From positions 1-61,706 of the forward strand of contig CANQQR010000004.1 of assembly GCA_947626035.1 (NCBI GenBank): a DNA stretch of 61,706 nucleotides, written 5' to 3'. The DNA comes from an uncultured Bacilli bacterium. GTDB taxonomy: Bacteria; Bacillota_I; Bacilli_A; RF39; UBA660. Of the stretch, positions 1 to 61,706 are shown in pieces (positions within the stretch are counted from its first letter, which is position 1; every line of letters begins with the position of its first letter). The position numbers and the translations under genes were made by a program. The notes under the pieces were generated by a model that did not search any database, was not told the origin of the DNA, and worked only from the letters and a program-made list of their open reading frames with translations.

Positions 1-86
1 TCTTACATAATAAATTAAAAAGTGTGTAATAGTCAATTCAATTAATGAATTAAATATTACACTTATATGGTACCAGGTTTTGCCTA

Positions 87-197
87 ATGAAGTTTAAGAC
101 TTTTATTTTAAGAGTGCTTAGACACATTTGTGCAATATTACTTGAAGTAATCGCACTCGTTGCATTATTGATAGTTTTAAAAAACACTGGAAATTAG
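87..197 (+). CDS. small hydrophobic peptide, 36 aa (MKFKTFILRVLRHICAILLEVIALVALLIVLKNTGN)
   Basis: ATG 87, TAG 195-197. Basic N-terminus plus one TM-like stretch. The diverged paralog at 1045-1146 differs in length by 9 nt (a multiple of 3) and keeps both ends. Weak SD. Confidence 0.3.
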   Translation: MKFKTFILRVLRHICAILLEVIALVALLIVLKNTGN

Positions 198-297
198 TTC
201 CAATGTTTACTAAACATTTTGGGTAAACATTAAAGTAGTTGCTTGAATGCTTCCCTTATGTATTAATATTACCACACAATTATTATTTATACAACAA
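87..297. repeat. direct repeat copy 1 (peptide ORF + 9-bp inverted repeat + promoter-like region)
   Basis: Aligns with 1045-1244. The 3' ~120 nt are near-identical (aaaaacactggaaatta..ccaatgtttac..gtaaacattaaag..gcttgaatgcttcccttatgtattaatattaccaca.aattattatttatacaacaa). Contains AATGTTTAC-N12-GTAAACATT at 202-231. Confidence 0.85.
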
Positions 298-315
298 AAA
301 AATAGGAGGAAATAA

Positions 316-555
316 ATGACTAAAAATGAACAACATGACGATAATTACTATTATAATATTATTAGAAAAAACATCAAAAAATATAGAAAAAATTTAAATT
401 TAACTCAACAAAATTTAGCAGATAAATCTGGTCTAACAATGAATTATATTGCAAAAATAGAGAGTAATAAATTAGAGCGAGGTTTTACTATCGCAACACT
501 AGGCCGAATTGCTGATGCATTAGAAATAGATATAACAAAATTACTAGAAAAATAA
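316..555 (+). CDS. XRE-family helix-turn-helix transcriptional regulator
   Basis: 79-aa ORF with HTH_3-like LNLTQQNLADKSGLTMNYIAKIES. AGGAGG lies 6 nt upstream of the ATG. Confidence 0.8.
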   Translation: MTKNEQHDDNYYYNIIRKNIKKYRKNLNLTQQNLADKSGLTMNYIAKIESNKLERGFTIATLGRIADALEIDITKLLEK

Positions 556-573
556 ATTTAAACAGGTGCCTTT

Positions 574-792
574 ATGAATAGATTAAAAGATTTAAGAGAA
601 GACAAAGATTTAAAACAAAAAGAAATTGCCAAGATATTCAATATAGATCAAAGCAATTATAGTAAATATGAATTAGAAAAAATTAATATACCAATAGATT
701 TATTAAAACAATTTGCAAAATACTATGACACAAGTACTGATTATATTTTAGGATTAACTAATGAAATAAAACCTTACCCTAAAAACAATTAA
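574..792 (+). CDS. XRE-family helix-turn-helix transcriptional regulator
   Basis: 72-aa ORF. LKQKEIAKIFNIDQSNYSKYE plus a C-terminal DYILGLT motif typical of phage-type Cro/CI repressors. Confidence 0.8.
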   Translation: MNRLKDLREDKDLKQKEIAKIFNIDQSNYSKYELEKINIPIDLLKQFAKYYDTSTDYILGLTNEIKPYPKNN

Positions 793-819
793 CTTATAAT
801 TTTTTTTAAACTTTTTTCT

Positions 820-851
820 CATACCAAAATTTAAAATTGGTATGCTTTTTG
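820..851 (+). terminator. rho-independent terminator after the XRE pair
   Basis: CATACCAA (820-827) / TTGGTATG (837-844), an 8-bp stem with a 9-nt loop, followed by CTTTTTG. Confidence 0.7.
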
Positions 852-1044
852 TATTACATTTGTACTATTTTTGTATTTTATTTGGTATAAATGTATATTA
901 TTTTGGTACAAAATTAATGTTCAAAATTCAATTTTGGAAAATTTGACTTTAATAAATACTTGTGTTAGTCTATAGAACTATGGGAAGTATTTAAGTAACC
1001 TTTGGTGTTTACCTTTTCTTTTAATAAATGAGAGGTTTTACAAA

Positions 1045-1146
1045 GTGAAGTTTAAGTTCTTTTTCTTAAGAGTGCTTGAACGCATTATTGTGATATTATT
1101 CGAAATAATAATTATTATTTTGATAATAAAAAACACTGGAAATTAA
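1045..1146 (+). CDS. small hydrophobic peptide paralog, 33 aa (GTG start; MKFKFFFLRVLERIIVILFEIIIIILIIKNTGN)
   Basis: GAGAGG lies 9 nt upstream of the GTG. Protein-level conservation with 87-197 despite nucleotide divergence in the middle. Confidence 0.3.
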   Translation: MKFKFFFLRVLERIIVILFEIIIIILIIKNTGN

Positions 1147-1244
1147 TCCAATGTTTACAAAACATTTTAGGTAAACATTAAAGCAGTGCTTGAATGCTTC
1201 CCTTATGTATTAATATTACCACAAAATTATTATTTATACAACAA
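1045..1244. repeat. direct repeat copy 2
   Basis: See 87-297. Inverted repeat AATGTTTAC-N12-GTAAACATT at 1150-1179. Confidence 0.85.
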
Positions 1245-1280
1245 TGAAATAAAGAGATATAAATTTAACTAAGAGAATAT

Positions 1281-1343
1281 ATGAATAGACTAAAAGACCT
1301 ACGAGAAGACCACGACTTAAATTACCCAAAAATAGAAAAATAA
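1281..1343 (+). pseudogene. truncated duplicate of the 574-792 XRE gene (first ~10 codons conserved, then early stop)
   Basis: ATGAATAGACTAAAAGACCTACGAGAAGAC.. encodes MNRLKDLRED, the same as the N-terminus of the 574 ORF. Stop after 20 codons. Confidence 0.6.
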
Positions 1344-1420
1344 CCAACATACCTAAACAAAAGGTATTTTTTTCATAAAAAAAACATCAAGCAATAAATC
1401 ACTCAATGTCCTTAATAAAT

Positions 1421-2134
1421 TTAACCTTTTATCTTTTTAAGTTCCTCATAATACATTGCTGTACTTACTGAAACATAAGGTCCTACATAAATAATTGCAA
1501 TACCAAAAGTAAAGAGAACTAATAAAAACCAACCTATAAAACTTAAAATAAACATAAAATAATCTAACTTATAACCATTAGTCAATCTCTTACTTTCACT
1601 AAGTGCATCCATTGCATTAATATCAGGATTATCTACAAAAATATAAAATACCATACTATAACTTAAAGCAGCAATAATCCCAGGAATAACAAACAATATA
1701 GACCATAAGCAAACTAACACACCAACTAACAATGAAATTGCTAAAACAGGTCCAAACATACCATAATACTTCACTAAATCATTAACAGAATATTCTTTAC
1801 CTCTAATAAAATTCAAAAAATAAGCAATAACCCCAACGCTAAGTGGTAAACTAACAAGCTCCAATATCAAAGTAACAACTAAACCTAACATAGAATCTTC
1901 TTCAAACATTCCACTAATAAATCCACTCACAAAACTAACAAGCATCACTACAAGCAAAGGAATTAACAAATTCCATAAATTATTATTAAGCTTAGCCTTA
2001 GCAGCCTCTTTCAAACTAGCTCTATTGATAACACCATTAGAACTAATCCTCTCATTAACTATCTTTCCACACTTAACACAAACATCAGCACCATCTTTTA
2101 ACTCTTCTCCACAATTTGGACAAAACTTAGCCAT
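1421..2134 (-). CDS. membrane protein with N-terminal zinc ribbon (DUF975-like)
   Basis: CPNCG..x..CVKCG zinc ribbon, then LKEAAKAKLNNNLWNLLIPLLV and multiple TM segments resembling DUF975 proteins. Confidence 0.5.
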   Translation of the reverse strand: MAKFCPNCGEELKDGADVCVKCGKIVNERISSNGVINRASLKEAAKAKLNNNLWNLLIPLLVVMLVSFVSGFISGMFEEDSMLGLVVTLILELVSLPLSVGVIAYFLNFIRGKEYSVNDLVKYYGMFGPVLAISLLVGVLVCLWSILFVIPGIIAALSYSMVFYIFVDNPDINAMDALSESKRLTNGYKLDYFMFILSFIGWFLLVLFTFGIAIIYVGPYVSVSTAMYYEELKKIKG

Positions 2135-2184
2135 ATAAAATACCTCCTATTAAGAAACATTATACTACTTAAATCACTTATTTA

Positions 2185-3285
2185 CTATACATTAAATCTA
2201 AAATAACAAATATCGCCATCTTGCATAACATAATCTTTTCCCTCAAGTCTCACTTTACCTGCTTCCTTAACCTTAACTTCACTACCAAACTCTACTAAAT
2301 CATCATAACTCATAACCTCAGCCTTAATAAAGCCTCTCATAAAATCTGTATGTATAATACCAGCACACTCAGGAGCTTTCATACCATTCTTAAAAGTCCA
2401 AGCCCTAACTTCATCCTTACCAACAGTAAAAAATGTACTAAGTCCTAAAATCTTATAAGTAGTATTAATAAGCTTATCAAGTCCACTCTCCATAATACCA
2501 AGTTCACTCAAAAACACCTTTTTCTCATCATCCGGTAACTCAACAAGCTCAGACTCAATCTTTGCACACATCAATATAACTGGAGCATTAGAACTACTAA
2601 CATAATCTTTAACCTTATCTACATAAGGATTACTTCCATTAACTAAATCAACCTCATTAACATTCGCTAAATAAATAACAGGTTTCAAAGTAATAAAATT
2701 AAAAGCCTTAATAACCAAAAGTTCCTCATCACTAAACTCTAAACTTCTAAGACTACCACCTTTAACCAAACACTCTTTACACTTATTCAAAACCTCTATT
2801 TCATAAAGAAGTTCCTTATCTTTTCCAGTCTGAGCCTTTTTAACAATCTTATCAAGCCTATTATTTAAAATCTCCAAATCAGAAATAGCAAGCTCCAAAT
2901 TAATAATATCAATATCTCTTACAGGATCAATATCTCCCTCAACATGAATAATATCTTTATCAACAAAACATCTAACAACATGTATAATAGCATCCACTTC
3001 TCTAATATGACTCAAAAACTTATTACCAAGACCCTCTCCATTACTAGCACCCTTAACAAGTCCAGCAATATCAGTAAACTCATACTGTGTAGGAATAGTC
3101 CTTTCTGGCATAAACATATTCTCTAAAACCTCTAACCTCTTATCAGGAACAACAACAGTTCCCAAATTCGGATCAATAGTCGCAAAAGGATAATTTGCAG
3201 CTAAAATATTCTTCTTAGTAATAGCATTAAAAAGTGTACTCTTTCCAACATTAGGCATCCCAATAATACCAGCTTTAAGTGACAT
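2185..3285 (-). CDS. ychF: ribosome-binding ATPase YchF
   Basis: 366 aa. [17 protein letters not shown]-loop, [10 protein letters not shown], conserved C-terminal TGS-like end ..[11 protein letters not shown]. Confidence 0.95.
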
Positions 3286-3303
3286 TCAAATCCCCTCCAA
3301 AAT

Positions 3304-4833
3304 CTAAAATACTAACCCTGGTGTACTTCCAATACCAATAGGAACCCCAGTAATATAAAATCCTACTATCAAAATAAACCACATTATAAACATATAAATA
3401 CCATAACTCTTCATATACTTAAAAGACCCAAACAAAGTAATTTGATTACCCTTATCATACTTCTCCATATATGCAATATAAATAACATAATACATCATAA
3501 TAGGTGTAAACGCCATAGACAAACTAGACCCAGCAACAAACACCACTTGTGCAAACTCAGGACTAATACTAGCATTCATTAAAGCAGGAACAACTTGTGT
3601 ACTCATAATTTGCCACTTACCTTGTAACCCTGTATAAAATAAACCAACAACAATAGACAAAATAAACAAGAAAATAACAAGACTAAGTCCACTAAAACTA
3701 AACATATCAGTCAAATGAGTAAGAAGTGCAACAACTACCACACCAATATTACTTTGCTCAAAAGTACTAATAAACAAACTAGCAACAAATATCAAAACAA
3801 TAATACTTCCAATCCCATCCAAACTATAACTCAAACACTCACTAATATCTTTATTAGTTCTAACAGTCTTACTAACAAAACCATAAGCAAGTCCTACAAC
3901 AATAAACAAGAAAGTAATAATAAACACAAAACCTTGATTAAACAAAGAATTAGCCCCAAATAACTTATCAATATAATAAGTTCCATTACTATCTAACAAT
4001 TGTCCACTAAAAGGAAGTCCTGGTATAATCATATAAATAACTAAAAGCAAATACAAAATAGCCGCACCAATACCAATAATTAAACCTCTAAGCTCTCTAT
4101 TAGAAAACTTAACCTTATCTAAAGTTTCAACCTCATCAAACTCATACTTTCCAAGCTTAGGCATAATCACTCTCTCAGTAACCCTAGTCATAAGAATAGA
4201 ACCTATAACCAAAGCAGCAAGCATAATAAACAATTGAAAATTAATACCAATACTATACCCCTCATCTATAACTCTAGCCGCAGTAAGAGTCAAATTTAAA
4301 AGTGTAGTCTCTTGACTAGTCAAAAATACATTAATTCCATACCCAAAACACACACCTGCAAAACTTGCAATAATACCTCCAAAAGGATGCCTATGTCCAT
4401 ACTTAAAAAGCATAGCCCCAACAGGAAGCATCAAAACAAACCCTATATTACCAAACAAACTTGATAATATACTAATAAAAATCAACATAAATGTTATACT
4501 ATTCTTTCTAAAATTCTGTGTAATTAAAGTAAAGAAAGTCCTAGCAAAACCACTCTTCTCCAAAACACCAATACCAATCAATATAATAATAAGTGTACTA
4601 AGTGGCGCAAAATTAACAAAATTAGAAACAGTATGTGTAATAATATACTTAATTCCACTAGTACTAAGTAAATTAGTAACCCCAATAACATTATTTGAAA
4701 GTGTATTAGTATAATCATTAACAGTACTATATTCAGCCTGTAAATCAAACAAAGATAACACAAAACTTAAAATTATAGTTACAAAAGTCATAAGTATAAA
4801 TATAAATATAGGACTAAATTTTTTATTTTTCAT
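3304..4833 (-). CDS. AbgT-family transporter
   Basis: Polytopic protein. FAPLSTLIIILIGIGVLEKSGF and GHRHPFGGIIASFAGVCFGYGINVF match AbgT signatures. Start moved to ATG 4833 (GGTGGA SD) instead of the ORF-track 4863. Confidence 0.75.
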   Translation of the reverse strand: MKNKKFSPIFIFILMTFVTIILSFVLSLFDLQAEYSTVNDYTNTLSNNVIGVTNLLSTSGIKYIITHTVSNFVNFAPLSTLIIILIGIGVLEKSGFARTFFTLITQNFRKNSITFMLIFISILSSLFGNIGFVLMLPVGAMLFKYGHRHPFGGIIASFAGVCFGYGINVFLTSQETTLLNLTLTAARVIDEGYSIGINFQLFIMLAALVIGSILMTRVTERVIMPKLGKYEFDEVETLDKVKFSNRELRGLIIGIGAAILYLLLVIYMIIPGLPFSGQLLDSNGTYYIDKLFGANSLFNQGFVFIITFLFIVVGLAYGFVSKTVRTNKDISECLSYSLDGIGSIIVLIFVASLFISTFEQSNIGVVVVALLTHLTDMFSFSGLSLVIFLFILSIVVGLFYTGLQGKWQIMSTQVVPALMNASISPEFAQVVFVAGSSLSMAFTPIMMYYVIYIAYMEKYDKGNQITLFGSFKYMKSYGIYMFIMWFILIVGFYITGVPIGIGSTPGLVF

Positions 4834-5008
4834 TTTCCACCACTTTCTTAAGCTTACGTTCAAACTCTATTCTATCCATCATAATAGTTCTACCACACTT
4901 AATACATCTAAGTTTAATATCAACACCCATCCTAATAACTTCCCAAGCATTCTCTCCACATGGATGTCCTTTCTTCATTACCACAATACTATTTAAGCCG
5001 TATTTCAT
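4823..5008 (-). CDS. DUF951-family small protein
   Basis: 61 aa. KKGHPCGENAWEVIRMGVDIKLRCIKCGR is the typical DUF951 motif. Conserved position between parB and ychF. Confidence 0.75.
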   Translation of the reverse strand: MKYGLNSIVVMKKGHPCGENAWEVIRMGVDIKLRCIKCGRTIMMDRIEFERKLKKVVENEK

Positions 5009-5015
5009 AAATCAC

Positions 5016-5903
5016 CTAATCCAAGTCTATTTGAATATTTAAAATCTCTAATATTCTCTCTAAATCTTTATCACTATCAAAAGGAATAACAATATTATTC
5101 TTATTAACCTTAACCATAGTACCTATCTTCTCCCTCATAGAATGTTCTACCACATTATACTTAGGATCCTTAACCTCTTTTTTCTTAATAACATTCTTCT
5201 TCTCAAAGTCTCCATTAGTTACTAAATCCTCTAGCTCTCTAACACTCATATTCTTCTTAACAACATCCTCTGCTAAAGTAACAATCTTATCTTCATCATT
5301 AAGCTTACTCAAACACCTAGCATGCCCCATACTAATCTCATCAGACAAAACCATATCTTGAACTTTCTTAGGTAAACTCAAAATACCCAAAATATTAGTA
5401 ACATGACTTCTACTCTTACCTATTTTATTCGCTAACTCTTCCTGTGTCAAGTGCATAGTACTAATCATATTCTTATAAGCCATAGCTTCTTCAATAATAT
5501 TAAGATTTTCACGTTGAATATTCTCTAAAATAGCTATACTCATCATCTCATCATCAGTAAAATCTCTAACAATCGCAGGAACAGTCTCAAGCCCAGCCTT
5601 TTTAGCAGCTAAACTTCTCCTCTCTCCTGCAATAATCTCATAACCTTTAATACTCTTTTTAACAATAATAGGTTGAATAACACCATACTCTTTAACACTA
5701 CGTGTAAGCTCATCTAACTTCTCTGGATCAAACACCTTTCTAGGTTGATAAGGGTTACTTCTAAGCTCATTCAAATTAACTTGTATAACATCCTCTTTAC
5801 TACTAGCTTCAACTACACTCTTCTCAAACTCATCAATATTAAAAGCTTCATTACTAAATAGTTGCTCTAACCCTTTCCCCAGTGCTCTCCTCTTTGTTTC
5901 CAT
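5016..5903 (-). CDS. parB: chromosome partitioning protein ParB/Spo0J
   Basis: RRALGKGLEQLF N-terminus, GERRSLAAKKAGL ParB box, HTH QEELANKIGKSRSHVTN. Start taken at METKRR. Confidence 0.9.
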   Translation of the reverse strand: METKRRALGKGLEQLFSNEAFNIDEFEKSVVEASSKEDVIQVNLNELRSNPYQPRKVFDPEKLDELTRSVKEYGVIQPIIVKKSIKGYEIIAGERRSLAAKKAGLETVPAIVRDFTDDEMMSIAILENIQRENLNIIEEAMAYKNMISTMHLTQEELANKIGKSRSHVTNILGILSLPKKVQDMVLSDEISMGHARCLSKLNDEDKIVTLAEDVVKKNMSVRELEDLVTNGDFEKKNVIKKKEVKDPKYNVVEHSMREKIGTMVKVNKNNIVIPFDSDKDLERILEILNIQIDLD

Positions 5904-6678
5904 CTCTCTCAATCACTTCCTTTGCTAAATTTATATAAGCAAGTGCTCCTCTACATTTAGGATCATACTCTAAAATTGGCTTACCATGACTTGGCGCTTC
6001 AACTAGCCTAACAAGTCTTGGAATAATTGTATTAAACACTTTTTCTTTAAAAAATTTTCTAACATCCTCTACAACCTCAAGTCCAACTAAAGTCCTACCA
6101 TCAAGCATGGTAAGAAGTACCCCCTCAATATCTAACTTAGGATTAATCTTACTCTGAGTAAGTAAAATCGTATTTAATAATTGTGTAACACCCTCAAGAG
6201 AATAATACTCACATTGAACAGGAATCAAAACACTATCACTAGCCGCAAGTGCATTAGTAGTTAAAACACCAAGTGCAGGCGGACAATCTATCAATATATA
6301 ATCATACCTATCTTTAATAGAATCAATCTGTATCTTTAACTGATCCCCTATAACAAAATCTTTCTCTTGACTAGCAGTTTGTATCATTTCAATCTCAGCA
6401 CCACTAAGAAAAATCATAGATGGAACAATACTAAGATTTTTAAACTTAGTCTTTATAATTGCATCCTTAATATCACAACTATGAATAATAACATCATAAA
6501 TACTCTTACTAATCTCTGCCTTATTAAGACCTAGTCCAGTAGTACTATTACTTTGTGGATCCAAATCAATTAATAAAACTTTTTTACCTAAATGCCCTAA
6601 AGCACTACTCAAGTTAATACTAGTAGTAGTTTTACCTACTCCACCTTTTTGATTAACAAGTGATATAACCTTTCCCAT
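5854..6678 (-). CDS. parA: chromosome partitioning ATPase ParA/Soj
   Basis: NQKGGVGKTTTSINL deviant Walker A, DCPPALG. The 3' end overlaps the parB start by ~50 nt. Confidence 0.9.
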   Translation of the reverse strand: MGKVISLVNQKGGVGKTTTSINLSSALGHLGKKVLLIDLDPQSNSTTGLGLNKAEISKSIYDVIIHSCDIKDAIIKTKFKNLSIVPSMIFLSGAEIEMIQTASQEKDFVIGDQLKIQIDSIKDRYDYILIDCPPALGVLTTNALAASDSVLIPVQCEYYSLEGVTQLLNTILLTQSKINPKLDIEGVLLTMLDGRTLVGLEVVEDVRKFFKEKVFNTIIPRLVRLVEAPSHGKPILEYDPKCRGALAYINLAKEVIERDGNKEESTGERVRATI

Positions 6679-6877
6679 AATACTACCTCGCTATAAAATA
6701 ATTTTAGCACATTTAAGAGTATTTTAAAACATATTTTAACTCTATTTTTTTACCTTGTGCTCTTATATTATATAATAAGAAAAAAAACTAGTCACTAATA
6801 AATTAAAGATTTTTAAAAATATTTAAAAGAAAATAGAATAAAGAATATAAAAGAAAAAACAACACATACTAAAAAAG

Positions 6878-8182
6878 GTGATAAACGTGAACTACAAAAA
6901 CTTTAACAAAAACTTATTTAACTTTATAGAAAACTCAACATGTGCATTTACTGGAATATTAAAAATAAAAGAAATACTACTAGAAAACAACTTTATAGAA
7001 CTAGACGAATTCAAAAAATGGTCTTTAGACCCAAACAAAAAATACTTTATAACAAGATCTGATGCATCCATAATAGCATTCACTTTAGGAAATGGCAATA
7101 CTTATAACATAGCTTGCACACACATAGATACCCCATCTCTTAAAATAAAACCTAAAAACACAATATATGAAAAAAATTATCTAAAAGTAAACATTACCCC
7201 ATATGGAGGTTTACTAGACTACGCATGGCTAGACACTCCACTTTCTATATCAGGAAGAATAATAATAAGAAAAAATGACAACTACTACAAAAAAATAGTA
7301 GACTTTAAAAGACCACTACTATGCATCCCTAGCCTTGCAATACACCAAAACAGTGAAGCAAACACTAACTTTAACATAAATGAACAAAATGACATGCTAC
7401 CAATAATATCACTAAAAAACACAAAAGACCCTATAAATGACTTAATAAAAGAAGAACTAAAACTAAGCTCCTTAGAAGAAATATGTGACTACGATTTATT
7501 CTTATACGTAACACACAAACCAAAATATTTTGGACTAGAAAATGAATTCATACTATCTCCTAGAATTGACGACATATCTTCTACATACTGTGCCCTAAAA
7601 GCTTTCATAGATAACTCTGTAACATCAAAAAACAACATATTCTGTGCATTTAACAGTGAAGAAATAGGTTCACTAACAACAGAAGGAGCAGACTCATCAT
7701 TTCTAATGGACACACTAAAAAGAATAGCAAAAGAAACAAAAAAAGACCTACCACTATCTATATCTAACTCTATAATATTAAGTGTAGACAACACTCATGC
7801 ACTACACCCAAATAAACCAGAAAAAAGTGATACCAACAACCTAGCACTACTAAACAAAGGAATAGTAATATCAAAAGACTGTGAAAGTCCAACAAACAGT
7901 ATCACTTCTTCAATAATAAAAGGAATATGCACAAAAGCAAAAGTTCCTTACCAAGACTTCGTAACAAAAAACGACATGACAAGTGGGAGCACACTATCAG
8001 GAATAAACCTAAGACACGTAAGCATTGACTCAGTAGACATAGGCCTTGCACAACTAGCAATGCATGGTGGAATGGAAATAATAGGCTCACTTGATCCATA
8101 CTATCTATACACTGCACTAAAAAAATTCTACACAACAAACATAATAAAAGACAAAAACAAAATAACCTTAAACTTCTTCTAA
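6878..8182 (+). CDS. M18-family aminopeptidase
   Basis: 434 aa. HIDTPSLKIKP, ITPYGGLLDYAWLDTPLSISGR, IPSLAIH, SVDNTHALHPN, DIGLAQLAMHG. Alternative GTG start at 6887 behind AAAGGTGA. Confidence 0.7.
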   Translation: MINVNYKNFNKNLFNFIENSTCAFTGILKIKEILLENNFIELDEFKKWSLDPNKKYFITRSDASIIAFTLGNGNTYNIACTHIDTPSLKIKPKNTIYEKNYLKVNITPYGGLLDYAWLDTPLSISGRIIIRKNDNYYKKIVDFKRPLLCIPSLAIHQNSEANTNFNINEQNDMLPIISLKNTKDPINDLIKEELKLSSLEEICDYDLFLYVTHKPKYFGLENEFILSPRIDDISSTYCALKAFIDNSVTSKNNIFCAFNSEEIGSLTTEGADSSFLMDTLKRIAKETKKDLPLSISNSIILSVDNTHALHPNKPEKSDTNNLALLNKGIVISKDCESPTNSITSSIIKGICTKAKVPYQDFVTKNDMTSGSTLSGINLRHVSIDSVDIGLAQLAMHGGMEIIGSLDPYYLYTALKKFYTTNIIKDKNKITLNFF

Positions 8183-9367
8183 CAACCAAAGAATAACATT
8201 CTTATGAATAATACCATTCTGTGAATAATCTATTTTATCAGTTGATATAACATACTTAGGGTAATTATCATCAATATTATCAAAAGCACCAAACTCTCTT
8301 ACTTCTGTCTTCTCATCCGCTAAAGTAAATGCTACTTGATAATATTCTTTTTTATTATGTTTAGTTGCAATAAAATCAATTTCCTTACCATTATTATTTC
8401 CTACACTAACATCATAACCACGATTAACTAACTCATTAAACACAATATTCTCTAAATATGCACCATATTGTGTTTTTTTATTAACATTTAAAATTTGTCC
8501 TAACCCTAAATCAGTTAAATAATACTTATCCTTACGTGACAAAATTCTTTTTCCTCTCACATCATAAGTAGAAACTCTACTCATTAATATAGAAGACACC
8601 GCATAATCTAAACATTCATAAACAGTCTTAGAAGAAACTGGTATCTTTTCCTTTGCAAACTCTCCTAACATATTTTTAGGAGAAAACACTTGAGATGGAT
8701 TAGTAACTAAATATTCCATAATCCTTTCAAATATATTTAAATTAAGAATATTATTCCTCTTAACAATATCTTTTAACACAATAGAAGAAAAAACATCCCT
8801 TAAATAATTATTCCTTGCTTCCTCTGTCACAAAATCAAACCTCTGAGGCATACCTCCCCACATTAAATAATCATTAAAAGCATCCTCCACATCCTGTTTA
8901 TCACTTATTCCCTTTAATAACACAACTTCCTTAAAAGAAAAAGGATTAATCAAAAAAGAAACATATCTTCCAGAAAGTAATGTAGCAAGTTCACTAGAAA
9001 GCAATTTAGAATTTGAACCAGTAATAAATATAGAAACATTTAAAGTAGCCTTAAATGAATTAATTGCTTTTTCCCATTCACTCACTAACTCTATCTCATC
9101 AAAAAATAAATAATACTTTTCTTTATCACTAATTTTATCTTTAACGAACTTATTTAAATCCATATAATCATTAATAAAAGAATACTCAACATCCTCAAAA
9201 TTAACATATATAATATGTTCATCATCAATTTTACTATCGCGAATCTCATCAATAATTTGCTTTAACAAAACTGATTTACCACATCTTCTTATTCCAATAA
9301 TAACCTTAATAATATCTAAAGAATAAAATTCTCTAATCCTCTTCAAATACATTTCTCTTTTTATCAT
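8168..9367 (-). CDS. AAA-family ATPase (AAA_14/DUF4143 type)
   Basis: GIRRCGKSVLL Walker A, LFFDEIELV Walker B, long C-terminal domain. ATG 9367 preferred over the ORF-track GTG 9379. Confidence 0.7.
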   Translation of the reverse strand: MIKREMYLKRIREFYSLDIIKVIIGIRRCGKSVLLKQIIDEIRDSKIDDEHIIYVNFEDVEYSFINDYMDLNKFVKDKISDKEKYYLFFDEIELVSEWEKAINSFKATLNVSIFITGSNSKLLSSELATLLSGRYVSFLINPFSFKEVVLLKGISDKQDVEDAFNDYLMWGGMPQRFDFVTEEARNNYLRDVFSSIVLKDIVKRNNILNLNIFERIMEYLVTNPSQVFSPKNMLGEFAKEKIPVSSKTVYECLDYAVSSILMSRVSTYDVRGKRILSRKDKYYLTDLGLGQILNVNKKTQYGAYLENIVFNELVNRGYDVSVGNNNGKEIDFIATKHNKKEYYQVAFTLADEKTEVREFGAFDNIDDNYPKYVISTDKIDYSQNGIIHKNVILWLLEEV

Positions 9368-9475
9368 AATCAACACCACTTACATTTTAAAACATAAAAC
9401 ATAAAAAGTCAACATATTTTCTTACAGGAAAATAAACCCGCAAAAATTACTTCATATTTTCCTACAAGAAAACAT

Positions 9476-9503
9476 AGAAAAAGAGTAGAAAACACATCTA
9501 CTC
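9476..9503 (-). terminator. rho-independent terminator of ftsH (stem overlaps the stop codon)
   Basis: Coding-strand GAGTAGA-TGTGTTT-TCTACTC followed by TTTTTC. Confidence 0.6.
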
Positions 9504-11369
9504 ATCTTTCTTACTCTTCTTTTCTTTCTTACTATTATTATACTCTTCCACTAAAGCCTCAATTTCCTCTTTAGTAATAGTTTCCTTTTCACTCAAAGTA
9601 TTAGCAAGCAATGTAACTAAATCCTTATTCTTAATCAAAATAGACTTAGCTCTTTCATAACACTCATTCATAATCTTTCTAATCTCTTTATCAATCTCAA
9701 GTGCTACAGTATCACTATAATTCTTATTACTAGTAGTATAATCTCTACCTAAAAATACCTCACTACTTCTATGCTCTAATTGAACAGGTCCTAAATCACT
9801 CATACCATACTCAGTAACCATACTTCTCGCAATAGCAGTAGCTCTCTTAAAGTCATCACTTGCACCAGTACTCATTTCTCCTAAAAATAACTCTTCACTA
9901 ACACGTCCACCTAAATAACTAGTAATCCTTTGAAGTAACTCTTCCTTAGTCATAACTAAAGTTCTCTCTTCCTTAGGAAGCATTTGTGTATAACCTCCAG
10001 CCATACCTCTTGGAATAATAGTTATCTTATGAACTTCCTCACCATTAGGAAGCTCAATACCTAAAACAGCATGTCCACTCTCATGATAAGCAACAACTTT
10101 CTTCTCAAAATCAGTAACCTTTCTACTAACCTTAGCAGGTCCCATTAAAACCCTATCACTTGCTTCATCAATCTCATCCATACCAATAGCATTCTTATTT
10201 CTTCTAACAGCTAAAAGTGCAGCCTCATTAAGTAAATTCTCTAAATCAGCACCACTATACCCTGGTGTCCTTTGTGCAATATGCTCAAGTTTTACACTCT
10301 CTTCTAAAATCTTACCCTTAGCATGAACATTCAAAATAGCTTCTCTTTCCTTAACATCAGGTAAATTAACAGTAACTTGTCTATCAAACCTACCTGGCCT
10401 TAAAAGTGCAGGATCTAAAACATCAGGCCTATTAGTAGCAGCTATAATAATAATTCCCTCATTAGCGCCAAAACCATCCATCTCAGTAAGTAACTGATTT
10501 AAAGTTTGCTCTCTCTCATCATGTCCTCCACCTAAACCAGTACCTCTTTGTCTACCAACTGCATCAATCTCATCAATAAATATCAAACATGGAGCAGTTT
10601 GCTTAGCTTGCTTAAACATGTCTCTTACTCTACTAGCACCAACACCAACAAACAACTCAACAAAATCACTACCACTTATATAATAAAATGGTACACGTGC
10701 TTCTCCCGCAACAGCCTTAGCAAGTAAAGTCTTACCAGTTCCAGGAGGCCCTACTAAAAGCACACCCTTTGGAATTCTAGCACCAAGCTTTTGAAACTTC
10801 TTAGGATTTTTAAGAAAATCAATAAGCTCCTTAACTTCCTCTTTCTCCTCATTTAATCCAGCAACATCCTTAAAAGTAGTCTTACCTCCATCTTGATTTA
10901 ACTTAGCTCTACTTCTACCAAAATCTAAAGTTCCACCTTTTCCATTACCCATCATTGATCTAACCAAATAAACAGAAAGACTGGCTATCATAATAATAGG
11001 AATAAACTCCATAAGAACAGAAACCCAAACATACCTAGGTTCTTTATTAACAACAATATCTAATTGTTGCAAATTAGCTTCCTCTAATACCTTACTAATA
11101 ACACTATCAGTATAAGGCAAAATAAGCGTAAAACTCTCATTCTTATCATAATCCTCTAACTTACCTGTTAACAAATAAGTACTATCACTTGACTTAGGTG
11201 TAACCTCTAACTTAGTAACTTGTTCACTCTCTAAATAAGTCATAAACTCATTATAACTTAACTCATGCACTTTAGTATTATTAGCATCCCAAAAATAAGC
11301 AGCAACTAATATTACAGACAAAAGTAACACATAAGGTAAAAATGTTCTAACACTATTATTTCTCTTCAT
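9498..11369 (-). CDS. ftsH: ATP-dependent zinc metalloprotease FtsH
   Basis: 623 aa. [34 protein letters not shown] zinc motif. Confidence 0.97.
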
Positions 11370-11385
11370 AAGATTTCCTCCTCTT

Positions 11386-12711
11386 TTAATAATACTTAAG
11401 TATTATATCATATTCCTGACTCTTTTCCTTATCAAATTTACTTTTTTTAAGACCAGGAATCCAAACAACATTATTATTAGCATCACACACAACAGGCCAA
11501 ACACTTCTATCTTTACTACTAATCTTACAATCTATAAATATATCATTAACCTTTTTATGTCCATCCATACCCTTAACACACATCTTGTCTCCATTTCTTC
11601 TTGTCCTAACATAAAGTGGAAGCAAAACCTCCTTAGAACTTAATCTAGTCACATAATTACTCGTATCTTCATCCAAACTAGTAGTAACAATATTCATCCC
11701 ATTAGGTAAATTAACCACATCCCCAATTTCAATCTCATAAACATCATACTCTTCCTCTTCATAACCAAAAGTAAGCTTATCATAAGTCTTAATAACCTTA
11801 ACATTATTAGGTAAATGAACAACAGCCTGAGCCCTATCTCCATTAACTAAATCCATAATAAGCTTAACATGAGTATTAGTAACAATAAACAAATCATCTC
11901 CATAAATCTTCTCTAAAATATTATAAATAATCTTAACCTGAATCAAATGATCTAACTCTAAAAACTTACCAATATAAAGAACACCATCAACAAGCACTCT
12001 ATTAATAATATGACTAACTTCTCTATCAATATAACTATTACACTCTATCAAAGTCTCACTAAACTTCAAAAACTTCTCATGAACATTCGCGTCCTCACTC
12101 TTCAAAAACGGAAGAACATACTTTCTATACCTATTCCTAGTATAAGTATCTTTACTATTAGACTTATCAATAAAATACTTAATATGTTGCTTCTTACAAT
12201 AATCTGCTAAATTCTCCTTAGTAACACTAATAAGAGGCCTCAAAATAACATAATCTCCTCTATCAATACTCTTAGAAAATCCACTATAGCCTTTCAAAGT
12301 AGACCCTCTAACAATCCTCATCAAAATAGTCTCAATCAAATCGTCCCCATGATGAGCAGTCATCAAAAACTTAGCATTATTCTCTTTACAAACCCTATCA
12401 AAAAAATTATATCTAATAGTTCTAGCCTCATTATGAAAATTATCATCTCCATAATTAGTAATCTTCATAAACTCAAACTGCAAACCCTTTTCCCTACAAA
12501 ACTCTCTCAAATACTCTTCTTCTATCTTACTCTCTTCTCTAACATTATGATTAACATGACACACAATCACTATCAAATCAAGTTCCTCTTTAAGCCTAAT
12601 AAGCAAATCCAAAAGAGCCATAGAATCAGGTCCACCAGACACCCCAACAGCCACAACATCCCTATACCTTATTCCGCTTTCCTTTAACAAATATTCATAA
12701 ATTTCTTCCAT
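11386..12711 (-). CDS. tilS: tRNA(Ile)-lysidine synthetase
   Basis: VGVSGGPDSMAL PP-loop. Position directly upstream of ftsH. No hprT between them. Confidence 0.9.
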   Translation of the reverse strand: MEEIYEYLLKESGIRYRDVVAVGVSGGPDSMALLDLLIRLKEELDLIVIVCHVNHNVREESKIEEEYLREFCREKGLQFEFMKITNYGDDNFHNEARTIRYNFFDRVCKENNAKFLMTAHHGDDLIETILMRIVRGSTLKGYSGFSKSIDRGDYVILRPLISVTKENLADYCKKQHIKYFIDKSNSKDTYTRNRYRKYVLPFLKSEDANVHEKFLKFSETLIECNSYIDREVSHIINRVLVDGVLYIGKFLELDHLIQVKIIYNILEKIYGDDLFIVTNTHVKLIMDLVNGDRAQAVVHLPNNVKVIKTYDKLTFGYEEEEYDVYEIEIGDVVNLPNGMNIVTTSLDEDTSNYVTRLSSKEVLLPLYVRTRRNGDKMCVKGMDGHKKVNDIFIDCKISSKDRSVWPVVCDANNNVVWIPGLKKSKFDKEKSQEYDIILKYY

Positions 12712-12724
12712 AACACTTTCTTCC

Positions 12725-13357
12725 TTAATCAGTCTCCACTACATAAAGTTTATTACTGTCCTTAATTAGATAAAATACACCACTACTCTCATACCCCATA
12801 TCAGTAACATATTCCCAACTAGCACTAGCCTTAAAAGCTTCATAACTCTGTCCATTATAATCATATGCCACGTCTTCTACACTACTAACATTAACATCCT
12901 TAACCTCAGGTAAATCTTGTACCCTATCTCCATAAACATTATTCTTAACATGATTATACATAGTATCTCCAGCATTAAGCTTAAAATTATCAAGAATATC
13001 AGGATGAACAAACTCTATTCCTCCAATATCACTACTAGTTAACTTATTACTAAGAGTATAAAAATCTGTAACAAAAAGCTTAGTTAAAATAGTAGCATAA
13101 CTATTATAATCTATTTCTTCCTTATTTAAAACATCTTTTAACTCATTAAAATACTTTTTATATAAAGAAGTATCTAAATCATCCAAACTATAACCATAAA
13201 CCTCCAAAGTATCTAACTTCTTCTTACTAACAACTTCCTTTTCATCCTTAACAACAAACTCAAGAACAAACTTCACACCAGTAACAACTAAAACAACCAA
13301 AATAAGAAAACCCATAACAGCATAAAACACTCTTGACTTATTAATAACCTTTTTCAT
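12725..13357 (-). CDS. membrane-anchored hypothetical protein
   Basis: 210 aa with an N-terminal TM anchor. No motif recognised. Confidence 0.5.
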   Translation of the reverse strand: MKKVINKSRVFYAVMGFLILVVLVVTGVKFVLEFVVKDEKEVVSKKKLDTLEVYGYSLDDLDTSLYKKYFNELKDVLNKEEIDYNSYATILTKLFVTDFYTLSNKLTSSDIGGIEFVHPDILDNFKLNAGDTMYNHVKNNVYGDRVQDLPEVKDVNVSSVEDVAYDYNGQSYEAFKASASWEYVTDMGYESSGVFYLIKDSNKLYVVETD

Positions 13358-13360
13358 TCC

Positions 13361-15475
13361 TTAATCTTTCCTCTCTAACAATTCATCTGCTTTACTAATC
13401 AAATCATGTACTATAATAGACTTACTAACCTCAAGTCTAGTATCAGCATACTCTTTAATCCTATCAATATAACCTGAATCAATTGGCAAATCATTAAGCA
13501 AAATATACTCATCCTTTAAATTACTATAAAACACATTATTAGTAAGAACATTACCATTAGGAAACACAACAATTCTCTCATTACTAGAGAAAACATCGCT
13601 TCCTAATGCATAATTATAATCTAAATTAAACATATTAGCAATAGTAGGAAACACATCCCACATACCCATAACATCCTTAATCTCGCCTTGTAACTTCTTA
13701 TCACTAGTCCAAATAATCAAAGGTGTATTCTTTAAAAGCTCATACTTATAATTATCAATATCAACATAAGTAGGATCACTCTCATCCTTTAAATCATCAG
13801 TATAAGCATCATAATTATATAAAAGTCTCAAATTCTTCTTACCTAACTTACTCTCATGATCTCCATAAATAACAAACACAGTATCTTCATCCAAATTATT
13901 CTCCATAACCATATCAAAGAACTCACCCAAAGCTTCATCAGCATAATGTGCACTCTTCAAATAATTACCCATTTGAGTACCCTCAATATAAGGAACAGTC
14001 ACACTCTCCATAATCTCATTACCATTTTCATCAAACTCTCCTGTACCCTTATCATAAGTAATACTAAAATCCAAATCTCCATACTTACTAACATCATCAA
14101 ACGGACTATGATTACTAAGAGTAATAATAGTACCCATAAAATTCTCATGATCTGCCTTAATATCAGTCAAAATAGGAATAATTTGCTTAAAAAATGACTT
14201 ATCAGAAAGACCTAAACCAACCCAATCTGGGTCACTCTTATCTTTAGGAACAAGATACCTGTCCTTTGCATAAAACTCTTGATAACCCAAAGTCTTATAC
14301 ATAGTTAACCTATTCCAATAAGTAGCCTCATTAGCATGCATACTAAACGTATAATAACCTTTCTTATTAAATTGTTGTTGAAGTGTCTCATAAGTTCTAT
14401 CATAAAAATTAATAAAAACTGTACCACTACTACTTGGAAGAAGACCAGTACTCAAAGTAAACTCAGTATCACTACTAGTACCAACACTAATTTGTGGATA
14501 AAAAGAAGAAAAATACAATCCCTCTTTACTAATCCTATTCAAATTAGGTGTAATAACAGTACCATTAATCTCCAAATCAATCAAATAATTCTGAATAGAC
14601 TCAGCATGAATAAAAATAACATTCTTACCCTCAAAAATATTAGTATACTGATTACTCTCCTTACTAACCTCTCTATTATTATAAAAATCCCTAAAAGTCT
14701 TAACCGCACTATCATAACCAAACATAGAACTAACACTAGGCTCTAAACTCTGAACCAAATCATTAAAAGTATACAAATATAACCCAAACCTTTGCACATT
14801 ATAATCCCTATTCCATTGCTTAATTAACCTACTAGCCTCACTAGGAACCAAAGTAACAATAACAAAAGCAATAATAACAACACCAACAATAATATTACTA
14901 GCAAACATCCTCTTACCCTTTTCATGCTTACCAACCTCAAAATAATAATTCTTCTTACTCAAAACACCATTAACAATAATCATAATTATAGGCGCAATAA
15001 TATAAATAAAATAAATAAGCTCAAGTCTACTAGTAACAGAATCACTAACCTCGCCCAACATAGACAAAGTAGCAAGCAAACTAACACTAACAAAACTCAT
15101 ATAAAAAGTATAATAAATATGATTTATAATACACAAAAATGTATAAAAAACACTAAGACCAAAAAAATACTTAAACTGATTTTTAGGCTTAAACAAATAC
15201 CCAAAACTACCAAGCAAAACACACATAGTAAAATCACATACAAACGCTTTAATATCAAATGCTTCGCCAACAGTAAGAAGCCTTAACAAAAAACCAATAA
15301 AAATAGAAGTACACAAATAAGTCAAAAACAAAACATTAGTAGAAAAATACTTCTTAAAACTTCTTAAAAATTTCCCTAACTTAACTTTAAAATTCTTCTT
15401 ACTAAAAATATCTTTAAATTTAACCTTAATATTCTTCATTTTATCTAACATTTTTCTATACCTCGACACATACAT
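13361..15475 (-). CDS. LTA synthase family protein (sulfatase domain)
   Basis: 704 aa. N-terminal polytopic region plus extracellular sulfatase-like domain (FIHAESIQN, GTSSDTEFT, YGDHES). Confidence 0.8.
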   Translation of the reverse strand: MYVSRYRKMLDKMKNIKVKFKDIFSKKNFKVKLGKFLRSFKKYFSTNVLFLTYLCTSIFIGFLLRLLTVGEAFDIKAFVCDFTMCVLLGSFGYLFKPKNQFKYFFGLSVFYTFLCIINHIYYTFYMSFVSVSLLATLSMLGEVSDSVTSRLELIYFIYIIAPIIMIIVNGVLSKKNYYFEVGKHEKGKRMFASNIIVGVVIIAFVIVTLVPSEASRLIKQWNRDYNVQRFGLYLYTFNDLVQSLEPSVSSMFGYDSAVKTFRDFYNNREVSKESNQYTNIFEGKNVIFIHAESIQNYLIDLEINGTVITPNLNRISKEGLYFSSFYPQISVGTSSDTEFTLSTGLLPSSSGTVFINFYDRTYETLQQQFNKKGYYTFSMHANEATYWNRLTMYKTLGYQEFYAKDRYLVPKDKSDPDWVGLGLSDKSFFKQIIPILTDIKADHENFMGTIITLSNHSPFDDVSKYGDLDFSITYDKGTGEFDENGNEIMESVTVPYIEGTQMGNYLKSAHYADEALGEFFDMVMENNLDEDTVFVIYGDHESKLGKKNLRLLYNYDAYTDDLKDESDPTYVDIDNYKYELLKNTPLIIWTSDKKLQGEIKDVMGMWDVFPTIANMFNLDYNYALGSDVFSSNERIVVFPNGNVLTNNVFYSNLKDEYILLNDLPIDSGYIDRIKEYADTRLEVSKSIIVHDLISKADELLERKD

Positions 15476-15504
15476 TATATCAAAATAATATGCACATTTT
15501 CAAC

Positions 15505-15548
15505 AAATAAAATAAAAAGACAAAAATATCTTTACATATTCCTGTCTT
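15505..15548 (-). terminator. rho-independent terminator closing the paralog locus
   Basis: Coding strand AAGACAGGAATAT-GUAAAG-AUAUUUUUGUCUU (13 pairs including two G-U) followed by UUUAUUUUAUUU. Confidence 0.7.
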
Positions 15549-16137
15549 AAGGTAACTTAGTTGTACCCTCTTTATAAGTATCATTATAATATAATGTACT
15601 ACCAGTAGTATCAACATAAAGTGTTCCATCAAACTTCTTACCTTGACTCTCATTTTGATTAACACTAGTTTCAGGCAATTCCATAGTAAGACTATAAGTA
15701 ATAACTGTCTCACTCTCACTTGGTGGAAAACTCTTATCAACTATCACAATATCTTTTTGTTCTCCACTACTATCTAACTCTATCTCTCCAACTGCACCAG
15801 AACCCTCAGTCTCACTAGTAACACTAGCAACAAGCCCTGGCATAGTATTAGTATACATTAACTTAATCTTAATAGGCCTTGTAGCATCACTAGCACTACT
15901 AGTAATAGTAAACGTCTTAGTCTCTTTCCAACTAGGCTCAATATTAGTTGCAGTCTTAAAATCAGCACCACCATCAAACTTAATAACACCAACATTAGCA
16001 CTACCAACATTAATAACAGGCTCGCCAGTAGTATTCATTTTAGCAGTAAAATAAGCGAAAGTAACACCAATAACCGTAACAATAACAGTCGCAATAGTCA
16101 ACACAACCAATATAATCTCATGCTTTCTACTCTTCAT
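15547..16137 (-). CDS. diverged TasA/camelysin-like secreted protein (paralog I)
   Basis: N-terminus MKSRKHEIILVVLTIATVIVTVIGVTFAYFTAKM (TFAYFT motif). Mature part carries EPSWKETKTFTIT and NESQGKKFDG, homologous to the PGW and QQG islands of the cassettes. Confidence 0.7.
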   Translation of the reverse strand: MKSRKHEIILVVLTIATVIVTVIGVTFAYFTAKMNTTGEPVINVGSANVGVIKFDGGADFKTATNIEPSWKETKTFTITSSASDATRPIKIKLMYTNTMPGLVASVTSETEGSGAVGEIELDSSGEQKDIVIVDKSFPPSESETVITYSLTMELPETSVNQNESQGKKFDGTLYVDTTGSTLYYNDTYKEGTTKLP

Positions 16138-16154
16138 AATAATTCCTTTCCAAC

Positions 16155-16760
16155 TTACAAATTAGGACTACCCTTAGCAATTATCTTACCCTCAAAAACC
16201 TTTCCTTGTAAATTATTTTGATTTTCTCCATTATCAAGAAATTTAACAGTCAATGTATATCTATGAGTAACACCGGTATTAATAGTACCAGTACCAATAC
16301 TAGAACTAGCACTAGGAACAATAAGTTCTCCAGGAATAGTAACCACCCTATTAGTATCACTTATAGGAACATTAACATCTCCTCTAAAACTAGTACTACT
16401 TAAAGTATAAACAAACGACTCATCATTAATAGTATTCTTATCAACATACCAATACAAAGTATAATCTCCAATAGCATTCTCAACTTGACTAACATTAGCA
16501 ATAGTAAACACTAACTCTTGACTCCAACCAGGTTCAACACTATCTGCATTAATATCATTCTCAGCATAAAAAGTAGTCATAATCTCTGAAACAGCTTGCA
16601 TACCAACCTCACCATTAGTATCATTACCAACAACACCAGAAAGCCAAAAAGCATAAGTAGTACCAACACTTACTGATATAAATGATAAAACAGAAACAAT
16701 AGCATAAATATAACTTCTAATAGAAAGCTTTAAATCATCTCTACTCTTTTTATCTTTCAT
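16155..16760 (-). CDS. diverged TasA/camelysin-like secreted protein (paralog H)
   Basis: Start moved to ATG 16760 (GGTGA SD): MKDKKSRDDL.., TM, GTTYAFWLSG. EPGWSQELVFTIAN and NNLQGKVFEG islands. Confidence 0.65.
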   Translation of the reverse strand: MKDKKSRDDLKLSIRSYIYAIVSVLSFISVSVGTTYAFWLSGVVGNDTNGEVGMQAVSEIMTTFYAENDINADSVEPGWSQELVFTIANVSQVENAIGDYTLYWYVDKNTINDESFVYTLSSTSFRGDVNVPISDTNRVVTIPGELIVPSASSSIGTGTINTGVTHRYTLTVKFLDNGENQNNLQGKVFEGKIIAKGSPNL

Positions 16761-16966
16761 ATAATCACCATATCTTACATATATTACTATATAATATAAT
16801 ACCAATAATTCCAAAAAAAAACAATACCAAAAGAAAAAAACACGCAAAAAATTAAATGACCCAATATCACTCTAAAAATAAAATAATAACCCCAAATAAC
16901 AAAAAACACACACTTCTACTTCCCCAAATAGTAAATTAACTATGTTCTTTCTTTCTCTTATCTCTT

Positions 16967-17617
16967 CTATTCTTCAAATGGATTTTTTTCTGTTCCTTGT
17001 GGGTTATCATTATTGTAGTAAATAGTATCGCCACTTGATAACTTACATGAAACTGTCGCTGCAATACTTGCTCCTTGTTGTTCATTTTGAGGAACTTCTG
17101 TTTCCTTGAAAGTTATTTTATATTTGAAGTTATGTACTAAATCACTTCCACTAGCATCTATTGTTCCAGTTGCTAATGGTATTGTTTGTGAGCCACCTGT
17201 AATCTTTACACCATCGCCATCTCCAGTGAATGCTTCATCAAGTTTAGCACCAGTTCCAGCAGTTGCAGTTACATACAAATCAGTAAAAGCAGTTTTTCCA
17301 TCGACACCTGAGTCAGCAGAAGCAGTATTTGAAGTAACTTCTAAATTACATACATAGTTAAATGTACTTTGACCCTTTGTTGCTGTTATAGTTACTGTTT
17401 GATCTTTACTGTCCCAACCTGGTAATATTTTAGTACCAGTTACAGCAGCAGTTTCATACTTAATTGTTCCTAGTTGTGCTGCTCCAACTTCTACATTTGC
17501 AGGATTACCTTGCATTGTTGTAGTGAAATATGCAAATGTAGCACCGATTATAGCAACTAAAAGTGTAGCAATTCCAATTACTGATAAGAATATAGTTTGC
17601 CCTCTATTATCTCCCGT
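16967..17617 (-). CDS. cassette G: full-length secreted-protein frame lacking a canonical start (ACG at 17615-17617)
   Basis: The frame is open from the TAA at 17648-17650 down to the stop at 16967. It encodes ..TGDNRGQTIFLSVIGIATLLVAIIGATFAYFTTTMQGNPANV... I found no in-frame ATG/GTG/TTG upstream of the internal Met used by the ORF track. Confidence 0.6.
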   Translation of the reverse strand, partial: TGDNRGQTIFLSVIGIATLLVAIIGATFAYFTTTMQGNPANVEVGAAQLGTIKYETAAVTGTKILPGWDSKDQTVTITATKGQSTFNYVCNLEVTSNTASADSGVDGKTAFTDLYVTATAGTGAKLDEAFTGDGDGVKITGGSQTIPLATGTIDASGSDLVHNFKYKITFKETEVPQNEQQGASIAATVSCKLSSGDTIYYNNDNPQGTEKNPFEE

Positions 17618-17678
17618 CTCCTCCTCCCCACACTCATAAATAGTAAATTAACTATGTTCTTTCTTTCTCTTATCTCTT
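17516..17678. repeat. inter-cassette junction repeat (F 3' tail + G leader)
   Basis: Contains the leader block and ataaatagtaaattaactatgttctttctttctcttatct. Recurs at 18237-18409, 18932-19113, 19606-19787 and 20286-20453, with partial copies at 16925-16966, 20955-21041, 21345-21406 and 21905-22006. Confidence 0.9.
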
Positions 17679-18338
17679 CTATTCTTCAAATGGATTTTTT
17701 TCTGTTCCAGTTTGATTTTCATTATTGTAATAAAGTTCGCCTTTACCTGTTAACTTACATGAAACTGTTGCTGCGATAGTTGCTCCTTGTTGTTTATCTT
17801 GAGACTCATTTTTATCTTTGAAAGATATTTTGTATTTGAAGTTATGTTCTAAATCACTTCCATTAGCATCTATTGTTCCAGTTGCTAATGGTATTGTTTG
17901 CACAGCGCTTGTACCGTCTATTTGCACACCATCTTCACTTGAAGTTATAGCATTATCAATTTTAGCACCAGTTCCAACAGTTGCAGTTACATACAAATCA
18001 GTAAAAGCAGTTTTTCCATCAACACCTGAGTCTTCAGAAGCAGTATTTGTAGATACAATTAAATCACATTCATATTCGAATGTACTTTGACCTTTTGTTG
18101 CTGTTATAGTTACTGTCTTATCTGTACTGTCCCAACCTGGAAATATATTAGTAGCTTCTGTAACAGGTTCAGCAGAATAAGAAATAGTTCCTAGTTGTGC
18201 TGCTCCAACATTTACATTTGCTGCTTTACCTTGCATTGTTGTAGTGAAATATGCAAATGTAGCACCGATTATAGCAACTAAAAGTGTAGCAATTCCAATT
18301 ACTGATAAGAATATAGTTTGCCCTCTATTATCTCTCGT
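17679..18338 (-). CDS. cassette F: full-length frame, ACG at 18336-18338
   Basis: Same leader. The mature region is closely related to cassette G (TVTITATKGQSTFxYxC.L, TAFTDLYVTAT, tail YYNNxNxxGTEKNPFEE). Confidence 0.6.
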   Translation of the reverse strand, partial: TRDNRGQTIFLSVIGIATLLVAIIGATFAYFTTTMQGKAANVNVGAAQLGTISYSAEPVTEATNIFPGWDSTDKTVTITATKGQSTFEYECDLIVSTNTASEDSGVDGKTAFTDLYVTATVGTGAKIDNAITSSEDGVQIDGTSAVQTIPLATGTIDANGSDLEHNFKYKISFKDKNESQDKQQGATIAATVSCKLTGKGELYYNNENQTGTEKNPFEE

Positions 18339-18409
18339 TTCTTCCTCTCCACACCCATAAATAGTAAATTAACTATGTTCTTTCTTTATTTATTTATTTT
18401 TGCTCGTTA
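18237..18409. repeat. inter-cassette junction repeat (E/F)
   Basis: See 17516-17678. The 3' element is partly diverged here (..ctttctttatttatttatttttgctcg). Confidence 0.85.
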
Positions 18410-19033
18410 TTAATGACTTTGTTCTGTGAAATGTTGTCCATCTTCTTCGCCAGATAGCTTACATGAAACTGTTGCAGCAATATTAGCTCCTTGTTGTTCA
18501 TTTTGAGACTTATTTGTATCTTTGAAAGTTAATTTATATGTGAAGTTATGTATTAAAGTAGTTCCATTAGCATCAATTGAACCAGTCGCTAATTTTATTG
18601 TTTGTGGTGCTTCTGTAGCTTCTATCTTTACCCCATCGCCTTGAGTTAATCCAGTTTCAACAGTTGCACCAGTTCCAGCAGTTGCAGTTACATATAAATC
18701 AGTAAAAGCAGTAGCTCCATCAACACCTTCAGCTGCAGCAGTATTTGAAGATACGACTAAATTACATTCATATTCAAATGTACCATTACCTTTAGTAGCA
18801 GTTATTGTTACTGTTTGATCTTTACTGTCCCAACCTGGAAATATATTAGAACCAGTTACAGCAGCAGCAGTAAAACTAATACTTCCTAATTGTGCAGCAT
18901 TCACAGTTACATCTTTTGCTTGTCCTTGCATTGTTGTAGTGAAATATGCAAATGTAGCACCGATTATAGCAACTAAAAGTGTAGCAATTCCAATTACTGA
19001 TAAGAATATAGTTTGCCCTCTATTATCTCCCGT
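18410..19033 (-). CDS. cassette E: full-length frame, ACG at 19031-19033
   Basis: Same leader. Mature region of the E/F/G subfamily with a unique C-terminal tail (..SGEEDGQHFTEQSH). Confidence 0.6.
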   Translation of the reverse strand, partial: TGDNRGQTIFLSVIGIATLLVAIIGATFAYFTTTMQGQAKDVTVNAAQLGSISFTAAAVTGSNIFPGWDSKDQTVTITATKGNGTFEYECNLVVSSNTAAAEGVDGATAFTDLYVTATAGTGATVETGLTQGDGVKIEATEAPQTIKLATGSIDANGTTLIHNFTYKLTFKDTNKSQNEQQGANIAATVSCKLSGEEDGQHFTEQSH

Positions 19034-19113
19034 CTCCTCCCCTCCACACCCATAAATAGTAAATTAACTATGTTCTTTCTTTCTCTTATCTCGTTTTGCT
19101 TATTATTGTTGGT
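18932..19113. repeat. inter-cassette junction repeat (D/E)
   Basis: See 17516-17678. Confidence 0.9.
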
Positions 19114-19707
19114 CTATTGACCTTTTTGTTGTGAATCTGTGTATTTTGCTTCGCCTGATAGCTTACATGTTACTTGTCCAGCAATGTTTCCACCTTGTTG
19201 CTCATTTTGTTCTTCATCATCTTTGAAAGCTAGTTTATAAGTAATTGTATGTATTGCTTGTTCTCCAGTTGTTTCTATAGTACCATGTGCTATTTTTAAT
19301 GTTTGAACACCTTCTGCTCCATCAGCTGAACTTATTTGTTTACCTTCGCCAGAAAAGCCATCTTCAATTGTAGCATTAGAAGACTCAGCACTAAAATACA
19401 AATCGGTAAATTTAGTATTTGCTGTCACTTCTAAATTACATTCATAATCAAATTTACCTGCACCACCTGCAGCAACAGTTATTGTTGCGGTTCCTGTCTT
19501 CTCCCAACCTGGAAATATATTAGAATCTGTTATTCCAGTTGCAGTATAAGTAATTGTAGGTAATGTTGCTGAACCAACATTAATATCGCCTTGAGTTCCT
19601 GTCATTGTTGTAGTGAAATATGCAAATGTAGCACCGATTATAGCAACTAAAAGTGTAGCAATTCCAATTACTGATAAGAATATAGTTTGCCCTCTATTAT
19701 CTCCCGT
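19114..19707 (-). CDS. cassette D: full-length frame, ACG at 19705-19707
   Basis: Same leader. The mature region is near-identical to cassette C over long stretches. Tail GEAKYTDSQQKGQ. Confidence 0.6.
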   Translation of the reverse strand, partial: TGDNRGQTIFLSVIGIATLLVAIIGATFAYFTTTMTGTQGDINVGSATLPTITYTATGITDSNIFPGWEKTGTATITVAAGGAGKFDYECNLEVTANTKFTDLYFSAESSNATIEDGFSGEGKQISSADGAEGVQTLKIAHGTIETTGEQAIHTITYKLAFKDDEEQNEQQGGNIAGQVTCKLSGEAKYTDSQQKGQ

Positions 19708-19787
19708 CTCCTCCCCTCCACACCCATAAATAGTAAATTAACTATGTTCTTTCTTTCTCTTATCTCGTTTTGCTTATTATTGTTGGT
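19606..19787. repeat. inter-cassette junction repeat (C/D)
   Basis: See 17516-17678. Confidence 0.9.
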
Positions 19788-20402
19788 CTATTGACCTTTT
19801 TGTTGTGAATCTGTGTATTTTGCTTCCCCAGATAACTTACATGTTACAGCACCAACAATACTACCGCCTTCTTGTGAAGTTTGAGGCTCATCTGTATCTT
19901 TAAAAGTTAGTTTATAAGTAATTGTATGTGTTGCTTCTGTTCCAGTTGTTTCTATAGTTCCGCTTGCTATTTTTAAAGTTTGAACGCCCTCTTCTCCGTC
20001 AGCAGAACTTATTTGTTTACCTTCGCCAGAAAAACCAGATTCAATTGTTGCATCAGAAGATTCAGCACTAAAATACAAATCAGTAAATTTAGTGTTTGTT
20101 GTTACTTCTAGACTACATTCATACTCAAATTTACCAGCACCACCTGCAGCAACTTTTATAGTCGCAGTTCCTGACTCAGACCAACCTGGAAATATATTTG
20201 TGCCAGTCAAAGCAGTTGCAGTATAACTAATTGCTGGTAATGTCGCAGCTCCAACATTAATACTACCTTTTTGAGTTTCTTGCATTGTTGTAGTGAAATA
20301 TGCAAATGTAGCACCGATTATAGCAACTAAAAGTGTAGCAATTCCAATTACTGATAAGAATATAGTTTGCCCTCTATTATCTCCTGTCTCCTCCTCCCAC
20401 AC
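19788..20402 (-). CDS. cassette C: in-frame GTG (20400-20402) but no SD; ACA at the homologous start position
   Basis: MWEEETGDNRGQTIFLSV... The purine tract upstream is 1 nt shorter than in D-G, which brings the GTG into frame. Confidence 0.6.
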   Translation of the reverse strand: MWEEETGDNRGQTIFLSVIGIATLLVAIIGATFAYFTTTMQETQKGSINVGAATLPAISYTATALTGTNIFPGWSESGTATIKVAAGGAGKFEYECSLEVTTNTKFTDLYFSAESSDATIESGFSGEGKQISSADGEEGVQTLKIASGTIETTGTEATHTITYKLTFKDTDEPQTSQEGGSIVGAVTCKLSGEAKYTDSQQKGQ

Positions 20403-20453
20403 CCATAAATAGTAAATTAACTATGTTCTTTCTTTCTCTTATCTTATTTCTCT
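20286..20453. repeat. inter-cassette junction repeat (B/C)
   Basis: See 17516-17678. Confidence 0.9.
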
Positions 20454-21125
20454 TTAGTCTCCACTTTGATTACTTTGTGTATAATGAGCCTCGCCTGACA
20501 ACTTGCATATTACTTGTGCTACAAGATTACCCTCTTGTTGGTCGTTTTGGTTATCATTATTATCTTCAAAATCAATTTTATATTTGAAGTTATGAGATAC
20601 ACTATCACCAGTTGTTGTAATAGTTCCGCTTGCTAATTTTATAGTTTGAACACCTTCTGCTCCATCAGCAGAACTTAATGTTTTAGCACTTTGAACACCA
20701 GTATCAATTTCAGCACCTGTTCCAGCTGTAACTGTTAACTTTAAGTCTTTAAATTTTTCATTAGTAGTTACTTCTAGATTACATTCATACTCGAATGTAC
20801 CTGCACCACCAGCAGCAACAGTTATAGTAGCTGTTTTGTCTTCACTTGTCCAACCAGGGTATATATTACTTGCAGTTATAGCCTCAGCAGTATAACTAAT
20901 TGCTGGTAATTTAGCAGAACCTACATTAATTTTACCTTGATTTTCTCCTGTCATTGTTGTAGTGAAATATGCAAATGTAGCACCGATTATAGCAACTAAA
21001 AGTGTAGCAATTCCAATTACTGATAAGAATATAGTTTGCCCTACCGCCGGAGGGTAGTAAGTAGTAAATAAAACATATAAACAACTTATCAACAAAGAAT
21101 TAATTAAAACTACATACACATCCAC
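20454..21125 (-). CDS. cassette B: conserved leader from GQTIF onward, replaced 5' end
   Basis: Upstream of GGGCAAACT the shared sequence is replaced by ..TACTACCCTCCGGCGGTA.., a GC-rich 16-mer. The only in-frame start is the distant GTG at 21125, so the true start is uncertain. Confidence 0.5.
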   Translation of the reverse strand: MDVYVVLINSLLISCLYVLFTTYYPPAVGQTIFLSVIGIATLLVAIIGATFAYFTTTMTGENQGKINVGSAKLPAISYTAEAITASNIYPGWTSEDKTATITVAAGGAGTFEYECNLEVTTNEKFKDLKLTVTAGTGAEIDTGVQSAKTLSSADGAEGVQTIKLASGTITTTGDSVSHNFKYKIDFEDNNDNQNDQQEGNLVAQVICKLSGEAHYTQSNQSGD

Positions 21126-21315
21126 AACCTAATAACAAAGTATATAAAATATAAAATAATATCAACAACATATACACAACTAAATTAATAAACAAGTAAC
21201 ATAATTTTTAAATCAAAAGAAATATAAAAAACTTCTAAAAAACATTAAATAACATAAATGATTTTTAGAAGTTAAAATGCCCATAAAAAAAAGACCATAA
21301 ATAATCTTTATTTAC

Positions 21316-21335
21316 AGTCTTAGTTAGATAAGACT
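21316..21335 (-). terminator. hairpin after cassette A (possible partial or bidirectional terminator)
   Basis: AGTCTTA-N6-TAAGACT, a perfect 7-bp stem. The T-run is immediate only on the plus strand. A second 11-bp inverted repeat sits at 21231-21272. Confidence 0.35.
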
Positions 21336-21406
21336 AACTTTTTTATAAATAGTAAATTAACTATGTTCTTTCTTTCTCTTATCTCGTTTTGCTTATTATT
21401 GTTGGT

Positions 21407-22006
21407 CTATTGACCTTTTTGTTGTGAATCTGTGTATTTTGCTTCCCCAGAAAGTTTGCAAGTTACTGTAGCTGCGATGTTTCCACCTTGTTGCTCGTTT
21501 TGCTCAATTTCAGTATCTTTGAAGTCTAGTTTGTAAGTAAATGTATGTGATGTAGCACTTCCTGTAGCTTCAATTGTTCCACTTGCTAATTTTATTTCTT
21601 GAACACCTTCTTCTCCGTCTTCTGAACTTATTGTCTTTGGACTTTGAACACCAGCATCAATAGTAGCACCTGTTCCAGCTGTAACAGTTAATTCTAAATC
21701 TTTAAACTTAGTATTAGATGTTACATTTAGAGTACATTCATAAGCAAATTTACCTTTACCACTGTCGTCAACAGATATAGTTGCTGTCTTTTCTCCACTA
21801 GACCATCCAGGGTATATATCACTTGCAGTTATCGAATCAGCAGAATATGTGATTTTTGGTAATGTTGCAGACCCAACACTGATATTACCTTGAGTTCCTG
21901 TCATTGTTGTAGTGAAATATGCAAATGTAGCACCGATTATAGCAACTAAAAGTGTAGCAATTCCAATTACTGATAAGAATATAGTTTGCCCTCTATTATC
22001 TCCCAT
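21407..22006 (-). CDS. cassette A: TasA/camelysin-like secreted protein, canonical expression copy
   Basis: AAAGGAGG-N9-ATG. MGDNRGQTIFLSVIGIATLLVAIIGATFAYFTTTM signal, 199 aa. Own promoter upstream. Confidence 0.85.
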   Translation of the reverse strand: MGDNRGQTIFLSVIGIATLLVAIIGATFAYFTTTMTGTQGNISVGSATLPKITYSADSITASDIYPGWSSGEKTATISVDDSGKGKFAYECTLNVTSNTKFKDLELTVTAGTGATIDAGVQSPKTISSEDGEEGVQEIKLASGTIEATGSATSHTFTYKLDFKDTEIEQNEQQGGNIAATVTCKLSGEAKYTDSQQKGQ

Positions 22007-22034
22007 AGTTCTTTACCTCCTTTACTATATACAA

Positions 22035-22063
22035 TGATATCAATTTTTATTTATAAAAGCAAG
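22035..22063 (-). promoter_or_regulatory. sigma-A-type promoter for cassette A
   Basis: Coding strand TTGCTT (22063-22058), a 17-nt spacer ending TGA, then TATCAT (22040-22035), i.e. an extended -10. Confidence 0.55.
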
Positions 22064-22114
22064 CAAAAAATGCAAAATATTGTAAAAATATTTCCCACCA
22101 CACATAATTAACCA

Positions 22115-22156
22115 TACAAATATAACAAAGAGTGACTAATTGTTAGCCACTCTTTA
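22115..22156 (-). terminator. rho-independent terminator of the giant repeat-protein gene
   Basis: AAAGAGTGGCTAA-CAA-TTAGTCACTCTTT (13 pairs, one G-U) starting 6 nt after the stop, followed by GTTATATTTG. Confidence 0.7.
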
Positions 22157-22161
22157 TCACA

Positions 22162-25059
22162 TTATTCATTAACTTTAACTTGTAATCTTGTATAAAATAC
22201 CTTACCTTTATCAGCACTTTGGTCTTCATTAGTATTTTTAAATTCAAAAGTCAATTTATAAGTATGAGTTTCCCCAGCTTTAATAGTTACATCCTTAAGC
22301 ATCTCTAACCCATTGTCAGATGGGTAAGGAACTCTACCCTCATTTAAATCTACAATAGTTTCGTCATTTCTAGTAATACCATAATAAAGTCTATTCTTAA
22401 AATTAAACGTATTAACTATATCTGTCCAAATAATACTATAAGTAACATCAGTATCTCCCTCATTCTTAATAGTAAAATTCTTACTACCTTTCCATCCAGG
22501 CGCAATACTTTGGTCTTTAAGTTCAGTATCATCTAAGAAAGTTAAATTAAATGTATCTCCTTGACCAGTACCAATAACAACATCCTTTAAATCACTAGGT
22601 GCATTTTCTCCAGTCTCTATAGGGTACTTATCAACCTTACCATCTCTATCTGTATCAATATTTCCGTCAGGTGTTCCATCTCCATCTAAATCAACATTCA
22701 AATCAGGTTTACCATCTCCATCAATATCAACATTAACATCTGGTAATCCATCATTATTAGTATCACAATTCAAATCACACTTACCATCATTATTAGTATC
22801 TTGATTAGTTAAATTCTTATCTGGTTTACCATCTCCATTAGTATCAACATTAACATCAGGTACACCATCTTTATTCATATCTAAATTAGTATCAGGTTTA
22901 CCATCCTTATCATTATCAACATTAGTATCAGCCTTACCATCTCCATTAACATCAATATTAACATCAGGTGTTCCATCACTATCAGTATCGCAATTCAAAT
23001 CACACTTTCCGTCTCCATCCTTATCAACATTCAAATCAGGCTTTCCGTCTCCATCAGTATCTAAATTACTATCAACCCTACCATCATTATTATTATCACA
23101 GTTTAAATCACACTTTCCATCTCCATCTGTATCTTGATTAGCAGGATTATCATCAGGTCTACCATCTCCATTAATATCTATATTAGTATCAGGCCATCCA
23201 TCCTTATTAGTATCACAGTTTAAATCACACTTTCCATCTCCATTAGTATCTTGGTCAGTTAAATTCTTATCTGCTTTACCATCTCCATCAGTATCAACAT
23301 TAACATCAGGCTTACCATCCTTATCTAAATCCAAATTAGTATCAGGATTTCCATCTCCATTAGTATCACAATCTAAATCACACACACCATTACCATCAAT
23401 ATCAACATTCAAATCAGGAATACCATCTCCATTAGTATCACAATTAACGTCGCATACACCATCCCCATTAGTATCTTGATTACTCTTATTACTATCAGGA
23501 TTTCCATCTCCATTATTATCTAAATTAGTATCTGGTACACCATCCTTATTAGAATCAATATTAGTATCAGGTTTACCATCTTTATTAGTATCACAATTAT
23601 AGTCACAAATTCCATCATGATTAGTATCAACATTAGTATCAGGTTTACCATCTCTATCTAAATCTAAATTAGTATCAGGAATACCATCCCCATTATTATC
23701 ACAATTTAAATCACATACACCATCTTTATTAGTATCTTGGTCAGTTAAATTCTTATCTGGTTTACCATCTTTATTAACATCACAGTTAAAATCACACTTA
23801 CCATCTCCTGTAACATCAATATCAGTATCAACATTACCATCTTTATTATTATCACAATTTAAATCACACTTACCATTACCAGTAATATCAACATTAGTAT
23901 CAGGCCATCCATCTCCATTATTATCGCAATTCAAATCGCACTTACCATCTCCATCAGTATCTTGATTTAACTTATTCTTATCTGGCTTACCATCTCCATC
24001 CTTATCAACATTAACATCAGGATTACCATCCTTATTAATATCTAAATTAGTATCAGGATTACCATCTTTATTAGTATCACAATTTAAATCACACTTACCA
24101 TTACCACTAACATCAACATTAGTATCAGGCCATCCATCTCCATTAGTATCACAGTTAACATCACACTTACCGTCTCCATCAGTATCTTGATTTAACTTAT
24201 TCTTATCTGGCTTTCCATCTCCATCCTTATCAACATTAACATCAGGCTTACCATCTTTATTAATATCTAAATTAGTATCAGGTTTACCATCTCTATTAGT
24301 ATCACAATTTAAATCGCACTTTCCATCTCCATCTTTATCTACATTCAAATCAGGATTAGTCTCTCTACTATAATCTTTATTAAAAGAACCCTCTCCATAA
24401 TTATCTCCATTAGATAAATTCTTATCTGCTTTACCATCTCCATCAGTATCGCAGTTAACATCACACTTACCGTCTCCATTATTATCTACATTCAAATTAG
24501 GCTTCCTATCTCCTGTAGTATCACAATTCAAATCACAAATACCATCATTATCTGTATCTAAATTCAAATCTGGTATACCATCTCCATTAAAATCTAAATT
24601 AGTATCAGGCTTACCATCCTTATTAGTATCACAGTTAACATCACATACACCATCTTCATCATAATCTTGATTAATCAAATTCTTATCTGGCTTTCCATCT
24701 CCATCAGTATCTATATTAAAGAATGGAACCATAGTATCTCTATACCCAAGATTAATATCAGGTATACCATCATCATTAGTATCACAGTTAACATCACAAA
24801 TACCGTCTCCATCAGTATCAACATTCAAATCAGGCCATCCATCTCCATCAGTATCAATATTAAGCTTCAAATGTGCCTTTTGAAAATAATTCAAAACAGA
24901 CCAAGTAGACGCTATTGTTGCAAGCATAAAAAGCAACAATGCAAAAATAATCAAAATAACTCTCTTATTTTTCTCAGCCTTACTCTTAGGCTCCTCAAAA
25001 TAAAGCCCATCCTCTTCAATAATCTTTTTCTCTTCATCATTATAAGGCTCTTGTCTCAT
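22162..25059 (-). CDS. giant secreted/anchored Cys-rich calcium-binding repeat protein (thrombospondin type-3-like repeats) with C-terminal cassette-type beta-sandwich domain
   Basis: Start taken at ATG 25059 (AAGGTGA SD). N-terminal TM/signal ..ATIASTWSVLNYF. Dozens of DxDxDGxxDxN and CDxNCD units. The C-terminal ~160 aa carry APGWKGSKNFTIKN and DQSADKGKVF islands. Confidence 0.8.
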   Translation of the reverse strand: MRQEPYNDEEKKIIEEDGLYFEEPKSKAEKNKRVILIIFALLLFMLATIASTWSVLNYFQKAHLKLNIDTDGDGWPDLNVDTDGDGICDVNCDTNDDGIPDINLGYRDTMVPFFNIDTDGDGKPDKNLINQDYDEDGVCDVNCDTNKDGKPDTNLDFNGDGIPDLNLDTDNDGICDLNCDTTGDRKPNLNVDNNGDGKCDVNCDTDGDGKADKNLSNGDNYGEGSFNKDYSRETNPDLNVDKDGDGKCDLNCDTNRDGKPDTNLDINKDGKPDVNVDKDGDGKPDKNKLNQDTDGDGKCDVNCDTNGDGWPDTNVDVSGNGKCDLNCDTNKDGNPDTNLDINKDGNPDVNVDKDGDGKPDKNKLNQDTDGDGKCDLNCDNNGDGWPDTNVDITGNGKCDLNCDNNKDGNVDTDIDVTGDGKCDFNCDVNKDGKPDKNLTDQDTNKDGVCDLNCDNNGDGIPDTNLDLDRDGKPDTNVDTNHDGICDYNCDTNKDGKPDTNIDSNKDGVPDTNLDNNGDGNPDSNKSNQDTNGDGVCDVNCDTNGDGIPDLNVDIDGNGVCDLDCDTNGDGNPDTNLDLDKDGKPDVNVDTDGDGKADKNLTDQDTNGDGKCDLNCDTNKDGWPDTNIDINGDGRPDDNPANQDTDGDGKCDLNCDNNNDGRVDSNLDTDGDGKPDLNVDKDGDGKCDLNCDTDSDGTPDVNIDVNGDGKADTNVDNDKDGKPDTNLDMNKDGVPDVNVDTNGDGKPDKNLTNQDTNNDGKCDLNCDTNNDGLPDVNVDIDGDGKPDLNVDLDGDGTPDGNIDTDRDGKVDKYPIETGENAPSDLKDVVIGTGQGDTFNLTFLDDTELKDQSIAPGWKGSKNFTIKNEGDTDVTYSIIWTDIVNTFNFKNRLYYGITRNDETIVDLNEGRVPYPSDNGLEMLKDVTIKAGETHTYKLTFEFKNTNEDQSADKGKVFYTRLQVKVNE

Positions 25060-25331
25060 ACTATTCACCTTCCTATTATCTAATATAAATAATAACACAA
25101 TTAAATAACTAAAGCAAACAAAATAAAACTAAGATTTACTATTTTTAACTCTTTAATGAAGTAATAGGTATAACATACACCCCATCATCCCTCATATAAA
25201 CAGCATTTGTCATCCCACAAATCACACATACAAATTCACTTTTTTCATTTCCATTACCACACTTTTTTAATAAGATAAGATTTACCAGACACTGTCTAAC
25301 ATTTTTTAACTCATAAAAAATGAAACAAAAC

Positions 25332-26213
25332 TCACTTCTGTTTCACTTTATTAGCCTTAACTTTCTCCTCTAATTCCTTTAATTTAATAGTATTAGTCTT
25401 CTCAATTTGCTCCTCAACATTAGTATAATTAAGCCCAAGCCCTATAACAAACACAAATGCTAAAATATAAAACCAAATCATTAAAACCACTATAGTACTA
25501 AGTCCAGCATAATAAACATTATAATGTGCAATATTCCTTATAAAAAACGAATAAATAAAAGTTGCTAAAAACCAAAATATAGTCGTAAACAAAGTCCCCT
25601 TAATAACATACTTACTCTTAATCTTCTCATCAGGTGCTATCACATAAATAAGTTTAATAAAATAATAAATAACTAACACAGTAAGTGGAACATACAAAAT
25701 TGGGTATAACAAATCAATACTATCAACAACTATATTATCAAAACCAATAGTCATAAAGAAATTAATAAGCTGTCTACCAAAAACAGGAACAATAAGTAAG
25801 AAAGTAAACAACATAAATATAAGAATAGTAATCAAAAAAGCCTTTAATCTTCTCTTAATAACATTATTACTCTTAATATTAAAAACAGTATTAGATGCAA
25901 CTATAATAGCATCACTTCCATTACTTGCTATAAAAAACGCAACTACCAAATAAACCAAAAAAGGTAACGAAAAACTATTCTCAGTAAACATAGGCATAAT
26001 CAAATTCATAAGATCTTCACTAAAATTCTTTGAAATAAACTCAGTAATATAAGAAATAGAAAGATTAAAAGAAGTTGCTATTAATATTATAATAGAAATA
26101 ATAGGTACACAAGAAAGCACAAAATAATATGCTAAAGAACTAGGAAGCGTTAATAACTCAGGTCTTCTAATAACTTCAATTAAATTATTAACAAATTTCT
26201 TGAACTTATCCAT
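25332..26213 (-). CDS. YihY/BrkB-family membrane protein
   Basis: 293 aa. SSLAYYFVLSCVPIISIIIL and 6 TM segments, typical of the YihY family. Confidence 0.75.
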   Translation of the reverse strand: MDKFKKFVNNLIEVIRRPELLTLPSSLAYYFVLSCVPIISIIILIATSFNLSISYITEFISKNFSEDLMNLIMPMFTENSFSLPFLVYLVVAFFIASNGSDAIIVASNTVFNIKSNNVIKRRLKAFLITILIFMLFTFLLIVPVFGRQLINFFMTIGFDNIVVDSIDLLYPILYVPLTVLVIYYFIKLIYVIAPDEKIKSKYVIKGTLFTTIFWFLATFIYSFFIRNIAHYNVYYAGLSTIVVLMIWFYILAFVFVIGLGLNYTNVEEQIEKTNTIKLKELEEKVKANKVKQK

Positions 26214-26216
26214 ACA

Positions 26217-28229
26217 CTATTCCCCTTTATTTTTTCTCATCATAATTAACGCTTCATTAATTGCATCATCAATAGTAGTACTCTCACTAGTAATCAAAGA
26301 ATAACCTACACCTGCTCCATACTCATAAGGTAAACCCTTTAACTCTTTCATTAACTTATTAACATAAGTAACAACTTGTTTCTCTTCATACCCTACCATA
26401 TAAACCAAAAACTCATTTCCATCAGTTCTAACAATCTCAGTATTCTCCCTTTGAGTCTTAATCAAAATATTAGCAGCACTCTTAATTTGCCTATCTCCCT
26501 CTTCATGTCCTTTAGTATCATTAATAACTGCAATATCATTTAAATCAACAACCACAACAGCCTGAGGGTATATCTTATTACTCTCCCAATAACTTAAATT
26601 ATCATTCAAATAATTCCTATTCTTTAAATTAGTCATAACATCTAAATACATCATTTTATCTTCTTTTTTAATCTTCTTAGTAACCTTAACCTTCTTATTA
26701 AACTTAAACAAGAAGAAAGAAACTGCAAAAATAAGTGCTAAAATATATGTAATATTATTAAGAATAAATTGAATTAACAAACTATTAGAAGCATCAGTCA
26801 AAGTATTACTAATAGCCATATTATTAATAGTCTCACTACCCAAAGTACTTAAATAAAAATTAAACATATTATTTAAAATCTTATTCTCATTATTAAGTAA
26901 AAAACTATTACTATTATTAGTATAACCAATATACCTAATAACATAATCTTTTAAAGAAGAATTCTTATAATAATCATACACACTCTTCTCTGAAACAATA
27001 ATACTCTTCTCATTTATATTCTTAAATAACTCTTCAAAATTACTAAACACAGTAGCATTAATATTATTATTTTTAACATAAGAATATAAACTAGTATTAT
27101 TAATCATATAAACTTCATCATCTCTAATACTCTTTAAATTATTAACAGCAGTAACATTATCTTTATGACTAATAACAGCATACTCTATATTACCTAAACT
27201 ACTACTCTTAACATAATTAGAATTACTTAAATTATAATAATTTAAAACAATATCAACCTTTTTATTCTTAATAGCCTCATTTAACTCTTCAACACTCTTA
27301 TACTTAATATATTTATAAGTAACCCCAGTCATTTCTCCAAACTGAGTCAAATATTCGTCAGTTAAACCACTAAACCTCTTATTAACCTTACCCTCATATG
27401 GTAAATTATCAACATAACCTACTAATATATCAACACCAGTAATACTATCAATATCAAGTTCAGATAATCCACTAGTCTCATAATAAAGAGATAAATAACT
27501 ATCATTTAAACTCTCATAAAACTTACTTCCCCATTTATTAAAAAACTTCTCATAAATAACACTTAACTCACTATTACTATCTTTACTACTCAAAACATAA
27601 TGTGAATGAAGTCCCTCAATATGGTATAAAACATTTAAATCATTACTCATAATATCTTTTAAATACTTAAACATAGGTACAATAGCATACTTCAAAGAAC
27701 CATTAACATCACTAACTAAATCACTAAAACTATCATACTCTTTATACTCTAAACCATATTCATTTAAATAACCACTAACATAATCCTTATCACTCTTAAT
27801 AACACCAACAGTACTACTTCCTAAATTACCTAAATCAGAAATAAAAGTACTGTCTTTTCCTATCAAAACATAATGATCAGTATAAAACACTAAATCACTA
27901 CTACTAACATTATTCTTATTAACAAACTGATAATCAGCATTACTATTATTAACAGTAATATCAAAAGACAACCCAGTATCTTTCTCAAGTCCACTTAAAT
28001 AATCATAAAACACACCCTTACCATTACTACTAAACAAAGGTAAATTCCCTTCAACACTAACACCTATCGCACTATTAGTATTATCATTAATCCAATTTCT
28101 CTCACTAAAAGAATAATTATTCTTAGAATTATTAACATAATAAAGTATGCCAAACAAAACTAATATAAGTATCATCACTAAAGCCACAATCATCAATAAT
28201 TTTCTCTTTTGTCTCTTTCTTATCTTCAT
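26217..28229 (-). CDS. membrane sensor with extracellular solute-binding-like region and C-terminal GGDEF-type domain (motif DGNEF)
   Basis: N-terminal TM, ~450-aa extracytoplasmic part, second TM. Then TNLKNRNYLNDNL..VVVVDLNDIAVINDTKGHEEGDRQIK..RTDGNEFLVYM. Confidence 0.7.
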   Translation of the reverse strand: MKIRKRQKRKLLMIVALVMILILVLFGILYYVNNSKNNYSFSERNWINDNTNSAIGVSVEGNLPLFSSNGKGVFYDYLSGLEKDTGLSFDITVNNSNADYQFVNKNNVSSSDLVFYTDHYVLIGKDSTFISDLGNLGSSTVGVIKSDKDYVSGYLNEYGLEYKEYDSFSDLVSDVNGSLKYAIVPMFKYLKDIMSNDLNVLYHIEGLHSHYVLSSKDSNSELSVIYEKFFNKWGSKFYESLNDSYLSLYYETSGLSELDIDSITGVDILVGYVDNLPYEGKVNKRFSGLTDEYLTQFGEMTGVTYKYIKYKSVEELNEAIKNKKVDIVLNYYNLSNSNYVKSSSLGNIEYAVISHKDNVTAVNNLKSIRDDEVYMINNTSLYSYVKNNNINATVFSNFEELFKNINEKSIIVSEKSVYDYYKNSSLKDYVIRYIGYTNNSNSFLLNNENKILNNMFNFYLSTLGSETINNMAISNTLTDASNSLLIQFILNNITYILALIFAVSFFLFKFNKKVKVTKKIKKEDKMMYLDVMTNLKNRNYLNDNLSYWESNKIYPQAVVVVDLNDIAVINDTKGHEEGDRQIKSAANILIKTQRENTEIVRTDGNEFLVYMVGYEEKQVVTYVNKLMKELKGLPYEYGAGVGYSLITSESTTIDDAINEALIMMRKNKGE

Positions 28230-28240
28230 AACTTAACCTC

Positions 28241-28699
28241 TTAATTATTAGTCCATGATATATTACTTCTCTTTGCACTCTTACTTCCCATCATTGGGTA
28301 AATCTTATTCTCTTCAGTATTAGTATCACAAGTAATAGTAAAATGTATATCATAAAAATTCTTCTCTTCGTCACTAAACTTTGTAAGCGCCTTAGTTGCA
28401 TAACTTCTAGCAGTAACCTTATCAGTAGTAGCCTTAACATCCATTATAACATAAACAATCTTACCCTTTACATCAACATCAACACTTAAAACCCCACCAT
28501 CTTCATACATTGCCATAATATCTTTATCTATATTCTTACTAATAGGGTAATCTTCAATTCCATCTAACCTATTTCCATATGGGTCAGTATCTCCTCCATA
28601 AAAATAAGAAACAAGCCCCACTACAATCAAAACAAATGATATTAAAAGAATAACAGCTAAAACAAATAAAACCTTATTTTCTTGTATTACTTTCTTCAC
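28241..28699 (-). CDS. membrane-anchored hypothetical protein
   Basis: 152 aa with a single N-terminal TM. Confidence 0.5.
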   Translation of the reverse strand: MKKVIQENKVLFVLAVILLISFVLIVVGLVSYFYGGDTDPYGNRLDGIEDYPISKNIDKDIMAMYEDGGVLSVDVDVKGKIVYVIMDVKATTDKVTARSYATKALTKFSDEEKNFYDIHFTITCDTNTEENKIYPMMGSKSAKRSNISWTNN

Positions 28700-28764
28700 T
28701 TTTCCACCTCTTTAAAATCAATTATACTATATTTTATTACTTAATTCTAGTTTACATACATATA

Positions 28765-31126
<2,362 letters not shown>

Positions 31127-31167
31127 TTAAAGCAAAATGTCCATGCACTTTAAAGAAAAAAAGTAAA

Positions 31168-31746
31168 CTAATTACTTTTTCTTGTAAAACCAAAAAAACA
31201 AAACACCAAAACCACTAAATAAAACGAAACCCCTTTATAACCAGTAAAAACTGATACATAACTAACTAAATTATACAACTGATGCATCATAACAGAGTAC
31301 CAAATATTTTTCTTTCTCAAATAAACAATAGTCAAAACACATCCCATAACAAATATAAAAGCACTTTCTATAAAATTAACATTATGTAAAAAAGCAAAAA
31401 TCAAATTAACAACCACTATAGAAATAAAATAATACTTCTTACTAACAAATCTAAAAGGAACATACCTAAAAAAATACTCTTCTATAAACGGAATAAACAA
31501 ACTATTAAATAACACACCAAGCAAAACAGAAAAACTAAACTCTAAAGAATTTACCTCTATAAACCCACTTCTTTCTAACAAAACCTTAAAAATCATACAT
31601 ATAGAAGTAAAAGTTAAACTATATAAAACAATATCTAAAAAATTAAAATTAAACCTAGACTTAACACGAAATCCATTATTAAAAAACTTCTTTTCTAAAT
31701 ACCAAATAAATATAATTAACAAAATAATTGATACCACATAATACAT
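31168..31746 (-). CDS. CPBP-family intramembrane metalloprotease
   Basis: EEYFFRYVPF (EExxxR), FAFLH (FxxxH), HQLYN (HxxxN). Confidence 0.75.
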   Translation of the reverse strand: MYYVVSIILLIIFIWYLEKKFFNNGFRVKSRFNFNFLDIVLYSLTFTSICMIFKVLLERSGFIEVNSLEFSFSVLLGVLFNSLFIPFIEEYFFRYVPFRFVSKKYYFISIVVVNLIFAFLHNVNFIESAFIFVMGCVLTIVYLRKKNIWYSVMMHQLYNLVSYVSVFTGYKGVSFYLVVLVFCFFGFTRKSN

Positions 31747-31750
31747 CTAC

Positions 31751-33832
31751 CTACACCTCGATTTTTTTAAGACTCTTATGATTTTTAGCAAGTTGCTTAA
31801 TACCATCTTTAAACCCAAATGCTACAGTAACTAAAGACCCATCAACCTTAACAACAACACCCTCGCCATACTTATCATGAATAACCTTATCTCCTACACT
31901 CATATCTTCATTTCTACCACTCTCATACATTCCTTTACCATCTATACATGTAGTACTAACATCATTACTAATAATCAAATCAGAATCAATCTCTTTAATA
32001 AACCTACTAGGCAAATTCATACTAGTCTTGCCAAACAAAGTTCTTCTCTTAGTATTAAGTAAAAACAAATTCTTCCTAGCCCTTGTAATACCTACATAAC
32101 ATAATCTTCTCTCTTCCTCTAACTCACTTTCACTCTCATAACTTCTACTATGTGGAAATATTCCCTCTTCAAGTCCAACCAAAAATACATTATCAAACTC
32201 TAACCCTTTCGCACTATGTAAAGTCATAAGAGTAACACCATTCTCTACTTCCTTATAATCAGACTTATCACTAACTAAACTAATATTCTCCAAAAACTCT
32301 TCTAAACTATAAATACCCTTCTCTTCAAAAGCCAAAGTAATACTCTTAAACTCCTCCAAATTCTCAAGTCTTATCTCACTTTCCAAACTATTTTGCTCTT
32401 CTAACTCTTTTCTAATACCAGACTTATCAAGTATCAAATCAACAAGCCCACTCAAATTAGTATTTTTAGCTTCCTCTATCAAACTAAGAATAAGACTCTT
32501 AAACTCTAACTCTTTACCACTACTAATAACATTAAACATACTAGTATCACTAACACTAGCTAAAGTCCTAAGCTTACTAACAGTCTTAGACCCAATACCC
32601 CTTTTAGGAACATTAATAATCCTCTCTAAACTAACATCATCACTAGTATTATAAATCAAATTCATATAAGAAATTAAATCCTTAATCTCTTTTCTATTAT
32701 AGAAAAAATAACTACCAACTATCTTAAACGGAATATTCTCCTTTAAAAAACATTCCTCAATAACACGTGACTGTCCATTAGTCCTATACAAAACAGCAAT
32801 CTCATGTGCTTCTTCTCCACTACTAATTAACTTCCTTACCTCTTTAACAACAGTCCTTGCTTCCTCAAGTTCATTATCACACCTAATATAATTAATCTTA
32901 CTACCATCTCCATTACTACTCCATAAATTCTTCTCTTTCCTCTCCCTATTATTCTTAATAACACTATTAGCAGCCTTTAAAATATTATTAGTACTTCTAT
33001 AATTCTCATTCAAAACAATAACCTTAGCATCAACATAATCCTTTTCAAAATTCATAACATTCATATAATTAGCAAACCTAAAAGAATAAATAGATTGGTC
33101 CATATCGCCAACTACAAAAATATTCCTATATTTACTAGTCAAAGTCTTACACAAATCATACTGAACCATATTAGTATCTTGATACTCATCAACCAAAACA
33201 TACTTATAATGCTCCATATACTTTTCAAGAACTTCCTTACTCTTCTTAAAAATCTTAAGAGGCAAAATAAGTAAATCATCAAAATCCACACTATTATTCC
33301 TCTTCAAACTCTCATTATACATCTCATAAATCTTAATAACAGCACAGTCGACTGGTCCTTTCATAAACTTCTCATACTCACTAGGACTAAGCCCCTCATT
33401 CTTAGCAAAACTAATCTTATTTAAAACATACTTAACAGGCACCTCTTCACTACTCAAATTAAGCTCCTTTAAAAACCTCTTAACCAAAGAAGTAGTATCA
33501 TCCCTATCTAAAATAGTAATATTCTTTTTATAACCAATAACCTCTGCATTCTCTCTTAAAACCTTTAACCCAAAAGAATGAAAAGTTCCAATAAAAATAC
33601 TATCAGCAACTTCTCCTAAAGAATTCCTAACCCTCTCTCTCATCTCTCTTGCAGCCTTATTAGTAAAAGTAATAGCAAGAATATTTTGTGGTCTTACACC
33701 CTTTTCAATCAAATTAACAATCCTTAAAGTTAAAACCCTAGTCTTACCACTACCAGCACCTGCTAAAACTAAACAAGGCCCATCTTCATGCATAACTGCT
33801 TCCTTTTGTCTATCATTTAATTTATCAAACAT
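31751..33832 (-). CDS. pcrA: ATP-dependent DNA helicase PcrA (UvrD family)
   Basis: LNDRQKEAV, LAGAGSGKTRVLT, VDEYQDTN, TLHSAKGLEF, VGITRA. ATG 33832 behind AGGAAG. Confidence 0.93.
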   Translation of the reverse strand: MFDKLNDRQKEAVMHEDGPCLVLAGAGSGKTRVLTLRIVNLIEKGVRPQNILAITFTNKAAREMRERVRNSLGEVADSIFIGTFHSFGLKVLRENAEVIGYKKNITILDRDDTTSLVKRFLKELNLSSEEVPVKYVLNKISFAKNEGLSPSEYEKFMKGPVDCAVIKIYEMYNESLKRNNSVDFDDLLILPLKIFKKSKEVLEKYMEHYKYVLVDEYQDTNMVQYDLCKTLTSKYRNIFVVGDMDQSIYSFRFANYMNVMNFEKDYVDAKVIVLNENYRSTNNILKAANSVIKNNRERKEKNLWSSNGDGSKINYIRCDNELEEARTVVKEVRKLISSGEEAHEIAVLYRTNGQSRVIEECFLKENIPFKIVGSYFFYNRKEIKDLISYMNLIYNTSDDVSLERIINVPKRGIGSKTVSKLRTLASVSDTSMFNVISSGKELEFKSLILSLIEEAKNTNLSGLVDLILDKSGIRKELEEQNSLESEIRLENLEEFKSITLAFEEKGIYSLEEFLENISLVSDKSDYKEVENGVTLMTLHSAKGLEFDNVFLVGLEEGIFPHSRSYESESELEEERRLCYVGITRARKNLFLLNTKRRTLFGKTSMNLPSRFIKEIDSDLIISNDVSTTCIDGKGMYESGRNEDMSVGDKVIHDKYGEGVVVKVDGSLVTVAFGFKDGIKQLAKNHKSLKKIEV

Positions 33833-33918
33833 AATTAACACTTCCTAACCAATAATAATATTATAAACTAAAACAATCACAAAAAAAAGAAAACATAGTC
33901 TATTTAACTATATTTCTT

Positions 33919-36504
33919 TTACTTATCATAAATAATATCAACAACTTTTGACCTAGTAATCTTAATTATTGGAATTACTGAAGAAACAAATGTAATAACA
34001 ACTGCTAAAACAATAACATAAATAATCACATTAGGATTAAACATTATAGGTTCAATTTTATAAAATAGCGACTTAGAAATAATCTTATTAACAATAGAAA
34101 CACCAAAATAACATATCAAACTTGAAAACGCTACACTTAAAATAGATATCAAAAAACTTTCTAAATAAAATATCTTATAAACATCTAAATTCTTAGCCCC
34201 AAGTGCTTTCAAAATTCCAATATCTTTCTTATTCTTAGTAATACTAGTCACAATAAAATTAGTAAGAAGTATAACACTAAAAACTAAAAATCCACCTGAC
34301 ACATATAAAGAAATTTTTTCTAACTTACCAACTGTCTTCTTAATTATATTAATAGAACTAGAAAACACAGTACTACTAACATAATTACTTCCATCACTAT
34401 AAGTCCTAAAAATATCAGTAAGCTTATCTTTATCACTTTCTATAACAAATATCTTCATAACTTCCCTATTATCTCTCATATAAGGCTTTAATACATTATA
34501 AGAAACATAAGAACCTAAATCAGTAAAATCAACACCCACCACTTTAAAATTAAAAGTATGTGTTTTTTCACTACCAAACCTATTATATAAATCATTCACA
34601 GTAATCGTTACATACTTTCCTATAATATCTCTATTTTTAACATAATTAGTATAATACTCTATCTGAGCATCCTCTAAAGACATATAAGAAATATGACTTT
34701 TTAAAAATTCCATATACTCTTTATTCTTTTCTTCCGTATTATCTTCTGGAAATATCTTATACAAATCACTTGCAGAAAGAATAATCTCATCATCCTTTAA
34801 ATTAACATCATTAATAAGCCCATTTTCATTAAACATATAAAATTTTTTAACACCCATACTAGAATAAAGAGAAAACAAATTTTCATCATAAGCGCCAAAA
34901 TCCGATATATAAAAACTATCTTCGCCATAAATCAATTTATTCTTAAAAAGACTCAAATCAAAAGAAGAATTTAAAGGCAAATCTAAATTATCATAAAAAT
35001 TTACAGGCACTATCACTTCATTTAATTTCTTTGAATATTTAGATTTAAACTCATCATATAACTTACTAGGATTAACTAAAATATCGTCATATAATATCTT
35101 CTTCAAACTATCATACTTACTCATATCTTCGTCAACTATTCCACTAATCACTAAATATCTATCAATAGACAAAAATATCTTTACCTTATCATTTACTATT
35201 TCTTCATAACTATTAGGCTTATAATAATAACTATCAAGCATTCCATCCTTTAAAGTAGTAATAGATAAACCATTAGAAATTATATAATCTGCAGTAACCT
35301 TATTAATTAAAATTTCTCCTTTTTCTTTAGGAACATTACCAATAATTTTTAACTTTTCAATATCACTAATATTATATTCAAGAAAATAAATATCGTCAGT
35401 ACTTAATTGATAATAAGCATACTGATTATATTTATAAGTATCATAATCAAATGAAAAATAACTATTATTTAAAACTAATTTACTAGACAAATAATACTTA
35501 CTCTTTAAATTATTAGTAACACTGATAATCTCTTCACTAGTAAAACTTTTAGCAGGATGCTTATCACTTAACTGTTTACCATCCACCCCTTTGGAAATCT
35601 CCACCCTATTTTCATTCTCTCTTACCATCGCATCCGCATGCATTAAAGGTACATCAAACTTAGTAAAAAGCGAAGTAAAAGCAAAAATACTAAGTGAAAC
35701 AGTAACAATAAAAGAAGTAATCAAAACTCGCAAACTTCTCTTCTTTAAATTCTTAAAAGCATAAGAAAAAGACTTAAATAACGATAATCTAGAAGACTTT
35801 ACCTTAATTTCACTCATATCGTCCAAAGTATCTCTAAACACCCTATCTTCTATAACACACCCATCTTTTAACTCAATAATTCTATCTGCATAAGTAGTTG
35901 CATACTCTAAATCATGTGTAGCTACAATAACTAATCTTTCTTTAGAAATATTTTTCAAAATATTAAATATAGATATACTATTTTCTGAATCCAAATTTCC
36001 AGTAGGCTCATCCGCTAAAATAATATTAGGATTTTTAATAATCGCACGTGCTATCGCAACACGTTGCTTTTGTCCTCCAGACAACTCATTAATATTCCTA
36101 TTCCCTAAATTTTCTAAATCTAACCCTTTTAAAATCTCATTTATAAACTTCTTATTAACTTTCTTTCTCTGTAAACTAAGAGCAAGTTCCATATTTTTAC
36201 TAACCGAATAATTTAAAATTAAATTATAATCTTGAAAAACAAAACCAATACAAGTATTTCTATACTTATCTAACTTACTCTTACTTAACTTAGTCAAATC
36301 TTTATTATTTAAAACAACAGAACCAGAAGTAGGTTTATCTAAAAGTCCAATCAAATTAAGAAGAGTAGACTTTCCACTTCCACTTTTACCTACTAAAAAC
36401 ACTAAACCTTTAGTATTAAAACTTAAATTAATATCATTTAATGCAGTAGTTTTAACACCTTTCTTAGGCTTATAAACTTTTCTAACATTCCTAAGTTCTA
36501 ACAT
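33919..36504 (-). CDS. fused ABC transporter ATP-binding protein/FtsX-like permease (MacB type)
   Basis: [37 protein letters not shown]. Large extracytoplasmic region flanked by TM segments, with a C-terminal FtsX-like 3-TM bundle. Confidence 0.8.
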
Positions 36505-36580
36505 AATATCTCCTTACAACCCCTAATATAAAACAAGTTTATCACTCTTTTAAAAAGACTTCAACAAAAAAAAGAAACTA

Positions 36581-36874
36581 TTAATCTATCTTAATAATAA
36601 TTTCTCCATCTTTACTATATAAATACTTCTCCCTTGCATACCTAGCAATATACTCATCATCCTGTAACTTCTCTATCTCACTCTTTAAAATCTCTTCTTC
36701 TTCCAAAATAGATGCATACTTTAAATCTAGCTCTTTTTTCTCTTTAATATTAGAATAAATATTAGACCAATACCTAAACATATTACTAACAAAAAAAGCC
36801 AGTAACGGAATAAAAACCAAAATAAGTACAGTAATTCTTCTCTTATCTCCTTTAGTAACTTTTCTCACACTCAT
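36581..36874 (-). CDS. divIC: septum formation initiator (DivIC/FtsB family)
   Basis: Single TM, a coiled coil, then DDEYIARYAREKYLYSKDGEIII. Follows yabP-yabQ as in Bacillus. Start taken at MSVRK. Confidence 0.75.
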   Translation of the reverse strand: MSVRKVTKGDKRRITVLILVFIPLLAFFVSNMFRYWSNIYSNIKEKKELDLKYASILEEEEILKSEIEKLQDDEYIARYAREKYLYSKDGEIIIKID

Positions 36875-36948
36875 CCACCTTATATTAATAGTACCACAAC
36901 AATTCCGTATTGTATAGCTATTTAATAAAAACACATGTAAACCAAAAA

Positions 36949-37248
36949 TCAACTTTTCTTACTTAACTTAATAAAATCCCTCATAAACTTATACTTACTA
37001 ACAAACAAAGAAAAACCTAACAAAAACGAAAATAAAAAATAAATGTGAATAACCCCAAAATTAATAACCTTAATAAGCAAAAAATAAAGTAAAGCACCAT
37101 TAACACAAAACAAAATGTTAATAACTATCTTATAAAGAATAGAAGTATTATAAATAAAATTATAATTTAAATTAAACAAATAACTAAAAACAACACCATA
37201 AATAAAAGAAAAAAGTAAACTCAAAACCTGTGTATCAAGACTCATCAC
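36949..37248 (-). CDS. yabQ: spore cortex biosynthesis protein YabQ-like membrane protein
   Basis: 99-aa polytopic protein directly downstream of, and overlapping, yabP. Confidence 0.6.
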   Translation of the reverse strand: MMSLDTQVLSLLFSFIYGVVFSYLFNLNYNFIYNTSILYKIVINILFCVNGALLYFLLIKVINFGVIHIYFLFSFLLGFSLFVSKYKFMRDFIKLSKKS

Positions 37249-37544
37249 TTAAATAACTTAGAAATCATACCACTCTTAATTGACTTCTTCCCCTCACTAT
37301 CTAAATAATTCAAACTAGAAATCTTACCCTTAATAGAAAGTGTACCTTGAAAAGTATCTAACTTAATAAGCTCTAAATTCTCTCCCTTAATTAATATATA
37401 CCCCATAACACTATCTAAAAAAAACTCTTTACTATCAAAATTATCTAGCCTTTTAACACCAGTTAAAATAATACTTTTTCTCTCATTTATAGAAACAGCA
37501 TGCGTAAGTGATTCATAACTACCTTGTTTGTCCATAACATTCAC
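37245..37544 (-). CDS. yabP: sporulation protein YabP
   Basis: HAVSINERKSIILTGVKRLDNFDSKEFFLDSVMGYILIKGENLELIKLD..GTLSIKGKISSL matches the YabP/YqfC pattern. Confidence 0.75.
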   Translation of the reverse strand: MNVMDKQGSYESLTHAVSINERKSIILTGVKRLDNFDSKEFFLDSVMGYILIKGENLELIKLDTFQGTLSIKGKISSLNYLDSEGKKSIKSGMISKLFK

Positions 37545-37585
37545 CCAGTAATTTATATGTTAATAACTCCTAATTTATACACAAC

Positions 37586-38008
37586 TTAAGAAATATATTT
37601 AGAAATAACACTTTTTAACTTACTTCCATCAACATAATAAAGTCTTTCTTCTTTCCCATCTAAACCAATACTAACTAAATAATCCTTACTAAACTCTTCC
37701 TTAATCAAATTAACAGTAGCCATCAAAATATTATCACTATTACAAAAACGAAGACTATAAAAATACCCCTCTAAACTAGTCTTATTACTAACTGACTCTT
37801 TACTAGCCTTAATAATATCTTTAAGTTCACTTACCTCTTTTTCTTTATCTATAGTAGTCATATTTCCATTACTTTCTAATATAACATAAGAAGTATCATC
37901 AAAAACACTAGAAACACTCTTACTAATATCATCTCCTATATCACTACTCTTACAACCAACTAAAACAAAAGAAACAACCAAAATTACCCCAAATAACTTT
38001 TTAAACAT
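37586..38008 (-). CDS. putative lipoprotein
   Basis: Signal peptide with lipobox VLVGC. Confidence 0.55.
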   Translation of the reverse strand: MFKKLFGVILVVSFVLVGCKSSDIGDDISKSVSSVFDDTSYVILESNGNMTTIDKEKEVSELKDIIKASKESVSNKTSLEGYFYSLRFCNSDNILMATVNLIKEEFSKDYLVSIGLDGKEERLYYVDGSKLKSVISKYIS

Positions 38009-38059
38009 AATCTTCCTCCAATAATACTAAAAAAGTTCTACTTATGTAGAACCTTTAAA

Positions 38060-38353
38060 TTATTCCTCTTCTGAAGTTGATGTAGTCTCTGTTGTATCAT
38101 CAGCATTAGCATAAGCGTCTAAAATTGCTTTCTCAAACATACTACGAACTTCTTGACTAATTGGATGTGCTATATCTCTATAACCACCTGTACTAGTTTT
38201 TCTACTAGGCATAGCTATAAATAATCCTTTAGTCCCTTCAATAATTCTAATATCATGTACTGCAAACTCATCATCTAATAATACAGATGCAATACCTTTC
38301 ATACGAGAGTCTTCTTTCTCTACCTTACGAATGCTTACGTTAGTTATTTTCAT
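38060..38353 (-). CDS. spoVG: septation protein SpoVG
   Basis: MKITNVSIRKV..MKGIASVLLDDEFAVHDIRIIEG..GLFIAMPSRKT..YRDIAHPI. Confidence 0.95.
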   Translation of the reverse strand: MKITNVSIRKVEKEDSRMKGIASVLLDDEFAVHDIRIIEGTKGLFIAMPSRKTSTGGYRDIAHPISQEVRSMFEKAILDAYANADDTTETTSTSEEE

Positions 38354-38410
38354 ATCTTTTCCTCCTTGTTAAACTCTACACATTAATTATAAAACTTATT
38401 TATTTATAAA

Positions 38411-38629
38411 TCAAGAATTACTTAAACTTATCTGTATATCTTTTGTAAGAACATCTGAATAAGAAAAACTTTTAACAAAATTAACAGTACTAAAAGTAAA
38501 CAAACATGGATAAACCTTTAAAATTTCTCCCTCATAATACTCATACTTATTTCTTCCAACATTCACTTTAATCCTAACCCTTTTACCAATAATCTTCTCT
38601 AACTCATTCTTAATTTTCTCTATATTCAT
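38411..38629 (-). CDS. veg: Veg protein
   Basis: 72 aa. IKNELEKIIGKRVRIKVNVGRNKYEYYEGEILKVYPCLF..SFSYSDVLT. Synteny with yabG and rsmA. Confidence 0.85.
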   Translation of the reverse strand: MNIEKIKNELEKIIGKRVRIKVNVGRNKYEYYEGEILKVYPCLFTFSTVNFVKSFSYSDVLTKDIQISLSNS

Positions 38630-39399
38630 GCATCCTCATTTCTAGGGTAACCAACATACATAGTACCCTTACACTTTAATCCACCCATCCCATCATGTCC
38701 ATACTTAGTCTTAGACAAAAGATTAAGTAAATCAATATCTTTACTCCTATCTAACAAACTAAGTGACGTTGCAATAATCGCAGGATCCAAAGCATGAATA
38801 TTTATTCTCTTAGGACTAGAAGCAAAAGTAGCACCACTCTTTATAAGCTCTTCATAATTACTCTGACACGCTCCCGCAATTATAATAAGTTTATCACTTG
38901 ACTTCTCAAACTTCCTTGCAACACTAACAGCCTTACAAAAACTCTCACTATTCTTATAATCACTATTAGAGTTCTCCCTAGCCTTATGATAAGCATCATG
39001 TCCAGTAATAATCAAAATATCAGGGTTATACTGATTCAAAAACTTAGGTAGCTCTTTATAAATCTCACTTTCCTTAACACACTTACCATATGCTAAAACA
39101 TTATTCTTTTTATAAAAATCCATACACCTACTTAAATAAGACTTATCAGCATCAATATGTAACACTTTCCCAGGTAAATAAAAATACTCATTCCTATCTA
39201 AATTCAAATCAATAAGAGGACAAAAATCATCTTTCATCTTACCCCTATCACAAACAACCAAATCTTGAATAGGCGCATCAGCACTTAACCTAACAAAAGC
39301 ACCCTTTAAATAACAAACATTACCTATAACACCTGTAACCTCAAAAACAATATCATTTGAATAACTCTTCCTAGTAACATAATCCCCCGTGTTAATCAT
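38626..39399 (-). CDS. yabG: sporulation-specific peptidase YabG
   Basis: GDYVTRKSYSNDIVFEV..LKGAFVRLSADAPIQDL.., ILIITGHDAY. Start at ATG 39399 (AGGGGG SD) rather than the ORF-track 39483. Confidence 0.85.
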   Translation of the reverse strand: MINTGDYVTRKSYSNDIVFEVTGVIGNVCYLKGAFVRLSADAPIQDLVVCDRGKMKDDFCPLIDLNLDRNEYFYLPGKVLHIDADKSYLSRCMDFYKKNNVLAYGKCVKESEIYKELPKFLNQYNPDILIITGHDAYHKARENSNSDYKNSESFCKAVSVARKFEKSSDKLIIIAGACQSNYEELIKSGATFASSPKRINIHALDPAIIATSLSLLDRSKDIDLLNLLSKTKYGHDGMGGLKCKGTMYVGYPRNEDA

Positions 39400-39451
39400 A
39401 AAATAACCCCCTAAATAAATATATGAAAAACTAAATAAAACATGAAAAAAA

Positions 39452-40243
39452 CTAACTACATAAATAGTTAGCCACAAACACAAAATCCAAAACCGTCAAC
39501 TGTTCAGCCCTATAAGTCAAATCTTTCCCAATATTCCCTAATGCTTCACTTAACTTATCTAAATCATAACTACCCAAATTATTCCTTAAATTCTTTCTCT
39601 TATGCACAAAAGCATCCCTAACTAACTTAAAAAACAAATCTTCATCCTCTAAATAAAGCTTATCTTTTTTCCTAGTAAACTTAACCACAATACTATCAAC
39701 ATTAGGCTTAGGAACAAAAGAATTCCTACTAACATCAGTAACCTTAGTAATATCAAAATAATACTGTAAAAAAACAGACAAACTACTATAATCCTTAGTA
39801 TTAGGTAAAGCCTTAAACCTATTTCCAACTTCCTTTTGAACCATTATAATCATTTCATCAATACTAACCTCATTCATAACCTTATTTATAATAGGTGTAG
39901 TTATATAATAAGGTAAATTAGCAATCAAATGAACTTTCTTATACCTAAAATTAGACAAAATAAGCCCTAAATCAGCACTCAAAAAATCCCCAAAAACCAA
40001 AGTCAAATTATCATACTCTTTCTTAATCTCATTAAGTTTATCAGTAAGCCTACTATCTATCTCAAAAGAAATAACAGGCACACCTAAAAGAACTAATCTC
40101 TTAGTCAAACTTCCACTACCAGCACCAACCTCTATTATAAGAGAATCCTTTGTAATAGAAGATGCATTAATAATCTTATCTTTAATATTATTATCAATAA
40201 GAAAATTCTGTCCTAAACTTTTCTTAAAACTAAACTCACTCAT
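39452..40243 (-). CDS. rsmA: 16S rRNA (adenine1518/1519-N6)-dimethyltransferase
   Basis: FKKSLGQNFLIDNNI, IEVGAGSGSLT, NLPYYITTPI. Confidence 0.95.
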   Translation of the reverse strand: MSEFSFKKSLGQNFLIDNNIKDKIINASSITKDSLIIEVGAGSGSLTKRLVLLGVPVISFEIDSRLTDKLNEIKKEYDNLTLVFGDFLSADLGLILSNFRYKKVHLIANLPYYITTPIINKVMNEVSIDEMIIMVQKEVGNRFKALPNTKDYSSLSVFLQYYFDITKVTDVSRNSFVPKPNVDSIVVKFTRKKDKLYLEDEDLFFKLVRDAFVHKRKNLRNNLGSYDLDKLSEALGNIGKDLTYRAEQLTVLDFVFVANYLCS

Positions 40244-40857
40244 TAATTAAACCTATTCCCATAATATGCTATATAGTTTTCACTGTAACCATATGTCCCC
40301 CAAGACCTAAAACTATAATAATTATTATTTCTTACACCATTCAAAGCATCACTAACAACCTCTTCTACAAGATTAGTAGAAGACTTTAGTGACCCATCAT
40401 CATTTAAATACCTTAAATAATAACCATCAAAATAACCTGCAAACTGACCTGGACTAGTAACCACTTCTACTGGTGTCTTACCAGCATCACTTCTATTCAA
40501 AATAACACTCATAACAGCTAAAATATCATCCCTATTAGTATGACTCTCACTAGCCACAACAGCTATAAAGAAATTATAATCACTTGCTGGAATCTCATAC
40601 TTTCTATTATTATTAGTAACAACAAAACCCTTTTCAGGTAAACTAGTATACTTAGTTAACTCAGGATTTTCTTGTAAATAAATATCTTTCTTATTATCTT
40701 CTATAAGAGCGCGTTCAAGTGCTTTACTCTCATTTTCATTCTTTGTATTTAACACATCATAAACCACATTAGTTGTTCTTCCTAATGTAAAAATAATTAA
40801 AAATACAATAAATAATCTGGTATAAGTAAACCATTTCTTCGGTTTGTATACTTTCAT
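40243..40857 (-). CDS. cell wall hydrolase (SleB/CwlJ Hydrolase_2-like)
   Basis: N-terminal TM. FFIAVVASESHTNRDDILAVMSVILNRSD resembles the Hydrolase_2 core. Confidence 0.55.
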   Translation of the reverse strand: MKVYKPKKWFTYTRLFIVFLIIFTLGRTTNVVYDVLNTKNENESKALERALIEDNKKDIYLQENPELTKYTSLPEKGFVVTNNNRKYEIPASDYNFFIAVVASESHTNRDDILAVMSVILNRSDAGKTPVEVVTSPGQFAGYFDGYYLRYLNDDGSLKSSTNLVEEVVSDALNGVRNNNYYSFRSWGTYGYSENYIAYYGNRFN

Positions 40858-40903
40858 TTTTTTTACACTCTCCTAAACATAAAACATTATAACAAATTAA
40901 ATA

Positions 40904-41641
40904 CTATATGTCAAAAACGCGTCTTGCATTACTAGTAGTCACATCCATTACCACACTCTCATCCACCTCTAAAATAGAAGCAACTCTTTTAGCAATAATA
41001 GGTATATACTTACTCTCATTCCTTTTACCCCTATAAGGTTCAGGTGTCAAAAACGGAGCATCAGTTTCAAGGATAATTCTATCTAAACCAATTTGCTTAA
41101 TAACTTCATATAACTTAGAATTTTTAAAAGTTAAAACCCCACCAATACCTAAATAAAACCCCATCTTAATATACTCTCTTGCTACCTCAAGACTTCCACT
41201 AAAACAATGAATAACGCCTCTTACCTTATACTCTTTCAAAATATTAATAGTGTCCATAACTGCATCTCTAGAATGAATAACAACTGGTAAATTAGCTTTC
41301 TCTGCTAAAGACAAAAAACTTTTAAACACCTCTTTTTGCCTTTCCTTAGTATCAGTTCCATAATAATAATCAAGCCCAATTTCCCCAATAGCCTTAACCT
41401 TTTCATTACTAATCAAAGCTACAAACTTACTAATATCATTATCATAACTAAGAACATTTAAAGGATGCACCCCAACACATGAATAAACATTTAAAAAGCG
41501 TTCACTTAAACTAACGCTTTCCAAACTTGTATTATAATCTTCACTAGCATTAATAAGAATATTAACATTTGCCTTTCTAGCATTTTCAATATAATCAGAA
41601 GCTCCATCAGTATCTATATGACAATGAGTATCAATATACAT
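40904..41641 (-). CDS. tatD: TatD-family metal-dependent DNase/hydrolase
   Basis: MYIDTHCHID, AIGEIGLDYYY, PVVIHSRDA, GVIHCFSGS, ILETDAPFLTP. Confidence 0.92.
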   Translation of the reverse strand: MYIDTHCHIDTDGASDYIENARKANVNILINASEDYNTSLESVSLSERFLNVYSCVGVHPLNVLSYDNDISKFVALISNEKVKAIGEIGLDYYYGTDTKERQKEVFKSFLSLAEKANLPVVIHSRDAVMDTINILKEYKVRGVIHCFSGSLEVAREYIKMGFYLGIGGVLTFKNSKLYEVIKQIGLDRIILETDAPFLTPEPYRGKRNESKYIPIIAKRVASILEVDESVVMDVTTSNARRVFDI

Positions 41642-41662
41642 AAAAACACCTTCTTTCAAAAC

Positions 41663-41830
41663 TTAAACTGTAAAAAATCTAAATATCAAAATCACAAAAC
41701 CAACAGGAAACACAACATCAGTAAAGTTATGTATGCCTAAACTAATAAAATAAGTAAGAACAACACTTGATACTAAACACATTTTTACTACATTTTTAAA
41801 TTCTCTACTTCTAAAATCACATATTCTCAT
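41663..41830 (-). CDS. possible 55-aa small membrane protein
   Basis: ATG 41830 to TAA 41663-41665. One TM-like stretch. The G/T-rich coding strand resembles neighbouring core genes. Below the ORF-track cut-off. Confidence 0.25.
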   Translation of the reverse strand: MRICDFRSREFKNVVKMCLVSSVVLTYFISLGIHNFTDVVFPVGFVILIFRFFTV

Positions 41831-41912
41831 AAAAATCACTATTACATTTTAACAACTTAAAAAGTACTTTTCTACAATATCGACAAAATTAGTTAATATT
41901 TGACAGTAACTT

Positions 41913-43448
41913 TTACAAATTAATCTTCTTTAACATCTCTTCTTTATCAATTCTTAAAAATATAGGACTAGCATTCATACCAGAATATTCATGACTTCCA
42001 AACTTCAAAGATTTATCTTTACTATTAATTTCTTCCAAAATCTTATCACTTGTACTAGGTAAAAATGGATTTAAAACCAAAGCACCAACACGAATAGACT
42101 CAAGTAAATTATAAATAACAGTCTCTAACCTATCTCTATTTTCTATATCTTTAGCTAAAACCCAAGGTGTAGTCTCATCAATATACTTATTACACCTCTT
42201 AAACACATCAAATATCTTACTAATAGCCCCACTAATATTAAGTGAATCAACTAAACCAGTAACCTCACTATCTAAATCATTAACCAAACTAATTAACTCA
42301 TCATCTTCTTGTCCACTTACACCCTTATTTGTAACATTACCAACAAAATACTTATTAGCCATAGAAATAGTCCTATTAACTAAATTACCTAAAATATTAG
42401 CAAGATCAGTATTATACCTATCTATAAGTAATTCATAAGTAATATTTCCATCATTTGCAAAACTAACCTCATGTAAACAATAATACCTTACCCCATCTAC
42501 ACCAAACAATTCTACAAGTTCATCTGGGTACATTATATTACCCTTAGACTTACTCATTTTATCATTTTGAAACAAAAGCCAAGGATGTCCATAAACTTTC
42601 TTAGGTAAAGAAACCCCAAGAGCCATAAGCATAATAGGCCAATAAATAGTATGAAACCTTATAATGTCTTTACCAACAACATGCAAATCAGCAGGCCAAT
42701 ATTTCTTAAACTCATCACTACAAGAGTCAGTATCATACCCTATATTTGTAATATAATTAGCAAGTGCATCAATCCAAACATAAATAACATGACTTGGATT
42801 AAAATCTACTGGTATACCCCACTTAAATGAAGTACGAGACACACACAAATCCTGTAAACCTGGTTTAATAAAATTATTAATCATCTCATTCTTTCTAGAA
42901 ACAGGAACAATAAAAGAAGGATTATCTTCAATATACTTAAGTAACTTATCACTATACTTTTTCATCTTAAAAAAATATGCTTCTTCACTAGTCTCCTTAA
43001 CTTCCCTACCACAATCAGGACACTTTCCATCCACTAACTGTGACTCAGTAAAAAACGATTCACAAGGAACACAATAAAGACCCTTATATTCCCCTAAATA
43101 AATATCGCCTTGTTGATACAACTTATTAAAAATATGCCTAACAACCTCCTCATGATGCTTATCAGTAGTCCTAACAAACTTATCATAAGAAATATCTAAC
43201 AAATCCCAAAGTCTCCTAATCTCCTTAGAAACTTGATCTACATACTCTTTAGGTGTAACACCTGCTTCTAAAGCCTTTAACTCAATTTTCTCCCCGTGCT
43301 CATCAGTACCAGTTTGAAACAAAACATCAAACCCATGATTTCTCTTAAATCTAGCAATAGCATCAGCTAAAATAATTTCATACATATTACCAATATGAGG
43401 TTTCCCACTAGTATAAGTAATAGCTGTAGTAATATAAAATTTCTCCAT
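41913..43448 (-). CDS. metG: methionine--tRNA ligase (short form)
   Basis: PHIGNMY (HIGH), KMSKSKGN, Zn knuckle CVPC..CPDCG. Confidence 0.96.
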   Translation of the reverse strand: MEKFYITTAITYTSGKPHIGNMYEIILADAIARFKRNHGFDVLFQTGTDEHGEKIELKALEAGVTPKEYVDQVSKEIRRLWDLLDISYDKFVRTTDKHHEEVVRHIFNKLYQQGDIYLGEYKGLYCVPCESFFTESQLVDGKCPDCGREVKETSEEAYFFKMKKYSDKLLKYIEDNPSFIVPVSRKNEMINNFIKPGLQDLCVSRTSFKWGIPVDFNPSHVIYVWIDALANYITNIGYDTDSCSDEFKKYWPADLHVVGKDIIRFHTIYWPIMLMALGVSLPKKVYGHPWLLFQNDKMSKSKGNIMYPDELVELFGVDGVRYYCLHEVSFANDGNITYELLIDRYNTDLANILGNLVNRTISMANKYFVGNVTNKGVSGQEDDELISLVNDLDSEVTGLVDSLNISGAISKIFDVFKRCNKYIDETTPWVLAKDIENRDRLETVIYNLLESIRVGALVLNPFLPSTSDKILEEINSKDKSLKFGSHEYSGMNASPIFLRIDKEEMLKKINL

Positions 43449-43454
43449 AAAAAC

Positions 43455-43672
43455 TCTCCTTTCAAAACAAAAACACGAACTAAAGGACTCCCATAAGGAG
43501 CGGTACCACCTTAATTCGTGTAAAAACCACGCTAACTTTCTTGTTTATCGCACAACACACGTATACTCTGCTCACTAAGCCATATTCAAATACTCAAATT
43601 ATTCCATTTCCACCAACAAGAACTCTCTATAAATTATATTATATTCTACTCGCAAATTTCATCGCATTTCTA
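43455..43672 (-). promoter_or_regulatory. T-box riboswitch leader (Met specifier) of metG
   Basis: Coding strand: GCGATGA..GAGTAGA K-turn/stem I, AGAGAGT box, specifier loop GGAA-AUG-G (AUG at 43605-43607), T-box AATTAAGGTGGTACCGCTCC (43493-43512). Terminator ACACGAATTAAGG../..CCTTTAGTTCGTGT plus a T-run. Confidence 0.85.
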
Positions 43673-43732
43673 AATTAAAAGTATTATAACACACTATCAT
43701 CATAAAAGAAAGAACTTTTAATATACTTTAAT

Positions 43733-44926
43733 ATGCTAAATATAATATGGACTATACTTTTAATCTATCTTTGCTTTCTAGGAATTAACATAAGTAAAAA
43801 AATAAACTATGATAATTACAAAATAACAAAAATGATAAAAAACATAAACTATGAAAGCTTATACCTAGCACTAGGAACAAAAATGGGGGTAGGCACTATT
43901 ATAGGAACAACCATAGCTATAACTATAGGCGGTAAAGGCTCAATTTTCTGGATTTTCATATTCACAATCCTAACCTCATCAATAATATACTTAGAAAGTT
44001 ACCTAGGAAGCAAATACAAACAAAAAATAAAAAACACATACATTGGAGGAATTTACTACTACACCAAATTTGGACTAAAAAATAACTTTCTAAGCATAAT
44101 AATACTAATACTATTCATACTAACATACTCATGTTTCTTCCTAATGATACAAGCAAACACACTAAGTAAAATACTAAACATAAACAAAATACCTCTAGCT
44201 ATAATTATATTTATACTACTAACACTTCTAATCACAAACAAAACAAAAGAAATAACAAAAATACTAAACAAAATAGTACCAATAATGTGCTTATTCTTTA
44301 TAATAATATCAATATACACAATAACTAAAAACATGAAACTACTACCAGCCCTAATAAAAAGCATAATAAAAGAAGCATTTAACAAAAAAACATTTTTAAC
44401 CGGTGCATTAATAGGCATAAAAAGAAGCATATTCCTAAACGAACTATTAATAGGCACCACATCAATGAGTAGTGGAATAAACAACAAAGAAAGTAAACTA
44501 ACCGCTCAAACACTAACAATAGGAACATACTTTATAACATTTATAATATCATTTTTTATTTCCTTACTAGTGTTAATATACCTAAAAGAACATAACACAA
44601 CCACTCTAAACTATAACATCTTACTAATAAACGTATTTACATACCACTACAAAACCCTAGGCCTATACTTTCTAAATCTTCTAATCTGTTTATTAGTAAC
44701 CACCACCATAATATCAGGCATTTACATAGGAATAAGTAACATTTCATACTTTACAAACAACAAAAAAATAATAAACACAGCAAAAATAATACTAATACTC
44801 ATAATAATAAGTGGCATATTCATAAACACAAACAAACTCTGGGTAATAGTAGATAATTTAATGCTCTTACTAATCATTCTAAACACATATGTCGTAACAA
44901 AGCTAAAAAATGAAATAGATAATTAA
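43733..44926 (+). CDS. alanine/glycine:cation symporter (AGCS) family-like transporter
   Basis: ALGTKMGVGTIIGTTIAITIGGKGSIFWIFIFT resembles the AGCS signature. Polytopic. The sequence is strongly shaped by its G-poor coding strand. Confidence 0.55.
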   Translation: MLNIIWTILLIYLCFLGINISKKINYDNYKITKMIKNINYESLYLALGTKMGVGTIIGTTIAITIGGKGSIFWIFIFTILTSSIIYLESYLGSKYKQKIKNTYIGGIYYYTKFGLKNNFLSIIILILFILTYSCFFLMIQANTLSKILNINKIPLAIIIFILLTLLITNKTKEITKILNKIVPIMCLFFIIISIYTITKNMKLLPALIKSIIKEAFNKKTFLTGALIGIKRSIFLNELLIGTTSMSSGINNKESKLTAQTLTIGTYFITFIISFFISLLVLIYLKEHNTTTLNYNILLINVFTYHYKTLGLYFLNLLICLLVTTTIISGIYIGISNISYFTNNKKIINTAKIILILIIISGIFINTNKLWVIVDNLMLLLIILNTYVVTKLKNEIDN

Positions 44927-44962
44927 CAATACTTATGATAAAATAACTAAAGGTGGTAATAT

Positions 44963-45631
44963 ATGATAGGTAACGATTGGGATGAAAAATTAGCAAGTGT
45001 AGAATCTAGCGAAGGATTTAAAAAATTTATGAACTTAGTTAAACTAAAATACAAAGAAACAACATGCTTTCCAGAATATAACAACATATTTAACGCTTTA
45101 AAACTAACACCATACAAAAACGTAAAAGTAGTCATACTAGGACAAGACCCATATCACGGTATAGGAGAAGCTCATGGCCTATCTTTTTCAGTACAAGACG
45201 GAATAAAAAAACCTCCATCACTTAAAAACATATTTAAAGAATTATATGATGACTTAGGAATAACTGAACCAACAAGTGGAAACTTAACAAACTGGGCAAA
45301 AGAAGGTGTATTACTTTTAAACAGTGTCCTAACAGTCGAAAAAGACAAACCAGCATCACACAAGGACTTAGGCTGGAACCTACTCACAGACCACATAATA
45401 AAACTACTAAACATAAAAGAAACACCAATAGTCTTCATATTATGGGGTAACTTTGCAAGAAACAAAAAAATATACATAACAAACAAAAAACACCTAATAA
45501 TAGAAAGCACACACCCATCCCCTTTCTCAGCAAGCAGTGGCTTTTTTGGAAGTAAACCATTTTCAAAAACAAACGACTTTCTAATAAAAACAAATCAAAC
45601 ACCAATAAATTGGGACCTAAAAAAGAGTTAA
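44963..45631 (+). CDS. ung: uracil-DNA glycosylase
   Basis: VKVVILGQDPYH, LLLNSVLTV, ESTHPSPFSA. Confidence 0.93.
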   Translation: MIGNDWDEKLASVESSEGFKKFMNLVKLKYKETTCFPEYNNIFNALKLTPYKNVKVVILGQDPYHGIGEAHGLSFSVQDGIKKPPSLKNIFKELYDDLGITEPTSGNLTNWAKEGVLLLNSVLTVEKDKPASHKDLGWNLLTDHIIKLLNIKETPIVFILWGNFARNKKIYITNKKHLIIESTHPSPFSASSGFFGSKPFSKTNDFLIKTNQTPINWDLKKS

Positions 45632-46191
45632 ACAACAAAATTTAACTCTTTATCTATTTCACTTTGTATCTCTCTACCCTCATATAAACTCTTTAAACCA
45701 AACTTTCTAAACTTACAAATAATTTTATAAGGAAACTTATTATACAAATTATTAAACATAGAAGCATACTTATTATACAAAGTACGTAGTGATATAAGAT
45801 CAATCTCTAACTTTTCTATATCTTTAATAATTCCATCAAAACTCTTAACACTTTTAAGCTCAGGATTATCAACATAAATCTTTTCTATCTCTTGAAAAGC
45901 ACTAGTTAACAACTTATCTTTATCATAATTATTTAGTTTACTAACCTTAATATTCTTAACTTCATCAAAAACCTTAATCTCTAACTTAATTTGTCTATTA
46001 ATAATATTAATACACCTCAAAATTAAATCTTCTTTATTCTTTAATCTATCATCAATATCACTCTCACACATACCTGTTTTATAAACTAACATAGTAATAT
46101 TCTCATTCTTAGTCAAAATAAATATAATAACTAAACAAACAATTATAATAATAACACCTAAAACAAATAAGAACGATATCATATTATTCAC
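45628..46191 (-). CDS. LemA-family protein (diverged)
   Basis: N-terminal TM. IDDRLKNKEDLI and LYNKYASMFNNLYNKFPYKIICKFRKFGLK resemble the LemA N- and C-terminal motifs. Confidence 0.45.
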   Translation of the reverse strand: MNNMISFLFVLGVIIIIVCLVIIFILTKNENITMLVYKTGMCESDIDDRLKNKEDLILRCINIINRQIKLEIKVFDEVKNIKVSKLNNYDKDKLLTSAFQEIEKIYVDNPELKSVKSFDGIIKDIEKLEIDLISLRTLYNKYASMFNNLYNKFPYKIICKFRKFGLKSLYEGREIQSEIDKELNFVV

Positions 46192-46323
46192 ATCCTTATC
46201 TTGATTGTATCACAAAAGACCAAAACAAACAACTAATCATTTACGACACATATATAAATTTTATATAACAAAAACCAATTATAAATATACAAATATTAAA
46301 AATTGTAGATTTTTGATATTTTT

Positions 46324-46333
46324 GTGATATAAT
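46324..46333 (+). promoter_or_regulatory. extended -10 promoter element (TGATATAAT)
   Basis: TG-n-TATAAT at 46324-46333. Only a weak -35 (TTGTAG, 19-nt spacing). Confidence 0.45.
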
Positions 46334-46433
46334 CAAAATAGAAAGAATAAAAAAACAAACTGAGATTAATTAGAAGTAAGGGTTTTAATAATTAATCTTA
46401 TATACGATAGTATTACTGCATCTTTCTTTCGCT

Positions 46434-46475
46434 TTAGTAAAAATATGTCGGTTTTTAATTTTTACTAACTTTTAT
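46434..46475 (+). terminator. terminator/attenuator hairpin in the leader of the XRE gene
   Basis: TTAGTAAAAAT (46434-46444) / ATTTTTACTAA (46458-46468), an 11-bp perfect stem followed by CTTTTATGTTTG. Confidence 0.55.
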
Positions 46476-46518
46476 GTTTGTTTGTTGCAGTAGTAAATAT
46501 TTAAACTGGAGGTTTTAT

Positions 46519-46821
46519 ATGAAAAAATGTGCAAATGAGCAGGAAAGATTAAACCAAATAATAGGAAGAAACATCAAGTTTTATCGAGAGGTTTATAATC
46601 TTAAAAACACTGGAAAAGAAAAAATGACCCAAGCCCTATTAGCAAAAAAAGTAGGAGTATCAACTCCGCTAATAGGTTCACTAGAAAGTGAAAATTCCAG
46701 TCAAGGTATAAGCGTTTATAACTTATACAAAATAAGTAAGGTATTAGGTGTACCAGTAGAAAAATTTTACGAAACACCAGTAGTAGAACAAATTGGAGAA
46801 GACTTAAAAATAACTAACTAA
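46519..46821 (+). CDS. XRE-family helix-turn-helix transcriptional regulator
   Basis: TGGAGG SD 6 nt before ATG 46519. MTQALLAKKVGVSTPLIGSLE HTH. Confidence 0.75.
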   Translation: MKKCANEQERLNQIIGRNIKFYREVYNLKNTGKEKMTQALLAKKVGVSTPLIGSLESENSSQGISVYNLYKISKVLGVPVEKFYETPVVEQIGEDLKITN

Positions 46822-46864
46822 CCGAAAAATCCAAAATAAGTAGTGTGCTAAGACATACTACTTT

Positions 46865-47374
46865 TTATTTTTCCTTACTAAATATAGACAAAACTCTACC
46901 AACAAAATACGTTATATCATTAGCATTTTTAATTGCAATTTTTTTACCAATAGCCTTTCCACCAACAGTCAAACTAGATAAAATAGAAGACAAAATAACA
47001 TTCCACATAGATAAATTATTAGACAAAAACAAATTAACCACTAAAACAGTAACTAAACTACCACTAACAATTCCACACACATCTCCTACTACATCATTAC
47101 AAAAAGAAGAAACACTACTAGAATTTTTAATTAACCTAATCGCCGTCCTAGCACCTTTTATCTTTTGACTAGCTCTAGAATGAAATGCCTTAATATCACA
47201 ACTAAGAACAGCAACACCTATAACATCAAAAATAATACCTATAACAAGAATAGATAAAATACATATTACCAAAACAAAATTATTAAAATTACCTAAAAAA
47301 TTAGATATCAAACTAAAAATAATAGCAAGCACAAATGTTAAAATAAAAACTTTAATCGTCCAATTATCTTTCAT
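46865..47374 (-). CDS. polytopic membrane protein (possibly CNNM/DUF21-related)
   Basis: 169 aa, 4 TM. AFHSRASQKIKGARTAIRLIKNSSSVSSFCNDVVGDVCGIVSG recalls short CorB-annotated proteins. Assignment is uncertain. Confidence 0.4.
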   Translation of the reverse strand: MKDNWTIKVFILTFVLAIIFSLISNFLGNFNNFVLVICILSILVIGIIFDVIGVAVLSCDIKAFHSRASQKIKGARTAIRLIKNSSSVSSFCNDVVGDVCGIVSGSLVTVLVVNLFLSNNLSMWNVILSSILSSLTVGGKAIGKKIAIKNANDITYFVGRVLSIFSKEK

Positions 47375-47399
47375 AATTCTCCTTTAATAATTAAAGAAA

Positions 47400-47912
47400 C
47401 TTCCTAATTTGAAAGTTCCTTTAACTATATTCAAAAATATTTAATTTTAATGGTATATTATAAATCAATTTTATGGTTTAGGTCGAGTTGAATTTCTCCA
47501 TTTTCTACTAAAAGTTACCCGTTAGCGATTTCTCTTTAAAGAAAATGACTAATCGTTACCGAATTAATTACTCGATTGCCACTTAATCCATACTCTAATA
47601 CTTATAATATGTACACTCTAGAGATTTTCTCAAACATCAGGGATTGTCCTTATTCGCTTTTGCAATAATGATTTCAATTAATCTTAATAATCATTAACAT
47701 TCCACAATTATCACTCACGACAAGAAATATAACAAAAAAATGACTTAGTAAAAGGAATTTAATTATATGCCATTATAACGATTCCTTAAACTTAAAATTA
47801 TATACTCACCCTAACCTGGGCGGAAAAAGCAAATATACAAAGTGTCTCATTCTATTGATAGATTTTTAGCCCTACCTTCAAACAATATGATGACTAGAAT
47901 AATGCACCACGC
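47400..47912 (-). ncRNA. unassigned structured RNA or long 5' leader downstream of a consensus promoter
   Basis: No ORF of 60 aa or more on either strand. Multiple 7-bp or longer local stems. Weak hairpin plus T-run just before the SD of the 47374 gene. Confidence 0.35.
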
Positions 47913-47917
47913 TATAA

Positions 47918-47946
47918 ATTATAACAAATTTTATAAAATATGTCAA
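47918..47946 (-). promoter_or_regulatory. perfect consensus sigma-A promoter
   Basis: Coding strand TTGACA (47946-47941), a 17-nt spacer ending TGT, then TATAAT (47923-47918). Confidence 0.75.
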
Positions 47947-47981
47947 ATTTATGTAAAAAATCTCTTCTAACTATTGACTAT

Positions 47982-49098
47982 TTAAAAATGACTTAAAATA
48001 TTATCAGTAACTAAAATAACTTTCTTGCCCAAAGATTCACAAAACTTAGAATCAAGAATTCTCTTAACAATATGTTTTTCAAAAAATTGCCTAATTAAAT
48101 CAATAACAACACCTACCACAAAAATAACTAAAGTTGTAAACAAAATATGAACAAAAAATTTACTTGTATAAATATATTGATAAGTCTTAAAAAAATCTCT
48201 CCAAATATAAACTTCCAAAAGTCCATCATGAAGCAAATAAAGCCCTAAAGTTGTAGATGCCAAAGAAGTAATAATCCTACTATACTTAATTTTAAATTTC
48301 AAAAACAAAGAAAATATAGAAACACTAAGCAAAAACAATAAAACACTATTAGGATGCCAAAAATAAGCAGGTTCATAAAGTCCAATCTTTTCAAAAAAGT
48401 TACTATACTTATTAACTAACAATATAAACAAACATAAAAATACTGATAAACACAAAATACTATAAATTAATCCTTTAACATTAGAAAGAATTTTAGGTTT
48501 ATATATTCTTATATAAGAACCAACAAAATACAAAACAATAAACCACAAAAACCTAGAAAAATATAGTAAATTCTCTGAACTATTTTTAAAAATACCAAAA
48601 ATAGTAGGAAACACACACCAAATAATCAAAATTACAAATATAAACTTTCTAAATTTTTCTCTATCTAAATTATCAATTAATATATTTAAATAAGGAGAAA
48701 TTATAAATAACAAAATATAACAAGTAATAAACCAAAACCTATTAGAAATAACAGGAAAAAATAATAAATCTTCTACAAACAAATCTTTAAATGTTAGTAA
48801 CCCCCCCCGATTAATAAGGAATATAGCCGTTAACCAATAATAAAACTGTACTTCCAATATTAACAAAATTAACTTTTTAAAAGAAAACTTCTTTTTTTTT
48901 ACACATAAAATAACCACTAATTAAAACAAATAAATTAACACCTAATTCTCCGAAATAATACATAACTTTTATCACATAAGCATTAATATTAAAATTAGTA
49001 AAATCATACCCACTCTTAAAAGCATAATGAAACATTATAATTAATAAAATAGATATTATTTTTAATAAATCTAAATTAGACTCACGAACATTTTTCAT
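47982..49098 (-). pseudogene. acyltransferase family 3 (OafA/YrhL-like) gene split by a frameshift in an A9 tract
   Basis: The N-terminal ORF (48877-49098, ..ISGYFMCKKKEVFF*) and C-terminal ORF (47982-48917) overlap at T9 48892-48900. Deleting one A gives ..GYFMCKKKKFSFKKLILL... About 10 TM segments in total. Confidence 0.75.
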
Positions 49099-49196
49099 AA
49101 TTAACTTACCTCTTTAAATCATTATACTAATAAATTAACAGTTTGCAAACAAATTATTAAATATGCTAAAAAAAGAATAGCAATTCACTATTCTAA

Positions 49197-49709
49197 TTAC
49201 ATTCCATGATGGAAAGTATCTTCCTCATACTCTTCATCTCGTAAATCTGCTAAAAGCCTTTCCGCTTCTGCTCTTTTTTCAGCCATTCTAGCTTCATATT
49301 CCTCATCACGTAGTCCAGCTAACATCTTATCTTGTGCTTTTCTCTTAGCTTCTTCTCTCGCCTCATATTCTTCATCTTTTAAATCTTCTAATATTTCTTC
49401 ATTAGTTCTTGCATCTCCAAACCATTTTTTAGGCTCTTCTTGTGGCCTAATAGGAGGATACCCTGCATTTTTTCTTGCTCTTAACTTAGCCAAAGCTTCA
49501 TCAATATTAGTTGATGTAAGATTTTCATTCACAATATAATTTGTAGTTCTAACAATTGCTTCTTGATTCCATAATGACTCTACCTTAGCAAAATCAACCT
49601 TTCCCTCTACTGTAAGAGGAACTTCCTTAGGAAACCATTTTTCCCCAATCATCTCTAAAGTTACATATTCATATACTTTCTTTTTAAATTCATCAGTTAT
49701 ATCAGCCAT
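49197..49709 (-). CDS. hypothetical protein with three L(K/R)DEEYE repeats
   Basis: 170 aa, acidic C-terminal half with LKDEEYEAR / LRDEEYEAR / LRDEEYEED. Confidence 0.5.
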   Translation of the reverse strand: MADITDEFKKKVYEYVTLEMIGEKWFPKEVPLTVEGKVDFAKVESLWNQEAIVRTTNYIVNENLTSTNIDEALAKLRARKNAGYPPIRPQEEPKKWFGDARTNEEILEDLKDEEYEAREEAKRKAQDKMLAGLRDEEYEARMAEKRAEAERLLADLRDEEYEEDTFHHGM

Positions 49710-49990
49710 ATCTATCTATCACCCAAATCTATTATAACATTCTCTATTTCTTAATGCAATTAATCGAAGTAAAGTAAAAGTAAAGTACTTAAGAATTTCT
49801 TTTTCCATTTAAAAATGCAATTTCTTCTTCTATTCTTTCTTTATCATATCTTTCATATAAAGGTGTAATATTTTTACTTAAAGAAACATTAGAAATAACA
49901 CGATATTCCCAACAAATCCATTAAAAATAAGTTGAAATAAAATAAGTTTTATATTAAAATAATTAAAAAAAAAGAAAGCGAGGTTAATAA

Positions 49991-50380
49991 ATGGCAACAA
50001 TATCTACTGGAATTAATTTAGATGCTAATCTAATGAATCTTAAAGCAATTGATATAAAAGAAGTTAGACCAGAAATACACGAATTACTAATCACTAATGA
50101 AAAAATAATGTTTGCATTTCAAACTATTCGCGACCAAGTAATTTTTACAAACAATCGTATTTTTGTAGCAAATGTTAAAGGAATAAGTGGTAAAAAAATA
50201 GCGTATTTCTCTTATCCATATTCCAAAATACAATATTATGGAATAGAAACAGCAGGTCTATTTGACATTGATAGTGAACTAATCATTGCTTTTAGTAATG
50301 GAACTAATCTACAATTCGATTTTAAATCTAATGTCGATATCAAATCAATAAGTTCACTTATTTCTAGTTATATTTTATAA
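49991..50380 (+). CDS. bacterial PH-domain (bPH/YokE-like) protein
   Basis: 129 aa. ..EKIMFAFQTIRDQVIFTNNRIFVANVKGISGKKIAYFSYPYSKIQYYGIETAGLFDIDSEL.. GAGG SD. Confidence 0.6.
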   Translation: MATISTGINLDANLMNLKAIDIKEVRPEIHELLITNEKIMFAFQTIRDQVIFTNNRIFVANVKGISGKKIAYFSYPYSKIQYYGIETAGLFDIDSELIIAFSNGTNLQFDFKSNVDIKSISSLISSYIL

Positions 50381-50440
50381 AATAACAAAAATAAGAGTAA
50401 TAAAAGTGACACCATAAACAAATGTCACTTTTTCATTTTA

Positions 50441-51820
50441 TTAAATAAATCCAGGAGCAAGTTCTTCAGTTACATCTTCAAAATCTGTGCTAATCTCTTT
50501 TGATTCAAGATTAAATAAAGTTTTTTCAAAGAAAAATTTAATATCACACTTTGATTTATCAGGAGCAACACTATACAAATTTTCATTCCTCTTGTACAAA
50601 CCTTTAACATAATCAAAATCAACTAAACATTTTATTTGTTCTTTTACTTCTTTCTTATCATCTTCATTAGTAAAACCAATTACTGTATAAAAATGAACTT
50701 TAGTATCATTAAAATTTGTACACTTACAATCGTATAAAGCTTTATTCCTATAATCAATTCTTTCTGTAAGAGTTGTTATATCATACTTCTTTGGAGTCTC
50801 ATCTTCTTTATAATCCAGAAAAGCTTTAATATCTTCAAGATGTGTCATAACGCCATTATTACCAAGAATAACAGAATCATCCACTTTAATTTCAACTAAA
50901 TAAATATCACTTACATTAAATATTTTTTCCTTCGTCATTTTATATTTATAAAATATGCAATCAATTCTTCCAGTTTTATAATCTTTCTCGTTTTTCTTAC
51001 CTATTATTGGATTTTTATTTATAATTCCATATTCTTGTTCAAAATGTACTACAACCTCATCATCTTCACGCGGAAATAAAGCTTTGCTTTCATTAGCTTT
51101 TAACATGAAATAATGTTGGTACTTCTTTTCTAATTTATCAGAAGATTTATAATTTGATATACCCATTTTAATATGTGAAATAAAATCAGAAAATTTAATA
51201 CCTTTATCAAAATCAATACTAATATCAAATTTATCATCTTTAGTTATAGTATCAAATCTACTTTTATATTTAAATAATTCTATATACTTACACTGTATTG
51301 TAACAATATCTCGAGGTTCACTAATAGGTTGATCAAACTTAATTATATACTTTGTTTCTTTATTTTCTTTAATCGAAAAACTACATCCTATATTATATCT
51401 TTCTTTAACAAATAATTCAAAATCATTTCTTACCTTTTCATATTTATCTTTATTAGTTGAATTTTCATTTAAACAATAAGAAATTCCATTAAATGAAAAA
51501 CTAGTAAATTCTAACAATCCATCCATTAAACTTATCTTACTTTCTTTATATTCTTCTAATTCTTCATTTTCTTTTTTCCTTACATCAGTTGTATTACATT
51601 TATAAACATTGACAGGAAACTCCAACTTAGCCTTTCCTCCATCATTTACTACATCAAATGCTTTAATCCCATTATAATAAGCAATATTGGATGCTTTATC
51701 TTCGTCCGTATCATTTTTATCTTTATCATTATTAGCTCTAACTCTTAAAATAAAACCATCTAACTCTTTATTATTATAAAAATTTTTTATAAATTCATCA
51801 AAATCAAAATTTGTTTTCAT
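50441..51820 (-). CDS. hypothetical protein with C-terminal PD-(D/E)xK nuclease-like motif
   Basis: 459 aa. ..HFEQEYG..GRIDCIFYKY..(20 aa)..IYLVEIKVDD (D287, E310, K312 in ORF numbering). AAGGAG SD. Separated by 14 nt from the upstream MBL gene. Confidence 0.6.
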   Translation of the reverse strand: MKTNFDFDEFIKNFYNNKELDGFILRVRANNDKDKNDTDEDKASNIAYYNGIKAFDVVNDGGKAKLEFPVNVYKCNTTDVRKKENEELEEYKESKISLMDGLLEFTSFSFNGISYCLNENSTNKDKYEKVRNDFELFVKERYNIGCSFSIKENKETKYIIKFDQPISEPRDIVTIQCKYIELFKYKSRFDTITKDDKFDISIDFDKGIKFSDFISHIKMGISNYKSSDKLEKKYQHYFMLKANESKALFPREDDEVVVHFEQEYGIINKNPIIGKKNEKDYKTGRIDCIFYKYKMTKEKIFNVSDIYLVEIKVDDSVILGNNGVMTHLEDIKAFLDYKEDETPKKYDITTLTERIDYRNKALYDCKCTNFNDTKVHFYTVIGFTNEDDKKEVKEQIKCLVDFDYVKGLYKRNENLYSVAPDKSKCDIKFFFEKTLFNLESKEISTDFEDVTEELAPGFI

Positions 51821-51834
51821 ATCTAAATTCTCCT

Positions 51835-53070
51835 TTATACTTGAATTACTTCTTTTTCTTTAACTAAAACGACATTATCTAATACTTCTTTTAATTTTTC
51901 AGGTTCAGTTGTATGAATTGGTATAACTTTTTTTGCATGTAATCTATTAAGTAATTTTATTGTCTTTCTATCTGCATGACCTGACGTATGTAAATCAATT
52001 ATATCTTTAACACCATACTTATTAATTTCCTCTAAAAATTTTTTTGTCTCTGGTTCTTTCTTATACCCATCCCACATTGAATAAATAAGGCAAGCATTAT
52101 CAATGAAATTTTTATTATACAATTTTATAATAGATTCCAACATCGAAGTTTTAATCAGTAAACAATATTTCTTATCTTTATAAGATTTTTGTTTAGATCT
52201 TTCTTTAAATTTATAAACATACTTTTGTTTAAATCTTTGACTTTTATCTTTCCCATATTTACTAGTTATCCAAGTATAAACATTATCTCTATTAAATGGA
52301 TTAGGTATAGATTCATCCTTTAAACTCAATGTTAAATTCGAAGTAAAAATATCTTCTATAAATGTTTTTCCTGTCTCAGTTGCAACATTATAAAAAACTT
52401 TAAGTCTATCAATATTAGTTGACGACTGCAATATAAAGACTTGATTATACTTATTAAAAATTTCTTTAGCTCTTTCCATCAAGTGTTCCTCTGTTTCATT
52501 AACTACATCTTCTCTACTTAAGGAAGTGCCCTCAGTTACAATAATATCAACACTACCAATCTCTTTTAAAGTATTATCAAATTCATTACCTCTTAACCCA
52601 TTGCATCTAAAGTCTCCAGTATGAAGCATCCTTTTACCATCACACTCAATTAAAAGCATACAAGAATTATAAGCAGAATGATCAACAAAGTAAGGCGTAA
52701 CTACCATATCATTTATTACAATAGATTTATTAAGTTTCATATCATTAGTTTTAAACCTAATACCTTGATAAGTAAATACTCCCAATAATTTATAAACAAT
52801 TTTAGACATTGGCTCAACATAAACTGGAATATCGTCAAGAATATGATCAATTAAACCAATATGATCACTATGACTATGGGTAATAAATACTGCATCATAT
52901 TGCTTAATACCTGTAGTTAACCCAACAATATTAGGATTTTCTTTCTTTATTTGATTATCTCCTTCTAAATCAGAACCAAAATCAATAATTATTTTTGTCC
53001 CCTTACTACTTACGACTTCAGTAACACAACCTCCTATTTGTTTTGTTCCCTTTATAATCTGTACTTCCAC
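51835..53070 (-). CDS. beta-CASP-type metallo-beta-lactamase-fold nuclease
   Basis: 411 aa. FITHSHSDHIG (HxHxDH), VDHSAYNS, LHTGDFR, VTEGT, LHTSGHAD, VIPIHT. This is the MBL motif 1-4 and beta-CASP A/B/C pattern. Confidence 0.7.
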   Translation of the reverse strand: MEVQIIKGTKQIGGCVTEVVSSKGTKIIIDFGSDLEGDNQIKKENPNIVGLTTGIKQYDAVFITHSHSDHIGLIDHILDDIPVYVEPMSKIVYKLLGVFTYQGIRFKTNDMKLNKSIVINDMVVTPYFVDHSAYNSCMLLIECDGKRMLHTGDFRCNGLRGNEFDNTLKEIGSVDIIVTEGTSLSREDVVNETEEHLMERAKEIFNKYNQVFILQSSTNIDRLKVFYNVATETGKTFIEDIFTSNLTLSLKDESIPNPFNRDNVYTWITSKYGKDKSQRFKQKYVYKFKERSKQKSYKDKKYCLLIKTSMLESIIKLYNKNFIDNACLIYSMWDGYKKEPETKKFLEEINKYGVKDIIDLHTSGHADRKTIKLLNRLHAKKVIPIHTTEPEKLKEVLDNVVLVKEKEVIQV

Positions 53071-53351
53071 TTTTGTAATACCTCCATAATTTCTTTATTA
53101 AAACCTTATATTCTAAATATTCACAAACAATAAATATTAACTAAAACTTATTTAAAATATCAAACTCTATCAACATTATATCATACGCTTTTATAACAAC
53201 AAAGTTTAATTTATCATATTAAAAAGAACTTTCAACTACACAAATTTATACACCATTTATATTATCATTATTATATTTTGTTATTACTTCATAATATTTT
53301 TTTATAAAACTTTTTAATTTCAACATATCTTCTTCCTTTATACTTATTTCT

Positions 53352-53561
53352 CTATTTATAACACACAATTGCCAAATTAGTCATTATAATATAGTACATC
53401 CAAAATATTTGTTTTACTTCAAACTCTGATATATCAACATTCCAATAATCTATTAACAGTTGTTTATGTGTTTTTATATATACTTCATCAAAATTTCTCA
53501 CTTCTTTTAAATTTTTTAAAATCTTAACATGTTTAATATCAACAGTTAAAAAAACATTCAA
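53352..53561 (-). CDS. hypothetical small ORF (possibly a fragment of a decayed gene)
   Basis: 69-aa ORF with no motif. Adjacent short in-frame-like fragments at 53580-53713 and 53260-53340. Confidence 0.2.
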   Translation of the reverse strand: MNVFLTVDIKHVKILKNLKEVRNFDEVYIKTHKQLLIDYWNVDISEFEVKQIFWMYYIIMTNLAIVCYK

Positions 53562-53735
53562 AACCCCATTTCTTAACTTTTATTTAAAAAATAAATCCTT
53601 TTAATCTTTCTTTTCCATTATAAACTAAATACAAAATTATATCAGTATAATCTTCATTTTCAAAAGAAATTGTTGCTTTAAATAAATTATTTATCATTTT
53701 ATCTTTTAATTTCATTATTAAACATCCGTTAACTA

Positions 53736-55922
53736 TCATTGATATTTTTGCATTATTTCAATAAAAATCCTTGGAAATTTAGCCTTATACCAAGAAAATT
53801 TATACGCAATTAAAGTATATGAGACAACATGTGATTTTAATGGTAAATAGCCAATATTTTCTAATTTAAATACATCTTCAGAAGAAATTTTATTAAGCAA
53901 AAATTTTTTATAATTATTCCAATTTTCTAAATCATTTATCTTTTCTTTTCCAATAAAATTCATTATTTCATAAGCTTTATCATACTCAACATTATGTTTA
54001 AGCAAAAACAATAAAATATCTTCACGATAAACTATTATATCTTTAATACTTTCCTTATTTTTTAACAACTTATTAATTTTATTTGTTATACCACCACTAT
54101 GCAAAAGTCCAATTACTTTAACTAAATCAGCAAAATTCTGAGGTTTTATAATATTAATTATAGTTTTAGCATACACATCATCAAATTCAAATAAATATTT
54201 CGTATCTTTCTTATTTATTAAATCAAAAACAATTTGTTCATTTAATGGTATATCTTCTAATTTAACTTTAGTTAAATCTTCTAATTCCTTTAGTATTGTA
54301 GGTACTCTATGGCCTAATACATCAAACTTAATAATAATTGAAACAAGATCATGATAATCAAAATGTGTGCTTAAATAATTATAAATATTATTGCTATGAG
54401 GATAATTACAAGGTGTAAAATCATATACTTCCTTATTTTTAGATATTAAAAATAATCCACCTGGATGTTGTCCAATATTCTTAAACTTACCTTCTAATTT
54501 ATGAATTAAACTAACTTTTTCACGATTAGTTAAACCTCTTTGCATAATTTTTTCTTTAATACTAATAGGCCGCATAAGTCCTATAACTCCGGCTTTAATC
54601 GTATAATCATTGCCCCAAAAATCGATTAAATAATTTATTAAATCTTTTTGAATATAATCAGCAAAATTAACATCAATATCTGGAATTTTCTCAACATTTA
54701 ATCCTAAAAAATTTTCATAAGGAATATTAAATCCATCTTTTTTTAATTTACTATAACACTTCGGACATTTTTTATCAGGCATATCTATTCCATAATTATA
54801 ATTTAAAGCATCATTAAAATAAAAATTTTTACACTTAGAACAATAATAATGAGGAGGAAGTGGATTTATGCTAGTAATTCCCAATAAATATGCAACAAAA
54901 GAAGATGCAACACCACCTCTAACAAATGACGGATACCCCATATCATAAGACTTATCTACTAACTTTTTATATATTAAAAATAAAGACTCAGTATTAGTAT
55001 TAATTATTCCATATTTATTAGAAGCATCGTTACCATATAACTCTTCATTTAATCTCTGGGTAATAATGCTTGGAATATTTTTATCGCACATCTCATTCAA
55101 TCTTTTATTTATAATATACAATATTTTATTTTTGCTATCTTTAATTTGAGGTAAATAACATTTATCATCAATTATTTTTATATCTTTTATTAAACTTGCA
55201 AGTTTATTAGTATTCGTAATAACCAGTTCATATGCTAACTCTTCATCTAAAAAACTAAAATCATCTAACATTTCCTTAGTTGTTTTTAAATAATTAACTA
55301 GTTTATCATCCTTAAATAATTTCTTATAATCATCCCTTTCTTCTTTCTTTAAATAACACACATTAAGAGAAGCTATAACAATCTTATGAATATCTTTAGC
55401 AATATCTATTATTCTTTTTAAATAATTCTTATCTAAAGCTGAATTAACTTCAATAAAATCCCACCATACTAAATCATCTTTAACTTGATAATCTTCCAAA
55501 TCATCATATATTTCTTCCATGTAAGATAAATTTAATCCATATAATAACCCATCACTTAAAAACACTAATTCATCTTTAGTAATAACCTCTTTTCCATATT
55601 TATCTAAATTATCTGTTTTAATCTTAGTAATTATTTTATATAAATTTTTTAATCCTTCTTGAGCTCTTACTAATATAGTAATAGGAATAACTGTTTCAAA
55701 CACAAGCATATTTACTACTGCACCATAAATAATCTTAAACTCAGTAATATTATTAGTTTTAAGATATTTCTCTATTTTAGGAAAATTATACACATTATTA
55801 AAATCAGTAATAGCTACTTTATTTAATCCTATACTTTTTGCATAATTGATTAATTCTTTAAAATCAACAATACTATTCTTTGTCATTTTAGTAAAAACTT
55901 TAAATTCTACTCTTTCTAACAT
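53736..55922 (-). CDS. PolC-like DNA polymerase III alpha core lacking the exonuclease, N-terminal and C-terminal domains, with a degenerate PHP domain
   Basis: GYPSFVRGGVASSFVAYLLGITSINPLPPHYYCSKC..CPKC..KKDGFNIPYENFLG..KIPDIDVNF, GQHPGGLFL..VYDFTPCNYP, HFDYHDLVSIIIKFDVLGH. PHP ligand positions read VEFKVFTKMT and ITDFNNV. Confidence 0.75.
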   Translation of the reverse strand: MLERVEFKVFTKMTKNSIVDFKELINYAKSIGLNKVAITDFNNVYNFPKIEKYLKTNNITEFKIIYGAVVNMLVFETVIPITILVRAQEGLKNLYKIITKIKTDNLDKYGKEVITKDELVFLSDGLLYGLNLSYMEEIYDDLEDYQVKDDLVWWDFIEVNSALDKNYLKRIIDIAKDIHKIVIASLNVCYLKKEERDDYKKLFKDDKLVNYLKTTKEMLDDFSFLDEELAYELVITNTNKLASLIKDIKIIDDKCYLPQIKDSKNKILYIINKRLNEMCDKNIPSIITQRLNEELYGNDASNKYGIINTNTESLFLIYKKLVDKSYDMGYPSFVRGGVASSFVAYLLGITSINPLPPHYYCSKCKNFYFNDALNYNYGIDMPDKKCPKCYSKLKKDGFNIPYENFLGLNVEKIPDIDVNFADYIQKDLINYLIDFWGNDYTIKAGVIGLMRPISIKEKIMQRGLTNREKVSLIHKLEGKFKNIGQHPGGLFLISKNKEVYDFTPCNYPHSNNIYNYLSTHFDYHDLVSIIIKFDVLGHRVPTILKELEDLTKVKLEDIPLNEQIVFDLINKKDTKYLFEFDDVYAKTIINIIKPQNFADLVKVIGLLHSGGITNKINKLLKNKESIKDIIVYREDILLFLLKHNVEYDKAYEIMNFIGKEKINDLENWNNYKKFLLNKISSEDVFKLENIGYLPLKSHVVSYTLIAYKFSWYKAKFPRIFIEIMQKYQ

Positions 55923-56051
55923 TTTTGTTCAACTCCCTCTAAAATTTTAAAATCTTTCTTTCAAAATTAACTTTTCTATTTTCAAATTGCATCTCTTCTA
56001 AAACAAAGCCATCTAATTTTTAAAGTTATCACTAAGGATAACAGAAAAATG

Positions 56052-56831
56052 TCATAAATTAGTATCGGTTACCTTTAATATTCTGTCATCCTCAGTAAAT
56101 TCAATAGACGTATCTTGTCCAAAAAGATTAATAGTAGCTTTAATATTGTTATAATCTAAATCAATTTCGTCAATTACAGCTTGAAGCCCTTGAAATGGTC
56201 CAGTTAAAATTTTAACTTTATCACACTCCTTAACATCTTTAAATGAAGTCCATTCACTTACTAGCTCCTCTTGACTATTTTTTCGATGCGTTTTTACATT
56301 AAGCCAAACACCTAGTTTAACATGATTAGATTTCACTAAAGGAACATCATAACCCTTAAAATACTTATTAATACAATACATTTCATATTCGGTAGATAAT
56401 CCACGATAAACAGGAGCATCATACCCATAATAAGTAGATGCACAAGATATATACTTTTGAACATCAATAGAATCTTGGTGTTCCTTTAATAACTTACATT
56501 GATCAATAATATTATCTTTAGAATCTAAAAGTTTCTCTATATAATCCATATTATAATCAGCTGGAGTAATAATACTAAGAGAATCAGGAATAATTAAAGG
56601 TTCTTCCTTATCTTCCACTTCTAAACCATAATAATACTTAACAATACAATATAAAATATACTTAGCATCTAAATCATAATCACGAAATGTATTTGCTAAA
56701 ATAAGTCTATCAATATATTGTCTTACCCCTTTCCTATATTTAACCTTGCTTAATTCCTTTAGTTGTTCAACAATATTGTCCTTGCTATCAACTATTTTTT
56801 TGACATACTTATTCGAGCGAGCGCAGTTCAT
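56052..56831 (-). CDS. KOW-domain (NusG-like C-terminus) protein with internally duplicated N-terminal region
   Basis: C-terminus DKVKILTGPFQGLQAVIDEIDLDYNNIKATINLFGQDTSIEF equals the NusG KOW pattern. Start at ATG 56831 behind AAAGGAGG. Confidence 0.6.
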   Translation of the reverse strand: MNCARSNKYVKKIVDSKDNIVEQLKELSKVKYRKGVRQYIDRLILANTFRDYDLDAKYILYCIVKYYYGLEVEDKEEPLIIPDSLSIITPADYNMDYIEKLLDSKDNIIDQCKLLKEHQDSIDVQKYISCASTYYGYDAPVYRGLSTEYEMYCINKYFKGYDVPLVKSNHVKLGVWLNVKTHRKNSQEELVSEWTSFKDVKECDKVKILTGPFQGLQAVIDEIDLDYNNIKATINLFGQDTSIEFTEDDRILKVTDTNL

Positions 56832-56954
56832 TAAAGTTTTTCCTCCTTTCAATATAACAAGTATACACCACTTTTTTCAAATCCTTTTAAACGACATAAA
56901 AAAACACATTACTTTCCCAGTTTAAAAGAAAATAATGTGGTTTTTATACTTGTA

Positions 56955-57971
56955 TTAATGTATAATATACCATTCATTTTTACTAAAATCATAACCAATA
57001 TTTCGATATATTTTATTACAATCTATCATATATCTTTCAACTTGTCTTATTGAAACATTAAATTTATTAGCTAAAACACTAGATTTTATAGCTTTTTTAC
57101 CCTTCAAAAATTTATTTATGCTAGAAAGAATTTTAATTTTAGATGACGTAAAATTTATCTTTTCAGTATCTAAAATATAATCATAATATAATTCAGTTAT
57201 ATCATAATCATCAAGAATTTCATTTATAAAATAAATATTAGTATATTTTATGTGACTTTGTCTAATCTTTTCCTCATCATCAGTAATAATATAAACTAAA
57301 TTAAAATGATTAAATAACTTGCGGTATTTTTTATCAATATCTATACAATCTTTAACTTCTAAAAATTTATCATAAATAATTAACAAAAATCCTTGTTTCC
57401 TTTGAAGAGCATCAATATTTTTGACTTTTTTAATATAAGGAAAATGAAAAAAATTATTATCTTCAACAATATCTCTTTTATCAGTAAGAAATCCATTATA
57501 ATCCCCACATATATAAACATTTCTTCCTACATGTTCTAAACCAATACTTTTTTTATAAAATTCTACTTTAACAAAAGAATATTCACCACTATGTAATTTT
57601 TCTAATAATTCATTTTGCAATTTAAGAGCTTGATCATAAGATACATTTTCTCTTTCACATAATATTCTCAATATTTTAGGATTTACATAAATAAATATTA
57701 TTAACTCGCATGGAACAAATTTATTACTAAAAAGTGGGTCACCTTTTTTTACTTCAATTAAATTTTCAACAGTCTTAACATCATTTTGATTCATTTTAAC
57801 ATAGCCATACTTAGAAACAAATAAATCATCTAACACTTTATAATATAATTCACCCATTTTTAACTGATATTTTAAAATTTTAAAATCCATTCCAATAGTC
57901 CCTAATATCAACACACTTTTATCCGTATTTTTCATTAATATTTTTTTAATTTCCTTATATTCTTTATTCAT
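56955..57971 (-). CDS. hypothetical protein with C-terminal HTH (putative regulator)
   Basis: 338 aa from ATG 57971 (AGGTG SD). C-terminal SSVLANKFNVSIRQVERYMIDCNKI. Confidence 0.5.
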   Translation of the reverse strand: MNKEYKEIKKILMKNTDKSVLILGTIGMDFKILKYQLKMGELYYKVLDDLFVSKYGYVKMNQNDVKTVENLIEVKKGDPLFSNKFVPCELIIFIYVNPKILRILCERENVSYDQALKLQNELLEKLHSGEYSFVKVEFYKKSIGLEHVGRNVYICGDYNGFLTDKRDIVEDNNFFHFPYIKKVKNIDALQRKQGFLLIIYDKFLEVKDCIDIDKKYRKLFNHFNLVYIITDDEEKIRQSHIKYTNIYFINEILDDYDITELYYDYILDTEKINFTSSKIKILSSINKFLKGKKAIKSSVLANKFNVSIRQVERYMIDCNKIYRNIGYDFSKNEWYIIH

Positions 57972-58160
57972 ATCAGCACCTATTCCTTTCACTTCACACA
58001 AGGCGTATAGTTTTTCAATCTTTTAATTAATAAATAACATATTAAGTCCTCTAAATTAAAAGATGTCAACCGCTTATAACATTGTGACATCCTTTATTTA
58101 ACGTATTTATTAGCACTTTTAAATTTTCTATTAAATTAAATCGCTTAAAATTCCTTATTA

Positions 58161-58208
58161 ATGCATTTTTTCCACAACAGTTCTTGTATTTCTTCCCACT
58201 TCCACATG
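58161..58208. repeat. 48-bp direct repeat copy 1 (reverse strand encodes a SEC-C motif CGSGKKYKNCCGKNA)
   Basis: 44 of 48 nt identical to 59825-59872 by manual alignment. Confidence 0.85.
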
Positions 58209-58397
58209 TCGTGCATATTCCAATATTTATAGTATTTATGGTATTTATTATTATTGTTGCTATAATTTTTTTTCATTTGCAAACATTTAGCAAACTTTGT
58301 TTGCATCCGTTTACTATCACAATGTACTACTTTGTTAATTGTTTAGAAATATCTCTTTTCCCAACATATACTTATTATAACTTATTAAAAACTCCCT

Positions 58398-59333
58398 CTA
58401 CAATAATTCCAAATATTTCTTTAACATTTCTATCTCTAATCCATTTATCAATTTAACAAAATCAGTATAATCTTTCGTTGTATGTGCTTTATCTAAAGCT
58501 TCATAATATTGTAATCTATTTTCTTTTTTTATTATTACAGGATTAAAGCCATGTTTCATCAAATCTAAATTCATAATTAATCTTGATGTTCTCCCATTTC
58601 CATCAACAAAAGGATGAATTTTAACAAGTTCACCATGCAATAATGTAGCTCGAATTATTGGATGATATTTATTCCAAGTTTTATAATTTAAAATTAATTT
58701 TTCCATTAACTCAGGAACTTTTACAAAGTCTGGTGGAATATGAGTTGCTCCTTTTATAGTTACATTTTCACTTCTATATCTTCCAGCATTTTCATCATCA
58801 ATTTCTTTTAATATAAGAGCGTGTATATTTTTAATATTCCACTCAGTAATTGGGTCATCATCCTTTACTAAATCATTTAAAAACAAAATTGCGTGTTCGT
58901 GATTTATAGCTTCTAAGTGTTCCTTTATTGATTTTCCTCCAACAGTAATTCCTTCTAAAACTACTTGAGTTTCTTTTAAAGTCAAAGTATTTCCTTCTAT
59001 ACCATTACTATTATAAGTCCATTCCAAATTAATTTTTTCTTGTAGAGTTCTAAGTGTATCTTTTGGTATAGGTCTTTTATTATCAAGTTCTTTTTTTAAA
59101 TTGTCTACTTCATCAAAAAAATTATCTGGCAAATTAATAATAAAATCATTGTGATCTGGTTTTATAATCCTTTTATCAACTGGTTTTAGTGCATCAATTG
59201 GGATATTCCAACTATTTCCATTTTTGACTGCACCTTCTATTCTTCCTTCTTTTAATAATTTTCTTATTCTTCTTTCGCTAATATTCCATTTTAGAACAGC
59301 TTCTTTTGTAGTTATAAATTCCAAAGATATCAC
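58398..59333 (-). CDS. Fic-family protein with N-terminal excisionase/MerR-like HTH
   Basis: HPFVDGNGRTSR Fic motif. N-terminal ITTKEAVLKWNISERRIRKLLKEGRI. The likely real start is the TTG at 59324 behind GAGGTGA. Confidence 0.85.
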   Translation of the reverse strand: MISLEFITTKEAVLKWNISERRIRKLLKEGRIEGAVKNGNSWNIPIDALKPVDKRIIKPDHNDFIINLPDNFFDEVDNLKKELDNKRPIPKDTLRTLQEKINLEWTYNSNGIEGNTLTLKETQVVLEGITVGGKSIKEHLEAINHEHAILFLNDLVKDDDPITEWNIKNIHALILKEIDDENAGRYRSENVTIKGATHIPPDFVKVPELMEKLILNYKTWNKYHPIIRATLLHGELVKIHPFVDGNGRTSRLIMNLDLMKHGFNPVIIKKENRLQYYEALDKAHTTKDYTDFVKLINGLEIEMLKKYLELL

Positions 59334-59378
59334 CTCTCAAAACAATTATACCGCTGGCGGTATATTTAGTCAATAACT

Positions 59379-59641
59379 TTAGTCCTTTTTATTTATAATT
59401 TGTTCAATAACTTTTGAAGAAATTGTTTGTTCAAATTTCTCGCTTACTTCTTTCCTTGAAGCAAAAGAACTTGTAACATAATAATTTTCGGTTGTTTCAA
59501 CATTGTTGTGACCTAGTGTATCAGCTACATCACTAAATAATTCCTAATTCATTACAAATTACTTTATAAGAATATTTCGTTATATCTTGCCGCTTCAAAA
59601 CGATACTGATAAACCTTTCCTCTTTTTTGTATACTAATCAC
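59379..59641 (-). pseudogene. tyrosine integrase remnant (N-terminal ~25 codons + C-terminal ~55 codons, internal deletion)
   Basis: GTG 59641 behind AAAGGAG: VISIQKRGKVYQYRFEAARY.. then a stop at 59564. 59379-59543 encodes ..DTLGHNNVETTENYYVTSS.. (LGH..T..Y catalytic Tyr region). Confidence 0.7.
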
Positions 59642-59824
59642 TTTAACCATCTCCTTTCATATTAGTAATTAGTACTTGCTAAAACAAAAAGGAATGTTAA
59701 CATTCTATCTATGTTAACACTCCCTTATTTATAAGTGTTTTAGCTATTTTTTCAACTTATGCAAACAAAATCAAATTTCGCTATCAATATAATTTTTCAT
59801 AAAATTAATAAAGACCCTTTATTT

Positions 59825-59872
59825 ATGCATTTTTTCCACAACAATTTTTGTATTTCTTACCACTCCCACATG
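59825..59872. repeat. 48-bp direct repeat copy 2 (SEC-C motif, ends in TAA at 59823-59825)
   Basis: See 58161-58208. Only a 21-codon ATG ORF (59823-59888) remains. Confidence 0.85.
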
Positions 59873-60160
59873 AACTTGTTACTCCCATATTATCAGTATT
59901 ATTTATATTTATAATATTATTGATATTTCAATGTTTTTAGGACTAGGTAACATTTATATTATCAGTATTTATTGTATTATTTTTATTATAAATATTTATC
60001 TACTGTGGACAAATCGTGGACAATGTCCACATCCGTTCACTGCAGCAATTATATTACATATAATATAAAAATCAAAATGTGTGGATTCTTTCTCCCGTAC
60101 ATTTGACATTTATATTATATCATTTAAAGAAAAGATATTCAATAAGCCTCAAAAAATTTA

Positions 60161-60248
60161 CAGGATAAAATCATGAAAAAATAAAAGAAGAACATTTAAA
60201 ACTATATAGAATATGGTTTTTAGATGTTTTTTTCTTTAAAAATTTACT
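60161..60248. repeat. IS left terminal inverted repeat
   Basis: caggataaaatcatgaaaaaataaaag.. is the reverse complement of 61542-61629, with 87 of 88 positions matching. Confidence 0.9.
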
Positions 60249-60284
60249 ATATTGATTTAAAATTGATGTAGGGTGTAATAGAAA

Positions 60285-61541
60285 ATGAATAAATATAATC
60301 GATTAAATATAACAAAAGAACAAATGAGATATTTAAAAAAGAAACTAAAGATAACGAAAATGGAAGACATAGAGACAACTGTCCTAAAAGATTTGAAAGA
60401 GACATTTAAGGAATTAAAAGATCGAAGACAAAAATCAAAAACTCATTATAAAATATGGGATATTGTATGTTATGTGATTTTTGCCCAAATGTCCGGTGCA
60501 GAAGATTGGGAAGATATAGAAGAATTTATCAATTATCATTATGATTTTTTTAGAAAGTTCTTATTGATGACAGGAGGAGTTCCGAATTATCAAACGATAG
60601 AAAGAGTAATGTCTATCATTGATAGTCATGAACTTGAAAATATGTTAGTTGAATTTATCAAAAAAATCACGTTTAATGAAAAAACAGAAACAGAAATTTT
60701 AAATATAGATGGAAGAGTAGATTGTGGAAGTAGTAGAAAAGAAACAAACTATCATGGAAAAACATCACCATTAAATGTACTAAATGTTTACTCTAATAAT
60801 TATGGTATGTGTTTAGCAAGTGAGATGATAGAAGATAAAACAAATGAAATAACAACTATACCATCAATATTAGAGCGTTTAAATATAAAAGATACAGTCA
60901 TAACATGGGATGCATTAAATACACAAAAGAAAAATGTAGAAATAGTGAAAAGCAAAAAAGGAAATTACGTTGTGCCAGTTAAGAAAAATCATCCAAACTT
61001 TAATGCTGATTTAGAGTTATATTTCAATGAAAAAACACAAGAAGAAATCATAGCAGGAAGAAGTGATAGTGCGTATTTAAAAGAAATGGAAAAAAGCCAT
61101 TCTTGTTATATAACCTATGAATATTTCCAAACAACTGATGTAAAGTGGTACAGTGGACATAAAGAATGGAAAGGGTTAAATAGCTTTGGTATGGTAAAGA
61201 AAACAATTGAGAGAAACAAAGAAACAATTGTTGAAAAAAGATTTTATATATCAAGTTTGTTTATAGATATAGAGTTATTTTCAAAATCAATAAGAAATCA
61301 TTGGAGTATAGAAAATAAATTACATTGGCATTTAGATTTTACTTTTAGAGAAGATAAGAATACTACACAGAATAAGAAAGCATTGATGAATTTGCAGCTT
61401 ATTAATAAATTTTGTCTAGGAATATTTAGTAGAATAAAGTCGTTTTATAAAAATAAAAGTTTACGTCGAATGAAAAAAATTATGGGAATGGATTTTGAAG
61501 GAATCTTAATAAAAAACATATGTTATTTATTACTATCTTAA
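60285..61541 (+). CDS. ISAs1-family transposase (DDE)
   Basis: 418 aa. The N-terminal FKELKDRRQKSKTHYKIWDIVCYVIFAQMSGAEDWEDIEEF matches the DDE_Tnp_1_assoc signature. C-terminal HWSIENKLHWHLDFTFRED. Confidence 0.8.
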   Translation: MNKYNRLNITKEQMRYLKKKLKITKMEDIETTVLKDLKETFKELKDRRQKSKTHYKIWDIVCYVIFAQMSGAEDWEDIEEFINYHYDFFRKFLLMTGGVPNYQTIERVMSIIDSHELENMLVEFIKKITFNEKTETEILNIDGRVDCGSSRKETNYHGKTSPLNVLNVYSNNYGMCLASEMIEDKTNEITTIPSILERLNIKDTVITWDALNTQKKNVEIVKSKKGNYVVPVKKNHPNFNADLELYFNEKTQEEIIAGRSDSAYLKEMEKSHSCYITYEYFQTTDVKWYSGHKEWKGLNSFGMVKKTIERNKETIVEKRFYISSLFIDIELFSKSIRNHWSIENKLHWHLDFTFREDKNTTQNKKALMNLQLINKFCLGIFSRIKSFYKNKSLRRMKKIMGMDFEGILIKNICYLLLS

Positions 61542-61629
61542 AGTAAATTTTTAAAGAAAAAAACATCTAAAAACCATATTCTATATATTTTTAAATGTTC
61601 TTCTTTTATTTTTTCATGATTTTATCCTG
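61542..61629. repeat. IS right terminal inverted repeat
   Basis: See 60161-60248. Confidence 0.9.
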
Positions 61630-61706
61630 AAAAATTTATTCTTTAATTTCATATTGAATTACTTTATTTATTATTTCTGATTTTATTATATCATCAAATA
61701 CGTCTG

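What the first reader, a model, noticed from the sequence alone, without database searches (positions are those of the whole stretch)
15547..25059. Ten-gene locus built on one beta-sandwich module with TasA/camelysin-type (SipW-dependent-like) signals, but no signal peptidase in the window
The array proteins and paralog I carry G(A/V)TFAYFT after an h-region, and paralog H has GTTYAFW. This closely resembles the conserved end of SipW-dependent signal peptides, as in camelysin CalY (GGGTFAYFSD) and TasA (GGGTWAAFND). The giant protein has a looser ASTWSVLNYF at the equivalent position.

All ten proteins share the PGW..T(I/V)T and (N/D)(E/Q)(Q/S)QG/KG islands. This implies one fold used in three formats: a giant Ca-repeat fusion, seven cassettes and two diverged singletons.

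TasA-family proteins form biofilm or pilus-like fibres, and Clostridium perfringens BsaA is another SipW-dependent example. No sipW-type signal peptidase, tapA-like anchor or sortase signal is present in these 61.7 kb.

An alternative reading is that the copy-A N-terminus MGDNRG|QTIFLSVIG.. is a short class-III (prepilin-like) leader lacking Glu+5.
Basis: partly seen in the sequence, partly recalled or inferred. Interest (0 to 1): 0.7.

Follow-up and report, generated by a model that had tools for sequence, protein, structure and literature searches.

The report
TasA-like fibre locus with silent cassettes
An uncultured gut bacterium carries a locus for secreted TasA-type biofilm or fibre proteins in which only the first of seven tandem major-subunit copies can be expressed, and the other six look like a stored set of variants that recombination could swap in.

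Summary
Ten minus-strand reading frames (15547-25059) share one beta-sandwich module, and each has a hydrophobic segment ending in GxT(F/Y/W)A(Y/F)(F/W).

The TasA/camelysin, SipW-dependent reading is supported:
- The window proteins score just under the curated thresholds.
- More distant members of the same large unnamed family pass Pfam Peptidase_M73 over nearly its full length.
- In 42 of 79 related genome loci an archaeal-type SipW-class signal peptidase gene is present, usually 1-2 genes downstream.
- The window and its closest clade have none nearby, so it must be encoded elsewhere.
- The prepilin reading is not supported.

Only copy A has a Shine-Dalgarno site and an ATG, and two terminator hairpins follow it. 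In C-G the spacer and ATG are deleted, and B has a foreign 5' end.

All six remain open reading frames. They share a 5' box of at least 90 nt that is 100% identical and a conserved 3' box. None of 206 homologous copies in other species lacks a start.

This is the layout of an expression site with silent cassettes (pilE/pilS-like). Switching itself was not observed.

The parts
22162..25059 (-). Giant protein (965 aa from the ATG at 25059; a GTG at 25098 is the longest ORF). It has an N-terminal hydrophobic segment ending in ASTWSVLNYF (about 24883-24960). About 750 aa of Asp/Asn/Cys-rich DxDxDGxxD-type repeats follow (about 22636-24643). The C-terminus is a TasA-like module (22168-22545).
   Evidence: hhalign E 1.2e-16 for residues 852-977; tandem repeats with periods of 36-486 nt; 36 Cys
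22127..22155 (-). Hairpin (AAAGAGTG...CACTCTTT) followed by a T-rich tail just after the giant gene's stop. It is a likely terminator, so copy A would have its own promoter.
   Evidence: sequence read; inference
22004..22023 (-). Shine-Dalgarno site AAAGGAGG, a 9-nt spacer and the ATG of copy A. This is the only canonical translation start in the seven-copy array and is almost identical to the start region of the orthologous gene in the CAG:628 relatives.
21407..22006 (-). Copy A, the expression-site gene (199 aa). The precursor begins MGDNRGQTIFLSVIGIATLLVAIIGATFA|YFTTT..., and the rest is a beta-sandwich domain.
   Evidence: Independent assemblies L001 and L167 are 100% identical here.
21230..21321 (-). 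Two successive hairpins, each followed by a T-run (about 21291-21321 and 21230-21273). They lie inside a unique 304-nt segment (21042-21345) that separates A from the rest of the array and replaces B's leader.
   Evidence: inverted repeat I2, 17-nt arms; folding energies -16.6 and -13.3 kcal/mol; the segment is unique in the window
20454..21041 (-). Copy B. The body is intact from the 5' box to the stop. The normal leader and start are replaced by the foreign segment, and the only in-frame starts are GTG or TTG codons about 30 codons further upstream than the family's normal start (21-32 codons before the hydrophobic segment) with no Shine-Dalgarno site.
19788..20387 (-). Copy C. The frame is intact, but ACA stands where the family has codon 2 and there is no ATG. 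An in-frame GTG five codons upstream has no Shine-Dalgarno site.
19114..19707 (-). Copy D. The frame is intact but has no start: the Shine-Dalgarno-like GGAGGAG abuts ACG, which corresponds to codon 2.
18410..19033 (-). Copy E. The frame is intact, it has no start, and it has the same leader as D.
   Evidence: The same startless leader is seen in the independent contig L007.
17679..18338 (-). Copy F. The frame is intact and it has no start.
16967..17617 (-). Copy G. The frame is intact and it has no start.
21902..21991 (-). The 5' homology box (GGGCAAACTATATTC...ACTACAACAATG), which encodes the signal-peptide hydrophobic region and the cleavage motif. At least 90 nt are 100% identical in all seven copies. 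The other copies start at 21041, 20372, 19692, 19018, 18323 and 17602.
21347..21380 (-). The 3' homology box (AAGAGAAAGAAAGAACATAGTTAATTTACTATTT), found after every array copy. In A, C and D it extends into a run of at least 101 nt that is identical (A-C 107 nt, A-D 101 nt, C-D 134 nt) and includes the last codons.
16155..16760 (-). Singleton H (201 aa), a diverged TasA-like minor paralogue with its own ATG. Its signal ends in GTTYAFW.
   Evidence: E 6.6e-26
15547..16137 (-). Singleton I (196 aa), a diverged TasA-like minor paralogue with its own Shine-Dalgarno site and ATG. It gives the window's best match to the SipW-cognate signal model.
   Evidence: (TIGR04088 18.5 bits, cut-off 19)

Best explanation
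**The locus**

This is the chromosomal locus for a TasA/camelysin-superfamily surface or matrix fibre. The organism is an uncultured, low-GC gut member of the Bacilli, and its closest named relatives are 'Clostridium sp. CAG:628'-type MAGs.

**How the proteins are made and assembled (inferred by homology)**
- The precursors are exported with a SipW-type signal.
- They are cut after GATFA, giving TFA|YF. This has an aromatic residue at P2' as in TasA, which is cut TWA|AF.
- The cutting enzyme would be an archaeal-type signal peptidase I encoded outside this window.
- The mature subunit is a disordered N-terminal stretch of about 20 residues followed by a beta-sandwich.
- By analogy with TasA and BsaA, that N-terminal stretch would insert as a donor strand into the next subunit and build a fibre.
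- H, I and the giant Asp-rich repeat protein, which ends in the same module, would be minor subunits such as a nucleator, anchor or tip.

**The major-subunit array (shown)**
- Copy A is a single expression site with a Shine-Dalgarno site, an ATG and two terminator-like hairpins after it.
- The six downstream copies B-G have lost their translation start but keep full-length open frames.
- Every copy is flanked by an identical 5' box of at least 90 nt and a conserved 3' box.

**The proposed function of the array (inferred)**
- RecA-type recombination through the two boxes, as gene conversion or deletion, would move a stored body into the expression site.
- This would change the exposed surface of the fibre, giving antigenic or phage-receptor variation.

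**Shown versus inferred**
- Shown: homology, anatomy, loss of starts, sequence homogenisation and the mosaic structure of A.
- Inferred: the cleavage site, fibre formation and actual switching.

**Confidence by part**
- About 0.85 for the TasA-like, SipW-dependent fibre locus.
- About 0.7 that B-G are not normally expressed.
- About 0.45 that they serve as a working variation reservoir.
For: **Homology to TasA/camelysin**
- The family is large and unnamed: 472 close hits and 3954 50%-identity clusters.
- Members that match the window-family profile at E 1e-21 to 1e-36 pass Pfam PF12389 at 23-42 bits, against a gathering score of 22.5, over positions about 10-188 of 196.
- In the distant set, 24 of 60 hit PF12389, 8 hit TIGR04088, 4 hit the BsaA model and 3 hit the TasA model.
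- hhalign of the family against TasA aligns the signal, GGTWAAF and PGD..K.F at E 7.9e-4.

**SipW linkage**
- 42 of 79 related loci carry a signal peptidase gene, mostly 0.7-2.3 kb downstream on the same strand.
- The six that were scanned score 86-100 bits on TIGR02228, above the cut-off.

**Structure**
- The AlphaFold2 model of the mature domain has pLDDT 83.6 and pTM 0.76.
- It is a beta-sandwich core with a disordered N-terminal stretch of about 20 residues.

**Silent copies**
- C-G have ACG or ACA where the relatives have codon 2, directly after the Shine-Dalgarno-like GGAGGAG.
- All 206 full-length copies in other species have a start. Only the same-species contig L007 shares the loss.
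- Two terminator hairpins follow A.

**Evidence that the silent copies are maintained**
- All six frames are open. Under neutral substitution at the observed divergence this has probability about 8e-8.
- dN/dS between copies is 0.27-0.72.

**Evidence of recombination**
- The 5' box is 100% identical in all 21 pairs of copies.
- Orthologues that encode the identical peptide average only 86% nucleotide identity.
- A is a mosaic: D-like just after the box, B-like in the body, and 100% identical to C and D over its last 101-107 nt.

**Reproducibility**
- Independent assemblies confirm the A site (L001) and the A-terminators-B-C stretch (L167) at 100% identity.
- L007 confirms the startless leaders.

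**Mechanistic precedent**
- Donor-strand assembly is established for TasA (PMC9674648), and donor-strand exchange plus lock for BsaA (PMC11580942).
Against: - The window proteins themselves stay below the curated Pfam and NCBIfam thresholds.
- Foldseek against the PDB returns only generic beta-sandwiches (FimG, IBDV VP2, a CLIPPER domain) with TM-score of 0.40 or less. TasA is not among the 50 best.
- HMM searches of the PDB do not reach TasA.
- No SipW gene was found in the window or in the closest clade's loci, so the peptidase is assumed rather than seen.
- No variant of the expression site was observed. A is identical in the three assemblies that cover it.
- The one structural variant is L007, where a C body sits in the D slot. 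It comes from a 3.8x assembly and could be a repeat-resolution artefact.
- All copies point the same way, and no dedicated recombinase is nearby.
- Simple crossover would delete cassettes irreversibly.
- Weak initiation at ACG, which has a GGAGG 7 nt upstream in D, E and G, cannot be excluded.
Confidence: 0.62

Rival explanations
1. The downstream copies are dead duplicates. A recent tandem amplification of a paralogue that had already lost its start left six pseudogenes with no function. The identical boxes would reflect only recent duplication or passive gene conversion.
For: - The copies have no start codon, no dedicated recombinase is nearby, and no switching was observed.
- dN/dS for the youngest silent pairs is fairly high: F-G 0.72, E-G 0.68.
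- The C-terminal tails differ and some look truncated (E ends ...EDGQHFTEQSH).
Against: - The bodies are 13-45% diverged, yet every frame is intact and all indels are multiples of three. The simulated neutral probability of this is about 8e-8.
- Family-invariant residues (PGW, QxxQG, two Cys) are retained in all copies.
- The flanks are perfectly homogenised while the bodies are not. That pattern fits diversity being maintained between homology arms.
Confidence: 0.22
2. All seven copies are expressed and co-assemble as a heteropolymer. B-G would be translated by non-canonical initiation (ACG, or GTG in C and B) or by coupling, from read-through or internal promoters.
For: - In D, E and G a GGAGG lies 7 nt upstream of the ACG.
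- Multiple TasA/BsaA paralogues in one operon are common, and heteropolymers have been proposed (PMC11580942).
- The open frames show constraint.
Against: - ACG is a very poor bacterial initiator (general knowledge), and C has ACA.
- F's Shine-Dalgarno-like site is degraded (GGAGAGGAAGAA).
- All 206 copies in other species use ATG at a fixed distance, so the family has no habit of non-canonical starts.
- Two terminator hairpins separate A from the rest.
- The distance between the upstream out-of-frame ATG and the frame varies by 1 nt between C and D. That suggests the stretch is not under frame constraint.
Confidence: 0.1
3. The proteins are type IV-like pilins. A prepilin peptidase would cut the short leader MGDNRG|Q, and the conserved hydrophobic helix would be retained as the filament core.
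For: - The leader xxN(K/R)G-Q and the 26-residue hydrophobic segment are almost invariant across genera whose mature domains are under 40% identical. This is typical of pilin N-termini and unusual for a cleaved signal peptide.
- AlphaFold2 predicts a long N-terminal helix followed by a beta-sandwich.
Against: - H, I, the giant protein and the minor paralogues of relatives lack the G|Q site but keep GxT(F/Y)A(Y/F)(F/W) at the end of the hydrophobic segment.
- There is no Glu at +5.
- No prepilin peptidase, pilus ATPase or platform protein appears among the scanned window ORFs.
- A SipW-type peptidase is the conserved neighbour in 42 of 79 loci.
- The family joins Peptidase_M73/TasA by profile.
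Confidence: 0.05
4. The array is an assembly artefact, with repeats mis-joined or over-expanded in a metagenome contig.
For: - The units share identical stretches of 90-300 nt.
- Short contigs from other samples break exactly at the boxes.
- L007 shows a different order.
Against: - Each unit has a unique body.
- The A-terminators-B-C stretch is reproduced at 100% identity over 2215 nt in an independent sample.
- The E-F order and the startless leaders are reproduced in another sample.
- The start-codon loss lies inside unique junction sequence, not at a repeat boundary.
Confidence: 0.05

Closest known systems
Bacillus subtilis tapA-sipW-tasA (TasA fibres) and B. cereus CalY/camelysin (Pfam PF12389)
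   Same: - Both have an N-terminal signal ending in G-x-T-(W/F)-A-(A/Y)-F with an aromatic residue at P2'.
- The order of conserved islands is the same: PG(D/W)..K.F.I early and Q-N-x-x-Q-G before the last strand.
- Both have a beta-sandwich preceded by a flexible N-terminal segment.
- Both have minor paralogues in the same locus.
- A dedicated archaeal-type signal peptidase sits next to the genes in many relatives.
   Different: - The window proteins are below the Pfam threshold.
- They are smaller (about 170 mature residues against 234) and lack TasA's helical insertions.
- They carry two conserved Cys.
- The signal peptide is almost invariant across genera.
- sipW is not in this locus.
- The major gene is a seven-copy array, of which six copies cannot start translation.
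- Structural similarity to TasA was not recovered by Foldseek.
Clostridium perfringens bsa operon (SipW, BsaA, BsaB, BsaC; PMC11580942)
   Same: - Both are remote TasA homologues in an anaerobic Firmicute.
- Both have several paralogues per operon.
- Both are SipW-type and have a large accessory protein in the locus.
- Some members of the window's wider family hit the BsaA model TIGR04090.
   Different: - The N-E-K isopeptide triad was not examined here.
- No von Willebrand A protein or type IV pilus genes are present in the window.
- Silent copies are not described for bsa.
Archaeal bundling pili (AbpA, PMC9245690) and related archaeal TasA-like filaments
   Same: Both are TasA-like donor-strand filaments processed by the archaeal-type signal peptidase class. 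Calcium-linked relatives have been described, and the giant protein here has Asp-rich DxDxDG-type repeats.
   Different: No direct sequence or structure match was obtained here. The host is bacterial.
Neisseria pilE/pilS and Borrelia vlsE silent-cassette antigenic variation
   Same: Both have one expression site with a promoter and start. Both have adjacent or nearby promoterless and startless copies with intact variable regions. Both have conserved flanking homology, and the expressed gene has a mosaic structure.
   Different: - The protein class differs: a TasA-like fibre rather than a type IV pilin or lipoprotein.
- Here the cassettes are complete (leader to stop) rather than fragments.
- All lie in direct orientation immediately downstream.
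- No switching data exist.
- No equivalent of the pilE G4 was shown. A G4-like motif occurs only at the D and E leaders.
Campylobacter fetus sap (S-layer) homologues
   Same: Both have several full-length, promoterless homologues that share a conserved 5' region used for recombination with a single promoter.
   Different: sap switching works by inversion of a promoter-bearing segment between oppositely oriented genes. Here all copies are co-oriented and lack the start codon as well as a promoter.

Membership tests
TasA/camelysin superfamily (Pfam PF12389 Peptidase_M73; NCBIfam TasA NF046066, BsaA TIGR04090) | The protein itself scores above the curated family threshold | tested here: not met
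   The best window scores on PF12389 are 15.1 bits (H) and 13.1 bits (A), against a gathering score of 22.5, and cover only the C-terminal motif. No window protein hits the TasA or BsaA NCBIfam models.
TasA/camelysin superfamily (Pfam PF12389 Peptidase_M73; NCBIfam TasA NF046066, BsaA TIGR04090) | Homology demonstrable through intermediate sequences | tested here: met
   P0229, P0265, P0160 and P0152 match the window-family profile at E 1.3e-23, 2.3e-21, 1.5e-34 and 3.0e-36 over nearly the full length. They score 41.8, 35.5, 23.0 and 23.2 bits on PF12389 over positions about 10-188 of 196. In the distant set, 24 of 60 members hit PF12389, 4 hit BsaA and 3 hit TasA.
TasA/camelysin superfamily (Pfam PF12389 Peptidase_M73; NCBIfam TasA NF046066, BsaA TIGR04090) | Jellyroll/beta-sandwich fold resembling TasA, with a free N-terminal donor segment | tested here: inconclusive
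   AlphaFold2 gives a confident beta-sandwich with a disordered N-terminal stretch of about 20 residues. Foldseek against the PDB gives only generic sandwiches (TM-score 0.40 or less), and TasA (5OF1, 8AUR) is not in the top 50.
TasA/camelysin superfamily (Pfam PF12389 Peptidase_M73; NCBIfam TasA NF046066, BsaA TIGR04090) | Polymerisation into fibres by donor-strand exchange | not testable with these tools
   No multimer prediction or experiment was available. This is inferred from TasA (PMC9674648) and BsaA (PMC11580942).
SipW-dependent signal peptide class (NCBIfam TIGR04088) | Match to the SipW-cognate signal model | tested here: inconclusive
   I scores 18.5 bits against a cut-off of 19, C scores 15.7 and B scores 15.4. 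Eight of 60 distant family members match at E of 0.01 or better. hhalign places GATFAYF on TasA's GGTWAAF.
SipW-dependent signal peptide class (NCBIfam TIGR04088) | A dedicated archaeal-type signal peptidase I (SipW class) is genetically linked | tested here: not met
   There is none in the 61.7-kb window or in the closest clade's loci. In 42 of 79 related genome loci a peptidase gene is present, mostly 1-2 genes downstream. The six that were scanned score 86-100 bits on TIGR02228. The feature therefore holds for the family but not for this locus.
SipW-dependent signal peptide class (NCBIfam TIGR04088) | Cleavage at the conserved motif by SipW | not testable with these tools
   This needs N-terminal sequencing or mass spectrometry and a peptidase knockout or co-expression.
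Type IV pilin / class III signal peptide proteins | A short leader ending in Gly directly before the hydrophobic segment, conserved in all subunits, usually with Glu at +5 | tested here: not met
   G|Q is present only in the major-subunit type. It is absent in H, I, the giant protein and the minor paralogues of relatives. Position +5 is Leu.
Type IV pilin / class III signal peptide proteins | Prepilin peptidase, assembly ATPase and platform genes in the locus or neighbourhood | tested here: not met
   No such Pfam families appear among the scanned window ORFs. The conserved neighbour in relatives is a SipW-type peptidase.
Silent-cassette antigenic variation systems (pilE/pilS, vlsE type) | A single expression site with promoter and start, while the other copies lack expression signals but keep intact variable regions | tested here: met
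   Only A has a Shine-Dalgarno site and ATG. C-G have lost the spacer and ATG, and B's leader is replaced. All six frames are open. Terminators follow A.
Silent-cassette antigenic variation systems (pilE/pilS, vlsE type) | Conserved homology blocks flank the variable region in both the expression site and the cassettes | tested here: met
   The 5' box is at least 90 nt and 100% identical in 7 of 7 copies. A 3' box follows every copy. Runs of 101-134 nt are identical between A, C and D.
Silent-cassette antigenic variation systems (pilE/pilS, vlsE type) | Different cassette-derived sequences are observed at the expression site among cells, strains or samples | tested here: inconclusive
   The A site is identical in the window, L001 and L167. 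A's mosaic make-up suggests past exchange. L007 has a C body in the D slot but may be an assembly artefact. No further same-species contigs were found.

The most novel reading that the evidence does not exclude
A gut commensal of an uncultured Bacilli lineage varies the surface of a TasA-type, donor-strand fibre by recombination. One expressed major-subunit gene would be rewritten from six adjacent full-length copies that lack a start codon. The recombination arms would be the DNA encoding the signal peptide (a 5' box of at least 90 nt, 100% identical) and a 3' box. This would be the first silent-cassette antigenic (or phage-receptor) variation system for the TasA/camelysin fibre class. It would also be an example in which an invariant signal-peptide coding sequence doubles as the recombination site.
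Probability: 0.4. Interest if true: 0.75.

Novelty: new variant of a known kind. Interest (0 to 1): 0.55.

Why it matters
TasA-type fibres are known mainly as biofilm scaffolds of Bacillus and Clostridium.

**A large unannotated family.** This work shows a large, unannotated branch of that superfamily: thousands of 50%-identity clusters, with no Pfam assignment among the 120 closest hits listed. It is the signature surface locus of abundant but uncultured gut Bacilli ('CAG:628', 'Tenericutes' or 'Mollicutes' MAGs). The usual operon partner is a SipW-class peptidase. That gives annotators a name and a testable processing model for these genes.

**A possible variation system.** The species-specific array adds a mechanism not described for this protein class. 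It has one expressible gene and six intact startless copies between perfectly homogenised arms. If it works as a variation system, it would point to immune (IgA) or phage pressure on the matrix fibres of commensals. It could be tested directly with long-read metagenomics.

**If the copies are only pseudogenes.** The locus would still be a clean natural example of concerted evolution confined to a signal-peptide coding segment.

Tried and rejected
**Searches that did not reach TasA**
- Profile searches of PDB sequences with the close (A2) and distant (A4) family alignments did not reach TasA. The best hits were CD22 and CopC at E above 0.01.
- hhalign of the close-family alignment against TasA found only the C-terminal motif at E 0.19.
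- Foldseek against the PDB was run with two models, the full precursor and the mature domain. Both gave only generic beta-sandwich matches, with FimG-type donor-strand pilins, IBDV VP2 and a CLIPPER adhesin domain on top. TasA was not listed.
- A literature search on the recurring hit TTHA1873 gave nothing useful.

**Attempts to locate the peptidase in the closest clade**
- A homologue search with a relative's SipW-type peptidase found 1147 hits. None carried an organism name, so it could not show whether the CAG:628 clade encodes one elsewhere.

**Attempts to find more contigs of the same species**
- An exact-match scan of JGI metagenomes for the leader found nothing.
- A protein-guided scan returned only other species, at most 46% identity.
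- Look-ups for the D and G products found no further contigs.

**Ideas considered and set aside**
- Programmed frameshifting from the 19-codon +1-frame ORF that starts at the ATG upstream of each cassette was considered. There is no slippery site, and the ATG-to-frame distance differs between C and D.
- A G-quadruplex recombination signal as in pilE was considered. A motif of four G-runs exists only at the D and E leaders.
- A literature search for silent cassettes in Firmicutes returned only Borrelia and Neisseria work.

**Provenance of query sequences**
- The SipW result was verified independently with NCBIfam.

Full report
**1. What is in the sequence**

Between 15547 and 25059, all on the minus strand, lie ten reading frames:
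- A giant protein (22162-25059).
- Seven tandem units of about 680 nt, A to G (21407-22006 down to 16967-17617).
- Two diverged singletons, H (16155-16760) and I (15547-16137).

- All seven array units encode ...IIGATFAYFTTT after a hydrophobic stretch.
- I has GVTFAYFT, H has GTTYAFW, and the giant protein has ASTWSVLNYF.

The common module is statistically solid.
- The last 126 residues of the giant protein match a profile of the family at E 1.2e-16.
- H matches at E 6.6e-26.
- PGW and Q..QG are near-invariant across the family.

The surroundings are housekeeping genes close to the replication origin region.
- Downstream of the locus lie LtaS, TilS, FtsH, ParA, ParB and YchF.
- Upstream lie a BrkB/YihY-family protein, a GGDEF protein, LigA and PcrA.
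- None of the ORFs of at least 110 aa that were scanned with Pfam is a signal peptidase, prepilin peptidase, pilus ATPase or sortase.
- tblastn with five SipW-type peptidases from relatives finds nothing in the window.

**2. What the proteins are**

Copy A belongs to a large family with no name.
- The word-indexed database gave 472 hits. None of the 120 hits listed carries a Pfam assignment.
- An exhaustive profile search gave 3954 50%-identity clusters.
- Record titles place the family in uncultured gut Bacilli, labelled 'Clostridium sp. CAG:628', 'Tenericutes', 'Mollicutes' or 'Mycoplasmatota' MAGs.

The locus is syntenic in the CAG:628 clade. The order there is LigA, two small ORFs, GGDEF, BrkB, two large proteins (738 and 554 aa), two major copies (192 and 196 aa), two minor copies (189 and 205 aa), then LtaS, TilS, FtsH, ParA and ParB.

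The window proteins themselves score just below curated thresholds.
- On TIGR04088, the SipW-cognate signal model, I scores 18.5 bits against a cut-off of 19.
- On Pfam Peptidase_M73, H scores 15.1 bits and A scores 13.1 bits against a gathering score of 22.5.

The link to TasA/camelysin is nevertheless firm through intermediates.
- Peptidase_M73 is by far the commonest weak hit among close relatives, in 24 of 62.
- More distant members match the window-family profile at E 1e-21 to 1e-36 over nearly the full length.
- Those same members exceed the Pfam gathering score over positions about 10-188 of 196. P0229 scores 41.8 bits, P0265 scores 35.5 bits, and seven more are above 22.5.
- Some of them also hit the BsaA and TasA NCBIfam models and TIGR04088.
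- hhalign of the diverse alignment against B. subtilis TasA gives E 7.9e-4. It aligns the signal peptide, GATFAYF on GGTWAAF, the following segment, and PGW..K.FTI on PGDKLTKDFQF.

Genomic context is decisive.
- In 42 of 79 related genome loci a signal peptidase gene lies within 10 kb.
- It is mostly 0.7-2.3 kb downstream on the same strand, giving a [major][minor][peptidase] order.
- Six of these peptidases were scanned. They score 86-100 bits on TIGR02228, the archaeal-type signal peptidase I class that includes SipW, against a cut-off of 51.85. They also give partial matches to the SipW equivalog.
- The window and its closest clade lack the peptidase in the locus, so it must sit elsewhere in the genome.

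Structure prediction is consistent but not discriminating.
- The precursor model has pLDDT 81, with a helix at residues 5-34 followed by a sandwich.
- The mature-domain model has pLDDT 83.6 and pTM 0.76. It is a confident beta-sandwich preceded by about 20 disordered residues.
- This is the behaviour described for the donor strand of monomeric BsaA and TasA (PMC11580942, PMC9674648).
- Foldseek against the PDB returned only generic sandwiches with TM-score of 0.40 or less, and TasA was not in the top 50.
- The structural test is therefore inconclusive.

**3. SipW-type or prepilin-type leader**

The major-subunit leader M-x-x-N-(K/R)-G-Q and the next 26 residues are almost invariant across genera whose mature domains share under 40% identity. 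That pattern recalls pilins.

Three points argue against a prepilin leader.
- The minor paralogues (H, I and the 186-199 aa proteins of relatives) and the giant protein lack the G|Q site.
- All of them keep GxT(F/Y/W)(A/S)(Y/F/W)(F/W/Y) at the end of the hydrophobic segment.
- There is no Glu at +5, no pilus machinery is present, and the conserved neighbour is a SipW-class peptidase.

Cleavage after TFA would give a small residue at -1 and -3 and Phe at P2'. This is the same arrangement as in TasA, where the aromatic P2' residue is the reason a SipW-type enzyme is needed (PMC10269814). I therefore favour TFA|YF.

The extreme conservation of the signal peptide remains unexplained at the protein level.

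**4. The array is not seven ordinary genes**

Only A has a canonical start: AAAGGAGG, nine bases, then ATG. This is almost base-for-base the start region of the first major gene of the CAG:628 relatives.

In C-G the in-frame sequence upstream of the conserved leader reads stop-FTIYGCGGEE-T-GDNRGQ... The Shine-Dalgarno-like GGAGGAG directly abuts ACG (ACA in C). This codon corresponds to codon 2 (Thr) of the second major gene of the relatives. The spacer and the ATG have been deleted.
- No ATG, GTG or TTG lies in frame, apart from a GTG in C that has no Shine-Dalgarno site.
- An ATG 20 nt upstream is in another frame and opens a 19-codon ORF.

B has lost the whole leader to a unique 304-nt AT-rich segment (21042-21345). 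That segment begins with two hairpins, each followed by a T-run. A is therefore followed by tandem terminator-like structures.

The loss of starts is exceptional for the family.
- There are 209 full-length leader-bearing copies in 143 loci outside the window.
- The only three without a start are in L007, a contig of the same species from another sample.
- The other 206 copies all have a start, and ATG lies at a fixed distance of 8-10 codons in every copy inspected individually.
- Elsewhere the maximum copy number per locus is four.

**5. Signs that the silent copies are maintained and recombine**

- *The frames are maintained.* All six silent copies keep full open frames of 193-215 codons (from the 5' box to the stop) in a 28.5% GC genome, although their bodies differ by 13-45%. 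Substitution-only simulations at the observed divergence give 4-14% survival per copy, about 8e-8 jointly. dN/dS between copies is 0.27-0.72, and family-invariant residues are kept. Variation is modestly higher outside predicted strands (p 0.04) and alternates within strands.
- *The 5' arm is homogenised.* A 5' box of at least 90 nt, encoding Gly6 to Met35, is 100% identical in all 21 pairs of copies. Copies in other genomes that encode the identical peptide average only 86% nucleotide identity to it. Paralogues within other genomes are mostly 87-97% identical. The identity is therefore DNA homogenisation, not protein-level selection alone.
- *The 3' arm is conserved.* A 3' box (AAGAGAAAGAAAGAACATAGTTAATTTACTATTT) follows every copy, including A, before the terminator segment. 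A, C and D share identical runs of 101-134 nt that span the last codons and the intergenic box.
- *A is a mosaic.* It is closest to D just after the box, to B through most of the body, and identical to C and D at the 3' end.
- *Independent assemblies agree.* L001 confirms the A site. L167 confirms A, the terminators, B and C at 100% over 2215 nt. L007 confirms the E-F order and the startless leaders.
- *One structural variant is ambiguous.* In L007 the slot that holds D in the window (D-type leader, followed by E) contains a body 100% identical to C. This is what a cassette-to-cassette conversion bounded by the two boxes would produce. In a 3.8x short-read assembly it could equally be a wrong path through the repeat graph, so I do not count it as proof.

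**6. Most likely mechanism**

These steps are shown:
- The proteins are TasA/camelysin-superfamily members with SipW-class signals.
- The family is normally linked to a SipW-class peptidase.
- In this species one major-subunit gene is expressible.
- Six intact copies lack starts and lie beyond terminator-like hairpins.
- The flanks are homogenised, and A is a mosaic.

These steps are inferred:
- Export through Sec.
- Cleavage at TFA|YF by a peptidase encoded elsewhere.
- Polymerisation by donor-strand exchange of the flexible N-terminal segment.
- Roles for H, I and the giant protein as nucleator, anchor or tip. The giant protein has a signal, about 750 residues of DxDxDGxxD-type Asp/Cys repeats and a C-terminal acceptor-type module.
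- Replacement of A's variable body by homologous recombination through the two boxes, which would vary the fibre surface.

The adjacent, syntenically conserved GGDEF protein hints at c-di-GMP control, but this was not tested.

**7. Rivals**

- *Pseudogene remnants (0.22).* This fits the lack of observed switching and the higher dN/dS of the youngest pairs. It does not fit six intact frames between perfectly conserved arms.
- *Expression of all copies through ACG or other non-canonical starts (0.10).* In D, E and G a GGAGG lies 7 nt before the ACG. Against it, C has ACA, F's site is degraded, the family otherwise always uses ATG, and terminators intervene.
- *Type IV-like pilins (0.05).* The reasons against are given in section 3.
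- *Assembly artefact (0.05).* The independent contigs argue against it.

**8. Comparison and novelty**

As a protein family this is a divergent branch of a known kind, the TasA/CalY/BsaA class. The BsaA study already noted that the TasA family is broad and that operons often hold several paralogues (PMC11580942).

As a locus it differs from the tapA-sipW-tasA and bsa operons in two ways.
- The peptidase is unlinked.
- The major gene forms an array of one expressed copy and six silent copies.

That layout is the hallmark of pilE/pilS-, vlsE- or sap-type variation systems. I found no description of it for TasA-like fibres or for these gut lineages.

I rate it a new variant of a known kind.
- Interest is clearly higher for the silent-cassette architecture, which remains a hypothesis until switching is seen.

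Noticed in passing
window 25332-28229 (minus strand): A BrkB/YihY-family membrane protein and a 670-aa GGDEF diguanylate cyclase with a periplasmic binding-protein-like region lie immediately upstream of the fibre locus. The same pair is in the same position in the CAG:628 relatives. This suggests c-di-GMP control of the fibre genes.
   Followed up: no
window 19051 and 19725 (minus strand), leaders of copies E and D: The only two G-quadruplex-like motifs (four runs of at least three G, loops of 12 nt or less) in the whole 28.5% GC window are the leaders GGGTGTGGAGGGGAGGAGACGGGAGATAATAGAGGG of D and E. A G4 is needed for pilE variation in Neisseria. Here the motif is absent from A, C, F and G, so its meaning is unclear.
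   Followed up: partly
window 21902-21991 and all homologues: The signal peptide of the major subunit, (N/D/E)N(K/R)GQTIFLSVIGIATLLVAIIGATFAYF, is almost invariant across genera whose mature domains are under 40% identical. This is far more conserved than cleaved signal peptides usually are. No explanation was established. Possibilities include specific recognition by the peptidase, a membrane-retained function, or a recombination arm.
   Followed up: partly
window about 17617-17640, 18338-18361, 19033-19056, 19707-19730 (minus strand): Upstream of each of D, E, F and G an out-of-frame ATG opens a conserved 19-codon ORF (MGVEGRRREIIEGKLYSYQ*), which overlaps the cassette leader. It has no Shine-Dalgarno site, and in C it is shortened by a 1-nt deletion. 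It is probably a relic.
   Followed up: partly
L058 18207-19874, also L051 and L060: Some relatives carry a second SipW-type peptidase gene about 8 kb downstream. It is preceded by a 364-aa protein whose hydrophobic N-terminus ends in ASYAWFTEN. This looks like a second TasA-like system in the same neighbourhood.
   Followed up: no
window 22636-24643 (giant protein repeats): The repeat region has 36 Cys arranged as CD(L/V)NCD pairs inside DxDxDGxxD-type Asp-rich units, with nested DNA periods of 36 to 486 nt. No Pfam repeat family matched. The NCBIfam hits to Sdr/Clf adhesins are compositional. Calcium binding is plausible but untested.
   Followed up: no
family consensus, e.g. P0079 ...TLSFPETGADQ...: Most family members, though not the window's array copies, have FPETG just before the conserved QNxQQG island. 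It resembles a sortase LPXTG motif, but it is internal, inside the beta-sandwich, and has no hydrophobic tail. It is probably a coincidence.
   Followed up: no
window 38626-39483 and 40243-40857: A YabG sporulation peptidase (E 1.4e-81) and a weak SleB-type cell-wall hydrolase hit are present. This lineage is labelled 'Tenericutes' or 'Mollicutes' in several public records, but it appears to be a walled organism (LtaS is present) with sporulation-related genes.
   Followed up: no
window 53736-55922, 58398-59333, 60285-61541: There is a DNA polymerase III alpha-like ORF of only 728 aa, which may be truncated or split. A Fic-domain protein with an HTH and a DDE transposase lie near the window end. 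This may be a mobile or rearranged region.
   Followed up: no

What the first reader, a model, noticed from the sequence alone, without database searches (positions are those of the whole stretch)
16925..22075. Seven tandem secreted-protein cassettes: one canonical expression copy and downstream copies that keep full open frames but lack a start codon
There are seven co-directional (minus strand) units spaced 666-953 bp apart. Each unit has three parts.
- A block I read as identical in all seven copies, encoding GQTIFLSVIGIATLLVAIIGATFAYFTTTM (for example 21905-21991, 20955-21041, 19606-19692, 17516-17602).
- A ~130-160-codon variable region with conserved islands (PGW, T(V/A)TIT, TDLY, GTI, (Y/F)K..FKD, QQG, CKLSGE).
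- A conserved 3' tail and junction (coding strand AGATAAGAGAAAGAAAGAACATAGTTAATTTACTATTTAT).

Only the promoter-proximal copy A (21407-22006) has AAAGGAGG-N9-ATG and a TTGCTT-N17-TATCAT promoter. In D, E, F and G the homologous codon is ACG (19705-19707, 19031-19033, 18336-18338, 17615-17617). In C it is ACA.

In D-G I find no in-frame ATG, GTG or TTG between the upstream stop and the end of the signal peptide. The frame nevertheless stays open through the whole signal peptide and mature domain. Homology to copy A begins exactly at the start codon.

This is the layout expected of an expression site plus archival donor cassettes that swap the mature domain by gene conversion, conceptually like pilE/pilS or vlsE/vls. 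The alternative is a polycistron initiating at non-AUG codons behind the GGAGG-rich tract 5 nt upstream of the ACG. I am not aware of either being described for TasA/camelysin-type proteins.
Basis: partly seen in the sequence, partly recalled or inferred. Interest (0 to 1): 0.92.

Follow-up and report, generated by a model that had tools for sequence, protein, structure and literature searches.

The report
One active gene, six start-less copies
An uncultured gut bacterium has one normally expressed gene for a secreted, fibre-like surface protein followed by six intact variant copies that lack a usable start codon and are framed by identical repeats; this layout could let it swap its surface protein by recombination, but no swap at the active gene has been seen.

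Summary
Seven co-directional units on the minus strand share an exactly identical 90-nt signal-peptide block and an exact 29-nt 3'UTR element. Only copy A has a promoter, SD and ATG. That promoter and leader are conserved in at least 17 related genomes, and two terminators follow A. B loses homology at codon 6, C has ACA and D-G have ACG at the start position. All six stay open for 192-214 codons.

Independent assemblies from four other samples reproduce the sequence, including the ACG junctions of D/E and F. In 76 related loci every close-family copy has its own ATG (one has GTG).

The block has no synonymous differences although the mature domains have dS 0.27-1.16, so recombination homogenises it. 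A's 3' end is identical to C and D.

My best reading (about 0.4) is a recombinational reserve of silent cassettes. Against it: A is identical in three samples, its central 435 nt match no cassette, and the tracts before ACG are the strongest SDs in the region. Weak ACG-initiated translation (0.25) and recently silenced paralogs (0.2) remain open.

One low-coverage contig has a C-type domain in the D slot. This is either a real cassette exchange or an assembly mis-thread.

The parts
22034..22062 (-). Promoter of copy A: TTGCTT, 17 nt, (TG-A-)TATCAT
   Evidence: Read directly from the sequence. The same -35/extended -10/leader is conserved upstream of the first family gene in at least 17 related genomes.
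22016..22023 (-). Shine-Dalgarno AAAGGAGG of copy A, 9 nt before the ATG
   Evidence: Predicted anti-SD duplex -13.8 kcal/mol.
21407..22006 (-). Copy A: the only canonical gene (199 aa, ATG, stop TAG)
   Evidence: Identical in L078 and L080.
21281..21320 (-). Intrinsic terminator 1 after A (13-bp stem, U8 tail, -10.0 kcal/mol)
21220..21274 (-). Intrinsic terminator 2 after A (16-bp imperfect stem, U-run, -13.2 kcal/mol)
   Evidence: (I2).
20454..21041 (-). Copy B: homology to the family starts at codon 6. No SD and no canonical start in context. Frame open for 195 codons.
   Evidence: Identical in L080.
19788..20387 (-). Copy C: ACA at the start position. An in-frame GTG (20402) has no SD. Frame open.
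   Evidence: dN/dS against D is 0.27.
19114..19707 (-). Copy D: ACG at the start position. Frame open. In contig L077 this slot carries a C-type domain.
18410..19033 (-). Copy E: ACG at the start position. Frame open.
   Evidence: L079 independently confirms the junction and the gene.
17679..18338 (-). Copy F: ACG at the start position, flanked on both sides by F-specific G-to-A changes. Frame open.
   Evidence: L077 and L079 confirm it.
16967..17617 (-). Copy G: ACG at the start position. Frame open.
21902..21991 (-). 90-nt identical signal-peptide block, copy A. The other six are at 20952-21041, 20283-20372, 19603-19692, 18929-19018, 18234-18323 and 17513-17602.
   Evidence: exact matches. 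(0 synonymous differences).
21347..21375 (-). 29-nt exact 3'UTR element AAAGAAAGAACATAGTTAATTTACTATTT after A. The other six are at 20407-20435, 19728-19756, 19054-19082, 18359-18387, 17638-17666 and 16926-16954.
   Evidence: seven exact copies in the window, none (at up to 5 mismatches) in the 76 related loci.
19699..19729 (-). G/A-rich tract before the ACG of D (GGGTGTGGAGGGGAGGAGACGGGAG). Equivalents are at 20381-20407 (C), 19025-19055 (E), about 18330-18360 (F, decayed) and 17609-17637 (G).
   Evidence: the tracts of C, D, E and G are the only 20-nt windows with at least 12 G in 61.7 kb; strongest anti-SD pairing in the region.
22162..25098 (-). Upstream neighbour: 978-aa Asp-rich repeat protein whose C-terminal domain is homologous to the cassette domain
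   Evidence: hhalign probability 92%.
15547..16847 (-). Two further paralogues with their own ATG starts (15547-16137; 16155 to about 16760)
   Evidence: hhalign probability 99.5%.

Best explanation
The locus is a lineage-specific expansion of a conserved two-gene pair that encodes secreted, beta-sandwich, distantly TasA/camelysin-like surface or fibre subunits. The host is an uncultured low-GC gut member of the Bacilli.

Copy A is the conserved, strongly expressed gene. It has its own promoter, SD and ATG and ends in two terminators.

Copies B-G are most likely silent reserve cassettes. They have lost canonical initiation in three different ways (5' truncation, ACA, ACG), but selection keeps them as full open frames.

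Each variable domain is framed by sequences identical to those framing A's variable domain: the 91-105-nt signal-peptide block on the 5' side and a 29-107-nt tail/3'UTR element on the 3' side. RecA-type homologous recombination between these repeats, as gene conversion or unequal crossing-over, could place a different variable domain behind A's promoter and ATG.

Shown here: the anatomy, the homogenisation, the mosaicism, the maintenance of the open frames, and the uniqueness of the start-less state among relatives.

Inferred, not shown: that B-G are untranslated, and that transfer into A happens and is used for surface variation. If it happens, it is probably infrequent.
For: - Only A has a promoter/leader/ATG, and this is conserved across at least 17 related genomes.
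- Two intrinsic terminators follow A.
- No sigma-70-like promoter is visible in the roughly 85-nt C-G junctions (and reading of the sequence).
- There are three distinct start lesions (B, C, D-G) but no lesion inside roughly 3.7 kb of coding sequence.
- The frames are open for 192-214 codons, against 13-28 stops in the other frames. About 4.5% of point substitutions would create a stop. C-D differ by 83 substitutions and F-G by 98, plus indels that are all in frame.
- dN/dS is 0.27 for C-D and 0.58 for E-F, both significantly below 1 by my chi-square test on the substitution counts.
- F's ACG is flanked on both sides by F-specific changes, so the start-less state predates them.
- The block has 0 synonymous differences against dS 0.27-1.16 elsewhere. 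Paralogues in relatives do differ at synonymous sites in the same block.
- A's last roughly 110 nt are 100% identical to C and D (permutation p below 0.0005).
- The exact 29-nt element follows every unit, including A and G.
- Contig L077 is 100% identical to the window's D-E-F region, except that the D variable domain is replaced, exactly between the two flanking repeats, by the C variable domain.
- In a relative (L036), family members carry (TA)n promoter spacers of variable length. This suggests the family is a target of phase variation.
Against: - A is identical in three samples (window, L078, L080).
- No chimeric protein with A's N-terminus and another cassette's domain is in a 5.8-billion-protein database.
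- A's central 435 nt have almost no exact matches of 14 nt or more to B-G, so A is not a recent mosaic of these donors.
- C, D, E and G keep the strongest SD-like tracts in the region, positioned 5-7 nt before ACG/ACA. A silent cassette would not need these.
- dN/dS for F-G (0.72) and E-G (0.68) is not significantly below 1 by the same test.
- L077 is a 3.8x short-read contig. It could be mis-threaded through the identical repeats.
- No dedicated recombinase lies in the window.
Confidence: 0.4

Rival explanations
1. B-G, or at least D-G, form a transcribed polycistron. Its cistrons are translated at low efficiency from the near-cognate ACG, or another non-AUG codon such as the in-frame ATA of QTIF. 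Unusually strong, extended Shine-Dalgarno tracts drive this initiation. The result would be several minor variant subunits alongside the dominant A subunit.
For: - Anti-SD pairing is -14.7 to -15.5 kcal/mol for C, D, E and G. The mean for 27 ordinary genes is -9.1, their best is -13.7, and A scores -13.8.
- A GGAGG core lies 7 nt (D, E) or 5 nt (G) before the ACG.
- These G-rich tracts are unique in a 28.5% GC window.
- In S. aureus, non-canonical AUU/AUA starts with extended SDs give 10-30% of AUG expression (PMC13009471).
- In E. coli, ACG supports roughly 0.1-1% of AUG expression, and Met-initiated product was verified by mass spectrometry (bioRxiv 10.1101/063800).
- An extended -10-like motif, TGaTATTAT, lies at 21164-21156 upstream of B.
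- The open frames and dN/dS below 1 fit translated genes.
Against: - To my knowledge, no natural bacterial ACG start codon is established.
- C has ACA, two changes away from AUG. B has no SD at all. Both are nonetheless intact, and C-D shows the strongest purifying selection.
- F's tract has decayed to -10.3 kcal/mol.
- Two terminators separate A from the array, and no convincing promoter precedes B.
- In 76 related loci every close-family copy uses ATG, apart from one GTG.
Confidence: 0.25
2. B-G are simply paralogues that were silenced fairly recently. A start-codon lesion arose once and spread by the same gene conversion that homogenises the adjacent block. The copies have not yet had time to accumulate internal lesions. 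They have no present function.
For: - Conversion tracts demonstrably cover the block 13 nt downstream of the ACG in all copies, so a T-to-C change could hitch-hike.
- The start-less state is confined to this one strain or species.
- dN/dS for F-G (0.72) and E-G (0.68) is not significantly below 1 by a chi-square test on the counts.
- A shows no sign of receiving cassette sequence in its centre.
Against: - There are three different start lesions and none anywhere else in about 3.7 kb.
- F's ACG is embedded between four F-specific G-to-A changes. It is therefore older than roughly 20% local divergence.
- Since the F-G split there have been 98 substitutions and two indels with no stop or frameshift. 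Using the 4.5% stop-creating fraction, I estimate p of about 0.01 for no stop and about 0.1 for both indels being in frame.
- C-D dN/dS is 0.27.
- Six tandem direct repeats with perfect homology of 100 nt or more should collapse quickly if they were not maintained.
Confidence: 0.2
3. The start-less copies, or their order, are an artefact of assembling a repeat array from short reads (collapsed or mis-threaded repeats, consensus errors).
For: - The array contains exact repeats of 105-275 nt.
- One independent contig (L077, 3.8x coverage) threads the repeats differently from the window.
Against: - F and G carry copy-specific variants within 20 nt of their ACG, so single reads link the two.
- L079 and L077 from other samples reproduce the D/E and F junctions with ACG, and L080 reproduces A-B-C, all at 100% identity.
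Confidence: 0.03

Closest known systems
Neisseria pilE/pilS pilin antigenic variation
   Same: - One expression locus with promoter/RBS/start, plus several promoter-less and start-less variant copies.
- The variable region is framed by conserved sequence.
- A conserved element sits at the 3' end of each unit, comparable to the Sma/Cla repeat.
- The expressed and silent copies are mosaic with respect to each other.
- A G-rich tract is associated with the system.
   Different: - pilS copies lack the conserved N-terminal coding part. Here the cassettes keep the whole coding sequence, signal peptide included, and lack only a usable start.
- The cassettes are directly adjacent to the expressed gene and co-directional with it.
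- The G-rich tract sits at the donors, not upstream of the expressed gene.
- No variation at the expressed gene was seen in three samples.
- The protein family is unrelated.
Borrelia vlsE/vls, and the 'functional pseudogenes' of Anaplasma msp2 and Mycoplasma synoviae vlhA
   Same: - A contiguous array of open-frame silent cassettes lies next to a single expression site.
- The frames of the donors are kept open.
- Conserved flanks serve as recombination substrates.
   Different: - vls cassettes are short internal segments with 17-bp repeats, in inverse orientation on a linear plasmid.
- The msp2 and vlhA donors are truncated at the 5' and 3' ends.
- Here the donors are full-length and tandem, and they retain SD-like tracts.
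Mycoplasma variable lipoprotein families (vsp, vlp, vpma)
   Same: - They are tandem paralogues that share a highly conserved 5' region and signal peptide, followed by divergent mature domains.
- A relative of the window organism (L036) has (TA)n promoter spacers of variable length, analogous to the vlp poly(A) promoter tracts.
   Different: In the window there are no per-gene promoters, no repeat tracts in promoters, no inverted repeats and no invertase/Xer-type recombinase.
TasA / camelysin (Peptidase_M73) fibre subunits with SipW-type signal peptides
   Same: - The N-terminal signal ends in G-A-T-F-A-Y-F, like the GGTFAYFSD motif of CalY/TasA.
- The mature domain is all-beta.
- The C-terminal F-K-D...QN-QQG motif aligns with Peptidase_M73.
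- The locus encodes several paralogues plus a large protein with the same domain.
   Different: - All Pfam and NCBIfam scores are below the curated cut-offs.
- Fold search does not retrieve TasA, and hhalign against TasA gives E = 0.089.
- No SipW gene lies in the window.
- The hydrophobic N-terminus is almost invariant across genera, which is unusual for a signal peptide.
Non-canonical start codons with extended SD in Firmicutes (S. aureus infC, cvfC1, ccpN; PMC13009471)
   Same: A very strong, extended SD lies directly upstream of a near-cognate codon at the head of an intact ORF.
   Different: - The known cases use AUU or AUA, not ACG.
- They are single conserved genes, not a repeated array.
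- Here C (ACA) and B (no SD) cannot be explained in this way.

Membership tests
Expression-site / silent-cassette antigenic variation (pilE/pilS, vlsE/vls type) | A single locus with promoter, RBS and start codon | tested here: met
   Only A has the conserved promoter/SD/ATG. Terminators follow it.
Expression-site / silent-cassette antigenic variation (pilE/pilS, vlsE/vls type) | Multiple variant copies that cannot be expressed on their own but keep open frames | tested here: inconclusive
   B-G lack a canonical start in context and have no promoter of their own, and their frames are open. However, C-G keep very strong SD-like tracts, and D-G have a near-cognate ACG. Silence is therefore not proven.
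Expression-site / silent-cassette antigenic variation (pilE/pilS, vlsE/vls type) | Conserved sequences flanking the variable segment in both donor and recipient | tested here: met
   The 5' flank is 91-105 nt exact and the 3' flank 29-107 nt exact in all units.
Expression-site / silent-cassette antigenic variation (pilE/pilS, vlsE/vls type) | The expressed copy varies between clones or samples and is a mosaic of donor segments | tested here: not met
   A is identical in three samples. Only its ends match cassettes, and its central 435 nt are unique. No chimeric proteins are in the database. The sample is small and of low coverage.
Expression-site / silent-cassette antigenic variation (pilE/pilS, vlsE/vls type) | Non-reciprocal, RecA/RuvAB-dependent transfer from donor to expression site | not testable with these tools
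   This needs genetics or long-read population sequencing. L077, with a C-type domain in the D slot, is only suggestive.
TasA / camelysin (Pfam Peptidase_M73, PF12389) | Score above the Pfam gathering threshold | tested here: not met
   A scores 13.1 bits against a cut-off of 22.5. 12 of 23 family members give sub-threshold hits, the best at E = 0.0016. A few homologues carry a precomputed PF12389 hit.
TasA / camelysin (Pfam Peptidase_M73, PF12389) | TasA-like fold | tested here: inconclusive
   The AF2 model is an all-beta sandwich with core pLDDT above 88. The best PDB matches are FimG-type pilins at TM 0.28-0.39, and TasA is not listed among the 50 best matches shown. hhalign against TasA, using a sequence recalled from memory, gives E = 0.089.
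SipW-dependent signal peptide (TIGR04088) | Model hit above the cut-off, and a cognate SipW peptidase | tested here: not met
   The cassettes give no hit at E below 0.01. The neighbouring paralogue scores 18.5 bits against a cut-off of 19. No signal peptidase is among the window ORFs scanned. The GATFAYF motif is present by eye.
Phase variation by invertible promoter or site-specific recombinase | Inverted repeats flanking a promoter segment, and a nearby invertase or tyrosine recombinase | tested here: not met
   There are no inverted repeats of 25 nt or more in 15-23 kb, and only weak AT-rich ones around A/B. There is no recombinase; the only mobile-element gene is an IS4-type DDE transposase at 60285-61541.

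The most novel reading that the evidence does not exclude
The four ACG codons are genuine, selected initiation codons. Each is served by the strongest Shine-Dalgarno tracts in the region. D-G would then be translated at a low, fixed ratio to A, giving a dominant subunit plus a palette of minor variant subunits. To my knowledge this would be the first natural use of ACG as a bacterial start codon, repeated four times in one operon.
Probability: 0.2. Interest if true: 0.8.

Novelty: new variant of a known kind. Interest (0 to 1): 0.6.

Why it matters
Recombinational cassette systems for surface variation are known almost only from pathogens (Neisseria, Borrelia, Anaplasma, Treponema, some mycoplasmas). 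A comparable archive in an uncultured commensal gut Firmicute would extend that strategy to the normal microbiota and to a new protein family. It would be built from full-length copies of a TasA-like fibre or surface subunit that lack only their start.

The locus is also a clean natural test case for two open questions:
- How far can a very strong SD rescue initiation at ACG in Firmicutes?
- How do short perfect repeats, 90-105 nt on the 5' side and 29-107 nt on the 3' side, drive concerted evolution within a tandem array?

Practically, gene callers start these ORFs at the internal ATG, or for B and C at a context-less upstream GTG. Annotations of such MAGs therefore misreport the proteins.

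Tried and rejected
- **Alternative genetic code.** Rejected. 43 long ORFs are intact under table 11 and TGA serves as a stop in 4 of them.
- **Sequencing error at ACG.** Rejected. Independent contigs from other samples show the same junctions, and copy-specific variants lie next to the ACG in F and G.
- **Invertible promoter or shufflon.** Rejected. There are no meaningful inverted repeats and no recombinase.
- **Diversity-generating retroelement.** Rejected. No reverse transcriptase was found in the scanned ORFs, and the differences between copies are not adenine-specific.
- **Structured RNA in the junctions.** No credible Rfam match in 15-26 kb; the only hit is a microRNA family far below its threshold.
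- **Programmed frameshift from the out-of-frame ATG/GTG of ...TTTATGGGTGTGG.** That ATG opens a 19-codon ORF, MGVEGRRREIIEGKLYSYQ*. Rejected because neither start has an SD, there is no X-XXY-YYZ slippery site, and the only plausible +1 site (GGG-AGA-TAA in D, E and G) is absent from F (reading).
- **In-frame ATT inside the 29-nt element as a start.** Unlikely, because no SD lies at a usable distance.
- **Per-cassette promoters.** The consensus scan finds fewer promoter-like sites than in shuffled sequence, and none in the junctions.
- **Searches for more examples.** Two exact-pattern scans of JGI metagenome contigs found nothing, and a plasmid megablast found nothing. No relative closer than about 48% identity exists in the protein database.
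- **TasA membership.** Pfam/NCBIfam, fold search, a PDB sequence search and hhalign were all sub-threshold.
- **G-quadruplex idea.** Only a loose motif (loops of 7, 7 and 10 nt) exists, and only at the D and E junctions. I kept it as speculation only.

Full report
**1. What is there**

The window is 28.5% GC and uses the standard bacterial code; TGA is used as a stop. On the minus strand between 16.9 and 22.1 kb lie seven co-directional units.

- A 90-nt block, GGGCAAACT...ACAACAATG, encodes GQTIFLSVIGIATLLVAIIGATFAYFTTTM. It is exactly identical in all seven units. Its 5' ends are at 21991, 21041, 20372, 19692, 19018, 18323 and 17602.
- After the block, identity drops at once to about 55-85%.
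- Identity rises again in a 3' tail and in a 29-nt non-coding element, AAAGAAAGAACATAGTTAATTTACTATTT. This element is exact after every unit, including the first and the last.

Copy A (21407-22006) has these signals:
- TTGCTT, 17 nt, TG-A-TATCAT;
- AAAGGAGG, 9 nt, ATG.

The start regions of the other copies differ:
- B shares nothing with A upstream of codon 6 and has no SD.
- C has ACA at the start position. An in-frame GTG lies five codons upstream without an SD. C differs from D-G by a 1-nt indel in the G-rich tract.
- D, E, F and G have ACG. There is no in-frame ATG, GTG or TTG back to the preceding stop.

All seven frames remain open for 192-214 codons. The other two frames of the same DNA contain 13-28 stops each.

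**2. It is not an artefact**

Four short-read contigs from four other ENA samples carry parts of the array.
- L078 has the A promoter and A.
- L080 has A-B-C.
- L079 has the D tail, E and the F junction.
- L077 covers the D slot, E and F.

All are 100% identical to the window wherever they are collinear. They include the ACG junctions of D/E and F. In F and G, copy-specific substitutions lie within 20 nt of the ACG, so single reads tie the two together.

**3. What the proteins are**

Pfam and NCBIfam give no hit above threshold for the cassettes.
- Peptidase_M73 (camelysin/TasA) appears below threshold in 12 of 23 family members.
- A few homologues carry a precomputed PF12389 hit.
- A neighbouring paralogue scores 18.5 bits against the 19-bit cut-off of the SipW-cognate signal model.

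An AlphaFold model built on 23 sequences gives a confident all-beta sandwich for residues about 50-194, with a low-confidence N-terminus. Foldseek against the PDB finds only weak matches, FimG-type pilins at TM 0.28-0.39. hhalign against TasA, using a sequence I recalled from memory, is not significant.

'Distantly TasA/camelysin-like secreted beta-sandwich subunit' is a fair label. Membership of the family is not established.

The hydrophobic N-terminus is nearly invariant at the protein level in homologues that are only about 45% identical overall.

**4. Context and relatives**

The locus is syntenic with uncultured gut Bacilli, which are deposited under names such as 'Clostridium sp. CAG:628' and 'Tenericutes bacterium'. 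The shared order is ligA, GGDEF, YihY, large adhesin-like proteins, two family genes, two minor paralogues, LtaS, TilS, FtsH, ParAB (window annotation). The window has seven copies where those genomes have two.

The 978-aa upstream protein ends in the same domain. Two further paralogues with normal ATG starts follow the array.

A's promoter and leader (TGTATATAGTAAAGGAGGTAAAGAACTATG) are conserved upstream of the first family gene in at least 17 genomes.

Tandem arrays of 2-10 paralogues are common among the 76 related loci. Every close-family copy there has its own ATG (one has GTG) at the canonical position. Those paralogues also differ at synonymous sites within the N-terminal block.

The start-less state, the nucleotide-perfect block and the 29-nt element are therefore peculiar to this lineage. 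No relative closer than about 48% identity exists in the protein database.

**5. Recombination**

The mature domains differ by dS 0.27-1.16, yet the 30 block codons show no synonymous difference in any of the 21 pairs. Protein-level constraint cannot explain this. It requires ongoing gene conversion or unequal exchange.

A is a patchwork.
- Its first 13-17 nt after the block match D.
- Its middle is closest to B, at 75-88%.
- Its last roughly 110 nt, through the 3'UTR element, are 100% identical to C and D. The runs of concordant polymorphic sites give p below 0.0005.

Its central 435 nt, however, have almost no exact matches of 14 nt or more to any cassette.

L077 differs from the window only in the D slot. 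There the variable domain (L077 positions 231-686) is 100% identical to C's. The switch points fall inside the flanking identical repeats. This is what a whole-cassette conversion would look like. It is also what a de Bruijn assembler could produce at 3.8x coverage, and I cannot tell the two apart.

**6. Selection**

About 4.5% of point substitutions in these sequences would create a stop.
- C-D differ by 83 substitutions and two 3-nt indels.
- F-G differ by 98 substitutions and 3-nt and 6-nt indels.
- None of these changes breaks a frame.

dN/dS is 0.27 for C-D and 0.58 for E-F; by my chi-square test on the counts, both are significantly below 1. It is 0.68 for E-G and 0.72 for F-G, which are not significant by the same test.

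F's ACG sits between four F-specific G-to-A changes (GAAGAA-ACG-AGA against GAGGAG-ACG-GGA). The ACG is therefore older than those changes and was not recently pasted in. Plain recent decay is thus disfavoured, though not excluded.

**7. Expression signals**

Two good intrinsic terminators follow A: 21320-21281 at -10.0 kcal/mol and 21274-21220 at -13.2 kcal/mol. The C-G junctions are about 85 nt long and contain no hairpin and no promoter-like site. Only a weak extended -10-like motif precedes B.

On the other hand, the purine tracts in front of ACG/ACA in C, D, E and G are the only 20-nt windows with at least 12 G in 61.7 kb.
- They pair with the anti-SD at -14.7 to -15.5 kcal/mol.
- That is stronger than A (-13.8) and than all 27 ordinary genes tested (mean -9.1).
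- A GGAGG core lies 5-7 nt before the ACG.

In S. aureus, extended SDs support AUU/AUA starts at 10-30% of AUG (PMC13009471). In E. coli, ACG gives roughly 0.1-1% of AUG (bioRxiv 10.1101/063800).

**8. Interpretation**

Three readings survive.

(a) *Silent reserve cassettes that can replace A's variable domain by homologous recombination.* This fits the single conserved promoter, the terminators, the three different start lesions with intact frames, the exact flanking homology, the mosaic ends of A and possibly L077. It is weakened by the invariance of A in three samples, A's unique centre and the unexplained strong SDs. I give it about 0.4, and I expect switching, if real, to be infrequent.

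(b) *Weak non-AUG translation of D-G.* This explains the SD tracts. It does not explain B, or C, which shows the clearest purifying selection. It also requires an initiation codon that, to my knowledge, is not established in any bacterium. About 0.25.

(c) *Recently silenced paralogues.* About 0.2.

An assembly artefact is unlikely, at about 0.03.

Compared with pilE/pilS, vlsE/vls, msp2 or vlhA, the distinctive points are these:
- The putative donors are full-length and keep the signal peptide.
- They lie in tandem directly behind the expressed gene.
- They keep SD-like tracts.

The key membership feature, observed variation at the expression site, was tested on the little data available and was not met.

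**9. Verdict**

This is a real and unusual gene-array architecture in a poorly known gut lineage. It is not described for this protein family in the literature I searched. The cassette-archive idea is plausible but unproven. The raw reads of the four ENA samples, together with long-read, RNA and ribosome-profiling data, would settle it.

Noticed in passing
L036 3732, 5392, 7079, 8823, 10496 (rabbit-gut MAG, 10 tandem paralogues): Five of the ten family genes are each preceded by TTGACA plus an (AT)n run of 19, 21, 21, 25 and 21 nt that merges into a TATAAT-like -10. This is the classic layout for phase variation by slipped-strand changes in promoter spacer length. It suggests the family is a variable surface antigen in relatives.
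   Followed up: partly
L077 1-2278 compared with window 19832-17561: A contig from another sample is 100% identical to the window's D-E-F region, except that the D variable domain is replaced by a copy of the C variable domain. The switch points lie inside the flanking exact repeats. This is either a real cassette conversion or an assembler mis-thread at 3.8x coverage.
   Followed up: partly
window 22162-25098 (minus strand): A 978-aa protein consists of about 40 Asp-rich DxDxDG/CDxNCD calcium-binding-type repeats. It ends in a roughly 110-aa domain homologous to the cassette domain (hhalign 92%). It is possibly the adhesin or tip component of the same surface structure.
   Followed up: partly
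window 15547-16137 and 16155-16847 (minus strand): Two more distant paralogues with normal ATG starts and SipW-like signal motifs lie directly downstream of copy G. Relatives have the same pair (189 and 205 aa in L081).
   Followed up: partly
window 20381-20407, 19699-19729, 19025-19055, 17609-17637 (minus strand): The tracts before ACG/ACA are the only 20-nt windows with at least 12 G in the whole 61.7-kb, 28.5% GC window. The D and E junctions are the only loose G4-type motifs (G3 N7 G4 N7 G3 N10 G3). Their function is unclear: SD, recombination hot spot, or neither.
   Followed up: partly
window 21944, 20994, 20325, 19645, 18971, 18276, 17555 (minus strand, inside each block): The codons for V-A-I-I spell TGCTATAAT, a perfect extended -10 consensus. 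It lies about 35 nt upstream of the internal ATG that gene callers use for D-G. It is probably a coincidence of codon choice, since relatives vary here.
   Followed up: no
window 19727-19668 and the equivalent positions in E, F and G: The out-of-frame ATG of ...TTTATGGGTGTGG opens a 19-codon ORF (MGVEGRRREIIEGKLYSYQ*) that ends inside the signal block. It has no SD. In C the equivalent ORF stops after 9 codons.
   Followed up: partly
window 21041-21070 (minus strand): Immediately upstream of B's block lies a GC-rich stretch, CCCTCCGGCGGTA, which is foreign to this AT-rich genome. It marks the point where B loses homology to the other copies. Its origin is unknown.
   Followed up: no
window 60285-61541 (+) and 58398-59333 (-): An IS4-type DDE transposase and a Fic/DOC-family protein lie at the far end of the contig. 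They are unrelated to the array.
   Followed up: no
whole window: There is extreme strand asymmetry. Nearly all genes are on the minus strand, and GGG runs number 342 on the minus strand against 42 on the plus strand. The parAB, tilS, ftsH, ksgA and metG context suggests a position near the replication origin.
   Followed up: no

Follow-up and report, generated by a model that had tools for sequence, protein, structure and literature searches.

In Borrelia hermsii, the Vmp (vlp/vsp) system combines one expression site with archived, promoterless full-length genes, carried on linear plasmids and accompanied by upstream and downstream homology sequences. The vls cassettes are instead internal fragments that are about 90% identical and form one continuous reading frame, and vlsE is wholly a patchwork of them. 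In Neisseria, the major fibre subunit encoded by pilE is varied from silent pilS copies through RecA-dependent conversion, with conserved segments among the variable ones acting as crossover points and a conserved 3′ element lying after the gene. Part of PMC12510640 deals with Vmp cassette switching in relapsing-fever Borrelia, and a passage of PMC11499132 describes vlsE conversion in Borrelia burgdorferi as "random, segmental, and unidirectional".

Here we describe an array of seven head-to-tail paralogous cassettes, A to G, at 16967-22006 on the minus strand of a window (the whole stretch of DNA analysed, 61,706 nt) from an uncultured gut bacterium. The cassettes are full-length, co-oriented and 60-83% identical to each other. 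Our best reading, to which we give about an even chance, is recombination among cassettes in a layout of expression site plus silent archive. As only the first copy appears able to be switched on and pieces have been swapped by recombination, the array looks less like an ordinary gene family than like a stock of spare variants.

Array layout and expression signals

The seven cassettes and the signals flanking cassette A are as follows.

21407-22006, minus strand: cassette A, 199 aa, the sole copy with full expression signals
20454-21125, minus strand: cassette B, body intact, 5′ end disrupted
19788-20402, minus strand: cassette C, with ACA at 20385-20387 in the ATG position
19114-19707, minus strand: cassette D, 19114-19605 plus signal part to 19707, with ACG at 19705-19707 for ATG
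18410-19033, minus strand: cassette E, ACG at 19031-19033, tail unlike all others
17679-18338, minus strand: cassette F, ACG at 18336-18338
16967-17617, minus strand: cassette G, ACG at 17615-17617, final unit of the array
22034-22062, minus strand: promoter of A, TTGCTT, 17-nt spacer, TGaTATCAT (extended −10)
22004-22023, minus strand: ribosome-binding site and start codon of A, AAAGGAGGTAAAGAACTATG, the same as in the leader of copy 1 in L003, L009 and L011
21285-21321, minus strand: intrinsic terminator 3′ of A, 14-bp stem, loop AGA, U8

When aligned, the promoter of A matches, column for column, the conserved promoter 5′ of orthologues in L003, L009, L011, L002 and L019. The ribosome-binding site is AAGGAGG, the terminator folds at −16.6 kcal/mol (z = −2.97, RNA folding), and the ATG of A is the sole in-frame ATG ahead of a signal peptide in the whole array. 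Equipped with promoter, ribosome-binding site, ATG and terminator, A appears from its sequence to be the only expressible copy of the seven, and because only A has these signals, recombination within the array gains a possible direction and purpose.

Cassettes B-G carry neither the promoter, ribosome-binding site and ATG nor the terminator of the family. The ATG is replaced at the exact expected position by ACG (D-G) or ACA (C), and the homology of B to the family starts only at GGGCAAACT (21042), 5′ of which lies a 69-nt in-frame insert containing the GC-rich CCCTCCGGCGG. An in-frame GTG is present in B and another in C, at 20402, where it falls in frame because the C leader is 1 nt shorter; D has no in-frame ATG, GTG or TTG ahead of its signal peptide. 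All six start-less reading frames are nevertheless intact, with 0 in-frame stops vs 13-28 in every other frame, and dN/dS among the cassettes is 0.27-0.72 (C-D Fisher p = 5e-8), at body divergences of dS 0.27-1.2 and pS 0.22-0.59. With intact frames and dN/dS below 1, the silent copies are maintained. Their dN/dS is not below that of paralogues elsewhere.

Protein family and candidate mechanisms

Each cassette is predicted to code for an exported or surface beta-sandwich protein of about 195 aa with an N-terminal hydrophobic helix. The family is large, uncharacterised and found in uncultured gut Bacilli, with metagenome-assembled genomes labelled "Tenericutes", "Mycoplasmatota" or Clostridium sp. 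CAG:628. The best Foldseek matches are FimG and viral jelly-rolls (TM ~0.3) and not TasA. A type IV pilin was rejected on the predicted beta-sandwich fold and the lack of a prepilin-type match. Likewise, the cassettes have no match to the TasA/camelysin family PF12389 (Peptidase_M73), for which the distant relative P0199 reaches 21.2 bits vs a cutoff of 22.5. The SipW-dependent signal peptide model TIGR04088 does not match A; a neighbouring 196-aa paralogue scores 18.5 vs a cutoff of 19, and 3 of 36 relatives give weak matches (best E = 0.015).

Pfam scans covered 48 window ORFs, of the 54 listed at a length of at least 120 aa, and among these 48 no SipW or S26 peptidase, no tyrosine or serine recombinase or integrase and no reverse transcriptase was found. 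The last result led us to reject a diversity-generating retroelement. Site-specific inversion of the kind seen in Mycoplasma vsa/vsp/vpma, shufflons and invertible promoters was rejected on the co-orientation of the cassettes, the lack of a recombinase and the lack of inverted repeats in 15000-23000.

Identical flanks around the cassette bodies

The bodies are bounded on both sides by stretches of exact identity.

21902-22004, minus strand: 5′ homology block in A, coding GDNRGQTIFLSVIGIATLLVAIIGATFAYFTTTM, with identity to D, E and G from the G of A's ATG
20946 (B), 20283 (C), 19589 (D), 18929 (E), 18234 (F), 17513 (G), minus strand: ends of the 5′ block in the other cassettes
16927-16952, minus strand: core of the 3′ box after G, the 26-mer AGAAAGAACATAGTTAATTTACTATT
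21348-21373, 20408-20433, 19729-19754, 19055-19080, 18360-18385, 17639-17664, minus strand: the identical 26-mer after A-F
18929-19152, minus strand: longest perfect direct repeat, 224 nt, equal to 19603-19826, its arms bracketing the D body

Coding for the signal peptide, the 5′ block is exactly identical over 101-117 nt in each of C-G and over 97 nt in B, with 0 synonymous differences in 21 of 21 cassette pairs; the equivalent stretch in related arrays shows 81-97% identity. The 3′ box common to all seven is 31-41 nt long and 100% identical. Its core, ACATAGTT(A/G)(A/G)TTAC, also lies 3′ of the stop codon in orthologues from many related species; the box is an ancestral 3′-UTR element, and its identity may reflect another function. 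The 224-nt repeat runs through tail, 3′ box, leader and 5′ block in that order.

Mosaicism among the cassettes

The initial annotation had described similarity among the cassettes as patchy rather than tree-like and had ascribed it to repeated short-tract gene conversion. The shared blocks on which it drew are borne out by alignment: A and B have ITAS(D/N)IYPGW and KFKDL.LTVTAGTGA in common; the tail GEAKYTDSQQKGQ and the 3′ flank are common to A, C and D, with B ending GEAHYTQSNQSGD; C and D are near-identical in the centre and different at the mature N-terminus; and E, F and G share TAFTDLYVTAT.GTGA, with the tail YYNN..GTEKNPFEE found in F and G and that of E its own.

The patchiness is significant toward the 3′ end only. 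In segment NJ trees (bootstrap support), alignment columns 91-390 recover AB at 97-98%, CD at 86-100% and EFG at 99-100%, so that the grouping over the first ~300 variable nt is (A,B), (C,D), (E,(F,G)), and a single tree holds over ~80% of body length. This tree breaks at columns 586-654, where ACD is recovered at 99% and AC at 90%. The tract concerned is the following.

21345-21451, minus strand: recombinant tract in A, spanning its final 15 codons, stop codon and 3′ flank

Here 107 nt are identical to C (19726-19832) and 101 nt to D (19052-19152), despite the A, C and D bodies being only 69-83% identical. Tests across the alignment gave p = 0.026 (PHI) and p = 0.0002 (NSS). In a GENECONV-like permutation only the A-C tail tract passes Bonferroni correction (p = 0.010), with A-D (0.052), E-G (0.063) and B-C (0.084) falling short. 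MaxChi was applied to all 105 triplets with 20,000 permutations and a Bonferroni threshold, which is cleared by A(B/C), A(B/D), A(B/G) and C(A/B) alone (p = 5e-5 for A vs B/C and for A vs B/D), with A(B/E) and F(C/E) at the borderline. Once corrected, neither the N-terminal difference between C and D nor the B-C patch reaches significance.

The nearest body to that of A is B (73% nt), joined to a C-type tail. Because 74% of the A body has no exact 14-mer in common with any other cassette, A was not recently copied or pieced together from the donors now in the array, unlike vlsE or an expressed vmp, and only its last 107 nt are traceable to one; these were copied from C, or the reverse. Significant mosaicism is confined to the 3′ end, with 2-3 junctions above chance. 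The identical 101-107-nt tract and the identical 5′ block give good support to homologous exchange among the cassettes of the array. The "repeated short-tract" part of the annotation's claim fared less well, as the few junctions above chance are all 3′ and most of each body follows a single tree. The annotation had also overlooked that A alone appears expressible. One genome cannot separate gene conversion from unequal crossing-over.

Relatives and independent assemblies

At 78 loci of other species, all 134 copies have their own ATG, lying 16-32 codons 5′ of the GxTFAYF motif in 133 of them and at codon 35 in the remaining one. A ribosome-binding site is present in 128 of 133 related copies and in one of seven in this window. 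Relatives often carry tandem arrays of 2-10 copies, with no silencing; in sister arrays each paralogue keeps a promoter, ribosome-binding site, ATG and terminator of its own, and the bodies track orthology. Silencing of six of the seven copies appears, on these comparisons, to be specific to this window.

In L001, L087 and L088 the bodies of C, E, F and G recur at 100% identity together with the ACG leaders, and L088 independently matches the 3′ half of G at 100% identity. L001 is the same strain, because the flanking contig L087, from the same sample, is 100% identical to the window over 6142 nt; L001 carries the C body in D's slot after a D-type leader, a join that may be a mis-assembly. Contigs from other samples show the same donor bodies for C, E, F and G but break inside the array, none reaching A. 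No protein joining the A N-terminus to another body was found in a collection of 15 billion proteins, in which this species is sparsely sampled.

Discussion

RecA-type homologous recombination, whether by gene conversion or by unequal crossing-over, would both make the mosaicism seen here and keep the flanks identical, and exchange would be anchored in those flanks together with short conserved motifs, the VTCKLSGE codons among them. Less certainly, the array may act as an expression site with a silent archive. A silent body would then be transferred into the interval bounded by the 5′ block and the 3′ box, or a deletion would remove the DNA lying between two 5′ blocks. Either route would set a different body behind the promoter and ATG of A, and so alter the exposed part of a surface-fibre subunit. 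Counting against an archive are the lack of a present donor for most of the A body, the lack of a switched variant in databases, the mostly tree-like bodies, a dN/dS not below that of paralogues elsewhere and a 3′ box whose identity may have another cause, as well as the absent recombinase, though RecA-dependent conversion would not need one.

In its fullest form this model is tentative, and we consider it possible but somewhat doubtful: a gut RF39-like Bacilli commensal would run cassette surface variation from one expression site and six complete, start-codon-less silent cassettes, varying a major TasA-/pilus-like fibre subunit with the 103-nt signal-peptide block and the 40-nt 3′ box as recombination arms, and the system would have a recent origin in an ordinary paralogue array whose members were each expressed independently. 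If true, it would be the first cassette-variation system of such type in this lineage and protein family.

An ordinary birth-and-death array of paralogues seems to us unlikely. B-G would then be newly silenced and turning into pseudogenes, and the mosaic tail and identical flanks would have arisen incidentally, through a few unequal crossovers or conversion events that play no programmed part. Such an array would fit the single tree over most of the bodies with its few significant junctions, an A not derived from present donors or seen in switched form, the usual unsilenced tandem arrays of relatives, and a cassette dN/dS (0.27-0.72) higher than the 0.11-0.32 of expressed orthologues in relatives. 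It is less easily reconciled with six start-less frames that are all intact, or with 27-nt leaders that differ at 3-4 of 27 nt (11-15%) when the adjoining 103-nt and 40-nt blocks show 0 changes in seven copies. Moreover, promoter, ATG and terminator are uniformly absent from five consecutive spacers, which would be hard to achieve by drift.

It is improbable that all cassettes are expressed, producing several isoforms at once (for instance minor subunits) from starts at near-cognate ACG (D, E, G) or GTG (C, B). Transcripts could arise by read-through, from a −10-like remnant 5′ of B (TTGATATTAT, 21156-21165) or from the perfect extended −10 (TGCTATAAT) within every 5′ block, and a GGAGG-type purine tract is kept 5-7 nt 5′ of the ACG in D, E and G, ahead of frames that are intact and under purifying selection. 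However, the ACA of C is not near-cognate, the GTG codons of C and B have no ribosome-binding site, and the purine tract of F is degraded in a leader with four G-to-A changes. There is a strong terminator after A, transcripts initiated at the internal −10 would not encode the signal peptide, and related copies invariably use ATG. ACG initiation in bacteria reaches about 1% or less of the ATG level, which further counts against such expression.

A very improbable explanation is that order, copy number and long identical tracts stem from mis-joined repeats in a short-read metagenome assembly: the perfect repeats, at 101-224 nt, are longer than the k-mers usually employed, L001 differs at D's slot and contigs of other samples end within the array, but the A body and its junction with the shared tail are unique sequence that could not have come from any other cassette, the bodies of C, E, F and G with ACG leaders recur identically in independent assemblies, and mis-assembly could alter order or copy number yet neither create divergent bodies nor produce the within-body mosaic statistics.

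Returning to an expression site with silent cassettes, the array can be set against the described systems. It shares with TasA/camelysin an N-terminal G-A-T-F-A-Y-F-T resembling a SipW-type signal, PGW and QN.QQG motifs in the beta-sandwich, and several related subunits of differing sizes at the locus, but differs in giving no curated-cutoff match and having no SipW gene in the window. As in concerted evolution of tandem bacterial surface-protein families, flanks and signal-peptide codons are homogenised, exposed regions are diverse and paralogues are mosaic; unlike plain concerted evolution in sister arrays of the same family, six of seven copies are silenced here. Like pilE/pilS, the array alternates conserved with variable segments and has a conserved 3′ element, whereas the cassettes here keep the 5′ region and lose only the ATG, pilS having no 5′ constant region; no canonical G-quadruplex motif was found here. 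A single expression site adjoining a contiguous silent-cassette array, with segmental exchange, recalls vlsE/vls, although these cassettes are full-length and more divergent, and only the end of A is donor-traceable.

The Vmp system differs in lying on linear plasmids, where this array is chromosomal, contiguous and in one orientation; in addition, the silent copies here also lack a start codon, the proteins are not lipoproteins, A has no archived twin, and the array is known from its sequence rather than from observed switching. As in Vmp, one copy has a promoter and the silent copies are complete coding sequences, with a conserved 5′ element over the start and signal-peptide region and a 3′ element after the gene that could bound whole-gene conversion. 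In common with expression-site/silent-cassette systems of the vmp, vls, pilE/pilS, msp2 and vlhA type, a single copy appears to hold the start signals, the putative donors B-G are start-less yet coding, and homology blocks (5′ block and 3′ box) bracket the variable part at A and donors alike.

Recombination among the cassettes

The seven units, A to G, are arranged head-to-tail on the minus strand of 16926-22062, and each encodes a product of 192-214 residues, counted from GQTIFL, in which the N-terminus GQTIFLSVIGIATLLVAIIGATFAYFTTTM is followed by a variable Thr/Gly/Ala-rich part. The shared motifs listed in the initial annotation were all found in our cassette alignment.

Nucleotide identity between the variable parts of the cassettes
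A-B: 73%
C-D: 83%
E-F and E-G: 75-76%
F-G: 82%
Pairs across the groups AB, CD and EFG: 60-72%

Neighbor-joining trees with bootstrap recovered the groups AB, CD and EFG over columns 91-390, and over columns 586-654 placed A with C and D (99%) and A with C (90%). The earlier description of similarity as patchy rather than tree-like therefore applies to the 3' end and flanks and is overstated elsewhere, where segment trees are tree-like. Recombination tests gave p=0.026 for PHI and p=0.0002 for NSS. In a GENECONV-like permutation test the A-C tail fragment (p=0.010) was the sole survivor of Bonferroni correction, with A-D (0.052), E-G (0.063) and B-C (0.084) borderline; the B-C patch is real yet non-significant once corrected, as is the previously noted N-terminal difference between C and D. 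In a MaxChi scan of every one of the 105 triplets (20,000 permutations), four, A(B/C), A(B/D), A(B/G) and C(A/B), fell under the Bonferroni threshold, with breakpoints at columns 455-585; A(B/E) and F(C/E) lay right at it. The similarity is thus patchier than chance in part.

The clearest event is a 107-nt tract in which A (21451-21345) and C (19832-19726) are 100% identical, 101 nt of it being identical to D as well. This tract takes in the final 15 codons together with the stop and the 3' flank; A and C share only 69% identity across the whole variable region. Breakpoints fall within the conserved VTCKLSGE codons, where E also switches partner, the pattern that would result from homologous exchange at brief segments of conserved sequence. 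The sequences show that cassettes have recombined with one another and that their flanks are kept identical. Of the repeated short-tract gene conversion originally proposed, recombination among array members is upheld in kind, but neither the frequency nor the mode finds support.

Conserved blocks and drifted leaders

Within the 5' block, which codes for the signal peptide, A is exactly identical to every other cassette, with runs of 97 nt for B and 101-117 nt for C-G; for D, E and G the run starts at the G of A's ATG. About 23 synonymous sites fall within its first 90 nt (columns 1-90), and none of them differs in any of the 21 pairs; pS in the cassette bodies is 0.22-0.59. As paralogues in other species' arrays of the family are usually 81-97% identical over the corresponding 105 nt, protein constraint alone does not explain the perfect identity seen here. 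All seven 5' blocks also contain a perfect extended -10, TTGGAA-N19-TGCTATAAT, inside the signal-peptide codons of the coding strand (21936-21966 in A, and equivalently placed in the other blocks). TGnTAnAAT occurs at this position in only 6 of 134 relatives, and the element could start signal-peptide-less transcripts or reflect chance codon choice.

The 3' box core, AGAAAGAACATAGTTAATTTACTATT, follows all seven stop codons, and a core of ACATAGTT(A/G)(A/G)TTAC is also found 3' of the stop codon in orthologues of many related species, which makes the box an inherited 3'-UTR element and not a recombination arm alone. The core lies 3-12 nt past the stop, both in the window (16927-16952 and six further copies) and in related loci (L003 9861; L009 3051; L019 8591, 9319 and 10017; L066 8640; and others). 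In CAG:628-like genomes it is palindromic, TTAAC-ATA-GTTAA, and is possibly a protein-binding site or small hairpin.

The 27-nt leaders separating 3' box from 5' block differ at 3-4 positions among C, D/E, F and G, so that perfectly conserved blocks adjoin sequence that has drifted by 11-15%. The leaders of C, D, E and G (20379-20407, 19697-19729, 19023-19055 and 17607-17638, minus strand) are purine/G-rich, e.g. GGGTGTGGAGGGGAGGAGACGGGAG, and are the only tracts with at least 14 G per 25 nt in the whole 61.7-kb window (genome 28-35% GC). They contain no canonical four-run G3 motif, and a G-quadruplex was rejected; they may be ribosome-binding-site relics or recombination-stimulating sequences.

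Expression signals of A and of B-G

Missed by the initial annotation was that A alone carries the family promoter, ribosome-binding site, ATG and terminator. The region upstream of A reads TTGCTT-N17-TGaTATCAT followed by AAAGGAGGTAAAGAACTATG, and matches, column by column, the promoter and leader of orthologues in five other genomes; downstream of A's 3' box lies a 14-bp stem with U8 after it. No family-type promoter or terminator is present in any of C-G. The homology of B to the family begins only at GGGCAAACT, preceded by a 69-nt in-frame insert, an in-frame GTG lacking a ribosome-binding site, and the remnant TTGATATTAT, alignable with the -10 of the family. GTGGATGTGTATGTAG likewise aligns with ATGGGAGATAATAGAG, and 21033-21165 as a whole resembles the family promoter and leader in a decayed state. 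The insert ends in the GC-rich CCCTCCGGCGG, odd for this genome.

A scan of GTDB species without the present one, in which the best match was 46% identical, provided 78 related loci for comparison only. In these, an ATG stands 16-32 codons before the GxTFAYF motif in 133 of 134 full-length copies (at codon 35 in the last), a ribosome-binding site accompanies 128 of the 133, and each copy of the related arrays has its own promoter and terminator. A programmed frameshift from a leader ATG uORF into the cassette frame was considered and rejected, there being neither a slippery site nor a ribosome-binding site for that ATG.

The silent copies contain no in-frame stops, against 13-28 in each other frame, and dN/dS among the cassettes is 0.27-0.72 (C-D Fisher p=5e-8). 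Sliding-window pN/pS reached about 1 in one loop only (codons ~113-135) and was never clearly above it, giving no sign of positive selection. That these are recently silenced copies heading towards decay is a reading that we regard as conceivable but doubtful. The position of A's ATG is ACG in D, E, F and G and ACA in C, in which a leader shorter by 1 nt brings a GTG into frame; low-level expression from such ACG or GTG starts is improbable, and an assembly artefact is very unlikely. None of these alternatives jointly explains the intact frames, the drifted leaders beside perfectly conserved blocks and five consecutive spacers uniformly stripped of promoter, ATG and terminator.

In public gene calls D-G start from an internal Met at the end of the signal peptide, giving products of 163-185 aa (P0003, P0105, P0122 and P0123), and protein catalogues from such MAGs thus hold shortened, signal-less cassette proteins.

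Public gene calls for cassettes D-G
19114-19605, minus strand, D
18410-18931, minus strand, E
17679-18236, minus strand, F
16967-17515, minus strand, G

The array in other samples

Two contigs from other samples, L087 (6142 nt) and L088 (3242 nt), retrieved via the 196-aa neighbor of the array, are 100% identical to the window; they represent the same strain and are uninformative on variation. A 40-mer of the 5' block matched no JGI metagenome contig and gave no extra strains, exact-protein look-ups with the 978-aa neighbor and with G returned no matches, and that with BrkB returned only contigs of 1.3-2 kb ending before A. None of the contigs from other samples extends to A, and no protein fusing A's N-terminus to another body was found in the collection, cluster look-up included.

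A further contig, L001 (2278 nt; coverage 3.8x), comes from the same sample as L087, in which the identical strain is present at 2.5-3.8x coverage. Over the E and F bodies and the flanks L001 matches the window without a difference, but D's slot is occupied, behind a leader of D type, by the C body (100% identical). We first read this as a recent D-to-C conversion and no longer favor that reading, because the strain is the same, the joins cross perfect repeats of 103-224 nt and mis-assembly would yield the same contig; L001 could reflect a recent conversion or deletion as well as a mis-assembly.

Protein family and genomic neighborhood

The cassette protein family is large, comprising 2572 clusters at 50% identity (E<=0.001), and unannotated, without a Pfam or NCBIfam match above cutoff, one relative nearing Peptidase_M73/camelysin (21.2 bits against a cutoff of 22.5). 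An AlphaFold2 model (pLDDT 79.7) presents an N-terminal helix and a beta-sandwich, with variable positions somewhat enriched outside strands. Foldseek against the PDB returned only weak beta-sandwich matches (FimG, birnavirus VP2; TM ~0.3), a PDB sequence profile search nothing meaningful, and an Rfam search of 15-23 kb no RNA family.

The array lies amid conserved housekeeping genes, in the order GGDEF, BrkB, 978-aa repeat protein, array, 230-aa and 196-aa paralogues (the latter 31% identical), LtaS, TilS and FtsH; CAG:628-like genomes have the same synteny with two copies instead of seven. No recombinase, reverse transcriptase or signal peptidase was found within the window. Immediately upstream of the array, the 978-aa protein (22162-25098, minus strand) consists of dozens of Asp-rich repeats (DTDGDGKCDLNCDTN...) and a C-terminal domain with a PGW-type motif as in the cassettes; its NCBIfam matches are compositional, to Ser-Asp repeat adhesins only, and it may partner the cassette protein as a tip or adhesin. 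In a rabbit-gut MAG (L072, 3794-12054), ten family copies form five tandem two-gene units of two alternating subtypes, with a (TA)n-rich promoter region per unit, a much larger and fully expressible array. Elsewhere in the window, a YabG-type sporulation peptidase and a SleB-like cell-wall hydrolase domain (38626-39483 and 40243-40857) are unexpected if the organism belongs to a reduced, 'Tenericutes'-labeled gut lineage.

Discussion

At sequence level our comparison shows one expressible copy and six silent but intact ones, each flanked by the same 5' and 3' blocks, an anatomy that we find more interesting than the mosaicism itself and from which we infer a putative expression site with its archive. 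A new body would be placed behind A's promoter and ATG by gene conversion running from 5' block to 3' box or, alternatively, by deletion between two 5' blocks. Since the T/C difference in the start codon lies one base before the homology with A begins, an exchange of this kind could not switch A off, nor could it switch a silent copy on where it stands. In 74% of its body A has no exact 14-mer in common with any donor, and A was therefore not recently copied from any cassette of the archive; together with the lack of any population variant seen, this is what chiefly argues against a system that is active and frequent.

To our knowledge, cassette-based surface-antigen variation is known almost solely from pathogens (Borrelia, Neisseria, Anaplasma, Mycoplasma, Treponema). 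Gut commensals are known mostly for invertible promoters. If the array is a working system, the same solution would have arisen in a commensal, uncultured, reduced-genome gut Bacilli lineage, where the driving pressure could be IgA or phages. As sister species express every paralogue independently, their comparison would capture the step from a co-expressed family to a one-at-a-time archive. The closest likeness to this arrangement of putative expression site and silent archive is the Vmp switching of relapsing-fever Borrelia.

Follow-up and report, generated by a model that had tools for sequence, protein, structure and literature searches.

A calcium-loop repeat protein encoded next to TasA-like subunit genes in an uncultured gut Bacilli bacterium

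Layout of the locus

The window (the whole stretch of DNA analysed here, 61,706 nucleotides) contains a long reverse-strand gene. Its product, called the giant protein below, belongs to the cell envelope of an uncultured Bacilli bacterium from the gut. The open reading frame covers 22162..25098(-), and the ATG at 25059 is the likely start, because a ribosome-binding site lies 6 nt upstream, homologues start at equivalent positions and the coordinate agrees with the gene end given in the first-pass annotation. The features are listed in Table 1. A shadow frame on the other strand, 24667..25083(+), was rejected as a gene and is a by-product of the repeat.

Table 1. Coordinates of the giant gene, its parts and the neighbouring TasA-like genes
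Feature	Position	Strand	Remarks
Giant gene	22162..25059	(-)	965 aa; stop codon 22162-22164; start backed by ribosome-binding site and homologue N-termini
Shine-Dalgarno sequence AGGAAGGTG	25066..25074	(-)	6 nt 5' of the giant ATG; read from the sequence
N-terminal cytoplasmic segment, aa 1-33 (MRQEPYNDEEKKIIEEDGLYFEEPKSKAEKNKR)	24961..25059	(-)	IIEEDGLYF motif kept in close relatives
Single hydrophobic segment, aa 34-56, end ...ATIASTWS/VLNYF	24892..24960	(-)	signal-anchor or SipW-type signal peptide
Calcium-loop array, aa 69-813	22621..24855	(-)	58 12-aa units, of which eight reach 15 aa; 27% Asp
Linker and C-terminal TasA-superfamily beta-sandwich, aa 814-965	22165..22620	(-)	confident core aa ~853-965
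Terminator-like hairpin	22119..22163	(-)	21-bp stem overlapping the giant stop codon
First TasA-like major subunit gene, ATG-bearing	21407..22006	(-)	presumed partner of the giant protein
Six further tandem major-subunit paralogues	16967..21125	(-)	four have no canonical start codon in frame
Two divergent TasA-like minor subunit genes, 16155..16847 and 15547..16137	15547..16847	(-)	kept in loci L001, L002 and L012

Four parts make up the giant protein: a short N-terminus in the cytoplasm, a single hydrophobic segment, a calcium-loop array and a C-terminal beta-sandwich. The giant Cys-rich calcium-repeat protein with a cassette-type domain that was described in the first-pass annotation is real (965 aa, 58 units and a C-terminal domain). 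A basic cluster ahead of the hydrophobic segment points to an N-in topology. The segment ends in a TasA-like STWS motif, and a [ST]-[YW]-[SA] motif past the transmembrane segment was found family-wide among the relatives. The sequence STWS/VLNYF resembles GGTWA/AFND, which we take to be the cleavage site of TasA. The mature TasA protein begins at residue 28 (TasA papers cited below). When the giant N-terminus was searched with TIGR04088, the model for SipW-type signal peptides, no match was obtained.

The giant gene lies directly upstream of the first gene of the tandem TasA-like cassettes, as annotated. The terminator attributed to it was also recovered: a 21-bp hairpin at the stop codon folds with -24.2 kcal/mol (z -7.8), none of 200 shuffles folded equally well, and its 3' side is U-rich. 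A GGDEF gene is found two genes upstream of the giant gene, both in the window and in locus L003. A tblastn search of the 61.7-kb window detected no SipW gene. The Pfam search of 30 other open reading frames of the window returned nothing but housekeeping genes; neither a Dsb-type oxidoreductase nor a signal peptidase was among them.

Repeat array

All 58 units of the array are phase-locked and follow the consensus D-x-[DN]-x-D-G-x-[PC]-D-x-N-[LVIC]. Eight units are stretched to 15 aa by ...KN(K)LxNQ, and two irregular inserts occur in addition. The Dx[DN]xDG motif was counted 52 times, compared with a mean of 2.9 (a maximum of 9) in 1000 composition-matched shuffles. The pattern D.[DN].[DN]G..D, with Asp at position 9, occurs in 53 copies, and positions 1, 5, 6 and 9 are nearly invariant. 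All 36 Cys residues fall within CD(L/V/F/Y)(N/D)CD pairs, of which 18 were counted rather than the "dozens" first reported. Positions 8 and 12 of the unit are C/C in 18 of the 18 Cys units and otherwise P, A or V plus a hydrophobic residue. Superrepeats do exist, but not with the proposed period of ~85 aa: one has a period of 75 aa (3.4 copies of 225 nt with 81% matches), another of 162 aa (2.1 copies of 486 nt).

The giant repeats are, judged by their motif, Dx[DN]xDG calcium loops and TSP3-like in flavour only. This motif is established as Ca2+-binding (PMC3123361). The thrombospondin type 3 identity suggested earlier found no support: Pfam TSP_3 (PF02412) did not match the full protein at E≤1, nor short array segments (48-265 aa) at E≤10, where all matches to Notch LNR, FG-GAP and EF-hand models were sub-threshold. 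Phmmer and profile searches of PDB sequences gave no solved TSP or COMP match, the best being an EF-hand protein with E 0.09, and PDB sequence searches with the full giant protein, the cassette profiles and the repeat profile yielded nothing significant. Two other candidates were rejected as composition artefacts. The MSCRAMM Clf/Sdr models (NCBIfam) matched SD-repeat regions only (ClfA 128 bits, cut-off 1150), and Ntox24 (Pfam) reached 25 bits against 24, with no single stretch passing alone.

Like the giant array, TSP/COMP type 3 repeats have tandem Asp-rich DxDxDG-type loops with Cys residues and no predicted regular secondary structure. The likeness is at the motif level only: the giant array has a strict 12-residue period with CxxxC inside one unit, whereas TSP3 units are longer, with CxxC-type spacing and inter-repeat disulfides. 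The 12-residue unit itself is shared with Cys-free DxDGDGxPD(V/I)N(I/V) repeats of Firmicutes surface proteins (LPXTG, MucBP, Ig-like), with local identities of up to 62%, and a function as a Ca2+-loop spacer is presumably common to both. As these Cys-free forms occur in many such proteins, a repeat of this kind is no rarity in Firmicutes, contrary to what had been noted. The Firmicutes proteins differ from the giant protein: their signal peptides are of the ordinary sort, adhesin domains and sortase anchors are present, and there is no TasA-like domain at the C-terminus. The Cys pair was absent in 55 of 64 matches without the giant C-terminal domain. The Cys-bearing 12-residue unit is nearly specific to the giant family.

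An AF2 model of array residues 277-456, computed without ions from an alignment of in-phase paralogous and homologous segments, was unconfident and unusable (pLDDT 54). The rod-like shape of the array therefore stays a proposal.

The array is conserved. The orthologue in L003, an independent rabbit-gut MAG, is collinear unit for unit with 75% identity, and dN/dS between the two was 0.15 for the repeats, rising to 0.40 for the C-terminal domain. One unit differs by a double substitution from A..V to C..C between the window and the orthologue. The DNA copies within the array are degenerate, with 60-85% identity to one another. Hypervariability of the repeat number was rejected in view of the collinear orthologue and of DNA copies that do not exceed 85% identity. 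The reading of the repeat region as an artefact of the assembly or a low-complexity pseudogene in decay, which its highly repetitive nature (27% Asp, 36-nt period) could suggest, is already refuted by the intact 2.9-kb frame, the degenerate copies, the identical unit order with substitutions and dN/dS of 0.15 in an independently assembled MAG, and dozens of relatives in metagenomes.

C-terminal domain

Sequence comparison shows homology between the C-terminal domain and the TasA-like subunits encoded alongside. BLASTP aligned the last ~150 aa with the protein of the minor subunit gene 16155..16847, the closest paralogue of the domain (E 4e-9), and hhalign matched its family to the cassette family with a probability of 98.9%. 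This agrees with the cassette-type domain annotated there. The AF2 model is a beta-sandwich with a core pLDDT above 90. In the Foldseek search with this model, the TasA structures 5of2/5of1 were among the top ten PDB matches (E ~8e-4), although the TM values were weak (0.31-0.34) and the matches stood amid generic jellyroll and CUB matches.

The cassette proteins fall within the TasA/camelysin (Peptidase_M73) superfamily, whose fibres are SipW-processed and of the donor-strand type. Pfam Peptidase_M73 was matched by 16 of 41 cassette-family members (best E 4e-7), and proteins found with the giant C-terminal profile passed its cut-off (40.2, 41.5 and 30.3 bits; cut-off 22.5). The giant protein itself gave no direct match to this model at E≤1. 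With TIGR04088, the cassette proteins scored 15-18.5 bits, near but below the threshold of 19. The N-terminal third of the Peptidase_M73 model covers the signal peptide, a part that is absent from the giant C-terminal domain.

Occurrence in related loci

The linkage between the giant gene and TasA-like genes is conserved. Among 36 metagenomic loci whose TasA-like genes come with sufficient sequence on the upstream side, 24 have a giant-like gene ahead of these genes, and in 16 of the 24 the gap is 93-172 nt. The frequent co-occurrence expected from the first reading was thus observed; in the other 12 loci, no giant gene lay within reach. The order giant, major, minor 1 and minor 2 subunit also occurs as an operon in L001, L003 and L012. 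Two giant genes in tandem are common (16 loci). Downstream of their TasA-like genes, 31 of 53 loci have a SipW gene; in L005/L006, L008/L009 and L010, a SipW gene directly follows a giant-like gene (TIGR02228, 89.5 bits vs 51.85).

Some members of the giant family are found away from any TasA-like gene, beside FtsEX-M23 or in the dcw cluster. Type II loci (L005, L008 and L010) carry a giant-like gene and SipW but are free of TasA-like genes over 6-8 kb, and type III loci (L007 and L011) carry a giant-like gene inside the dcw cluster. Since some members lie away from TasA-like genes, a fibre-independent function of the family is possible. At least 24 metagenomic loci carry the family, and 56 protein clusters share its architecture. 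N-terminal extensions ahead of the transmembrane segment measure 35-100 aa. A scan of genome contigs with the major subunit found only 3 loci. The metagenome scan with the giant C-terminal domain alone found nothing, and no Pfam or NCBIfam model for the family was found.

Possible role of the giant protein

TasA-type donor-strand fibres form one of the main scaffolds of biofilms in Gram-positive bacteria and archaea. Their start and cell attachment are unsettled, and the anchor role of TapA is debated. SipW-dependent fibre systems of the TasA superfamily are common in uncultured gut Bacilli. With slightly better than even confidence, we regard the giant protein as an accessory subunit (a stalk, an anchor or a TapA-like starter) of such a system. 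It would then be a concrete candidate for the anchoring or nucleating step, and its family a recurrent type of accessory protein whose single chain links a fibre-type domain, by way of a long spacer of Ca2+ loops, to a segment of membrane or signal type. As a simple repeat, the 12-residue Ca2+ loop with its putative Cys staple may also appeal to protein engineers.

As an accessory subunit, the protein would insert N-in through its hydrophobic segment, which is either kept as a membrane anchor or cut by SipW after ...STWS, as in TapA and TasA. The ~745-aa array would bind about one Ca2+ per 12-mer through D1, [DN]3, D5, the position-7 backbone and D9 (Dx[DN]xDG geometry). It may fold extracellularly as a stiff and acidic spacer that would reach across the wall, with the C8/C12 pairs serving as intra-unit clamps, either as disulfides or as metal ligands. 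The distal jellyroll would join the fibre base by donor-strand complementation with the major subunits. From this position, the protein would tether the fibre, start it, or both. If the giant protein is cleaved, the new N-terminus (VLNYFQK...) could supply the first donor strand, like the N-terminus of TapA. TasA fibres assemble via N-terminal donor strands, the first of which comes from TapA (PMC9674648, PMC10151520).

TapA (YqxM), from tapA-sipW-tasA of B. subtilis, resembles the giant protein in being an accessory protein whose gene accompanies those for TasA-type subunits and SipW. Like tapA, the giant-like gene of some relatives stands immediately before sipW, whereas the gene in the window does not. 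The long signal peptide of TapA, whose mature form starts at residue 44 (PMC10151520), is comparable to the N-terminal segment of ~54 aa in the giant protein, and the proposed role is the same: fibre start or anchor via an N-terminal donor-like strand (PMC9674648). The two differ in their domains. TapA has a V-set Ig-like domain and no Ca-loop array, whereas the giant protein combines a TasA jellyroll with an array, and its cleavage is putative. TapA (6HQC) had no sequence match to the giant protein in the PDB search and was absent among the fold-search matches listed.

A stalk, anchor or nucleator role would also fit published TasA-superfamily loci, which encode tip proteins, minor subunits and anchors, often with diguanylate cyclases nearby (bioRxiv 10.64898/2026.01.04.697558). 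The LPXTG and SLH anchors of abpX loci, the Tafi membrane anchor and AbpB combine a fibre-type domain with a cell-attachment module beside the major subunit, as the giant protein would. These loci have c-di-GMP enzymes nearby, as does the giant locus, and a link between Ca2+ and assembly that the giant locus may share (bioRxiv 10.64898/2026.01.04.697558; PMC9245690). AbpX assembly is triggered by Ca2+ (bioRxiv 10.64898/2026.01.04.697558), and the giant protein offers a possible Ca2+ link resembling this one, which has just been reported. Attachment of the giant protein is proposed to occur through its N-terminal transmembrane or signal segment, whereas the anchors of abpX loci use LPXTG or SLH. 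We found no spacer of ~58 Dx[DN]xDG units with CxxxC pairs described in these two papers (10.64898/2026.01.04.697558; PMC9245690).

It is unlikely, in our view, that the giant protein is a stand-alone surface protein, i.e. a Ca2+-binding wall spacer or adhesin outside the fibre with the jellyroll as a ligand-binding head, sharing only ancestry, the SipW secretion route and regulation with the fibre genes. The type II and type III loci are consistent with this, as are the adhesin-like modules (DUF6273, DUF285, Flg_new) borne by many proteins with the same jellyroll. Moreover, compared with the stalk, the C-terminal domain is the faster-evolving part (dN/dS given above), as might be the case for an exposed binding head. 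However, the subfamily of the window tightly adjoins TasA-like genes in the 16 loci with short gaps, and the head domain has its nearest paralogue in a fibre minor subunit.

A self-polymerising or cross-linking matrix subunit is quite improbable. Here, a SipW-cut N-terminal strand (VLNYFQK...) would enter the jellyroll of another molecule while the C-terminal jellyroll accepts a strand in turn, so that chains joined by long Ca2+-responsive springs form a Ca2+-set gel. This would suit the likeness of the post-transmembrane motif to the TasA cleavage site and the aromatic pair after it (NYF in the giant protein, AYF in the major subunit). The SipW genes adjacent in type II loci, which have no separate subunits, and the common tandem giant pairs also point this way, and AbpX is a precedent for a Ca2+-triggered TasA-superfamily hydrogel (10.64898/2026.01.04.697558). 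However, TIGR04088 does not match the giant protein and its cleavage is putative, the extensions of 35-100 aa are atypical of cleaved signal peptides, and the post-transmembrane segment is like the donor strand of the major subunit at just two or three residues.

We are similarly doubtful about a more far-reaching form of the fibre-accessory reading, with the giant protein as a Ca2+-gated molecular ruler or spring of a new type (~58 EF-hand-like loops with CxxxC clamps at intervals) in an antigenically variable, Ca2+-responsive surface-fibre system of uncultured gut Bacilli. If this were true, the giant protein would set the distance from the membrane to the fibre start, tethering or cross-linking would depend on extracellular Ca2+, and the major subunit of the fibre would be swappable among the tandem, partly start-less cassettes.

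Layout of the giant gene and its repeat array

For the giant gene, the ATG at 25059 is the most likely start, because a ribosome-binding site (AGGAAGGTG) lies 6 nt upstream and homologues begin at equivalent residues. The product then comprises 965 aa. On the downstream side, a 21-bp hairpin (-24.2 kcal/mol, z -7.8) starts at the stop codon. An ORF on the opposite strand (24667-25083, +, 138 aa) was rejected as a gene; it is an Ile/Ser/Asn-rich shadow of the giant's repeat.

Table. Features of the giant gene and of its predicted product
Feature	Position	Strand	Remark
Giant ORF	22162..25098	minus	ORF call
N-terminal segment, acidic/basic	aa 1-33		motif IIEEDGLYFEEP
Hydrophobic segment, single	aa 34-56		ends ATIASTWS-VLNYF
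Calcium-loop array	aa 69-813
Linker and C-terminal domain	aa 814-965

The array consists of 58 units that keep strictly to a 12-residue phase, D1 x [DN]3 x D5 G6 x [P/C]8 D9 x N11 [LVI/C]12, with two irregular inserts. Eight of the 58 units are extended to 15 residues (...KN(K)LxNQ); a Cys unit always comes next, so that module boundaries are marked. The motif Dx[DN]xDG was counted 52 times, compared with a mean of 2.9 and a maximum of 9 in composition-matched shuffles. All 36 Cys of the protein occur as C8 plus C12 within 18 units, and no unit has a single Cys. Tandem Repeats Finder identified a period of 36 nt; at a higher order, the sequence repeats every 225 nt (3.4 copies, 81%) and every 486 nt. 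The DNA identity among copies was only 60–85%. The AF2 model of a 180-aa array stretch was unconfident (pLDDT 54).

Judged by its sequence, the array unit is the general Dx[DN]xDG loop, a motif established as Ca2+-binding (PMC3123361). The first-pass annotation had described thrombospondin-type-3-like repeats. This was not borne out: Pfam TSP_3 matched neither the whole protein nor short segments, even at E≤10, and no thrombospondin or COMP was found in PDB sequence searches, where the best sub-threshold match was a set of EF-hand loops. A Cys-free version of the 12-mer was common in the homologue search, in Firmicutes surface proteins with MucBP, Ig-like, Flg_new or LPXTG features. In the best 120 matches, CDxNCD pairs were present in all 56 proteins having the giant's C-terminal domain, whereas any Cys pair was present in just nine of the remaining 64. 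Eight of these nine resemble giant-family members by their N-termini. Hence, the Cys unit is close to a signature of the giant family.

Some giant-like proteins of related loci consist nearly entirely of Cys units (DTxGDGKCDLNC repeated; L045:5522-7372 and L013:4493-7384). The L045 giant has 27 CxxxC pairs, and giant-1 of L013 has 44, with 52 loops. In many loci two giants lie in tandem, of which one is Cys-rich and the other Cys-poor.

C-terminal domain and the TasA superfamily

The assignment of the C-terminal domain to the cassette type, i.e. to the TasA-like subunits encoded downstream, was confirmed. The domain could be aligned with all nine downstream paralogues (common motifs PGW, H and NQNxxQG), and BLASTP against the 16155..16847 protein gave an E value of 4e-9. 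Profile–profile comparison of the domain family (A3) with the cassette family (A5) gave a probability of 98.9% (E 2.5e-17), a value somewhat inflated by one window protein present in both alignments.

By profile matches, the cassette family belongs to Pfam Peptidase_M73 (camelysin/TasA) as a divergent branch. This model matched 16 of 41 family members (best E 4e-7), and several members had precomputed PF12389 matches. When A3 was searched against 1.84 billion cluster representatives, 2128 clusters reached E≤1e-3, of which 1053 reached E≤1e-10. Three of ten sampled proteins found in this way exceeded the Peptidase_M73 cut-off (40.2, 41.5 and 30.3 bits vs 22.5), with the matched stretch passing alone. 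In these three, the domain directly follows the signal peptide and precedes adhesin-like modules.

AlphaFold2 with a 24-sequence alignment predicted a confident beta-sandwich (core pLDDT >90). With Foldseek, the PDB matches were weak throughout and of generic jellyroll or CUB type; among them, TasA structures 5of2 and 5of1 ranked 7 and 10 (E about 8e-4, weak TM of 0.31–0.34). The sequence-profile evidence for a place in the TasA superfamily is solid, and the predicted structure is compatible with it.

Gene linkage

The order giant-like gene, major subunit, minor 1, minor 2 recurs in three close relatives (L001, L012 and L003). L001 and L012 each have an additional giant-like gene upstream, and L003 has four major paralogues. 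A metagenome scan with the cassette profile yielded 80 loci, in which giant-like (≥5 Dx[DN]xDG motifs plus the A3 domain), TasA-like and SipW genes were mapped with HMMs. The proposed co-occurrence with the cassette family held: among the 36 loci with ≥5 kb before the first TasA-like gene, a giant-like gene preceded the latter on the same strand in 24. The gap was 93–172 nt in 16 of these 24 (mostly two tandem giants), ~2.6 kb in seven and 5.7 kb in one. In L045, the sole example of a ~2.6-kb gap that was read, a YfhO-like membrane protein is encoded inside the gap on the other strand. Where enough sequence was available downstream (53 loci), SipW, the dedicated signal peptidase of TasA-type fibres, followed the TasA-like genes in 31; none was found in the 61.7-kb window.

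Directly upstream of the giant gene (25332-28229, -) are two genes that are syntenic at L003:957-3851. One encodes a diguanylate cyclase (GGDEF) that has a periplasmic, SBP_bac_3-like region, the other a membrane protein of the BrkB/YihY family. The GGDEF gene recalls the c-di-GMP enzymes reported beside TasA-superfamily loci. The next gene after the fibre operon encodes an LtaS-type lipoteichoic acid synthase with a Sulfatase domain, both in the window (13361-15475, -) and in L002 (L002:7513-9594). Together with the YfhO-like protein of L045, this hints at a link to teichoic-acid biology.

Proposed role of the giant protein

TasA polymerises by inserting an N-terminal strand (residues 28–38), made by SipW cleavage, into the next subunit; the mature protein starts at residue 28, and the first strand probably comes from TapA (PMC9674648, PMC10151520). 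Bacterial and archaeal TasA-superfamily loci encode minor subunits, tip proteins and anchors, often near c-di-GMP enzymes, and AbpX, one clade of the superfamily, assembles on Ca2+ (bioRxiv 10.64898/2026.01.04.697558; PMC9245690). In this light, the best reading of the giant protein is a cell-proximal accessory subunit of a TasA-type fibre. The membrane or signal segment would be its cell-side part, the array a Ca2+-stiffened acidic spacer, and the distal jellyroll would pair with major subunits. If uncleaved, the giant would be a true membrane anchor. If SipW cuts between STWS and VLNYF, it would resemble TapA and might even connect two jellyrolls. This candidate site resembles that of TasA, which we take to be GGTWA-AFND (cut at the hyphen), and a [ST]-[YW]-[SA] motif is found family-wide in giant-like proteins.

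Alternatively, the giant could be a stand-alone surface protein, as suggested by family branches without neighbouring fibre genes. The L005/L006, L008/L009 and L010 branches lie beside cell-division and wall genes in the order FtsE-FtsX-M23 (PcsB-like) peptidase, giant-like gene, SipW. A lipoprotein-like gene usually separates the peptidase from the giant-like gene (missing in L010), and SipW follows the latter directly (TIGR02228, 89.5 bits vs cut-off 51.85). The L007 and L011 branch lies inside the dcw cluster (PBP2B, MraY, FtsW) and has an extra cytoplasmic domain of ~90 aa. A self-polymerising cross-linker is a further alternative to the accessory subunit.

Dx[DN]xDG loops are already known, and so are proteins that serve TasA-type fibres as accessory subunits or anchors. 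What appears new is the combination of parts, the Cys-stapled 12-mer, and how large and well conserved the array is: no description was found in the literature searched, and no curated model covers them.

Conservation of the array

L003, a locus of a rabbit-gut MAG ('uncultured Bacilli bacterium'), has the same neighbourhood as the window (GGDEF protein, BrkB-like protein, giant, TasA-like genes). Its giant (947 aa) is 75% identical to the window giant and aligns unit for unit, with equal repeat number except for the last unit. An assembly artefact as the origin of the array is refuted by this collinear orthologue and its repeat dN/dS of 0.15. The dN/dS (Nei–Gojobori, own script; dS about 0.9) was 0.14 for the N-terminus and 0.40 for the C-terminal domain. 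The unit-for-unit orthologue and the low repeat dN/dS indicate that the array is a conserved, selected feature and not a fast-slipping tract.

The L003 giant has 19 Cys pairs and the window giant 18. In one unit, DGKADTNV of the window corresponds to DNKCDINC of L003, a double change exactly at positions 8 and 12. This coupled substitution and the both-or-none Cys rule point to a C8–C12 interaction inside one unit, either as a disulfide or as a metal site.

Tandem major-subunit copies

Seven tandem TasA-like major-subunit paralogues (16900-22010, -) share an identical signal-peptide segment (GDNRGQTIFLSVIGIATLLVAIIGATFAYFTTTM), and a conserved 58-nt box lies between copies. Only the first copy (21407..22006) has an SD and an ATG. 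Four copies (19114-, 18410-, 17679-, 16967-) have ACG at the ATG position and no in-frame ATG, GTG or TTG upstream. Because a G/A-rich tract differs in length by 1 nt, the copy at 19788..20402 has gained an in-frame GTG. The set resembles a system of gene-conversion-type variation, in which one gene is expressed and the other copies are silent.

The rabbit-gut MAG loci L002, L003 and L004 have three to four tandem major copies, all of them full ORFs that begin with a start codon. The constant N-terminus is the same, and the bodies are longer (253–294 aa), very different and variable. By this comparison, the major subunits would comprise a constant donor-strand region and a hypervariable body. 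The faster evolution of the giant's C-terminal domain fits co-evolution with these very variable subunits.

The window also encodes ParA/ParB, YchF, a YabG sporulation peptidase and a SleB-like hydrolase (1421-6678 and 38626-40857). These genes point to an origin-proximal part of the chromosome of a walled, spore-forming Firmicute with 23–35% G+C.
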